Program-made: the position numbers and the translations under genes
In this document: positions 1 to 20,401 of the stretch, in pieces
Numbering within the stretch: the first letter of the stretch is position 1
Layout of the letters: each line of letters starts with the position of its first letter
IMG/VR virus record: IMGVR_UViG_3300046820_000635
Length of the DNA stretch: 20,401 bases
Reading direction: 5' to 3' (one strand)
From: a virus
Lineage: Duplodnaviria > Heunggongvirae > Uroviricota > Caudoviricetes
The notes under the pieces: generated by a model
Told to the model about the DNA's origin: nothing
The model's input: only the letters and a program-made list of their open reading frames with translations
Database searches by the model: none

Positions 1-30
1 TCGCAGGTTCGAACCCTGCATCATCCACCA
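1..30 (+). tRNA. 3' end of a tRNA or tmRNA, truncated by the window edge
   Basis: T-arm GCAGG-TTCGAAC-CCTGC, then ATCATCC-A-CCA. U70 and the ...TCCACCA end fit Ala-type identity (tRNA-Ala or tmRNA). Confidence 0.8.
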
Positions 31-130
31 TATGCAAACACATTAACCGGTATCGTAGCAGTACCGCTGGTGCTACGGGAAACAGTGGGGTCGAACCCCA
101 CAGCCAGGTTCGTTAGTGTGTTTCCATATG
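29..130 (+). ncRNA. Long-stem, partly tRNA-like structured RNA
   Basis: CATATG-C-AAACACATTAAC (29-47) pairs with GTTAGTGTGTTT-C-CATATG (112-130). Inside are hairpin CGTAGCA/TGCTACG (54-77) and a T-arm-like GTGGG-GTCGAAC-CCCAC (85-101). Confidence 0.5.
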
Positions 131-320
131 TTTTTGGTTAGCTGTAGTTTAAGTGAAAGCCTGAGTGTTTCCCGACGGGGATTAGCAAGGGACGCGATAA
201 GTTAGTAGACGAAGATAACAATGGGCCCTGCGTTGTTGGATGCTGCTAATGATGACAACAGAATACCGTCCAACGGAGGACGAGGTGCTCAGAGTTGAGC
301 CAGCTAACCAAAAATATATG
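125..320 (+). ncRNA. Structured RNA with tRNA-like ends (core 136-310, ending in CCA)
   Basis: 125-144 pairs with 301-320 (20 bp, one G-U). D-arm-like TAGTTT-AAGTG-AAAGC; helices 161-166/287-292, 181-187/244-250, 232-237/254-259, 267-271/278-282. Confidence 0.55.
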
Positions 321-395
321 CCGCGGTAGCTCATCAGGTAGAGCAGCAGACTGAAAATCTGTGTGTGGCTGGTTCGAGTCCAGCTCGTGGCACCA
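320..395 (+). tRNA. tRNA-Phe(GAA)
   Basis: Full cloverleaf, loop CT-GAA-AA, encoded CCA. Confidence 0.97.
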
Positions 396-400
396 TGTAT

Positions 401-483
401 GCGACTGTGGCGTAATTGGTAGCCGCAACAGACTTAAAATCTGTCGTTTATTCGTACCGGTTCGAGTCCGGTCAGTCGCACCA
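401..483 (+). tRNA. tRNA-Leu(TAA)
   Basis: ACAGA-CT-TAA-AA-TCTGT, extended variable region, CCA. Confidence 0.95.
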
Positions 484-486
484 TGT

Positions 487-562
487 GCCCTGGTGGTGGA
501 ATGGTATACACACCGGTCTAAGAAGCCGTTCGCTGCGAGTTCGAGTCTCGCCTAGGGCACCA
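487..562 (+). tRNA. Atypical tRNA-Leu(AAG) with A34 and a short variable loop
   Basis: Cloverleaf with loop CT-AAG-AA, Leu-type D loop and 5-nt variable region. Acceptor stem GCCCTGG/CTAGGGC-A-CCA is identical to the tRNA-Leu(TAG) at 683. Confidence 0.8.
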
Positions 563-593
563 AAAATATTTTCACATTGTTAACCAAAATATG

Positions 594-622
594 TTGACAG
601 GTGATAAATTAGAACATATACT
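594..622 (+). promoter_or_regulatory. Sigma70-type promoter
   Basis: TTGACA-17 nt-TATACT, upstream of tRNA-Leu(TAG) and the GOLLD-like RNA. Confidence 0.8.
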
Positions 623-682
623 ATATAGATGCTGTTAACAAACAGCAACAAATGTTCTTTAAAAAGTTAGTGTAAGAATTAT

Positions 683-767
683 GCCCTGGTGGCGAAATTG
701 GTAGACGCACCAGATTTAGGTTCTGGCGCTGAAAGGCGTGTCGGTTCGAGTCCGACCTAGGGCACCA
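683..767 (+). tRNA. tRNA-Leu(TAG)
   Basis: CCAGA-TT-TAG-GT-TCTGG, long variable arm, CCA. Confidence 0.97.
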
Positions 768-770
768 TAG

Positions 771-884
771 TTCTTATAGTTCTGTATACGAAGGCGTAGG
801 CCACGCTGATGTGACGGAGCACAGCTTGATGTTTTTCTTCAGGTCTGCAGGTTCGACTCCTGCAAGTGTACAGAACTATAAGAA
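771..884 (+). ncRNA. tRNA-like RNA with an extended (16-19 bp) acceptor-like stem
   Basis: Perfect inverted repeat TTCTTATAGTTCTGTA (771-786)/TACAGAACTATAAGAA (869-884). It encloses a D-arm-like GCGT-AGGCC-ACGC, an irregular middle arm and a canonical T-arm GCAGG-TTCGACT-CCTGC. Confidence 0.6.
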
Positions 885-890
885 TTGATA

Positions 891-1779
891 TTTAAGGGCA
901 GCTTAATGTCCTGTAGCGTATGGTTCGCCCAGCGTTACGAAGAATAACTCCTGTGAGGGAGCCAACGATGGAATGCCTACATACCATCGCCAGCAATGGT
1001 TCATTTAAGCAAGCCTGCTCACTACCGTGAGGTAGCGTTCACTGACAAAACCGGTGGATGTAACAATGAAGCAAGTGTATGGGGAAGAACGCACATCGAC
1101 TAGCCTGCAAGGGAACTAGGGTGTGTGAAAAGTAACAGGTGGTGCTGACTTCCATACAAAACCAACTTGCGAATTGGTATGAGAAAGGGTAGCGTTATGT
1201 TCCGAGGGGTCGCTCCTAAGGGGTATAGCGCAATGTTAATGGTTAGTGGACGTAGTAATACGGACACCGATCGTGAAACATCACTGATTACTCCGCGAGA
1301 GGAAAGGTACGTGGTGTGTTGTATTGGGTATGCCAAAAGCGTATTCAGCAACTGAGGCAGCACATCATTGTAGGTTGCAAGTAGCTCATTTGGTAGAGCA
1401 TCTGTCTCTTAAACAGACTGTAGTTGGTTCGATTCCAACCTCGTTAACAAAACGCAAAGACTGCCTCGGTCGTATGTGAAAAGCATCTAATGCTTGACAC
1501 GCAAGTGAATCAAGTCTTACAAAACTCGCAAGGTGGCGTAAGTTTGTACTAGAAGTTTCGTAGCTCGCAAGGCTTAATGGTTCGCAAGATCAACGGAGAA
1601 GAAGGTACAGAGTAGCATACGATGACAAGACTACTGCCTGTCTTTAAAAACGGCGATGCTGGTAACAGACTAGAATACATAGCAATATGGTTTTAGTGGA
1701 AGTCGAGAGAAGGTATGCTCGCAAGGCGTACTATAATGCTCGAGGTGTTACTAGGTTAGGATGTATTCTCAGTCCGCCA
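891..1779 (+). ncRNA. GOLLD-like giant structured RNA
   Basis: ~890 nt with no credible ORF, inside a phage tRNA array. Many GNRA-capped hairpins (GCAA, GUGA, GCGA), a long-range helix 891-901/1638-1648, and an embedded tRNA. The 3' end GTATTCTCAGTCC resembles the GOLLD 3' terminus as I recall it (not searched). Confidence 0.65.
1374..1449 (+). tRNA. Degenerate tRNA-Lys(CTT) embedded in the large RNA
   Basis: D arm (TAGCTCATTTGGTAGAGC), anticodon arm TCTGT-CT-CTT-AA-ACAGA and T arm are intact. The acceptor stem is mismatched and there is no CCA. Confidence 0.7.
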
Positions 1780-1859
1780 CTATATTAAAGCACATTGTTT
1801 AAACCGCGGCTGATTTTAAAGTCGGATGAAGGCGAAACTAACAGTGTGTTTCAATATAG
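1780..1859 (+). ncRNA. Small RNA closed by a 20-bp stem
   Basis: CTATATTAAAGCACATTGTT (1780-1799) pairs with AACAGTGTGTTTCAATATAG (1840-1859), one mismatch. The arm sequences resemble those of the 29-130 element. Confidence 0.5.
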
Positions 1860-1860
1860 T

Positions 1861-1935
1861 GGCCAGGTGGCAGAGCGTTTATGCGCTAGATTGCAAATCT
1901 GGATTAGGATGGTTAAACTCCATCCCTGGCCTCCA
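1861..1935 (+). tRNA. tRNA-Cys(GCA)
   Basis: CTAGA-TT-GCA-AA-TCTGG, U73, CCA. Variant T loop TTAAACT with D-loop GT in place of GG. Confidence 0.9.
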
Positions 1936-1941
1936 TATATT

Positions 1942-2017
1942 GCCTGGTTAACTCAGTTGGTAGAGTTCTGTCTTTACACGGCAGCTGTCGGCGGTTCGAG
2001 CCCGTCACCAGGTACCA
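1942..2017 (+). tRNA. tRNA-Val(TAC)
   Basis: CTGTC-TT-TAC-AC-GGCAG, CCA. Confidence 0.96.
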
Positions 2018-2023
2018 AACATT

Positions 2024-2111
2024 GGAGTATTGGCCGACCGGTTAAGGCAGCAGTTTGCTAAACTGTCGTTCAGAAATGGGCGAGTAGGTTCGATTCCTAC
2101 ATACTCCGCCA
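2024..2111 (+). tRNA. tRNA-Ser(GCT)
   Basis: Loop TT-GCT-AA, long variable arm, G73, CCA. Confidence 0.95.
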
Positions 2112-2132
2112 TATTACACACAAGGAAAATAA

Positions 2133-2312
2133 ATGTTAAAACCAACTAAGACGTACAAAATGAGCAAGTCACTCAAGACCAGCTTGGCACTGAGTGGCTA
2201 TCAAGACCCACATCGTAAGGGTCAATGGAAACGTGCCATGATCGATGCGGAGTTGGCCGCAGCAATTCAGCCCAAGCGTGAAAAGTCACGCCGTGACGCA
2301 CCTTCTGCATAA
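2133..2312 (+). CDS. Hypothetical basic protein, 59 aa (MLKPTKTYKMSK...RRDAPSA), not in the ORF track
   Basis: AAGGA Shine-Dalgarno; TAATG coupling to the next gene. Confidence 0.75.
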   Translation: MLKPTKTYKMSKSLKTSLALSGYQDPHRKGQWKRAMIDAELAAAIQPKREKSRRDAPSA

Positions 2313-2899
2313 TGAACAAAGAGCTCTGGCCGTTATTTTCTAAGCCTATTTTTAGGACTCCGATAGATTTATCTAATCTAGATCTAAGCAAGATCAAGTG
2401 GGCAAGAAACTATAACAACTGGATCAGTGAAAATCAGAATGTGTTGGATCAACCCGATTTTCAAAATCTTCGAGAGAGTGTATACGGTGGCTTGTCGGAA
2501 TACTTTTATGGCGTTATGAATGCCAGCAACAATGTAGAAATCTACATTACTGAAAGTTGGTTTAATAAAACAGAAAAAGGTCAAAGCCACCATAGGCATT
2601 GGCACCCGAATAGTCTAGTTTCAGGCATTGTTTATATTGCATCTGAAGGTACTAGTGGCAGTACAAGATTCATAACAAGTCAGTTTGATACCATCGAGTA
2701 TAATATTTCAGAATCAAATATATACAACTCTAGAAGTTGGGGTATAATACCAGAAGTTAATACTATGATGTTATTCCCATCAAATGTAGAACATTTGGTA
2801 GAAGAATACCTAGGAGAGTCTCCTAGGATTACATTGAGTTTTAATACATTTGTCAAAGGCAATATTAATGTTGATCCGTTGACTCGACTAAGTTTATAG
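2312..2899 (+). CDS. 2OG-Fe(II) oxygenase-like protein (TIGR02466-like)
   Basis: ESWFN...HHRHWHPNSLVSGIVY...LFPSNVEHLV...RITLSFN pattern. Confidence 0.8.
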   Translation: MNKELWPLFSKPIFRTPIDLSNLDLSKIKWARNYNNWISENQNVLDQPDFQNLRESVYGGLSEYFYGVMNASNNVEIYITESWFNKTEKGQSHHRHWHPNSLVSGIVYIASEGTSGSTRFITSQFDTIEYNISESNIYNSRSWGIIPEVNTMMLFPSNVEHLVEEYLGESPRITLSFNTFVKGNINVDPLTRLSL

Positions 2900-2907
2900 G
2901 TTTAATC

Positions 2908-3165
2908 ATGGTAGCAAGGAACGATATTACTGGAGATTCAATCCAGACCAAAGGCGTTAACAATGCCTATCGTGATCATTACGATAACATTTTTAGGAAA
3001 GATAAAATGCAAGTTCGAGTAGAAGAAAAGGCAGAAGACATCGGACGTTGCGGTTGCGGCCGCAGTCCTACAGGCAAGTGCATTGGCTGGCACGGTTTGA
3101 GTGAAGAAGCATTCCAGGCACGATTAGCCGAATTTAAAGAGCAAAAAGAAGCGTCCGATAAGTAA
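2908..3165 (+). CDS. Small protein with a CDGSH-like Fe-S/Zn motif
   Basis: CGCGRSPTGKCIGWH resembles C-x-C-x2-S-x3-P-x-C-D-G-S-H. A possible internal in-frame start at 3007 follows AGGAAA. Confidence 0.6.
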   Translation: MVARNDITGDSIQTKGVNNAYRDHYDNIFRKDKMQVRVEEKAEDIGRCGCGRSPTGKCIGWHGLSEEAFQARLAEFKEQKEASDK

Positions 3166-3179
3166 AAGAATAGAGTTTG

Positions 3180-3211
3180 CCATTATCGCATAAATAAATG
3201 CGATAGCGGAG
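3180..3211 (+). promoter_or_regulatory. Hairpin containing a TAAATA late-type box and overlapping the HNH ribosome-binding site
   Basis: CC-A-TTATCGCAT-AAATAA-ATGCGATAG-C-GG. TAAATA is at 3191-3196, GGAG at 3208-3211 and the ATG at 3218. Confidence 0.55.
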
Positions 3212-3217
3212 AGCTTT

Positions 3218-3664
3218 ATGAATAATGGAAGATATTACACAGAGTCTTACAAAGCAGGGCAAGCAGCAAAGATAGATAGAAAATATGGTCCTATGCAGGA
3301 TCATATAAAAATCTGTAAATGTTGTGGTAAAGAATATACCTGGCAGGGTAGATTGCATACAAAGGCTTACGCAGAATCTATGTTTTGTAGTAGAAGTTGT
3401 GCTAACAATAGAAGTGAATGGTGGAAAGATAATGCCACTCGTTATAAAACTATTGCATCACACAATCATACTATGAAATGTGTAATATGTGGATTCGATA
3501 AGATTGTTGCTGTTCATCACATTGATGAAAATAAGAAAAACAATGATCCGTCTAATCTAATACCGTTATGTCCAAATCATCACGAAATGGTACATAGCAA
3601 ATGGAAAGAAGAAGTTATTCCGTATATAACGGAATGGCAAAAGAAATATGGGCTGTTGGTATAG
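3218..3664 (+). CDS. HNH endonuclease (free-standing homing type)
   Basis: CVICGFDKIVAVHHIDENKKNNDPSNLIPLCPNHHEMVH, with N-terminal CxxC and CSRSC zinc motifs. Confidence 0.9.
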   Translation: MNNGRYYTESYKAGQAAKIDRKYGPMQDHIKICKCCGKEYTWQGRLHTKAYAESMFCSRSCANNRSEWWKDNATRYKTIASHNHTMKCVICGFDKIVAVHHIDENKKNNDPSNLIPLCPNHHEMVHSKWKEEVIPYITEWQKKYGLLV

Positions 3665-3724
3665 TTGGGAACACAGTAGCTTTGCAAGCTTCAGTCCCCG
3701 GTTCGATCCCGGGACGGTCCACCA
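3650..3724 (+). tRNA. tRNA-Ala(TGC)
   Basis: Loop TT-TGC-AA, G3:U70, CCA. The 5' end overlaps the last 15 nt of the HNH gene. Confidence 0.93.
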
Positions 3725-3734
3725 AGTTTTAAAT

Positions 3735-3810
3735 GCCGTCATAGCTCAGTTGGTAGAGCAACTCACTTGTAATGAGAAGGTCCCGTGTTCGATTCATGGT
3801 GACGGCACCA
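3735..3810 (+). tRNA. tRNA-Thr(TGT)
   Basis: Loop CT-TGT-AA, CCA. Confidence 0.95.
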
Positions 3811-3817
3811 AATATAT

Positions 3818-3891
3818 GCGGGATTAGTTTAATGGTAAAACGAGATCCTTCCAAGTTCAAGTCAGCGGTTCGATTCCGCTATCCCGCTCCA
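3818..3891 (+). tRNA. tRNA-Gly(TCC), copy 1
   Basis: Loop CT-TCC-AA, U73, CCA. The anticodon stem is weak (AGATC/GTTCA). Confidence 0.88.
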
Positions 3892-3898
3892 CATATAT

Positions 3899-3975
3899 TC
3901 CCTGATAGCTCAGTTGGTAGAAGCACTTGACTGTTAATCAAGGTGTCGCTGGTTCGAGCCCAGCTCGGGGAGCCA
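3899..3975 (+). tRNA. tRNA-Asn(GTT)
   Basis: CTTGA-CT-GTT-AA-TCAAG, G73, CCA. Confidence 0.96.
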
Positions 3976-3982
3976 ATAAAGG

Positions 3983-4011
3983 TTGACAACATCCTTAAAA
4001 TGTTGTATACT
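3983..4011 (+). promoter_or_regulatory. Sigma70-type promoter
   Basis: TTGACA-17 nt-TATACT. The inverted repeat ACAACAT/ATGTTGT spans the spacer. Confidence 0.8.
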
Positions 4012-4038
4012 AGTTTTGTTGTCTAGCAATAGGCAACC

Positions 4039-4263
4039 GGTGAAGTGAAGGGTAGATTAGGAAAGACAAACATTAGCTTGCAATGCTAATGATACAACTC
4101 TGGCAATCGTCTTGAAAACGATCGTACTTGTGTGAACCGATTCTATAATATCCTGTCATTTGCTGATCGGAAATTTACAAGTCTCTGTAGCCTGTCTATT
4201 GAAACTTGTCCGGGGATGCCTAAACAGCTACCCACTGTACATTGTCCGGTCTTTTACTTGACC
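4039..4263 (+). ncRNA. Structured ~225-nt RNA or 5' leader of the omega gene
   Basis: Closing helix 4039-4051/4251-4263. Other helices: GGGTAG/CTACCC (4050-55/4228-33), CATTAGC/GCTAATG, ATCGT/ACGAT, ACTTGT/ACAAGT, CCGAT/ATCGG. Confidence 0.5.
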
Positions 4264-4296
4264 TTTCGCTGACCCGTCATATTAAGGAAACAAACA

Positions 4297-4539
4297 GTGG
4301 CACGAATTACATCAGAAGCAGCAGTCGAAGCAATCGGTAACAGATTTAACCTAGTTCTAGCAGCCAGTCAAAGAGCGCGAGAACTAAAGAACGGCCACTT
4401 GCCGATGATCCAATCTAACAACGGTCCCATTCTTACCGCATTAAAAGAAATTGAACAAAAGAAATACACACTAAAAGACTATTTGGAATCTATTCCAAGA
4501 AAGAAAAAAGGACAGAGAGATGAATATTACCCTTCGTAA
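4297..4539 (+). CDS. rpoZ: RNA polymerase omega subunit homolog
   Basis: MARIT...AVEAIGNRFNLVLAASQRAREL...ALKEI matches the omega signature. GTG start after AAGGA. Confidence 0.85.
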   Translation: MARITSEAAVEAIGNRFNLVLAASQRARELKNGHLPMIQSNNGPILTALKEIEQKKYTLKDYLESIPRKKKGQRDEYYPS

Positions 4540-5092
4540 AGCAAACGCACTTCAGCAATCTATTCAAGATGCTATCAAAGGTATCAAGATTGAAACCACT
4601 GTTTCTATCAGTGAGTTTCAGGATGTGAACGCTGAGTTGGCTAAGGCCAACGCTACCCTTGTAACTAATGATGCTCGTCGTCAAAAGTTGTTGGTAGCAC
4701 TCTACAACATTCGCAGTCTTGTTGGTACAGCCAATGCAAACTGCGGTATTGATTTGAATCTTGCCAAGGCTGCATTTATTGACAAGCGTATGGTTCAACT
4801 GCAAGAGATTGCAGATGCAGATCATATCACTGATTTGAATGTCATTAACGGTAAGCTGGAAAAGATTCGTAACCGTAAAGACGAAGGCCGCGCTAGCCTG
4901 TACGGATACGACGACAGCGTTAAAACGTCTATTGTTGATCCAGTTCAGCTTGATCAGGCAAAGACTGAGGTTAAAAATCTCAAGAAGCAGAAGCAAAAAC
5001 TCAATGACGAGATTCTTGAGTTGAACATCAAGACAGAGATTCCTCTGAGCGAAGATGTTGTGGCAACACTGGCAGGGGAAGGTTTGATCTAA
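4520..5092 (+). CDS. Hypothetical helical/coiled-coil protein, 190 aa
   Basis: Long ORF with phage-like codon usage, overlapping the end of rpoZ. Confidence 0.8.
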   Translation: MNITLRKANALQQSIQDAIKGIKIETTVSISEFQDVNAELAKANATLVTNDARRQKLLVALYNIRSLVGTANANCGIDLNLAKAAFIDKRMVQLQEIADADHITDLNVINGKLEKIRNRKDEGRASLYGYDDSVKTSIVDPVQLDQAKTEVKNLKKQKQKLNDEILELNIKTEIPLSEDVVATLAGEGLI

Positions 5093-5094
5093 CA

Positions 5095-5289
5095 GACCCC
5101 GGGTTCCGAGCAACCGTTATTGCTTGGGGTTATTGAATAGACCAAACTATTCACTGTGCGTAGGATCTACAGCAAGGCCTGTTCGGCGACTTGAGAGTAT
5201 CCTAGGTTAACGAATAACAGTTTCCAAAAACTGTAACGTGGACAGAGTAACCGCTCAGTCTAGGGCCTATGTGGTGTAGGTAGCTAGAC
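5095..5289 (+). ncRNA. Multi-hairpin structured RNA (~195 nt)
   Basis: Helices 5106-13/5120-27, 5134-40/5147-53, 5161-66/5199-5204, 5217-22/5229-34, 5258-63/5284-89. No ORF. Confidence 0.5.
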
Positions 5290-5435
5290 ACTTTTGTTAA
5301 TGGTATAGCTCGTTGACCAATGTACACGGTTAACCTTGTCCAAAGCGGGAAGCCTATGATACTAGTAACTGGTTCTGCCTAGCAGACCAACAATAGGTAG
5401 CAAAGAGGATAGCAAACTGTACCATTAACAAAAGT
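5290..5435 (+). ncRNA. Structured RNA closed by a 16-19 bp stem
   Basis: Perfect inverted repeat ACTTTTGTTAATGGTA/TACCATTAACAAAAGT. Internal helices GTTGACC/GGTTAAC, GCCTAT/ATAGGT, TCTGC/GCAGA. Confidence 0.55.
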
Positions 5436-5439
5436 TTGA

Positions 5440-5514
5440 AGCAGGGTGGAGAAGTGGTATCTCGGGAGTCTCATAAGCTCCAGGTCGGCAGTTCGATTCT
5501 GTCCCTTGCAACCA
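5440..5514 (+). tRNA. tRNA-Met(CAT), initiator-like body
   Basis: Loop CT-CAT-AA, 1:72 mismatch, G2-C71, C3-G70 and A11-U24. It lacks the three consecutive G-C pairs in the anticodon stem. Confidence 0.88.
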
Positions 5515-5520
5515 AGTTTT

Positions 5521-5597
5521 CCGTGTGTAGCTCAGCCTGGTAGAGCTCCTGGTTTGGGACCAGGTGGTCGCATGTTCGAATCGTGTCACACGGACCA
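5521..5597 (+). tRNA. tRNA-Pro(TGG)
   Basis: CCTGG-TT-TGG-GA-CCAGG, CCA. Confidence 0.96.
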
Positions 5598-5608
5598 GTA
5601 TCAAATAG

Positions 5609-5614
5609 TAAATA
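5609..5614 (+). promoter_or_regulatory. Candidate late-promoter box TAAATA
   Basis: Lies 9 nt upstream of tRNA-Gly copy 2; the same hexamer precedes several other genes. Confidence 0.35.
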
Positions 5615-5623
5615 TAATCACAC

Positions 5624-5697
5624 GCGGGGTTCGTATAGTGGTAATACCTTAGCCTTCCAAGCTAATGCTGAGAGTTCGATTCTCTTACCCCGCTCCA
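5624..5697 (+). tRNA. tRNA-Gly(TCC), copy 2
   Basis: TTAGC-CT-TCC-AA-GCTAA, U73, CCA. Confidence 0.95.
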
Positions 5698-5703
5698 TAA
5701 TAT

Positions 5704-6273
5704 ATGATACCAGTAATCGACCAAAACGAAATCTTTAAAAAGTTTGATTTTAGTTCCACGATCAGTAAAGAAGATAATACAGAAGCCATAGGCATAATAC
5801 AGAATATTATCGCTGGTGGGAACTATTTTACAAACAGTCCCAAGTATCAAACTAAAGAAAACATATTTTCCAGACAGGAAGCTGTATGGTTAAAATATAG
5901 AATGAGTTTCCTATTTTCAGTTTTTATGTACTTGGGTAAAGAGGTCAAGGTAAGCAATATGATGGCATGGTCTTTTATGACTAATCTGTCAACTGCCGAA
6001 GATAGAAATCGATACTGGCATCATCATCAACACAAAGCAGATAAAAATATGCTCAGCGGCATTATGTATCTGCACATTCCCGCCGATGTCAAAGACATGG
6101 ACTATTGTGGTACAGAAATGGCACCCAATGGCCCCGAAGGCGATGGTAAGTTTTTTATAAAGCCATCGTTCAATAGTTGGCTAATATATCCTAGTAAAGA
6201 ATGGCATCGGCCAGGCATTGTTCAAAGTAACGAATATAGATTTGTTCTGGCTGCTGACATTGAGTACGAATAA
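5704..6273 (+). CDS. 2OG-Fe(II) oxygenase-like protein
   Basis: AWSF...YWHHHQH...LSGIMYL...GTE...IYPSKEWHRP...RFVLA double-stranded beta-helix pattern. Confidence 0.7.
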   Translation: MIPVIDQNEIFKKFDFSSTISKEDNTEAIGIIQNIIAGGNYFTNSPKYQTKENIFSRQEAVWLKYRMSFLFSVFMYLGKEVKVSNMMAWSFMTNLSTAEDRNRYWHHHQHKADKNMLSGIMYLHIPADVKDMDYCGTEMAPNGPEGDGKFFIKPSFNSWLIYPSKEWHRPGIVQSNEYRFVLAADIEYE

Positions 6274-6348
6274 CTGGCGTTAGTATAATGGATAATACAG
6301 CGAGCTTCTACCTCGCGAATGTGGGTTCGATTCCTGCACGCCGGACCA
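6274..6348 (+). tRNA. tRNA-Arg(TCT)
   Basis: GCGAG-CT-TCT-AC-CTCGC, CCA. Confidence 0.94.
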
Positions 6349-6377
6349 TTGACTTTGCTCTTATATCAGTTTACTAT
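6349..6377 (+). promoter_or_regulatory. Sigma70-type promoter, probably giving a leaderless transcript
   Basis: TTGACT-17 nt-TACTAT; the ATG is 6 nt after the -10 box. Confidence 0.55.
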
Positions 6378-6382
6378 TAACT

Positions 6383-6847
6383 ATGAATAATAATTTTAAC
6401 GAATGTTTAAAAGTAGGCAAGGTATGGGAAGCAAGGATTGTTCCTTGGTTGGAAAAATATCTTGGAAAAAAATGGGAAGTAGTAGATACCTCCGATGTTC
6501 ATCGAGATCAAGACGGTGATCAGTTTCCGGACTTTACACTGATAAATCAAGCAACACAAAAAGTATCTTTTATCGATGCTAAGAAGCGTTGCATTTATCG
6601 GCACAAAGGACATAGGCCAAGTTTTGGATTTGATAAAAACTTCTATACCAGCTATACAAATATAGCTAAGAAATACAATACTAAATGTTACGTAGGTTTT
6701 TACGATCCTGCATTTGATGCAAAACATTGGTATTTGTTAGATCTAGATAAACCAGAAGATTTTATCTTTGATTATGGTAACAACGGGTTCGGACAGCCTA
6801 TTTGTTACAGATGGTACGTAGATAATCTACAGAAGTTCAAGCTGTAG
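6383..6847 (+). CDS. PD-(D/E)XK-superfamily nuclease-like protein
   Basis: G-K-V-W-E helix, then FPDFTL...FIDAKKR (PD...D-x-K catalytic pattern). Confidence 0.65.
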   Translation: MNNNFNECLKVGKVWEARIVPWLEKYLGKKWEVVDTSDVHRDQDGDQFPDFTLINQATQKVSFIDAKKRCIYRHKGHRPSFGFDKNFYTSYTNIAKKYNTKCYVGFYDPAFDAKHWYLLDLDKPEDFIFDYGNNGFGQPICYRWYVDNLQKFKL

Positions 6848-6933
6848 TGGGTTGGCAGAGAGGCTTATTGCACCACCTTGGAAAGGTGACGATCCGAAAG
6901 GTTCCGAGAGTTCGAATCTCTCACCCACTGCCA
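6846..6933 (+). tRNA. tRNA-Ser(GGA)
   Basis: Loop TT-GGA-AA, long variable arm, G73, CCA. Confidence 0.93.
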
Positions 6934-6938
6934 GATAT

Positions 6939-7021
6939 GTGCGTTTAGTCTAAATGTTAGGGCGCCATGACGCAGGGCTAGAAACCTTGAGATGCGGGTT
7001 CGAATCCCGTAACGCACACCA
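6939..7021 (+). tRNA. Atypical tRNA with anticodon AGA, an expanded D loop and a 4-nt variable loop
   Basis: Acceptor GTGCGTT/AACGCAC-A-CCA, canonical T arm, anticodon arm CAGGG-CT-AGA-AA-CCTTG. D stem GTC/GAC encloses an ~18-nt loop. Confidence 0.65.
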
Positions 7022-7026
7022 AATAT

Positions 7027-7113
7027 GGAAGGAGAATTCAGCAGGGCTGAACGCTGTTTCGAAAACAGTTGGATCCTATAAGGATTGGGGTTCGAGTCCT
7101 CCTCCTTCCGCCA
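7027..7113 (+). tRNA. tRNA-Ser(CGA)
   Basis: GCTGT-TT-CGA-AA-ACAGT, long variable arm, G73, CCA. The D arm is unusual (TTCAGC/GCTGAA). Confidence 0.88.
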
Positions 7114-7218
7114 AGTTCGGGGGACTGCTAAGAAAACTAGGGATAAGACCTGCCGTTTAACGGGTACCAATAGAATCCTACAAGCTGATACGAACGCAGA
7201 TAACAAGTTCAGCAAACT
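7114..7218 (+). ncRNA. Possible small structured RNA between two tRNAs
   Basis: GTTCG/CGAAC (7115-19/7191-95), TAGG-G-AT/ATCCTA, CCGT/ACGG, GCTGA/TCAGC. The 105-nt spacer is much longer than neighbouring spacers. Confidence 0.35.
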
Positions 7219-7292
7219 GCTCTTATAGTTAAATGGTATAACACTGTCTTGGTATGACAGTATTCGTAGTTCGATTCTACGTGAGAGCACCA
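7219..7292 (+). tRNA. tRNA-Thr(GGT)
   Basis: CTGTC-TT-GGT-AT-GACAG, CCA. Confidence 0.95.
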
Positions 7293-7296
7293 GTAT

Positions 7297-7302
7297 TAAA
7301 TA
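7297..7302 (+). promoter_or_regulatory. Candidate late-promoter box TAAATA
   Basis: 4 nt before the ATG at 7307, with no Shine-Dalgarno sequence. Confidence 0.45.
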
Positions 7303-7306
7303 CACT

Positions 7307-7810
7307 ATGTTTTTATGGCAATATGTAGATTTAGATTCTAACGAAGTTGATAGAGTTAAGGAAGTTTTTAAAAATAATCTTCCTTACAACTTTCATTTCT
7401 TTCAGCATCTTGAAATAGGATTAGATCACTTCATGGGTATGAAGATCAGTAGATGTGCCTTGATACAGGTAATGCCAAAACATCAAGGTAAAATACATAC
7501 TGACATTAGGACAGGTTACGGAGGAGTTTTAGCTATCAATATTCCTTTAATGAACTGCGAAAATAGTCTAACTGAACTATGGTCAACGACCGCAGAAACT
7601 AAAGATCAATATACCGAGAATAATCTTCCTTACAGTGTATTCGAAACAGTTCAATGTACAAAAATAGATCAGTTTATATTAGACCGTCCTGTTATTTTTA
7701 GGACAGATATTCCTCACAGCGTGAAAAATAACAGCATGATGGTTCGTCGAGCTATTAGTCTTAGGTTCAAAGACGACCCCTGGCATTTGGTTGACAACAG
7801 TAACAAATGA
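7307..7810 (+). CDS. 2OG-Fe(II)/cupin-like oxygenase
   Basis: GKIHTD (HxD)...LAINIPL...PVIFRTDIPHSV...RRAISLRF. Confidence 0.65.
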   Translation: MFLWQYVDLDSNEVDRVKEVFKNNLPYNFHFFQHLEIGLDHFMGMKISRCALIQVMPKHQGKIHTDIRTGYGGVLAINIPLMNCENSLTELWSTTAETKDQYTENNLPYSVFETVQCTKIDQFILDRPVIFRTDIPHSVKNNSMMVRRAISLRFKDDPWHLVDNSNK

Positions 7811-7819
7811 AAGTATAAT
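7791..7819 (+). promoter_or_regulatory. Perfect-consensus sigma70 promoter giving a leaderless transcript
   Basis: TTGACA-17 nt-TATAAT; the ATG at 7826 is 7 nt after the -10 box. Confidence 0.85.
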
Positions 7820-7825
7820 AAAAGA

Positions 7826-8056
7826 ATGTATAAAATAATAGGTAAAGAAGAAACCTTTAAAGTTCTTACACTAGCAGAGGCGATGAATGTTGCTAAATCG
7901 ATGAACGAGTTTGTTACCATCGTAGGTGACGACTTTGAAGTATGTGGCATGTTCGGAGTAGACAGCGTCAAAGACGGAAAGTGTCCAGACGGTGTTGCCT
8001 ACGATTGGAACAAGGCAAGTCGAATCGGAAGAGTGAAGAAAGAACGAGTGGCATAA
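7826..8056 (+). CDS. Hypothetical protein, 76 aa
   Basis: Directly behind the promoter; TAATG coupling to pth2. Confidence 0.75.
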   Translation: MYKIIGKEETFKVLTLAEAMNVAKSMNEFVTIVGDDFEVCGMFGVDSVKDGKCPDGVAYDWNKASRIGRVKKERVA

Positions 8057-8436
8057 TGGAACATAAACAAGTCATTGTAATGCGTAAGGATTTAAACATG
8101 CGAAAGGGCAAGTTAGTTGCTCAGGGAGCTCACGCTTCTCTTGGCGCAATTTTAAGTCTTTGTAAGCAGGACGGAGACAAGTTAATTCTTGAAATGGACG
8201 AACGTACTAGGCCTTGGCTTACCGGACGTTTCAAAAAGATCTGTGTTTATGTAAATACTGAACAAGAGTTATTAGATATTCATCAGGAAGCAAAACTACA
8301 TGGACTAGTAACCAGCCTTATACAAGATGCAGGTCTAACAGAGTTCGGTGGTGTCAAAACCTATACCGCCGTTGCAGTAGGTCCAGATCGAGAAGATCGT
8401 ATTGATGCAGTTTGTAAACATTTACCGTTATATTAA
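8056..8436 (+). CDS. pth2: Peptidyl-tRNA hydrolase, PTH2 family (true start 8056, not 7942)
   Basis: KQVIVMRKDLNMRKGKLVAQGAHAS...KKICV...IQDAGLTE...TAVAVGP. Confidence 0.93.
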   Translation: MEHKQVIVMRKDLNMRKGKLVAQGAHASLGAILSLCKQDGDKLILEMDERTRPWLTGRFKKICVYVNTEQELLDIHQEAKLHGLVTSLIQDAGLTEFGGVKTYTAVAVGPDREDRIDAVCKHLPLY

Positions 8437-8446
8437 GGAGAACCAT

Positions 8447-9133
8447 ATGAAACGTGTAATCGAAATTCGTGCCGCAGAAGGTGGCGAAGACAGTAAGCTA
8501 TTTGTAAGTGATCTCGCGACCGCATACAGCAAACTAGGAATGAAACTGGGCTGAACTACCCGCCTGATAGATGTGCGTCAAGGTGAATGCAGTTTAGAAG
8601 TTCAGGGCGCAGATTTATCCGGCTTAGATAACGAGCCAGGTGGACATAGGATACAGCGAGTTCCACCGACCGAAAGGAAGGGGCGTGTCCATACAAGCAC
8701 TGTGACTGTTGCCGTCATAGACCGCATGGAGGAAAATGAATCCTCAGCTATACCAGAGAAAGATTTAAAAGTCGAATGGTATAGCGGTACTGGTGCTGGA
8801 GGTCAACATAGGAACAAACACCAAAACTCATGCCGGATAACCCATATCCCTAGCGGTGTTGTAGTTACAGCACAATGCCGTAGTCGGCAAAATAGTTTTG
8901 ACGAAGCTATGTCAACGTTGCAAGAACGTATTGACAACGAAACTAAAAGACAATATAATAATCACATAGCAAGCGATCGAAAGCAGCAAGTAGGATCAGG
9001 GATGCGAGGAGACAAGATTCGTACCTATAGATTCCAAGACGATCGTGTTCAAGATCACTTGACAGGAAAAACAGCAAAATGTTCATCGGTATTAAAAGGT
9101 AACATAGACCTATTATGGCAAAAGACGATATAA
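8447..9133 (+). CDS. prfA: RF1-type class I peptide release factor lacking domain 1, with an in-frame TGA at codon 36 (8552-8554)
   Basis: AAGGAG Shine-Dalgarno, then ATG 8447: MKRVIEIRAAEGGEDSKLFVSDL...KLG*TTRL. The same frame continues to HRIQRVPPTERKGRVHTS (PxT), GAGGQHRNK and IRTYRFQDDRVQDH. Confidence 0.85.
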
Positions 9134-9333
9134 TCGAACTTACTGGACAAATCGAAGAGATTTTGCCAGGTAGCATGTTTAAGGTAAAGGTTGATAACAT
9201 GCCTAATACTTTACTCTGCTACACCAGTGGAAAACTTAAACAACACAAAATCAAAATCGTTCTCGGAGATCGAGTCAAAGTGGAAATAAGTCCGTATGAC
9301 ATGACCCGAGGGCGTGTGACGTATCGACTGTAA
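9115..9333 (+). CDS. infA: Translation initiation factor IF-1
   Basis: MAKDDIIELTGQIEEILPGSMFKV...SGKLKQHKIKIVLGDRVKVEISPYDMTRGRVTYR. Confidence 0.96.
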   Translation: MAKDDIIELTGQIEEILPGSMFKVKVDNMPNTLLCYTSGKLKQHKIKIVLGDRVKVEISPYDMTRGRVTYRL

Positions 9334-9334
9334 C

Positions 9335-9586
9335 ATGACAAAAGAAGTTCCTGTACATCGCGATCAACTAGGTCGAGTAATCAATATGGGCGACTGTGTT
9401 GCCTATCCACAGAGTAATAGTCTTGTCATTGGTGTTGTTCGTAAGATCAATCCAAAGATGATTGGTGTTAGGCGAATTGGTAAAAATGGTTGGGGCAGCG
9501 AGAAAAACAAATATCCTATCGATTGTGTTAAACTTGAAGGTCCTGAAGTTACAATGTTTATTATCAAGAATGCGGGCACAGAATGA
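9335..9586 (+). CDS. Hypothetical protein, 83 aa (possible SH3/KOW-like beta fold)
   Basis: Tight operon packing; RDQLGRVINMGDCVAY start. Confidence 0.7.
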   Translation: MTKEVPVHRDQLGRVINMGDCVAYPQSNSLVIGVVRKINPKMIGVRRIGKNGWGSEKNKYPIDCVKLEGPEVTMFIIKNAGTE

Positions 9587-9777
9587 TCTACACACTATAT
9601 CTCTGGACAGTAGTAGCAATGGCCGGAGATCGACACTATCAAGCTAAAGCTATGGATTGGCGTCCTATTGGTGAATATCACGACTTTAGTGCAGGTACTG
9701 GCCAGGCCAAGTGCGAAGAAGCTGCAAGACAACTAGGGTTGAAACACGAAAACTATCGTTGCGTTAGGAGCAAGTGA
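9583..9777 (+). CDS. Hypothetical protein, 64 aa
   Basis: ATGA overlap with the upstream gene. Confidence 0.7.
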   Translation: MIYTLYLWTVVAMAGDRHYQAKAMDWRPIGEYHDFSAGTGQAKCEEAARQLGLKHENYRCVRSK

Positions 9778-9929
9778 TGACTGACACAGAAAAGAAAACA
9801 TACTTCGACGGAATGCGAGAAGGTGTATGGCGCTTTGCTTGGATGAAAGACGGCACTTACTATGTAGGTACCACAGGTAAAACGCTTAAAGAAGCACTTG
9901 CTGACATCGATAAAGAAGAAGCAAAATGA
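9777..9929 (+). CDS. Hypothetical protein, 50 aa (MTDTEKKTYFDGMREG...), not in the ORF track
   Basis: TGATG coupling upstream and ATGA coupling downstream; AGGAG Shine-Dalgarno. Confidence 0.75.
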   Translation: MTDTEKKTYFDGMREGVWRFAWMKDGTYYVGTTGKTLKEALADIDKEEAK

Positions 9930-10198
9930 AATTCATCCGCCAAGTAATCAGAGGTGCAGGATATCTAGAAGGCTACGGTGATCATCCTGGTAAAGACATG
10001 TTGGTGATGATGCTTCTTGTCTGCGGTCTTGCAGGCGTTGAGAAGGGCGGTCTTACTGGATTTCTAGGCGGCATGGCTATTGGCGCAATCTTTATCCTTC
10101 CGTTTTTCATCGTCGGTTGCATTGATCGTGCAAATGGCTGCGACCGTCAACAGGCTCAACTATTAGACAAGATTAAAAATAGCCATGATAGAGTTTGA
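9926..10198 (+). CDS. Hypothetical membrane protein
   Basis: Two hydrophobic, Gly-rich segments. Confidence 0.7.
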   Translation: MKFIRQVIRGAGYLEGYGDHPGKDMLVMMLLVCGLAGVEKGGLTGFLGGMAIGAIFILPFFIVGCIDRANGCDRQQAQLLDKIKNSHDRV

Positions 10199-10445
10199 TC
10201 CTATAATAAAAAGATTACCGTTTCGATACAAGTGTCTGTTTATAGCATATACTCTACCAGTATCTCTATATATTGGAGTTTTGTTATTACTATGTTCTCT
10301 TAATCCGTTTTGGTTTCGACAAGCAGCATTTCAATCTCTTTACAGACATGTACAGACATTTAGTCAATGGCGCAATCGACGGATGCAAAAGTACTACGAA
10401 AAATATTCGATCTTTAACACCATTAAAACTGGTAAGGGTATTTGA
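10185..10445 (+). CDS. Hypothetical membrane protein
   Basis: One hydrophobic segment; overlaps the previous gene. Confidence 0.6.
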   Translation: MIEFDPIIKRLPFRYKCLFIAYTLPVSLYIGVLLLLCSLNPFWFRQAAFQSLYRHVQTFSQWRNRRMQKYYEKYSIFNTIKTGKGI

Positions 10446-10470
10446 CTTATTTGTAATTTGGTGTTATAAT
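10442..10470 (+). promoter_or_regulatory. Sigma70-type promoter
   Basis: TTGACT-17 nt-TATAAT. The spacer ends AATTTGGTGT, as in the promoter at 14682. Confidence 0.8.
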
Positions 10471-10499
10471 ATTCTTTATAGCAACACAGAAAGACAGAC

Positions 10500-10718
10500 A
10501 TGAAAATTCGATACACCGTTTCTAACGGTATTCTATTCATGAATCCCCACGGCAAGGATGGTCCTTGGCTTCCAGTTACTACACTTGATGAACGTGCAAT
10601 CGAAATGATCGAAAACACTATTCGAGAAGTTGCCGAAGCAAAGATTTCTCGTAAACACAATCGTAAATCTATCAAAACTGAACTTGGCTACAGCCGTATT
10701 GGATTGGGCAATATATGA
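10500..10718 (+). CDS. Hypothetical protein, 72 aa
   Basis: First ORF after the promoter; ATGA coupling downstream. Confidence 0.7.
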   Translation: MKIRYTVSNGILFMNPHGKDGPWLPVTTLDERAIEMIENTIREVAEAKISRKHNRKSIKTELGYSRIGLGNI

Positions 10719-11485
10719 GTCAAGTACTTGTTTGGAAGAGTGACGAAGACGGTAAACTCTTTGAAGATAAAAAGAAATATCAAACACACCTTCGCAAGCT
10801 AGCGGCTAAACGTCGCGAAGTTCGAAAGGTCGAAGAAGCTAATCGCACTCGTGTAGAATTTCTACAACGCATGGGACAAGTTGCTAGCATTGACGAACTT
10901 AACGCATTTATCAAAGATAACTGGGCTTGGTTCTTTGCCAATGGTATTAATGATCAGTGGCATAATCCAAAACGTCATCATGAGTTTCACGAGTATGTTC
11001 GAGTTGAACTCGTCAACATGAAGTTTGGCAACTATGCCAATACACACAGTTGCCCTTTCAATGGCGGTGTGCAAAACTTTATGCAGAAGGACGGTACTCC
11101 TAAAAAGTACCCCGGCTGGAATGGTCGTATTAACATTCTAGTTAAGCCCGGCATGTACAAATACAAGGGTCAAACTTATATGCGTGACGGCTGGGGCGGC
11201 AGCTATTTTAAAGATACTGGCATCTGCACAGGCAGTGGTGGCGGCGGTAGTGGCGAAGACTGCAAGAGCTACAGCTATGATGTGAATATTTGGGCCGCCG
11301 ACTTTCCAGTAATGTGGGAAGAACAAAGTCGTAAAGATTGGATCAGTCTCGAGAATCGAGATCGTGAACGTCAGTGGAAGGCCCTAGGTGGCGATGTTAA
11401 AACTATTACTCCTGTTACAGATTTTCCAGAAGGTTGGGAATTGCCCAGTCCATTGAAAGAAGCACGTATTTTAAATTTTTGGTGA
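10715..11485 (+). CDS. Hypothetical protein, 256 aa
   Basis: Long ORF; no family recognised. Confidence 0.85.
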   Translation: MSQVLVWKSDEDGKLFEDKKKYQTHLRKLAAKRREVRKVEEANRTRVEFLQRMGQVASIDELNAFIKDNWAWFFANGINDQWHNPKRHHEFHEYVRVELVNMKFGNYANTHSCPFNGGVQNFMQKDGTPKKYPGWNGRINILVKPGMYKYKGQTYMRDGWGGSYFKDTGICTGSGGGGSGEDCKSYSYDVNIWAADFPVMWEEQSRKDWISLENRDRERQWKALGGDVKTITPVTDFPEGWELPSPLKEARILNFW

Positions 11486-11490
11486 GAACT

Positions 11491-11766
11491 ATGAGAAGCG
11501 ATTATCGAGTTATTACATTTAACGGCCCTCGTCGAATCATTTTCATCGAGGATCTTAACCTAGGACGCATGAGTGTTACAAATGATGCATATGCGGTCCT
11601 ACAAGATGTATGGTCGAATTTTCAAGGACGTCCTCGTGTAGTCTATAAAGACAGCGAAGGTGTATGGAGTGAGATCATTCTAAAAGAAGCCTGGACACAG
11701 AACATTACTTTCAAACCTTGGCACGGCGTTGCTTGGGATATTTTACAAGATAAGGAGTTATCATGA
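11491..11766 (+). CDS. Hypothetical protein, 91 aa (start revised to ATG 11491)
   Basis: This start avoids a 52-nt overlap with the upstream gene; ATGA coupling downstream. Confidence 0.7.
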   Translation: MRSDYRVITFNGPRRIIFIEDLNLGRMSVTNDAYAVLQDVWSNFQGRPRVVYKDSEGVWSEIILKEAWTQNITFKPWHGVAWDILQDKELS

Positions 11767-12134
11767 GTATGTATAATATGATTTTTGGAATGAATCCCGA
11801 CAGTGATAAGATCCTAACATTGTTGGGTAAGACACAAGGTGACTTTGGTCGCTTCCGTAGTGTCTTTCTTGAAGACGGTTTCATTGTTGTTCATACACGT
11901 AACGGTGGCGGCAATCGAGAATCTTACGAAGATATCTTTGAAGAAATGTCTAGTCATCCGTGGTACAGTCACGACGAAGATGATAGTTTCGACTGCACCT
12001 ATGCAAACATCTATTTTAAAGTTCCGGAAGGTAAAGAAGAAACTCTTGTTGCTCTACATAACTTTAATAAAGGTGCTAACCCTGCTAACCAGTGGGCAGA
12101 GCTTTTTGCCACTATGGAAGCATTGAAAAAATAA
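11763..12134 (+). CDS. Hypothetical protein, 123 aa
   Basis: AAGGAG Shine-Dalgarno; HTRNGGGNRE...DDDSFDCTYA motif of no recognised family. Confidence 0.8.
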   Translation: MSMYNMIFGMNPDSDKILTLLGKTQGDFGRFRSVFLEDGFIVVHTRNGGGNRESYEDIFEEMSSHPWYSHDEDDSFDCTYANIYFKVPEGKEETLVALHNFNKGANPANQWAELFATMEALKK

Positions 12135-12143
12135 GGAGGCGTT

Positions 12144-12635
12144 ATGCCTTGGATTGAAAATGTATCACTGGGAGATATTCCCAAGGGCCGACATCACAAT
12201 GCCGGCGATAACTCCATGCTGATTCAGATTGTTGACCCAGACATGGAGTTTCCTGTGCCGATGCACAAGTTCAAAGAAACTCATCAATTCAAGTTTCTTG
12301 ATCTCGAGAAGGACGATGATACAGATGAAGCACTAAAGATTACAGATGCACAGGCTGCACAGCTTGTAGGGCACCTACAACACGCCCTAGAAAATCGCAT
12401 GAACGTTGTAGTGCATTGTGTTGCAGGTGTTTGTCGTAGTGGTGCTGTATGCGAAGTAGGTACCATCTTGGGATTCAACGACACTGAGGCATTTCGAAGT
12501 CCTAATCTTCTTGTTAAACACAAGATGATGAAAGTTCTGGGTATGACCTATGACGAAAATGAGCCCCATACGATTAATGGCGTGACTACCGATTGGGGCT
12601 TTATTATACCCAAAGAACGAGACGGAGACATATGA
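12144..12635 (+). CDS. Cys-dependent (tyrosine/dual-specificity) phosphatase-like protein
   Basis: VVVHCVAGVCRSGAV matches the HCxxGxxRS P-loop; AGGAGG Shine-Dalgarno. Confidence 0.85.
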   Translation: MPWIENVSLGDIPKGRHHNAGDNSMLIQIVDPDMEFPVPMHKFKETHQFKFLDLEKDDDTDEALKITDAQAAQLVGHLQHALENRMNVVVHCVAGVCRSGAVCEVGTILGFNDTEAFRSPNLLVKHKMMKVLGMTYDENEPHTINGVTTDWGFIIPKERDGDI

Positions 12636-12886
12636 GGATTGTTAAACTAGATCGTAGACACAGACTGGGTAAACAAGGGTTCACACATGCATTTAGATTC
12701 GAGGGATACGACCCGAACCTGAGTACTATAGAACAGGCTCTTGCAAAAAAATACGGATGGTCTTGGAACAATGAAAAGTGTTGGGGAAGCTATTGGGGTA
12801 AAAGATCTGCTAACGGCACTCGAATATGCTGGATTGGGTTTCGAGACGAAAAACTTATAACACAGACTCTGTTGTCGTTAAAATAA
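12632..12886 (+). CDS. Hypothetical Trp-rich basic protein, 84 aa (start revised to 12632)
   Basis: ATGA coupling; GGAGA Shine-Dalgarno. Confidence 0.7.
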   Translation: MRIVKLDRRHRLGKQGFTHAFRFEGYDPNLSTIEQALAKKYGWSWNNEKCWGSYWGKRSANGTRICWIGFRDEKLITQTLLSLK

Positions 12887-12890
12887 TACA

Positions 12891-12916
12891 CGCCCTGATT
12901 GACAGGGCGTTCTTTT
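12891..12916 (+). terminator. Rho-independent terminator overlapping the next promoter
   Basis: CGCCCTG-ATTGA-CAGGGCG-TTCTTTT. Confidence 0.6.
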
Positions 12917-12927
12917 GGCAGTATACT
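12899..12927 (+). promoter_or_regulatory. Sigma70-type promoter
   Basis: TTGACA-17 nt-TATACT. Confidence 0.8.
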
Positions 12928-12951
12928 ATAAGCATTGCTAAGGAGTATTGT

Positions 12952-13155
12952 ATGCCAAGAGTAGAACTGAAGACAATCTATCGTGTAGACATCATTGAAA
13001 GCGAACGCGGTTGGGGTCAAAAGATTGACGAAACTATCTACTTCGACAACGAAGCTGAAGCCCGCACCTATGCTATCAACTACAACAACAAATACAATAC
13101 TGCTACCGAAGTACCGGACTGGTATATGCGAGCAGAATATGTAGGAAAGGTCTAA
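12952..13155 (+). CDS. Hypothetical protein, 67 aa (start revised to 12952)
   Basis: AAGGAG Shine-Dalgarno downstream of the promoter; TAATG coupling. Confidence 0.75.
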   Translation: MPRVELKTIYRVDIIESERGWGQKIDETIYFDNEAEARTYAINYNNKYNTATEVPDWYMRAEYVGKV

Positions 13156-13535
13156 TGATGGATAATCAAGCAATGGACGAAGTTATCTTTGATGGCATTC
13201 GTTTTCTTGAAAGTATCACACGACACTATGGTTCCGAAAAAGGTATCGAAGTGTGGGAAAAGATGGGCGAAGCATTTGGTGACGAAATCAAAGGCAAAGT
13301 TTTCTTTAGTATGCTTACTGGTGAGTCCAGCAACCGAGTGCGTATTCAAAAGGGTACCTGCAACCAAGCGGTTGCTGCTATCAAAGCAATTCGCATTGGC
13401 ACAGGACTTGGACTTAAAGACGCCAAAGATGCTTGGGATCTGAGCGGTATGAAAACTGTAACATTGGATGTAGATCACGAAGAAAAGCGTGAAATGGTTA
13501 ATACATTACGAAGTCTAGGAATGATTATATCATGA
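13155..13535 (+). CDS. Protein with a ribosomal protein bL12 (L7/L12) C-terminal-domain-like region
   Basis: VAAIKAIRIGTGLGLKDAKDAWD...MVNTLRSLG resembles the bL12 sequence [24 protein letters not shown]...LKKALEEAG. The N-terminal ~60 aa are unrelated. Confidence 0.7.
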   Translation: MMDNQAMDEVIFDGIRFLESITRHYGSEKGIEVWEKMGEAFGDEIKGKVFFSMLTGESSNRVRIQKGTCNQAVAAIKAIRIGTGLGLKDAKDAWDLSGMKTVTLDVDHEEKREMVNTLRSLGMIIS

Positions 13536-13840
13536 GTATCGAATACACTTTCATCGGCTGGTGCCGAGACGAGGAAGCTAACGCTGACAAAGTCTGGGGC
13601 ATTATGAAACTTACAGGCGATAACTGGCGTGGCACTTATGTTAGCTTTTGGGGTCGCCGTGGCAAAAAGTTACAGACTAAGATGCACCGAGACACCTACG
13701 AATGGGATGTTGAAAAACTAGCCGATTCTAAAGAAAGAAAAGGTTACAAAAAAATCAAACGTGTAGACCTTGACTCTGTGTATCCAGAGTTTCAGGCAGA
13801 CTTGGAAAAGACTGCGTTTTGGTCTATGTTGAAAGTTTAA
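13532..13840 (+). CDS. WGR-domain-like protein
   Basis: ADKVWGI...YVSFWGRRGKKLQ...KERKGYK. Confidence 0.6.
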   Translation: MSIEYTFIGWCRDEEANADKVWGIMKLTGDNWRGTYVSFWGRRGKKLQTKMHRDTYEWDVEKLADSKERKGYKKIKRVDLDSVYPEFQADLEKTAFWSMLKV

Positions 13841-13841
13841 T

Positions 13842-14141
13842 ATGAGTTACTACAACGACATTCCAGAACACACAAAAGAAGCATTGATGAACTATTTCAA
13901 TCATTGCTGGGAACCTGGCAGCTTTTTGATGTCGGTATTAACTAATGATTTATATGGTGCTGCCAGTAGAGCAGATCATATTAATCGTCCGGAGCTTGCT
14001 AGAATTACCATGTGGGTTATTAACGAAGCTCCTTACGGTAGCTATGGTGATCACGAAACAGTTAAGGATTGGCTCAATCGCGGACATCATCAACAAAGAT
14101 ACGAGAAAGAACTGCTCGTAAAGATTTTGAGTACAGAATAA
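13842..14141 (+). CDS. Hypothetical protein, 99 aa
   Basis: Operon packing; PGSFLMSVLTNDL motif. Confidence 0.75.
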   Translation: MSYYNDIPEHTKEALMNYFNHCWEPGSFLMSVLTNDLYGAASRADHINRPELARITMWVINEAPYGSYGDHETVKDWLNRGHHQQRYEKELLVKILSTE

Positions 14142-14218
14142 TGGAACAAGATCGAGAAAAACTTCGTGCTACAATGAGCAAAGAAGAATTAAAAATTCTT
14201 GGAATTAGGGTAAAATGA
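14141..14218 (+). CDS. Small ORF, 25 aa (MEQDREKLRATMSKEELKILGIRVK)
   Basis: TAATG and ATGA couplings fill the gap exactly. Confidence 0.5.
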   Translation: MEQDREKLRATMSKEELKILGIRVK

Positions 14219-14685
14219 CAACACCAAAATTGTATATGTTGATCGGCGTACCAGGTAGCGGCAAAAGCACCTGGATCGCTAATCAGGATTGGACCAAGGA
14301 TATTCCTATTGTTAGCAGCGACAAGTTTATCGACGAACACGCTGCTAAAGAAGGAAAGACCTATAACGAAGTTTTTGCAGACTACGTTAAGATTGCCACA
14401 CAATTGATGGATAACCAAGTATTGATTTGCAAGGCAAATAACACTGACATCATTTGGGATCAAACTAACACCAGCGTCAAGAGCCGTAAGGCAAAGTTAG
14501 ACAAGCTGGAAGGTTACGAAAAGATTGCTGTGGTATTCCGTACTCCTGAGAAAGAAGAACTGGACAAGCGATTGGCTCAACGTGTAGGAAAGCATATTCC
14601 TGCAAACGTCATGGAGTCAATGATCGCTAACTTGCAAGAGCCAACTGAAGAAGAAGGCTTTAAAGAAATCTGGTACGCATCTTGA
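14215..14685 (+). CDS. P-loop kinase (AAA_33 / polynucleotide-kinase-like)
   Basis: LIGVPGSGKSTW, SSDK, IIWDQTNTS...R, LDKRLAQR. Confidence 0.88.
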   Translation: MTTPKLYMLIGVPGSGKSTWIANQDWTKDIPIVSSDKFIDEHAAKEGKTYNEVFADYVKIATQLMDNQVLICKANNTDIIWDQTNTSVKSRKAKLDKLEGYEKIAVVFRTPEKEELDKRLAQRVGKHIPANVMESMIANLQEPTEEEGFKEIWYAS

Positions 14686-14710
14686 CATAGATACAATTTG
14701 GTGTTATACT
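14682..14710 (+). promoter_or_regulatory. Sigma70-type promoter
   Basis: TTGACA-17 nt-TATACT. Confidence 0.8.
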
Positions 14711-14719
14711 AGGAATATT

Positions 14720-15265
14720 ATGAAAACTTATATAACATCAGATTTACATTTCGGACACAAGAACATCATGAAGTTCTGTCCAGTTACACGAGCACGATTT
14801 CGTGATGACGTTTCCTACATGAATGGTATGATGATTAAGGAATGGAACGATTTGATCGAACCAGATGACTTAGTCTATATCTTAGGAGATGTAGCATTTA
14901 TGTCTGGCAGTGATGCTGGACGTATTATGCACGGCTTAAATGGTACTAAGATTTTAATCGAGGGTAACCATGATCGCAAGACTTTAATGGATGCAACATT
15001 CCGTAGTGCGTTTAAGGAAGTTCACTCTTACTTAAACATTACTTACGATGGTCACAAGATTGCCATGTTCCATTATCCTATTGCAGAATGGGATCAGATG
15101 CACAGAGGTGCATTACATTTCTACGGTCACTTACACGGTGGCGATAGTGGCTTGGAGAAATACCGTTGCCGCGATGTAGGGATGGACGCTACAGGAATGA
15201 TTGCTGTCACATTAGACTGGGCAATCGCTAATGTTAAAAACAATGAGATTAAAGGACATCACTAA
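14720..15265 (+). CDS. Calcineurin-like metallophosphoesterase
   Basis: SDLHFGH, LGD, GNHD, FHYP and GHLH motifs. Confidence 0.92.
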   Translation: MKTYITSDLHFGHKNIMKFCPVTRARFRDDVSYMNGMMIKEWNDLIEPDDLVYILGDVAFMSGSDAGRIMHGLNGTKILIEGNHDRKTLMDATFRSAFKEVHSYLNITYDGHKIAMFHYPIAEWDQMHRGALHFYGHLHGGDSGLEKYRCRDVGMDATGMIAVTLDWAIANVKNNEIKGHH

Positions 15266-15768
15266 TGGAACTAGTTGAAAAAGCCAGAGTATTTGCAACT
15301 GCGGCACATGCCTCGGCCGCTCAACTACGCAAGTACACCAACGAACCGTACATCGTACATCCAAGAGAGGTAGCACGTATTATAGGAACAGTTCCTCATT
15401 CTTACGAAATGTTAGCGGCTGCTTGGTTACACGATGTTGTTGAAGATACCGGTGTTACCTTAGAAGTTATCCGAGACGAGTTTGGCAATGATGTTGCTAC
15501 ATTAGTTGGATGGTTAACTGATGTTAGTCGTCCTGAACAAGGTAATCGCGCAACACGAAAAGCAATCGATCGAGCACATACTGCAATGGCTCCTGCTGAT
15601 GCGCAAACTATTAAGTTAGCTGATTTAATCTCCAACTGTACTAGCATTGTTGAACATGATTCAACATTTGCTAAGACCTACTTGGAAGAGAAGAGATTAT
15701 TGCTTGAGGTTTTAACCAAAGGCGATCGCGAACTTTGGAAACATGCTAATGAGATTGTGAGCAAATAA
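15265..15768 (+). CDS. HD-domain hydrolase (SpoT/Mesh1-like)
   Basis: RKYTNEPYIVHP...AAWLHDVVEDT...VGWLTD...IKLADLISN. Confidence 0.88.
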   Translation: MELVEKARVFATAAHASAAQLRKYTNEPYIVHPREVARIIGTVPHSYEMLAAAWLHDVVEDTGVTLEVIRDEFGNDVATLVGWLTDVSRPEQGNRATRKAIDRAHTAMAPADAQTIKLADLISNCTSIVEHDSTFAKTYLEEKRLLLEVLTKGDRELWKHANEIVSK

Positions 15769-16673
15769 TGTTTAAGGATGAATTGCAAGAGTATGTGCAA
15801 ACTAGTAACCTAGTCAACATGAAAGAGTGTGGCGATGGTATCTATGTGCTAAAGTACAAGAAGAAGGTGTTCTACGATAACTTGTGGAACGAATACATTG
15901 CAGAATGTCGTGGTTCTATTGTGGACAAGGATTTCAACCTAGTGTCGTATCCATTCACAAAGATCTACAACTATGGTATCGAAAAGGAAGCACCAGTGCT
16001 AGCCAACGATACTCCAGTTACAGCCTTCCGTAAGGTCAACGGCTTTATGGTTGCCTGTACTTGGCACAACGGCGATGTACTAGTTTCTACAACTGGTAGC
16101 ACAGACAGCGACTATGTTGCTATGGCCAAGGAAATGATGTTGACTCATATGCCATGGGCAGATTGGCAACTTGGATTTACTAAGACAGACATGGATGGTA
16201 TGACTGTGATGTTTGAGTGCGTTCACCCAAATGATCCACACATCATTCCAGAAGTTCCAGGCATGTATGTTTTAGGCTATCGTGAAAACTCTTGGGGTAG
16301 CAAGGTTGGGCACGACAAGGACACACTATGGCTCTTGGGCAAAGTGTTTAACTGTCATGTTCCAGAAGTCATAGAAACTACTGTGGGCAACCTAGTAGAG
16401 GCTACTAAGAATGTTCGTCACGAAGGTTATGTATTCTACACAGACGATGGTGTGAGTGCTAAGATTAAGAGCCCTTACTACTTGACTTCAAAGTGGGTTG
16501 CTCGCAATCCACGTACAGATAAGTTAGTAGACTTGAACAAGGACATCAAGCATAATCTAGATGAAGAGTATTATTCACTCGTGGACGCGATTCGTGAAAA
16601 CATTGTGGAGTATACAGCTATGGATGAACAGGCTCGTTTGGCTTGGGTGCGCAACTTTCTGGAGTCGGCCTAA
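15768..16673 (+). CDS. RNA ligase, T4 Rnl1-like
   Basis: PFTKIYNYG, RKVNGFM (motif I KxNG), TTGS, MFECV, EGYV and KIKS. Confidence 0.85.
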   Translation: MFKDELQEYVQTSNLVNMKECGDGIYVLKYKKKVFYDNLWNEYIAECRGSIVDKDFNLVSYPFTKIYNYGIEKEAPVLANDTPVTAFRKVNGFMVACTWHNGDVLVSTTGSTDSDYVAMAKEMMLTHMPWADWQLGFTKTDMDGMTVMFECVHPNDPHIIPEVPGMYVLGYRENSWGSKVGHDKDTLWLLGKVFNCHVPEVIETTVGNLVEATKNVRHEGYVFYTDDGVSAKIKSPYYLTSKWVARNPRTDKLVDLNKDIKHNLDEEYYSLVDAIRENIVEYTAMDEQARLAWVRNFLESA

Positions 16674-16680
16674 GGATGAA

Positions 16681-16893
16681 ATGTTTGACAGCGAAGTAAG
16701 CGCAGGCCCAATAAGTCGTCCTCCCAAGGGCGATTGGGAAAAGTGGTTTGCATGGTATCCTGTGCAGGTAAAAGGCAAACATAGATGGCTAACTAGCATA
16801 TATCGTAGAGTAGGCATGTACCGTGAAGATATGAATATATACGTGGGCTACGAATATGGCGATTTATTTGATGTGCTCAAGGACGAATCATGA
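16681..16893 (+). CDS. Hypothetical protein, 70 aa (start revised to 16681)
   Basis: AAGGA Shine-Dalgarno; WEKWFAWYPV motif. Confidence 0.7.
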   Translation: MFDSEVSAGPISRPPKGDWEKWFAWYPVQVKGKHRWLTSIYRRVGMYREDMNIYVGYEYGDLFDVLKDES

Positions 16894-17006
16894 GTTATAT
16901 TTCAAATAAAGCCGGAACAATTCAGTTTCCTTACGAACCAGGACTGCTAGAGTGGTTGAACGAAAACTATCCTTATAGTAAATATTATTTGGTAAATTTA
17001 GAATGA
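16890..17006 (+). CDS. Small ORF, 38 aa (MSYISNKAGTIQFPYEPGLLEWL...)
   Basis: ATGA couplings at both ends. Confidence 0.6.
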   Translation: MSYISNKAGTIQFPYEPGLLEWLNENYPYSKYYLVNLE

Positions 17007-17401
17007 AGATCGGAGTCACAGGTACTAGAGAAGGTGCAAATGATAGACAACTTGAAGCTATAATTACTTTCATGGAATCGTTAGGATCAGGACACGAACT
17101 CCATCATGGGGACTGTTCTGGCGTTGATGTAGAAGTAGCACAGGTTGCCAAAGAGTTAGGATGGCGTATCGTTTGTCACCCTCCTAAAACAACAGAAACA
17201 CAAGGATACTTTGGTGGAGATGAAATACGCCAACCACTAGGGTATCTGCAACGTGATCGCAATATTGTCGACGAGACAGAAATGTTGATAGTAGTTCCTT
17301 TGCAAAATCAATGGCAATCTAGAGGCGGTACTTGGTATACACACGATTATGCTGTGAAAAAAGGTAAACCTGTGAAAATATTTTATCCAGGAGTTAGTTA
17401 A
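17003..17401 (+). CDS. SLOG-superfamily (DprA/YspA/LOG-like) nucleotide-binding protein
   Basis: IGVTGTR...HHGDCSGVD...QRDRNIVD...GGTWYT...KGKPV. Confidence 0.75.
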   Translation: MKIGVTGTREGANDRQLEAIITFMESLGSGHELHHGDCSGVDVEVAQVAKELGWRIVCHPPKTTETQGYFGGDEIRQPLGYLQRDRNIVDETEMLIVVPLQNQWQSRGGTWYTHDYAVKKGKPVKIFYPGVS

Positions 17402-17418
17402 AATTATAGAGGTATTAA

Positions 17419-17628
17419 ATGGACGAAAGCAATCTGCCAGTGAGCGAACAAAGTCTAGTATTTCGATTAAGAAAAAGAGCCGAAATACGTAGACAGATCC
17501 CCGGACGTAAAAGTGTAGAAGAGGGAAAAAACGATAGGATCGCAGACCTTTTAGAAGAAGCAGCTAGAGAAATTGAATCGCTTGTTCGAGAAAAGAATGA
17601 TCTACAGGATCTGTTAAAATCAAAATAA
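17419..17628 (+). CDS. Hypothetical protein, 69 aa
   Basis: GAGG Shine-Dalgarno; last gene before the terminator. Confidence 0.75.
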   Translation: MDESNLPVSEQSLVFRLRKRAEIRRQIPGRKSVEEGKNDRIADLLEEAAREIESLVREKNDLQDLLKSK

Positions 17629-17636
17629 CAGCATTT

Positions 17637-17661
17637 AATAGGGCCTCCGGGCCCTATTTTT
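17637..17661 (+). terminator. Rho-independent terminator
   Basis: AATAGGGCC-TCCG-GGCCCTATT-TTT. Confidence 0.85.
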
Positions 17662-17689
17662 ACGATTATAGACTTTGATTCCAAAGACA

Positions 17690-17695
17690 TAAATA
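17690..17695 (+). promoter_or_regulatory. Candidate late-promoter box (CA)TAAATA
   Basis: Lies between the terminator and the structural gene; T4-late-like. Confidence 0.55.
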
Positions 17696-17728
17696 TATGA
17701 GCTAGGAATATTCCAGGAGTTTATAGTC

Positions 17729-19156
17729 ATGCCTTTACAGATAAGAAGAGGATTTCAGTCAGAATTAGATCTCATTACACCAGGGGATGGTGAGATCATA
17801 TATGTTAAACCGTCAGGTTCTGCAGGGCAAAAGCTCTACATTGGTGACGGTGTAACTCCTGGTAATGAGTTAGCACCGGTTACAGGATTTGCAGAAGCAG
17901 ATTCTAAAGATGCAACAGGTGAAGTATTCACAGGTGGAACACATTCTGGAATATCATTTGCCTATAATAGTTCTACAAAAACTATCAACGCTACTGTTAA
18001 CATCGAAAACTATAACGGCGTATTTGTAGCAGATGGATTTAAAGGTTCTTTATTCGCAGATAACTCAACACTGTTAGTTGATGCTGTAGGTGGATTTATT
18101 CCAGCATCGGTTGTACAAGGTACATTCACAGGAAATGTTACTGGTAATGTCACCGGTAATGTCACTGGAGATTTATCAGGAAATGCAACTACTGCAACAA
18201 ATGCCAGCAACGCATACACGGTTTCTTTAACAGCTACAAACAGCACAGCAGCAGACCACTTCTTAACATTTGTAGATACTGCAACTGGCAACGAAGATGT
18301 TAGAACTGCAACTGGATTAACATTTAATCCTTCTACAAATACACTTTCAACTACAACATTCTCCGGAGATCTCGAGGGTAGCGTTACTGGAAATATCTAT
18401 ACAAACTTGCTAACCAGCGCTGATTCTTCTGAAGTCTTGGTGGGCGCACAGTTACATACTCTATCAAACTTGTTAGTTGATGAAGATATCATTAATAGCG
18501 GAAGATTTCTTGGACAATATGTAGGTGCTACAACAATCAGTACTGGACAGATTACCAGTTCAGATGATCTTTCTATTGCTCCTGCAGGTATTACTTTCTT
18601 GGGTAGTTATGCCGAAGGGAGAAACGGTACTCTGTATATTACTCAAAGTATCTACACTAATACGTTCGGAAACGGATTTACCTTTGCTCAGCACCATAAC
18701 ACTGCTGACGCTGTAAACTTTAACTTCTATAGAACAAGAGGAACCCCAGTTGCTCCAACAACGGTTCAAAACTTAGACGATATTATTGACATTGGTTTTT
18801 GGGCATGGGACGGATCAACTGTTGCTGCTGCCGGTAGTATTACTGCATCTGTAGACGGAACTCCAACTACTGGAAACGTTCCTACTAAGATTAGATTTGC
18901 TACAAATAACGGAACTTCTACGGCCTATAGAGGTGAAGTTGCTAAAGACGGATCATTGAAGTTTGATGCACTGTCTGCATATACTGCTAGCACACCAGTA
19001 TCCATTAACTCAATGTTAAAACTACCTTCTTATGCAAGTGAATCTGCTGCTAGTACCGCAGTTGGCGGATCACTAGCAGATGGTATGATGTATTATGACA
19101 CTGGCGCAGCTAGAGTAAAAGTTAGATCATCAGGTGCTTGGATAGCATTATGGTAA
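17729..19156 (+). CDS. Tail-fibre-like virion protein
   Basis: N-terminal LQIRRG...GEIIY...LYIGDG module typical of phage fibre/Mtd-like N-termini. G/T/N-rich body with TGNV repeats; AGGAG Shine-Dalgarno. Confidence 0.75.
   Translation: MPLQIRRGFQSELDLITPGDGEIIYVKPSGSAGQKLYIGDGVTPGNELAPVTGFAEADSKDATGEVFTGGTHSGISFAYNSSTKTINATVNIENYNGVFVADGFKGSLFADNSTLLVDAVGGFIPASVVQGTFTGNVTGNVTGNVTGDLSGNATTATNASNAYTVSLTATNSTAADHFLTFVDTATGNEDVRTATGLTFNPSTNTLSTTTFSGDLEGSVTGNIYTNLLTSADSSEVLVGAQLHTLSNLLVDEDIINSGRFLGQYVGATTISTGQITSSDDLSIAPAGITFLGSYAEGRNGTLYITQSIYTNTFGNGFTFAQHHNTADAVNFNFYRTRGTPVAPTTVQNLDDIIDIGFWAWDGSTVAAAGSITASVDGTPTTGNVPTKIRFATNNGTSTAYRGEVAKDGSLKFDALSAYTASTPVSINSMLKLPSYASESAASTAVGGSLADGMMYYDTGAARVKVRSSGAWIALW
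18128..18187 (+). repeat. 12-bp coding tandem repeat (TGNV x3, then TGDL and SGNA)
   Basis: ACAGGAAATGTT ACTGGTAATGTC ACCGGTAATGTC ACTGGAGATTTA TCAGGAAATGCA. Confidence 0.8.
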
Positions 19157-19168
19157 TATGTTTATAAC

Positions 19169-19197
19169 AATAGGGTCCTTAGGGGCCCTATTTTTTT
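19169..19197 (+). terminator. Rho-independent terminator
   Basis: AATAGGGTCC-TTAG-GGGCCCTATT-TTTTT. Confidence 0.88.
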
Positions 19198-19217
19198 GAC
19201 TTAAAATATTCAACGAT

Positions 19218-19223
19218 TAAATA
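19218..19223 (+). promoter_or_regulatory. Candidate late-promoter box TAAATA
   Basis: 4 nt before the ATG at 19228, the same spacing as at 7297. Confidence 0.45.
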
Positions 19224-19227
19224 ATCG

Positions 19228-19788
19228 ATGAAACTTCTATACCTTCCGATTGACATTGATCTGTCAGGCCTATCATTTACAAGATCAGATAATCTAGAAA
19301 AAGTTCCTGTGCAACTATATCAACCAAAATGGTGGGACGCTGCAATCTTAAATAGCGAATCTATTGAAAAAAATAATCTTCTATCAATTGTGAACCAACT
19401 TCCGTATGACAGGATCACATTGATCACACATAAGTTTCAAAATGAACCCGTAGGACCTCACTTTGATGTTTACCCAGGTATGCGTATACCCGTTGACGAA
19501 CAAGAGAACATTAAAGAAAACGAACCATGTGGATACCGTATTGTTTTAAAAGGCAGTACCAATGTTCTTAAAATACACAATGGTAAAGAATGGCTCATTC
19601 CAAAAGTTCCGGCATCTCCTTGCTGCTATCTCATAAACTCAACTGCTCTTAAACACCAGGTACTAGACGATCCGGGAAGAGAAATACTTTATCTTAGAGG
19701 TATTATCAACAAAGAAAAGAATCAACAGCTGATAGAACGTAGTCTAAAAACCTACGGAGACTATGCTGTGTATCAAGAAACTCAATGA
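19228..19788 (+). CDS. 2OG-Fe(II)/cupin-like oxygenase
   Basis: VGPHFD (HxD)...CGYRIVL...YLINSTALKHQV. Confidence 0.6.
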   Translation: MKLLYLPIDIDLSGLSFTRSDNLEKVPVQLYQPKWWDAAILNSESIEKNNLLSIVNQLPYDRITLITHKFQNEPVGPHFDVYPGMRIPVDEQENIKENEPCGYRIVLKGSTNVLKIHNGKEWLIPKVPASPCCYLINSTALKHQVLDDPGREILYLRGIINKEKNQQLIERSLKTYGDYAVYQETQ

Positions 19789-20372
19789 GTATGCTGCAAG
19801 TTTGCAACAACCTTAGCAACGTTTGAAGAGTTGAAAGGCACGTTTAATATTAAGTGTATACTGTTATCAACCCAAGAAATAGTTCTATGGGTTTTTCGTG
19901 TATTGACATAATATACTCTACCCGGCTCTATGCTTAGTTTCTTATCTTCCATTAGCCAATCATAATCTAATGGTCCGCAGTTATTTAGAAACACAATAAG
20001 TCTGAAGACATCTCTAGGCATACTTGGATGATCTCTATGAGGAACAAAGTATCCTCCAGTATCTGACCTAACTAGAAATGTTCTTCCTAATGGACTCCAT
20101 GAATCTAAAAATCCCGAAAGACTATGACATGAATGATAGAGATCTGTTTTTTGATCAAACTCTAATTCACTAAGACGGCGACCGGCTGCATAACTAGCTT
20201 GGGCCAGGCTAGGAACATCTGTGTAAGTCTTGCCTGGTAGATTGGTAAGTGTTAGGCCTTTTCTGTTGTTGGGTCGATCGGTTCTAGGCAAATAATCAAC
20301 CCAATCGTTTTGAAAAGATGATATCTCATTCATAAACTGATTAACATCTACCTTGATGTTTAGCGGGACCAC
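19782..20372 (-). CDS. Aspartyl/asparaginyl beta-hydroxylase-like 2OG-Fe(II) oxygenase
   Basis: GGYFVPHRDH...RLIVFL...GRVYYVNTRKTHRT...IHLILN; AGGTG Shine-Dalgarno. Confidence 0.75.
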   Translation of the reverse strand: MVPLNIKVDVNQFMNEISSFQNDWVDYLPRTDRPNNRKGLTLTNLPGKTYTDVPSLAQASYAAGRRLSELEFDQKTDLYHSCHSLSGFLDSWSPLGRTFLVRSDTGGYFVPHRDHPSMPRDVFRLIVFLNNCGPLDYDWLMEDKKLSIEPGRVYYVNTRKTHRTISWVDNSIHLILNVPFNSSNVAKVVANLQHTH

Positions 20373-20401
20373 ATCACCTAAGTTACTTAATACTAACTCA
20401 T

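What the first reader, a model, noticed from the sequence alone, without database searches (positions are those of the whole stretch)
29..5435. A family of five inter-tRNA RNAs, each clamped by a 16-20 bp terminal helix
Seen: elements 29-130, 125-320, 771-884, 1780-1859 and 5290-5435 each begin and end with long, AU-rich, near-perfect inverted repeats. They enclose unrelated structured interiors of 40-155 nt and sit between tRNAs or other RNAs, so tRNA 5'/3' processing would release them. They lack the GC stem plus U-tract of terminators, and their loops are far too large. Established: T4 has two stable RNAs of unknown function (species I and II) in its tRNA cluster, and long dsRNA stems are RNase III substrates or protect ends. 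Inference: this is a shared biogenesis or stabilisation device, possibly allowing circularisation by the phage Rnl1-like ligase, for a set of undescribed phage small RNAs.
Basis: partly seen in the sequence, partly recalled or inferred. Interest (0 to 1): 0.75.

Follow-up and report, generated by a model that had tools for sequence, protein, structure and literature searches.

The report
Long-stem RNA cassettes between phage tRNAs
In the tRNA cluster of this uncultured giant freshwater phage, every non-tRNA RNA is closed or bracketed by an AU-rich helix of about 20 base pairs that evolves by compensatory changes in hundreds of related phage contigs, most likely a signal that separates and caps the pieces of one long transcript.

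Summary
All five helices are at the stated places. They have 20-24 pairs, against 0.23 such helices expected per window by chance, and all lie in the tRNA array. They are RNA-level structures on the tRNA strand. In related IMG/VR contigs the two arms of each element covary, and G-U pairs outnumber A-C about 7:1 on the tRNA strand.

The five are not one family:
- E1 (29-130) and E4 (1776-1863) share a clamp sequence found in at least 120 contigs. It starts at the upstream tRNA's CCA and often carries a fixed A-C mismatch. Its interiors are hypervariable.
- E3 (768-887) belongs to a conserved tRNA-like family.
- E5 (5290-5435) belongs to a highly conserved family absent from Rfam.
- E2 (125-320) is an orphan.

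E3 and E4 are the bookends of an ~890-nt GOLLD RNA. GOLLD is bracketed this way in nearly every related locus.

Most likely the clamps are double-stranded processing or end-defining signals, like the RNase III stalks of rRNA precursors. No expression or cleavage data could be obtained, and circularisation has no support. Earlier follow-ups in this scan reported the same clamp on other phage DNA. I found no published description.

The parts
1..30 (+). 3' end of an upstream tRNA (T arm, acceptor strand, CCA at 28-30). It matches the 3' end of tRNA-Val(GAC) at the same position in L041.
   Evidence: Sequence; L041 6919-6993.
29..130 (+). E1: class-A clamp (29-51 with 108-130). Its interior has a T-arm-like hairpin and no relative was found.
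   Evidence: Model R1 scores 52 bits on the + strand and 32 on the - strand. No homologue of the interior was found.
125..320 (+). E2: 196-nt element with a 20-bp clamp (125-144 with 301-320) and a branched 156-nt interior. It is an orphan and is absent from the same slot in L041.
320..395 (+). tRNA-Phe(GAA). Its first base is the last paired base of E2.
594..622 (+). Near-consensus sigma-70-type promoter (TTGACA, 17 nt, TATACT) inside the array. It would drive tRNA-Leu, E3, GOLLD, E4 and the following tRNAs.
   Evidence: The block is 94% identical in L041.
683..767 (+). tRNA-Leu(TAG). E3 starts at the next base.
768..887 (+). E3: tRNA-like RNA. It has a 22-bp closing helix, a D-like hairpin, a short 4-bp hairpin in place of an anticodon arm, a covarying variable arm and a T arm. 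It is the 5' bookend of GOLLD.
888..1775 (+). GOLLD RNA, given as context. The conserved 5' half runs to ~1310. The 3' half, 1311-1775, matches RF02032 at 234 bits and has tRNA-Lys(CUU) embedded at 1375-1448.
1776..1863 (+). E4: class-A clamp (1776-1799 with 1840-1863) around a 40-nt variable interior. It is the 3' bookend of GOLLD and abuts tRNA-Cys (1861).
   Evidence: R1 scores 56 bits on the + strand and 34 on the - strand.
3983..4011 (+). Second near-consensus promoter. It would drive the conserved leader, the RpoZ-like ORF, ORF190, E5 and tRNA-Met.
5290..5435 (+). E5: member of a highly conserved structured RNA family, with a 20-bp covarying clamp and a core of about 105 nt. It ends 4 nt before tRNA-Met (5440).
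5440..5514 (+). tRNA-Met(CAT) downstream of E5.

Best explanation
The five helices are RNA structures on the tRNA-sense strand. Each is the closing helix ('clamp') of an independently folding cassette within a polycistronic transcript of tRNAs, GOLLD and small RNAs.

Shown here:
- The clamp is the shared, selected part.
- Its length is held at about 20 bp and it is AU-rich.
- It begins at the CCA of the upstream tRNA, or right after GOLLD or an mRNA, and ends at the 5' end of the next tRNA or of GOLLD.
- Its cargo is interchangeable: a tRNA-like RNA (E3), a strongly conserved RNA of unknown function (E5), variable sequence (E1, E4) or an orphan (E2).

Inferred: the clamp is a double-stranded processing and end-defining signal. 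Host RNase III, which needs about two helical turns of dsRNA, would cut it. This would work as it does for the leader-trailer stalks around 16S and 23S rRNA and the stem around B. subtilis scRNA. The cut would separate tRNAs, GOLLD and cargo, and leave stubs that RNase P and 3' exonucleases finish. Conserved cargoes would be released as small stable RNAs. Where the cargo is unconstrained, the element acts mainly as a cut-out spacer or bookend.
For: 1. Real and non-random. Five helices of 20 or more pairs were found against 0.23 expected. In 131 related loci there were 341 helices of 18 or more pairs, 128 of them within 50 nt of a tRNA.

2. Covariation.
- Class-A clamp (39 sequences): 93% of cells paired; 15 of 20 pairs show changes on both sides; 0 of 500 shuffles reach this; slid registers give 30-50% pairing.
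- E3 family (22 sequences): 26 of 38 pairs are compensatory.
- E5 family (13 sequences): 31 of 49 pairs are compensatory.
- Arms of the same element pair at 17.1 of 18 positions. A 3' arm with the next element's 5' arm (the pairing that would span the tRNAs between) gives 15.1, and random arm pairs give 14.5.

3. RNA level, tRNA strand. In 123 unique elements found with a strand-symmetric pattern and oriented by their tRNAs, G-U pairs number 127 against 17 A-C. One position reads U-G 93, C-G 16, U-A 14. Model R1 scores 10-20 bits higher on the + strand.

4. Measured length. Among 211 unique inter-tRNA gaps of 50-260 nt, terminal-helix length is bimodal, with a second mode at 19-21 bp and none at 15-16. 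Clamps of E3 and E5 relatives, which were found through their interiors, are 16-25 bp.

5. Placement. 97 of 130 elements lie within 10 nt of a tRNA. R1 hits in large contigs, including a 98%-complete 353-kb genome, lie in their tRNA-array regions, apart from one weak hit in G002. GOLLD is bracketed on both sides in nearly every distinct locus, whichever tRNAs flank it.

6. One transcript. There are two 11-of-12 promoters and no + strand terminator in 1-7400.

7. Established knowledge. RNase III cuts stems that bracket rRNAs and B. subtilis scRNA (PMC1935012, PMC8708148; abstracts only, as listed).
Against:
- No RNase III gene was found in five large related contigs, so the enzyme would have to come from an unknown host.
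- Most junctions in these arrays are short (640 gaps under 50 nt, not deduplicated), and only 16% of the 50-260-nt gaps are clamped. Clamps are therefore not needed for tRNA maturation as such.
- Class-A interiors are never reduced to a small loop: the minimum is 19 nt and the mode 50-59 nt in 90 elements. Small interior clusters keep their hairpins through compensatory changes. A pure stem-only cleavage site does not predict either.
- The same cargo occurs in different clamps and slots, which also fits a role in DNA recombination.
Confidence: 0.5

Rival explanations
1. The clamps are not cut. They stay on the mature RNAs as protective and insulating end hairpins. A helix that starts exactly at the 5' end left by tRNA 3' maturation, or ends exactly at the 3' end left by RNase P, would shield GOLLD and the cargo RNAs from 5'-end-dependent RNase E or J and from 3' exonucleases. 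It would also keep neighbouring domains from misfolding with each other.
For: The helices abut tRNA ends to the base. GOLLD always has a hairpin within 0-5 nt of each end. The E3, E5 and 169-nt cargoes are strongly conserved, so they are the functional products and the helix is their P1. The interior never shrinks to a loop.
Against: Stability alone would be met by shorter G+C-rich stems. Instead the stems are AU-rich (30-39% G+C) and held at 19-21 bp, which points to a length-measuring reader. Class-A elements between two tRNAs, such as Lys to Met, protect nothing obvious, and their cargo is not conserved.
Confidence: 0.25
2. The arms act mainly at the DNA level. They would be homology arms or recognition sites that let cassettes (GOLLD, tRNA mimics, other RNAs) be swapped or moved between slots and between co-infecting phages. 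Solitary class-A elements would be the empty sites left behind.
For: The same cargo is found in different clamps and slots. The E3 core sits in a consensus class-A clamp in L174, and the E5 core sits in a class-A-like clamp in L132/L140 and either before GOLLD or before tRNA-Met. GOLLD sits after Tyr, Lys, Leu or Glu tRNAs in different phages, always between clamps. In L007 it lies between two class-A elements at the Lys-Met slot, where many relatives have one. Among 123 unique elements there are 92 unrelated interior clusters. HNH genes are present in the arrays.
Against: There is a strong one-strand G-U bias and a conserved U-G wobble. Orientation always matches the tRNAs. R1 hits in the large contigs are confined to the tRNA-array regions, apart from one weak hit. 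No transposase or integrase lies nearby. Recombination could be a by-product of conserved RNA sequence.
Confidence: 0.1
3. The clamp is the docking site of a specific RNA-binding protein, as the conserved stem of Y RNAs binds Ro, and the cargo is the effector module.
For: The clamp sequence is conserved (AAACACA paired with UGUGUUU) and carries an A-C mismatch at a fixed place: 52% A-C and 62% non-Watson-Crick among 123 elements. Some cargoes are tRNA-like, as in bacterial YrlA.
Against: No TROVE/Ro gene was found in five large related contigs, one of them 98% complete. The Rfam YrlA model gives no hit on any element. The T arm lies next to the 3' strand of the clamp, which is the ordinary tRNA topology and, from my recollection of the YrlA literature, not the YrlA arrangement. 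The E2, E3 and E5 clamps in this window have other sequences.
Confidence: 0.07
4. One reading: the juxtaposed ends are joined by the phage Rnl1-like ligase to give circular small RNAs.
For: An Rnl1-like ligase (15768-16673, phrog_562) lies next to a kinase, a phosphoesterase and an HD protein in the same window.
Against: That gene set is the usual tRNA-repair kit. Ends at the base of a blunt helix are not the broken-loop substrate of T4 Rnl1 (my own knowledge). RNase P and exonuclease products carry 5'-phosphate and 3'-OH, but nothing holds them in a ligatable loop. No data could be obtained.
Confidence: 0.03

Closest known systems
Leader-trailer processing stalks of bacterial rRNA precursors and the stem around B. 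subtilis scRNA, cut by RNase III (PMC8708148, PMC1935012)
   Same: A long helix is formed by the sequences flanking a stable RNA inside a polycistronic transcript. It brings the two ends together next to tRNAs. Its length of about two helical turns suits RNase III.
   Different: Here the same device is repeated many times within one tRNA array. One clamp sequence is shared by hundreds of phage contigs, and its cargo is often small (40-160 nt) and unconserved. Cleavage has not been shown.
T4 species 1 and species 2 RNAs (rnaC, rnaD) in the T4 tRNA cluster
   Same: They are small stable RNAs of unknown function encoded beside phage tRNAs and released by tRNA-type processing. rnaC has a T arm next to its 3' strand, as E1 and E3 do.
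   Different: Neither has a 16-24-bp terminal helix. I did not align them with any window element.
tRNA-like processing elements: mascRNA of MALAT1 and plant mitochondrial t-elements (PMC1920247)
   Same: E3 is a non-decoding tRNA mimic that sits directly at the end of a large non-coding RNA (GOLLD) in many relatives. There it could recruit tRNA-processing enzymes to define that end.
   Different: E3 has a hyper-extended acceptor-like helix (17-22 bp), a long variable arm and no CCA. In other phages it also occurs next to ordinary tRNAs rather than GOLLD.
Bacterial Y RNAs (YrlA, RF02553)
   Same: Both have a long stem formed by the 5' and 3' ends, with a conserved irregularity, plus a modular and sometimes tRNA-like interior.
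   Different: There is no Ro gene and no hit on any element to the Rfam model. By my recollection of YrlA, the topology of the tRNA-like part also differs.
GOLLD RNA (RF02032; PMC12286853)
   Same: It lies in the same array and the same transcript, and it is known to sit near or around phage tRNAs.
   Different: The clamped elements are separate units outside the conserved GOLLD sequence. The cryo-EM paper, searched for 'flank', 'processing', 'tRNA' and 'phage' (12 of 17 matching passages displayed), does not mention flanking hairpins in the passages shown.

Membership tests
RNase III processing stem | Coaxial double-stranded RNA of about 20 bp or more formed by distant flanking segments | tested here: met
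   The helices have 20-24 pairs. In relatives the length mode is 19-21 bp. Covariation supports them.
RNase III processing stem | Staggered cleavage within the helix, dependent on RNase III | not testable with these tools
RNase III processing stem | An RNase III enzyme is available | tested here: inconclusive
   There is no PF14622 match in five large related phage contigs. The host is unknown. RNase III is common in bacteria; the control search matched 8 of 14 genomes.
tRNA (RF00005), tested for E3 and E1 | Cloverleaf with a T arm (GTTCRAnnC loop) next to the 3' acceptor strand | tested here: met
   E3 has a T arm conserved in 22 sequences, plus D-like and variable arms. E1 has a T-arm-like hairpin with loop GTCGAAC.
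tRNA (RF00005), tested for E3 and E1 | A 5-bp anticodon stem with a 7-nt loop, a 7-bp acceptor stem ending in a discriminator base and CCA, and detection by tRNA models | tested here: not met
   In E3 a 4-bp stem with a loop of about 6 nt stands in place of the anticodon arm. The closing helix is 17-22 bp and there is no CCA. ARAGORN and the Rfam tRNA model report nothing at E up to 10.
Bacterial Y RNA (YrlA, RF02553) | Match to the family model and a partner Ro/TROVE protein | tested here: not met
   The only YrlA hits lie over true tRNAs, at 20-24 bits against a threshold of 69. There is no TROVE match in five contigs.
Intrinsic terminator | Short G+C-rich hairpin with a small loop, followed by a U tract | tested here: not met
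   There are no + strand terminator-like sites in 1-7400. The arms are 30-39% G+C and the interiors 40-156 nt.
Dispersed DNA repeat or MITE | Copies scattered through the genome in both orientations, with conserved interiors | tested here: not met
   R1 hits lie in the tRNA-array regions, apart from one weak hit in G002. Orientation follows the tRNAs. There are 92 unrelated interior clusters among 123 elements.
T4 species 1 and 2 RNAs | Structural similarity to rnaC or rnaD | tested here: not met
   Only the position and the T arm of rnaC are shared. Neither has a long clamp. Sequence similarity was not tested by alignment.
Two-piece (permuted) tmRNA with an intervening segment | Detection of tmRNA pieces flanking the element | tested here: not met
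   ARAGORN, which also reports tmRNA, found none in the window. There is no tmRNA family hit in 1-7500 at E up to 10.
GOLLD (RF02032), as context for E3 and E4 | Match above the gathering score | tested here: met
   234 bits against a threshold of 150 at 1311-1775. The 5' half, 885-1310, is conserved and contiguous with it in 14 loci.

The most novel reading that the evidence does not exclude
Giant freshwater phages may use one standard 20-bp 'socket' helix to display an interchangeable, fast-evolving repertoire of small RNAs inside their tRNA arrays. The repertoire would include tRNA mimics, the E5 motif, a 169-nt motif and dozens of lineage-specific hairpins. The cargoes would be the point of the system, for example decoys or antidotes against host tRNA- or RNA-directed defences, or partners of the GOLLD cage. 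The shared socket would serve both their biogenesis and their exchange between phages.
Probability: 0.2. Interest if true: 0.8.

Novelty: new variant of a known kind. Interest (0 to 1): 0.6.

Why it matters
Phage tRNA arrays are usually annotated as tRNAs plus empty spacers. Here the spacers turn out to be an organised system: a conserved, covarying helix of about 20 bp, shared by at least 120 environmental phage contigs. It punctuates the array, brackets the enigmatic GOLLD RNA, and carries at least two strongly conserved RNA families absent from Rfam (the E3 tRNA mimic and the E5 motif).

If the clamps are processing signals, they predict the true ends of GOLLD and how it is released. That bears on current work on its cage structure. 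They also provide handles, in the form of covariance models and defined cassettes, for finding new phage small RNAs and testing what they do in translation takeover or counter-defence.

Tried and rejected
- Rfam at gathering scores and at E up to 10, on the window and on a relative: only tRNAs and GOLLD, nothing on any element.
- Cultured phages, megablast: only tRNA matches. No whole genome is held for the window.
- Y RNA/Ro: rejected.
- Phage-encoded RNase III: none found.
- Terminators: rejected.
- MITE or dispersed repeat: rejected.
- Pairing of arms across the tRNA (leader with trailer) instead of within the element: worse than within-element pairing.
- E2 and the E1 interior: no homologue by blastn or nhmmer in 254 fetched loci. 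An exact 17-nt pattern in IMG/VR gave only two unrelated chance matches. The single metagenome scan, by the neighbouring oxygenase, gave no relative closer than 75-80% amino-acid identity.
- The 169-nt family profile does not match the window.
- Cargo as antisense guide against the window itself: longest complementarity 9-11 nt, which I judge to be about chance level. A 15-nt direct match of E2 to the ligase gene has no extension.
- Interior folding energy of class-A elements: mean z -0.4, so no general excess stability.
- T4 rnaC and rnaD: no clamp.
- Literature searches: no description of such clamps found.
- No complex or structure prediction was attempted.


Full report
**Setting**

The window is part of an uncultured phage. 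Cultured phages match it only at tRNAs, and no genome is held for it. Its relatives are IMG/VR and lake-metagenome contigs of up to 353 kb.

- Bases 1-7300 form a + strand tRNA array: 18 ARAGORN tRNAs, one more found by Rfam, and a partial tRNA at the left edge.
- The array holds a GOLLD RNA. RF02032 matches 1311-1775 at 234 bits, with tRNA-Lys embedded. The block 885-1310 is conserved and contiguous with it in 14 loci, so the RNA is about 890 nt.
- There are two near-consensus sigma-70 promoters, at 594-622 and 3983-4011, and no + strand terminator-like site in 1-7400. The array is therefore probably read as a few long transcripts.

**Observation**

The five inverted repeats are the top local ones. 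They comprise 20-24 pairs. Shuffles give 0.23 such helices per window. Each element folds into the clamped form with z between -3.1 and -6.7. The arms are AU-rich, at 30-39% G+C against 45-61% inside.

The helices begin or end at tRNA ends to the base:
- E1 starts in the CCA of the upstream tRNA.
- E2 ends on G1 of tRNA-Phe.
- E3 starts one base after tRNA-Leu.
- E4 ends in the first three bases of tRNA-Cys.
- E5 ends 4 nt before tRNA-Met.

E1 and E2 share 125-130, so their outer 6 bp cannot form at the same time.

**Comparative evidence: the class-A clamp (E1 and E4)**

A stem search in 131 related loci found 341 helices of 18 or more pairs, 128 of them within 50 nt of a tRNA. About half of the near-tRNA ones carry one clamp sequence, the one shared by E1 and E4. 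Its 5' arm reads roughly ACCAUAUnAAACACAYUA and its 3' arm UAGUGUGUUUnAUAUGGU.

- On 39 aligned members, 93% of cells pair and 15 of 20 pairs show changes on both sides. No shuffle of 500 reaches this, and slid registers give 30-50% pairing.
- Arms pair better within an element (17.1 of 18) than a 3' arm does with the next element's 5' arm, the pairing that would span the intervening tRNAs (15.1), or than random arms do (14.5).
Of 130 elements in these, 97 lie within 10 nt of a tRNA.
- Oriented by the tRNAs, G-U pairs outnumber A-C 127 to 17. One position reads U-G 93, C-G 16, U-A 14. Another is A-C in 52% of elements.
- A covariance model (R1) hits E4 at 56 bits and E1 at 52 bits. The opposite strand scores 20 bits lower.
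- In large contigs, including a 98%-complete 353-kb genome, R1 hits lie in the tRNA-array regions, apart from one weak hit in G002.

This is an RNA helix under selection, not a dispersed DNA repeat.

**Cargo of the class-A clamp**

Class-A interiors differ completely even at the same slot, for example between tRNA-Lys(UUU) and tRNA-Met.
- The 123 unique elements fall into 92 unrelated interior clusters.
- On average the interiors fold no better than shuffles (mean z -0.4).
- They are not free of constraint, however. The interior is never shorter than 19 nt, with a mode of 50-59 nt. Small clusters keep their hairpins by compensatory change. A hairpin with a CAUAG loop recurs in 13 of 42 non-redundant interiors against 2.2 expected.

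E1's interior has a T-arm-like hairpin and no relative. At the same Val-Phe slot, four relatives share a different interior.

**E3**

An interior pattern found about 20 more copies. The 22-sequence alignment gives 38 pairs, 26 of them compensatory. The fold has:
- a closing helix of 17-22 bp, which in about half the members is split by a 2x2 internal loop exactly 7 bp below the T arm;
- a D-like hairpin;
- a 4-bp hairpin in place of an anticodon arm;
- a covarying variable arm;
- a canonical T arm.

It is a non-decoding tRNA mimic that tRNA models do not detect. Its clamp sequence differs between lineages. In L174 it is the class-A consensus clamp.

**E5**

Thirteen distinct copies share 60 invariant columns. 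They have 49 pairs, 31 of them compensatory, including a 20-bp clamp that varies freely in sequence. The family sits either before tRNA-Met or directly before GOLLD. In L132/L140 it sits in a class-A-like clamp. Rfam has no match.

**E2**

E2 has no relative anywhere I could search and is absent from L041 at the same slot. Its clamp therefore rests on the single sequence.

**GOLLD bookends**

In 15 distinct GOLLD loci, a clamped element ends 0-4 nt before GOLLD wherever upstream sequence is available. Another starts 4-5 nt after GOLLD in most of them. This holds although the flanking tRNAs differ: Tyr, Lys, Leu or Glu upstream, and Pro, Met, Val, Tyr, Arg or Cys downstream.
- The 5' bookend can be an E3-type, E5-type, 169-nt-type or class-A element.
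- The identified 3' bookends are E4-type class-A elements.

E3 and E4 of the window are this pair.

**How general the clamp is**

Among 211 unique inter-tRNA gaps of 50-260 nt, helix length is bimodal. Thirty-three gaps (16%) have 14 or more pairs, with a mode at 19-21 and none at 15-16. Shuffles give 0.5%. Most junctions are short: 640 gaps under 50 nt, not deduplicated. Clamps therefore accompany non-tRNA inserts rather than tRNA maturation as such.

**Mechanism**

The fixed length of two helical turns, the AU-richness and the recurrent mismatch point to a reader that measures dsRNA, not to mere stability. The best-known such reader is RNase III, acting as it does on the stalks around rRNAs and B. 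subtilis scRNA (PMC8708148, PMC1935012; abstracts only). This step is inference.
- No phage RNase III or Ro gene was found.
- The host is unknown.
- No RNA data could be obtained.

An uncut protective or insulating role fits the bookend geometry and the conserved cargoes about as well. I rank it second. Exchange of cargo between clamps and slots suggests the conserved arms also act as recombination homology, but the one-strand G-U bias makes that secondary. Circularisation is unsupported.

**Comparison with known systems**

- T4 rnaC shares array position and a T arm but has no clamp. rnaD shares only the position.
- mascRNA and plant t-elements are functional analogies for E3 (PMC1920247).
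- Four literature searches, and a term search within the GOLLD cryo-EM paper, found no description of these clamps.
- Earlier follow-ups in this scan, on other phage DNA, reported the same hairpin. They noted that it starts at the CCA, carries an A-C mismatch and flanks GOLLD, and another note described an E5-like element. I re-derived these points independently here.

Noticed in passing
window 3976-4296: A ~310-nt non-coding leader sits behind the promoter at 3983-4011 and upstream of an RpoZ-like ORF. It is 73-82% identical in 69 related loci. It may be a structured leader or another RNA gene.
   Followed up: partly
window 4297-4539: An 80-aa ORF matches the RNA polymerase omega/Rpb6 family (PF01192, E 7e-13), so the phage appears to encode an omega-like subunit. 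The adjacent 190-aa ORF (4520-5092) has no family match but is conserved in 76 loci.
   Followed up: partly
window 5093-5282: A non-coding stretch lies between ORF190 and E5. Its last ~44 nt (5239-5282) are 91-100% identical in many loci, while the rest varies.
   Followed up: no
window 6939-7018 and 7027-7109: Rfam finds a tRNA (53 bits) that ARAGORN missed. Next to it is a tRNA-Sec-like match below threshold (40 bits against 47).
   Followed up: no
window 7942-9133 and 13155-16673: A translation and RNA-repair island: PTH2 peptidyl-tRNA hydrolase (7942-8436), a shortened RF1-like gene (8573-9133), an L7/L12 C-terminal-like ORF (13155-13535), an AAA_33 kinase (14215-14685), a metallophosphoesterase (14720-15265), an HD protein (15265-15768) and an Rnl1-like RNA ligase (15768-16673).
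   Followed up: partly
L007:8381-8549, L046:7592-7760 and 14 other loci: A 167-177-nt clamped RNA family with a highly conserved core, including a T-arm-like GGAGAAUCGAACUCC. It occupies the same slots as E3 and E5 in other phages. It is absent from this window and has no Rfam match.
   Followed up: partly
L007:5474-6563 compared with the Lys-Met slot in about 15 loci: In L007, GOLLD lies between two class-A elements at the tRNA-Lys/tRNA-Met slot, where most relatives have a single class-A element. This looks like gain or loss of GOLLD by recombination between clamps.
   Followed up: partly
class-A interiors, e.g. L057:7206-7299, L028:51-150: A small hairpin with a CAUAG loop and covarying stem recurs in about a third of otherwise unrelated interiors.
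   Followed up: partly
window 3218-3664: The stop codon of an HNH endonuclease ORF overlaps the start of tRNA-Ala (3650). It is a mobile-type gene inside the array.
   Followed up: no
window 196-210 and 16518-16532: A 15-nt exact direct match between the E2 interior and the ligase ORF, with no similarity beyond it. Probably chance.
   Followed up: yes

Follow-up and report, generated by a model that had tools for sequence, protein, structure and literature searches.

The window analysed here, a 20,401-nt stretch of viral DNA, contains phage-type genes and 18 tRNAs, all recognised on the + strand by Rfam and ARAGORN, of which 17 are free and one is a tRNA-shaped module embedded in a large non-coding RNA. 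Among the genes are those for an RNA ligase of Rnl1 type, a kinase and a phosphoesterase, which together resemble the tRNA-repair pair of T4. When the whole window was compared with isolated phages by megablast, only tRNA-sized matches were obtained and, therefore, no cultured close relative was found. Relatives among isolated phages were identified by blastn, namely Sinorhizobium phage Phosso, phiCbK-like phages of Caulobacter and Erythrobacter phage XM05, and a GOLLD of this clade is present in Phosso and XM05 as well as in the Caulobacter phages CcrMagneto and Karma; others were gathered from IMG/VR by three pattern scans with an nhmmer profile as filter, the latter lying, among the matches listed, on contigs of 200–424 kb. 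The stretch encoding the large RNA is also present in freshwater metagenomes. On covariance-model and comparative evidence, a large uncultivated freshwater phage encodes a full-length GOLLD RNA in the segment 890–1779 (+), and the following features are found in and around this segment:

594–622 (+): sigma-70-type promoter, TTGACA-17-TATACT, with 11 of 12 consensus positions, predicted to drive the GOLLD unit
631–665 (+): leader hairpin predicted by folding (631–646), then a boxA-like box, TGTTCTTTAAAAA (653–665), conserved in L072, L146, L054 and L080
683–767 (+): tRNA-Leu(UAG), located between promoter and GOLLD and co-oriented with them (Rfam tRNA 54.5 bits, ARAGORN)
768–887 (+): long-stem spacer, a 22-bp stem enclosing three hairpins (MFE −53.1 kcal/mol, z −6.05)
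890–1310 (+): GOLLD 5′ domain, whose conservation in seven close relatives begins at about 890, with RNAalifold helices bearing compensatory changes
975–980 (+): hairpin-loop bases GCCUAC of the 5′ domain, by complementarity the candidate partner of 1370–1375
1311–1775 (+): conserved GOLLD 3′ domain (RF02032, 234.4 bits)
1352–1360 and 1461–1469 (+): 5′ and 3′ strands of an enclosing 9-bp helix with compensatory pairs
about 1375–1447 (+): tRNA-shaped module with anticodon CUU (Rfam tRNA 54.6 bits, ARAGORN)
1627–1652 (+): local pseudoknot region, helix 1627–1631/1640–1644 plus GCC/GGC, indicated by covariation
1759–1779 (+): terminal hairpin with a GUAUUCUCAG loop and a covarying stem, the probable 3′ end
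1777–1862 (+): second long-stem spacer, a 22-bp stem reaching from the GOLLD 3′ end to tRNA-Cys (MFE −34.1 kcal/mol, z −6.59)

The assignment to the GOLLD family, which the original prediction had based on a 3′ motif, was confirmed by the Rfam covariance model RF02032, since the entire model (positions 1–416 of 416) was matched at 1311–1775 on the + strand with an E-value of 1e-65 and a score well above its gathering score of 150. The motif itself, GTATTCTCAG at 1764–1773, agrees with the Rfam consensus, in which it forms the terminal hairpin's loop. The other cage-forming phage RNA, ROOL, had no Rfam match in the window, where GOLLD and tRNA are the sole families above threshold, and it is therefore excluded. 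RF02032 describes the 3′ domain only and leaves the 5′ domain outside the model; an Rfam scan of 560–1320 at E-values up to 1 matched no further family. Nevertheless, the predicted extent of about 890–1779, corresponding to a total length of about 890 nt, holds, given that the Rfam-matched 3′ part is preceded by a 5′ domain of 420 bases that is conserved and covarying inside the clade and different in a more distant group. The fold was evaluated on an alignment of eight full-length GOLLD copies of 881–903 nt each, for which RNAalifold predicted a consensus fold in which 126 of 235 pairs bear compensatory changes. These changes show that the whole 890 nt of the predicted fold is kept in shape by compensatory substitution. 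The separate 3′ subdomain that had been proposed was recovered as well, closed by a covarying helix and followed by the terminal hairpin, and the absence of a credible ORF was verified, as just three chance ORFs, of 51–87 aa, overlap the RNA. As to the claim of at least ten GNRA-capped hairpins, the enrichment is real, with nine such hairpins on the + strand against one on the reverse strand and a shuffle mean of 2.0, but the count falls to those nine when stems of at least 3 bp are demanded, and 2-bp closing stems would add more.

The background on which the prediction drew, namely the occurrence of GOLLD RNAs in tRNA arrays, the presence of a tRNA in a variable region and the formation of RNA-only cages, agrees with the published accounts (Kretsch et al. 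2025, PMC12286853; PMC12990946). The env-38 GOLLD, of 833 nt, forms a 14-mer cage (PDB 9MEE; PMC12286853), and that of Streptococcus agalactiae forms a 12-mer (PDB 9L0R; PMC12990946). Both share with the RNA described here the match in the 3′ domain, a variable 5′ domain, many GNRA loops and a GUAAUCUCAG-type terminal loop, as well as a phage origin inside a tRNA array. The 5′ domain found here is of the type of a freshwater jumbo-phage clade and, whereas the cage is known for env-38 and S. agalactiae, here it is a prediction. By homology with these two solved structures, we infer that this GOLLD RNA would assemble into an RNA-only cage of 12–14 chains, with the variable linker facing the cavity. 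The GOLLD linker has been reported to lie within the cage, sometimes with tRNAs (PMC12286853), and it occupies a similar place in both molecules, at nt 497–538 of 833 in env-38 and at about nt 480–570 of 890 here. However, the env-38 linker is a 42-nt disordered loop, whereas the linker here is a 73-nt tRNA-shaped module.

One structural element of the original prediction, an 11-bp long-range helix between 891–901 and 1638–1648, was not upheld by the comparison. Among the eight relatives, 72% of its cells are paired and none of its 11 pairs is compensatory; at position 1641, for instance, T, A and G are found while the proposed partner 898 stays G. Moreover, both strands take part in local helices that do covary. 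The 5′ strand falls in helix 895–900/907–912, in which three of six pairs are compensatory, and the 3′ strand in helix 1627–1631/1640–1644, which is 92% paired, with two of five pairs compensatory and AT, TA and CG all found at one of them. Therefore, owing both to this local pairing and to its own lack of compensatory change, the long-range helix is regarded as unsupported. The place of its 3′ arm is occupied by the local pseudoknot region 1627–1652, which fits the pseudoknot that L22 forms with J17/22 in the env-38 GOLLD.

Upstream of the RNA, a strong promoter of its own, with an rrn-like hairpin and a boxA-like leader, was evidenced by comparison of the predicted elements. A homologous promoter, hairpin and box precede the GOLLD in L072, L146, L080 and L054, and in L037 the promoter (3959–3987) directly abuts the conserved 5′ start of the GOLLD at 3991, so that the transcription start expected in L037 corresponds to window positions 889–892. 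The box TGTTCTTTAAAAA resembles the boxA of rrn antitermination (TGCTCTTTAACAA). The tRNA-Leu(UAG) that follows the leader has a full acceptor stem and an encoded CCA. The spacer at 768–887, one of whose three hairpins is T-arm-like, matched no Rfam family; it is conserved in L146 and L080, where bases of the inner stem have changed on both strands. Given that the two long-stem spacers occupy exactly the intervals separating the RNA from tRNA-Leu and tRNA-Cys, the GOLLD ends are suggested to be processed ones, and the mature ends would be made by processing at these two bracketing stems.

Regarding the module, the tRNA-Lys(CUU) that had been proposed proved to be real, since it is scored by Rfam and by ARAGORN inside the GOLLD match, in an unpaired variable stretch of the RF02032 model that corresponds to the GOLLD linker. 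Its tRNA score is mid-range (54.6 bits versus 46.9–68.1 for the free tRNAs). As had been predicted, its D, anticodon and T arms are intact, with all three stems fully paired, and its acceptor is broken, with five of seven pairs formed and mismatches at 2-71 and 5-68. Pair by pair, this stem consists of U-A, U×U, G·U (3-70), C-G, A×C, A-U and G-C, and it is followed on the 3′ side by A and then CAAAACGC, with CCA missing. In contrast, the free tRNAs of the window encode CCA in 17 of 17 cases and have seven-pair acceptors, except for pair 1-72 of tRNA-Met. It is, therefore, reasonable to regard the module as probably non-chargeable, and a host CCA-adding enzyme could add CCA to it after transcription. 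No other tRNA-Lys was found by ARAGORN or Rfam within the 20-kb window, and since these 20 kb hold no alternative, the DNA leaves a decoding role possible.

Such a role has been framed as "inhibited storage", in which the cage would withhold a genuine tRNA-Lys(CUU) and later free it to decode AAG for the phage, release taking place by opening of the cage, RNase P cleavage and 3′ trimming, with CCA added by a host enzyme. The recognition of the cloverleaf by both tRNA finders and the absence of a free tRNA-Lys from the window are in line with this explanation. The discriminator A73 and U35, which are identity elements for LysRS, are likewise present in the module. The idea has been voiced in PMC12990946 and is pictured in Fig. 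4c of Kretsch et al. (PMC12286853). However, separate, normal tRNA-Lys(CUU) genes are already present in XM05 and L008, two relatives that have the module, and in the mycobacterial case no separate transcript was obtained (PMC6582537). The comparison of the module across the clade also argues against it, as described below, and storage of a functional tRNA is, on the whole, unlikely.

This comparison was performed at two depths, with 14 hand-checked homologues and with a wider survey of 97 distinct linkers among the IMG/VR matches listed. In the 14 homologues, 92.9% of the cloverleaf was paired versus 62.3% in shuffles, none of 500 shuffles reaching as high, and sliding the partners cut the pairing to 31–48%. 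All four arms covary, with 18 of 21 cloverleaf pairs changing on both sides, and the pairing by arm amounted to 55/56 for D, 68/70 for anticodon, 70/70 for T and 80/98 for the acceptor. The tRNA-shaped module was present in about 93 of the 97 distinct relatives among the matches listed. Within this same set of 97, the D, anticodon and T stems were 90–100% paired, with many compensatory pair types, and acceptor pairs 4-69 to 7-66 were 97–98% paired, with several pair types, whereas pairs 1-72, 2-71 and 3-70 were paired in 53%, 64% and 39%, respectively. Pairs 1-72 and 2-71 are nearly all T-A and lack covariation among the matches listed, a bias to be expected where an invariant TT faces a stretch rich in A. 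Thus, among the 97 relatives listed, the anticodon arm is kept while the acceptor is down to four pairs. The retention of four pairs without covariation at the outer three (matches listed) is not what a stored tRNA awaiting release would predict, nor is the lack of CCA in all 76 modules that could be parsed among the matches listed, compared with its presence in 17 of 17 neighbouring tRNAs. The same applies to the modules of L003, L014 and L015, whose bodies are 79–84% identical while their anticodons are CUU, UCU and UAU, L003 also having G33, since such similar bodies with Lys, Ile and Arg anticodons would be mischarged. Additionally, the D-loop GG has been lost in some lineages and the module is absent from other relatives.

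The flanks of the module are also tied into the GOLLD body. The 9-bp helix 1352–1360/1461–1469, which encloses linker and module, had 97% of cells paired and three of nine pairs compensatory in the eight relatives, and its pairing also holds in Phosso, Magneto and XM05. Inside it, the conserved GUAGGU at 1370–1375, which takes in the first base of the module, is complementary to the hairpin-loop bases 975–980, and both segments are invariant and fully complementary in the eight close relatives. In the L003/L014 group, the loop is GGCCAC and its partner GUGGCU, which amounts to two compensatory positions, and in L001/L002 and Phosso/Magneto this loop-to-link contact is made by CCCA with UGGG. 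Since the support comes from three lineages, the predicted pseudoknot 975–980/1370–1375 is regarded as tentative. An alternative helix proposed by RNAalifold, 1012–1019/1369–1376, is invariant in the close group, and the homologous segment is non-complementary in the L003/L014 group, so that the hairpin-loop partner was preferred. That the outer acceptor positions do not pair with each other can be attributed to the enclosing helix and the loop-to-link contact, which hold the flanks; together, these two elements would hinder RNase P.

RNA-library data were also considered. Contigs from the metatranscriptomes of four freshwater studies, one run per study, were aligned on window positions 560–2160 and covered about 884–1779 at 90–99% identity and high depth, in libraries that can hold DNA. 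Contigs run unbroken over both borders of the module in X16 (1323–1650), X20 (1333–1502) and X17 (1328–1478), and the borders are also crossed by X15 contigs (1301–1411 and 1391–1535). These contigs support the existence of a joined form of GOLLD and module, the cleaved share and the ends being invisible to contigs, and the crossing of both junctions is a further point against release of a stored tRNA. In one X16 contig the match stops at 1779 and is followed by Illumina adapter sequence, which hints weakly at a defined GOLLD 3′ end. RNA depth dips at the tRNA bin 1370–1423 and at 1208–1261, both being variable parts of the alignment; excision was rejected as the cause, since failure of contigs of relatives to map is the simpler account. 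Likewise, spacer positions 776–883 and 1802–1963 are devoid of RNA-contig cover, where contigs of relatives may simply not map, and a joint from 1377 to 1449 in an X17 contig was rejected as splicing, as it is probably due to a relative whose module differs.

In the anticodon loop, a pattern other than a preserved Lys identity was found. Among the 97 relatives listed, C32 was present in 81%, U33 in 96%, U35 in 86%, U36 in 91% and A37/A38 in about 95%, with position 34 free (G, U or C), resulting in the loop form C-U-N-U-U-A-A. The claim that a Lys anticodon is preserved does not hold, since the most common anticodon in this set is GUU (Asn), with 42 of 97, followed by UUU (25), CUU (10) and UCU (7), others being found once or twice each. 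The narrow form of the original prediction, a decoy for PrrC with a preserved Lys anticodon, is weakened as a reading of the sequence by this variation of the anticodon. Contacts of this loop within the GOLLD itself were also sought. No partner covarying with position 34 was found in all 936 alignment columns and, therefore, an internal pairing partner is unlikely; a kissing contact of the anticodon inside GOLLD was rejected for this reason, and the idea of a self-complementary UUAA was discarded because positions 37/38 show no compensating change when 35/36 change.

What is conserved is the shape of the loop together with U35-U36-A37-A38, and a broader decoy for anticodon-loop nucleases is possible. 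In this case, the retained U-rich loops of Lys/Asn type would soak up nucleases of the PrrC, RloC, HEPN or PARIS type, a nick in the non-structural linker would spare the cage, and the phage's own ligase could reseal it. PrrC, colicin E5 and colicin D are known to attack tRNAs for Lys, Asn and Arg. The conservation of C32 U33 N34 U35 U36 A37 A38 at about 80–95% in the 97 relatives listed, despite turnover of the stems, speaks for such a decoy, as does an acceptor end that is dispensable; the enclosing 9-bp helix would prevent a nicked linker from falling apart, and the Rnl1-like ligase, kinase and phosphoesterase of the window are compatible with this reading. Conversely, the module would be located inside a closed cage, perhaps beyond the reach of a nuclease, and the natural targets bear modified bases that it may lack. 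Furthermore, the N-U-U bias may reflect descent from one captured Lys/Asn tRNA, and repair genes are common in large phages with or without GOLLD. A nuclease sponge is, on the whole, improbable.

It is also conceivable that the module is a neutral passenger, left behind by a tRNA gene that inserted into a permissive linker and now decaying without any function. Linkers without a tRNA occur in the clade members L165, L216, L228 and L260 among the matches listed, and in the more distant GOLLDs L110 and L062, which speaks for this reading. The module also diverges faster than the core, being 64% identical between L015 and L008, in which the GOLLD core is 90% identical, and degenerate D or T loops are found in several lineages. 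However, a relic would lose its stems, whereas the D, anticodon and T stems remain 90–100% paired in the 97 relatives listed, and six of seven loop positions are conserved while the stems carry many compensatory pair types (matches listed). A passenger without function is thus very unlikely.

The pattern of substitution shows instead that the parts that would build the L-shape, i.e., the D arm with GG, the T arm with TTCRA, the anticodon stem and the seven-base loop, are kept by selection, and the module is most likely a retained tRNA-shaped domain rather than a decoding tRNA. Taken as a whole, the preferred explanation is a full-length GOLLD that would form a cage, carry a retained tRNA-shaped domain in its linker and have its ends processed at the spacers, to which a probability of about two-thirds is assigned. 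According to this explanation, the module would be neither released nor charged and would stay in the GOLLD chain, and the 12–14 copies per cage would offer an elbow and a loop of Lys/Asn type (N-U-U) to a partner that recognises tRNAs.

A tRNA in the GOLLD linker has already been published, and the object described here is an ordinary full-length GOLLD. In a GOLLD of Mycolicibacterium, J13/15 holds a tRNA-Phe (Morgado et al. 2020, as cited in PMC12990946), and a "pseudo tRNA" in the GOLLD of M. aubagnense gave no transcript of its own (PMC6582537). The mycobacterial tRNA or pseudo-tRNA is a tRNA-like element in the same linker as here, and the present case differs from them in the anticodon class, which is of Lys/Asn type (N-U-U) across the clade. 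Beyond the mycobacterial cases, this analysis adds the four-pair acceptor, the clade-wide absence of CCA among the matches listed and the pairing of the flanks into the GOLLD body. ROOL is likewise a large, ornate, cage-forming phage RNA found near tRNA genes and has a disordered internal linker, but its sequence and fold are unrelated to the GOLLD described here. Among larger RNAs in general, tRNA-like domains are known from tmRNA, from the 3′ tRNA-like structures of plant viruses and from mascRNA at the 3′ end of MALAT1. In these elements the tRNA shape is likewise reused as a module and is recognised by tRNA-binding factors; however, they are placed at the end of the RNA and have a usable acceptor and CCA or an RNase P site, whereas the module here is internal, lacks CCA and retains a four-pair stub.

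GOLLD RNAs are among the largest bacterial or phage non-coding RNAs, and their cage structure was solved only in 2025. In the freshwater jumbo-phage clade, the linker "tRNA" is most likely no tRNA gene but a tRNA-shaped domain that has been conserved, and it provides a defined element to delete, to mutate or to use as bait for a GOLLD partner. A more speculative extension, to which little weight is given, is that the cage would display 12–14 acceptor-less tRNA mimics whose C-U-N-U-U-A-A loop may act as multivalent bait for a reader of anticodon loops. The most attractive candidate target would be an anticodon nuclease of the host, and nicks in the linker would be resealed by the Rnl1-like ligase set. 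If true, the bait reading would assign to GOLLD a first definite function, namely in the conflict over tRNA integrity.

Upstream of GOLLD, the giant RNA gene of the window, lies an ordered leader:

594-665, strong promoter, followed by a hairpin and then a boxA-like box, TGTTCTTTAAAAA

The same order of promoter, hairpin and boxA-like box is kept 5′ of GOLLD in four relatives, and this conserved layout suggests rrn-style antitermination of a structured-RNA operon. A tmRNA gene in permuted, two-piece form sits immediately upstream of the GOLLD gene of the related Caulobacter phage CcrMagneto, on the opposite strand (1600-2040 in that locus). Within the window, the gaps between adjacent RNA genes are filled exactly by three long-stem spacer elements:

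29-130, stem of ~20-22 bp enclosing small hairpins
768-887, stem of ~20-22 bp enclosing small hairpins
1777-1862, stem of ~20-22 bp enclosing small hairpins

A T-arm-like hairpin is present in two of the three, and no Rfam family was matched by any of them. In the related loci L146 and L080, both strands of the outer stem of the 768-887 element are altered. These elements may represent processing punctuation, of either the RNase III or the tRNA-like type.

Regarding the tRNA-shaped module in the GOLLD linker, the anticodon arm is its best-preserved part in one sub-lineage of the IMG/VR linkers (e.g., L155, L169 and L201), in which a canonical GUU anticodon arm is retained while the GG is gone from the D loop and the T loop is changed; because of these two alterations, such modules are no longer called as tRNA by ARAGORN. 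Additionally, loop positions 35-38 of the module (U-U-A-A; window 1408-1412) are self-complementary, so that two modules could in principle kiss through them inside a symmetric cage; no compensatory changes backing such pairing at 35-38 were found in the clade alignment. A deletion variant of GOLLD was also observed in L008 (about 2700-3212) and likewise in L022, L028 and L032. It has lost the 5′ domain's second half together with the hairpin that comes first in the Rfam model, so that the leftover 5′ part is fused straight to the tRNA module; the 3′ domain is complete.

Two genes (7942-9133) adjoin the tRNA array:

7942-8436, PTH2-type peptidyl-tRNA hydrolase
8573-9133, short RF-1-domain protein

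Four further genes are neighbours at 14215-16673:

14215-14685, AAA_33 kinase
14720-15265, metallophosphoesterase
15265-15768, HD-domain protein
15768-16673, Rnl1-like RNA ligase (phrog_562)

As a group, these four look like a tRNA-repair set such as the one with which T4 counters the anticodon nuclease PrrC.

Follow-up and report, generated by a model that had tools for sequence, protein, structure and literature searches.

A phage paralogue of release factor 1 with a conserved in-frame UGA codon and a candidate signal for programmed read-through

Hairpin-stimulated read-through of stop codons is established for eukaryotic viruses. In the MuLV gag-pol signal, which contains a pseudoknot, and in the alphavirus and coltivirus signals, which consist of a UGA and a stem-loop, the 3′ structure is located around 8 nt downstream and the stop codon is decoded against eRF1. 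To our knowledge, there is no bacterial precedent for read-through of a stop codon stimulated by a hairpin. Among the release-factor genes themselves, the +1 frameshift at CUU UGA C in bacterial prfB is the textbook case of self-regulation by means of the factor's own stop codon. In a recoding review from 2016, same-frame early stops in bacterial RF2 and RF1 genes were stated to be unknown and to have been searched for without success, and a giant virus of amoebae was named as the one related case (PMC5009743). For the Jade phages, an RF1 gene in standard code was described together with many late genes containing in-frame TGA and a tRNA(UCA) (Borges et al., bioRxiv 10.1101/2021.08.26.457843). 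Surveys of huge phages list RF1 and RF2 genes, with no mention of an in-frame stop gating them. Full-text literature searches gave no description, in bacteria or in phages, of a gated release-factor gene of the kind presented below, and its recoding therefore appears to be of a new form.

The release-factor gene and its product

The window, i.e., the whole stretch of 20,401 nt that was analysed (IMG/VR record IMGVR_UViG_3300046820_000635, from an uncultivated phage of the Caudoviricetes), contains a release-factor (RF) gene with a single in-frame UGA at codon 36, hereafter called the gate (Table 1). In the mechanical ORF list, this gene was found to start at a GTG (8573) only. The sequence-only reading of the window, made without database searches, had opened the same frame at an upstream ATG (8447–8449) preceded by a Shine-Dalgarno (SD) sequence and had followed it across the UGA to a PxT and a GGQ motif. 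All of these coordinates were found to be correct, and the frame was shown to stay open up to the TAA. An SD-like motif was present ahead of the corresponding ATG in 93 of the 118 gated homologues described in the next section.

Table 1. Positions of the features of the gated release-factor gene and of its two neighbouring genes in the window.
Feature	Position (nt)	Strand	Remarks
PTH2 peptidyl-tRNA hydrolase	7942–8436	+	upstream neighbour; Pfam PF01981, E 1.4e-30, match from residue 42
Shine-Dalgarno AAGGAG	8435–8440	+	6 nt 5′ of the start codon; read off the sequence
Pre-gate coding segment, codons 1–35 (MKRVIEIRAAEGGEDSKLF...KLG)	8447–8551	+	homology: start of RF1 domain 2
In-frame UGA (gate), codon 36	8552–8554	+	at the conserved RF1 Trp; next base is A
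7-nt spacer ACUACCC	8555–8561	+	from UGA to hairpin; first base is the +4 context base
Post-gate coding segment	8555–9133	+	same frame; rest of domain 2, PPT, GGQ, domain 4
Conserved RNA hairpin	8562–8623	+	5′ arm 8562–8579, 3′ arm 8606–8623
PPT motif	8663–8671	+	
GGQ motif	8798–8806	+	
Stop codon TAA	9131–9133		
Initiation factor IF1	9115–9333	+	downstream neighbour; Pfam PF01176, E 1.6e-19

With the TGA read as Trp, the gene gave a product of 228 aa (P0001). This product matched Pfam PCRF over residues 4–88, a region that spans the TGA, and Pfam RF-1 over residues 100–204. Residues 2–226 were aligned to residues 87–319 of the Thermotoga maritima RF1 chain (E 2e-44). The TGA was found opposite a Trp in two solved RF1 structures, within 'KGW' for Thermotoga RF1 and within 'QGW' for the RF1 of 1ZBT, so that its assignment to the codon of the conserved RF1 Trp by the sequence-only reading is borne out by alignment. 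Comparison with NCBIfam gave 212 bits for prfA, 132 bits for prfB and 45 bits for prfH, all below the respective cut-offs. For the RF1 equivalogs, the scores were 211.9 bits compared to a cut-off of 423.25 (TIGR00019) and 212.9 bits compared to 400 (NF001859); for PrfH (RF-H, TIGR03072), the score was 45.1 bits compared to 166.65, with the GGQ domain alone being matched. The prfA match covered profile positions 115–343 of 361, the PCRF profile was matched from position 103 of 194 only, and the alignments to RF1 chains in PDB began at chain residues 87–112. All three starts show domain 1 to be missing from the product, in agreement with the first inspection of the sequence. Domain 1 of RF1 contacts RF3 and the L11 stalk.

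Both a PxT-type motif, PPT (residues 73–75), and a GGQ motif (residues 118–120) were present in the product, and both were nearly invariant across the wider phage family. PPT deviates from the usual P(A/V)T tripeptide, and RF1-like codon specificity is therefore a prediction. A distinctive sequence, GGQHRNKHQNS, was found at and 3′ of the GGQ. Upstream of the gate, the codons of invariant residues differed synonymously among the relatives, with CGT, AGA, CGC, and AGG used for R8 and AGT, AGC, TCT, and TCA for S16, which argues that the pre-gate segment is under selection at the protein level. As judged by homology, the gene is a phage paralogue of release factor 1 that comprises domains 2–4 without domain 1.

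The RF gene is located just 3′ of an array of tRNA genes, 18 of which were found in the window (320–7292). It is preceded by a PTH2 gene, whose true start is probably internal, near 8056, and the same PTH2-RF gene order was found in L143. On the other side, the ATG of the IF1 gene overlaps the final 19 nt of the RF gene. A BLASTn search with region 8000–9400 against phage GenBank records gave no match. A second gate was considered at 7808–7810, where two ORFs (7307–7810 and 7826–8056) lie in one frame, and was rejected: the downstream ORF of 76 residues was conserved in 59 loci and the upstream ORF in two only, and the two are therefore taken to be separate genes.

Conservation of the stop codon and its context

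A scan of viral contigs gave a first set of 263 relatives, many of them on contigs of 140–424 kb, from which 80 loci were kept. All 80 contained TGA at the aligned codon, and the preceding Gly codon as well as other flanking sites were found to vary. Two further, overlapping sets, obtained with a divergent member and with an ungated homologue, showed TGA in 85 of 85 and in 80 of 80 loci. These sets included NCBI, JGI, and Logan assemblies, with protein identities down to ~50%. Pooling of the homologous genes from phage contigs gave 122 distinct sequences, and exactly one in-frame TGA was present in 118 of these, at the Trp codon in 116 and four codons downstream (W+4) in two. The most divergent gated lineages showed ~43–45% protein identity. 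The two other Trp codons of the gene (8777–8779 and 9116–9118) were TGG in every relative, and conserved Trp codons in the neighbouring genes were likewise TGG. In the surrounding genes, two lone loci were exceptional in having TGA at a poorly conserved Trp near the ends of the alignments.

It had been considered at the outset that homologues might all carry TGG at this site. Within the clade this proved not to be the case: TGA was kept in 116 of the 122 distinct genes while flanking synonymous sites varied, and its presence in every locus of all three sets (80/80, 85/85, and 80/80), with NCBI, JGI, and Logan assemblies among them, speaks against chance or error. On the basis of these alignments, the TGA is under selection at this specific position, and neither a mutation nor a sequencing error accounts for it.

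Sequences nearly identical to the window were found in freshwater and other aquatic metagenomes of a dozen studies, and the gated family belongs to giant (jumbo) freshwater phages. Contigs from RNA libraries of two studies (X20 and X22, ~93% identical) span the gate; among the differences listed none falls at 8552–8554, but such libraries may contain DNA, and these contigs are too weak as evidence to establish transcription or to rule out editing. Full-length-looking proteins in the databases turned out to be code 4 calls on short contigs ('with_TGA=W'), and on long contigs the RF calls were truncated to 183–187 residues. Gene callers thus either truncate the gene or switch short contigs to code 4, and both misrepresent the locus.

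A survey of homologues, with representatives taken at 50% identity, showed many RF1-like proteins without domain 1. Related-locus searches with queries from distant clades gave one partial match for P0133 and none for P0137. In this wider collection, TGA at the Trp codon was found in L228, L233, and L234, and two divergent lineages (L230/L231 and L232) had TGG at the Trp codon and TGA four codons downstream. Among the ungated homologues, P0125 and P0129 had TGG at the Trp site, P0137 had a Leu codon, and P0128 an Ala codon. In a maximum-likelihood tree, the main gated clade was well supported (99/98). Outside this clade, the gated L233 was found as sister to the ungated L317 (100/96). At least four changes of gate state are forced by well-supported branches; since several rows lie on long branches, the exact number is uncertain. 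The gate is, as far as sequence comparison goes, older and more flexible than one clade. Two stop positions and repeated gain or loss suggest that the stop itself, rather than any given residue, is being selected.

The sequence-only reading had called the UGA, followed by A, leaky. Across the 118 gated genes this description held, as the base at +4 was A in 88, G in 25, C in 5, and U in none; at genuine TGA stops of three relatives (467 stops), U was present at +4 in 31%. A Gly codon preceded the gate in 110 of the 118 genes, compared to 3% at genuine stops. Cellular RF1 often has a Gly at this place as well ('KGW'), and the Gly at -1 may therefore reflect constraint on the protein and not a context signal. 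In 69 of the 118 gated genes, the first 25 codons 3′ of the TGA contained no in-frame ATG, GTG, or TTG, and an in-frame start with an SD-like motif was found there in four genes only. Internal restart is thus no explanation for the downstream protein.

The downstream hairpin and the genetic code of the relatives

The sequence-only reading had also proposed a weak hairpin (8561–8584) starting 7 nt after the UGA. A longer hairpin starting at this distance had covariation support (Table 1), but the specific pairing first drawn was rejected, as RNAalifold gave -0.35 kcal/mol and three pairs for it and a hand-drawn version with eight pairs showed almost no covariation. The longer hairpin had a minimum free energy of -28.3 kcal/mol (z -2.7), and its apical helix in this phage is formed by 8584–8588 and 8600–8604. 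Synonymous diversity reached the minimum of the gene at codons 33–45, ~3 SD below the mean, and showed a second dip at codons 53–61; the two dips correspond to the two arms of the hairpin. In an alignment of 51 representatives, 13 of the 16 base pairs were changed on both sides, e.g., AU/GC/GU and AU/UA/CG, and 72.8% of cells were paired compared to 63.6% in shuffles. The covariation score was 0.278 compared to 0.175 in shuffles, with 0 of 500 reaching it, and slid partners gave at most 0.165. Because the hairpin was drawn on the window sequence and the aligned genes share ancestry, these figures are biased in its favour; the slid controls, in which relatedness is preserved, were still clearly lower.

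Among 55 representatives, the 75 nt 3′ of the UGA showed a mean z of -2.89, with 75% of values below -2, compared to -0.5 to -1.2 for every other window of the gene. Divergent gated members had different local hairpins that were equally stable. The apex of the hairpin was variable both in its sequence and in its length, and some members had 15 additional nt inserted there. The four ungated homologues were without a hairpin (z +0.4, -0.8, -0.2, and +1.0), and no unusually stable 3′ structure was detected in the gated L229, L236, L231, and L232. The locus thus combines a conserved stop, coding selection on both sides of it, and a covarying hairpin, which are among the marks of programmed read-through with a 3′ structure.

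Whole-genome analyses were made on three complete or near-complete relatives, G001 (364 kb), G002 (354 kb), and G004 (424 kb), standing in for the genome from which the window comes. ORFs of at least 120 residues in the standard code covered 83–85% of each genome. TGA ended 467 of the 1201 long ORFs (~39%) and UAA about 53%. In the window, TGA was the stop of 15 of the 37 chained ORFs, many of them in ATGA overlaps. The earlier view that UGA is an ordinary stop and that the genome is not globally recoded is upheld by both counts. A screen for in-frame stops was filtered by removing sites under a longer ORF in another frame, since unfiltered hits consisted of off-frame and antisense alignments. 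The only in-frame stop conserved between the three genomes in a true coding frame was that of the RF gene; the few other survivors were located in or near tRNA arrays or were not conserved between genomes. The features expected of genome-wise or block-wise reassignment of TGA, i.e., many in-frame TGA at Trp codons and a tRNA(UCA), were not found. In terms of coding sequence, these genomes are not recoded, with the standard code in all three complete relatives.

In each complete relative, ARAGORN detected 45–56 tRNAs, including one or two tRNA-Trp(CCA) and one tRNA(CUA), and a permuted tmRNA. Of the two anticodons that had been named in connection with the gate, TCA was absent at default ARAGORN thresholds from G001, G002, G004, and the window, and CCA was present in the relatives but absent, like TCA, from the 18 tRNAs of the window. 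Low-threshold ARAGORN scans gave hundreds of scattered pseudo-tRNAs; hits with a TCA 'anticodon' among them were rejected, as they were scattered, never lay on the array strand within the array, and did not recur among the three genomes. No credible tRNA-Sec candidate was found in the phage genomes scanned. Some of the phage tRNA-Trp were variants, in which the anticodon stem is reduced to 4 bp by a 27:43 mismatch (L013 and L036) or A24 is present (G002, G004, and L051). These variants are not universal, as the single tRNA-Trp of G001 looked like the ordinary E. coli type. In the five relatives' records searched for release factors, including G001, G002, and G004, exactly one gene with an RF-1 domain was found per relative, and no RF2 gene. 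A single candidate for a TAG-gated gene near the tRNA(CUA) was found, in G002.

Proposed read-through, competing explanations and known systems

Taken together, the comparative data make it probable that the gene is expressed through programmed UGA read-through, most likely with insertion of Trp, and that the dose of an RF1 without domain 1 is thereby tied to the balance between tRNA-Trp and RF2. Given one in-frame UGA and a conserved hairpin in the gated genes, the full protein would be made only by programmed read-through. Translation would start at the ATG and meet the UGA at codon 36, where most ribosomes would probably terminate by means of host RF2 and release a peptide of 35 residues. 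A fraction would decode the UGA in frame and complete the factor of 228 residues. The decoder would most likely be a near-cognate tRNA-Trp(CCA) of host or phage origin, so that the product would regain the conserved RF1 Trp. Two features would promote read-through, namely the context, with a Gly codon before the UGA and A or G, never U, after it, and the stable hairpin, which at a distance of 7 nt would be placed at the mRNA entry channel when the UGA is in the A site. Such a spacing is typical of recoding stimulators.

Since RF1-type factors do not read UGA, the amount of phage RF1 made would depend on the ratio between UGA-reading tRNA-Trp and RF2 activity. As the motifs are of the RF1 type, the gate would report on the other factor, and we infer that its role is to sense RF2. 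A load-balancing purpose is plausible given that long ORFs of the relatives end in UAA in ~53% and in UGA in 39% of cases and that no phage RF2 was found: when RF2 becomes limiting, more phage RF1 would be made, termination at UAA would shift to RF1, and RF2 would be freed for UGA. A wider stop-codon circuit can be put forward only tentatively. In such a circuit, the UGA-gated RF1 paralogue with its hairpin would measure RF2 capacity and top up termination at UAA and UAG, and the tRNA(CUA) would open a TAG-gated gene, with read-through there being opposed by that same RF1.

The layout of the gene, which resembles prfB in placing a UGA early and in frame (PMC5009743), could also be explained by direct autoregulation. 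In this case, the PPT factor itself would read UGA, either alone or together with UAA/UAG; abundant factor would end translation of its own gene at codon 36, and scarcity would allow read-through. A UGA-reading factor would be useful to phages in which 39% of long ORFs end in UGA and which have no RF2, and the PPT is nearly invariant in the wider family. We nevertheless hold this to be unlikely, because the sequence is much nearer to RF1 than to RF2 (prfA 212 compared to prfB 132 bits), can be aligned to RF1 over Q-R-V-P-x-T-E...H-T-S, the stretch specifying UAA/UAG, and has Thr and not Phe at the third motif position, with no SPF. Efficient decoding of the gate by a tRNA of the phage's own, either an unrecognised non-canonical tRNA or a specialised tRNA-Trp(CCA) with a short stem or A24, has a slightly smaller probability and is likewise not favoured; the gate would then act as a private key and not as a leaky sensor. 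In E. coli, UGA read-through was increased experimentally by a tRNA-Trp(CCA) with a 4-bp stem (PMC13092985), and such a stem (27:43 mismatch; L013 and L036) or A24 (G002, G004, and L051) does occur in these phages; besides, the RF gene closely follows the tRNA array and a tRNA(CUA) is present in all three complete relatives. These variants are, however, not universal (G001 has the ordinary type only), no tRNA(UCA) was found in the three complete genomes, and an efficient UGA decoder would also pass the ends of 39% of the phage ORFs. The conserved weak context and the hairpin rather suggest a mechanism specific to the site than a global one.

The two other explanations are far less probable. 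That the gene is split into two products, with translation ending at the UGA and a C-terminal fragment arising from an internal start, or that it is a pseudogene in decay without any functional product would agree with the proteins of 183–187 residues that standard-code callers start after the gate. It is very improbable in view of the purifying selection on the RF1-homologous pre-gate codons, the 69 of 118 genes without an in-frame start within 25 codons and the four only with an SD-like motif, and the presence of exactly one stop in 118 genes at identities down to ~43–45%, which is unlike the decay of a pseudogene. Selenocysteine insertion by host SelB and tRNA-Sec, for which a UGA with a conserved stem-loop immediately downstream gives the bacterial SECIS layout, is the least credible. 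The codon aligns with a Trp in RF1, and no ungated homologue shows Cys at the site, the residues there being W, L, I, F, or A. Besides, the position of the gate can shift (W+4), the hairpin apex is variable and in some members extended by 15 nt, and no credible tRNA-Sec was found in the phage genomes.

If programmed read-through is indeed what the gate serves, it would be the first natural same-frame read-through control of a release-factor gene in the bacterial world, and the first read-through signal of bacterial type with a structured 3′ stimulator. The compact cassette of ~80 nt, made up of the UGA, the 7-nt spacer, and the hairpin, would offer a handle on how the competition between RF2 and near-cognate tRNA-Trp on bacterial ribosomes is tuned by context and RNA structure. 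It would also suggest that giant phages adjust, and not merely supplement, the capacity for termination during infection.

Compared to bacterial RF1 (prfA), the predicted product shares domains 2–4, a PxT-type motif (PPT), the GGQ, and the position of the Trp, but is phage-borne, is without domain 1, and has a distinctive sequence after the GGQ. Like the recoded phages, the family would link a phage RF1 to the decoding of UGA as Trp and use stop codons for regulation during infection; unlike in the Jade phages, a single gene with a single TGA is concerned, TGA is a stop elsewhere, and no tRNA(UCA) was found. The release factor of Mimivirus and Megavirus is similar in being a viral RF that needs read-through of an internal stop (Jeudy et al. 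2012, PMC3521657). In that system the host is eukaryotic, the factor is of the eRF1 type, and two recoding events, a read-through and a frameshift, are involved (PMC3521657), whereas the phage gene encodes a bacterial RF1-type factor without domain 1 and has one event and a covarying 3′ hairpin. With the read-through signals of eukaryotic viruses, the locus has in common a leaky stop, a short spacer, a stable 3′ structure, and coding sequence on both sides; in the phage gene, read-through would compete with bacterial RF2 and would yield the body of the protein and not a C-terminal extension.

The closest parallel is with prfB, which likewise has an early in-frame UGA in a class-I release-factor gene, an output set by termination at UGA, and wide conservation. 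In contrast to the +1 frameshift of prfB, the frame would be unchanged in the phage gene, as homology in the 0 frame continues directly after the TGA. A slippery CUU-U is absent, GGN being the codon that precedes the gate, and a 3′ hairpin is found in place of the 5′ SD-like stimulator. In addition, the phage factor is of the RF1 type (PPT, no SPF) and would, by its motifs, not read its own gate, which suggests cross-regulation in place of self-regulation. The phage family thus appears to use a simpler, same-frame design that is gated by the codon of the other factor.

Gene calls, terminator and downstream overlap of the release factor gene

In public protein sets, the release factor (RF) gene (8447-9133 in the window, and its homologues) on long contigs was called as 183-187 residues with the start placed after the gate, the in-frame UGA of this gene, and on short contigs the caller went to code 4 and gave 222-231 residues including Trp. 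Both forms are annotation artefacts and neither reflects the locus. The gene's own terminator in 85 relatives was TAA (77), TGA (6) or TAG (2); the six RF genes ending in TGA, at L080:24-695 and at five other loci, have UGA twice, once at the gate and once as the terminator. The RF gene and the downstream IF1 gene were shown to overlap by 19 nt (9115-9133), with the IF1 start codon (9115-9117) overlapping the RF gene's final Trp codon, an arrangement suggesting that IF1 translation may partly depend on ribosomes that have passed the gate.

Neighbouring genes

An ORF upstream of the RF gene (7307-7810) stops at TGA, and an ORF in the same frame (7826-8056) begins 15 nt later. A second gate between them was considered and rejected, since they look like separate genes: the first was conserved in two related loci, whereas the second, of 76 residues, was found in 59. 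Because the peptidyl-tRNA hydrolase gene PTH2 is annotated with a start that falls inside this 76-residue ORF, and the PTH2 profile matched only from residue 42, the sequence places the true PTH2 start probably near 8056.

A 301-residue ORF (15768-16673) showed a weak match, below the cut-off, to the T4 RnlA-family RNA ligase (E 1.2e-8). RF-gene relatives elsewhere lie close to RNA ligase/kinase-phosphatase, Macro, Cpn10 and NUDIX genes.

Phage tRNAs and tmRNAs in relatives

A well-formed tRNA(CUA), with an amber-reading anticodon, was present in all three complete relatives (G001, G002 and G004; see table), with a permuted tmRNA within a few kb; the tmRNA tags were ANDSVFALAA, ANDSQFLMVA and ANDNVYAAAA, respectively. 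About 2 kb from the tRNA(CUA) of G002, a 201-codon frame (172167-172769, minus strand) reading MSQA-TAG-INYQ... is a candidate TAG-gated gene, and its amber read-through would be opposed by the phage RF1. ARAGORN also predicted tRNAs with four-base anticodons (uuuc, caca), i.e., 8-nt anticodon loops, within phage tRNA arrays.

Two variants of tRNA-Trp(CCA) were found in some relatives only. One, at L013 and L036, has a 27-43 mismatch (C27-U43 or U27-U43) and hence a 4-bp anticodon stem; the other, in G002, G004 and L051, has U11-A24 in the D stem. In Escherichia coli, A24 in the D stem of tRNA-Trp increases UGA reading. A 4-bp anticodon stem in tRNA-Trp(CCA) likewise gives more UGA reading in E. 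coli (PMC13092985).

Coordinates of tRNAs in related phage genomes and loci
Feature	Genome or locus	Position	Strand	Remark
tRNA-Trp(CCA), 27-43 mismatch	L013	1730-1803		
tRNA-Trp(CCA), 27-43 mismatch	L036	344-417		
tRNA-Trp(CCA), U11-A24	G002	287208-287284 and 300784-300860		
tRNA-Trp(CCA), U11-A24	G004	210778-210854		
tRNA-Trp(CCA), U11-A24	L051	4537-4613		
tRNA(CUA)	G001	363408-363482		whole-genome locus L099
tRNA(CUA)	G002	174391-174465	minus	whole-genome locus L108
tRNA(CUA)	G004	53129-53203		whole-genome locus L120
Four-base-anticodon tRNA	L016 = G001	203-277 = 227532-227606	minus (G001)	ARAGORN
Four-base-anticodon tRNA	G004	215231-215318		ARAGORN
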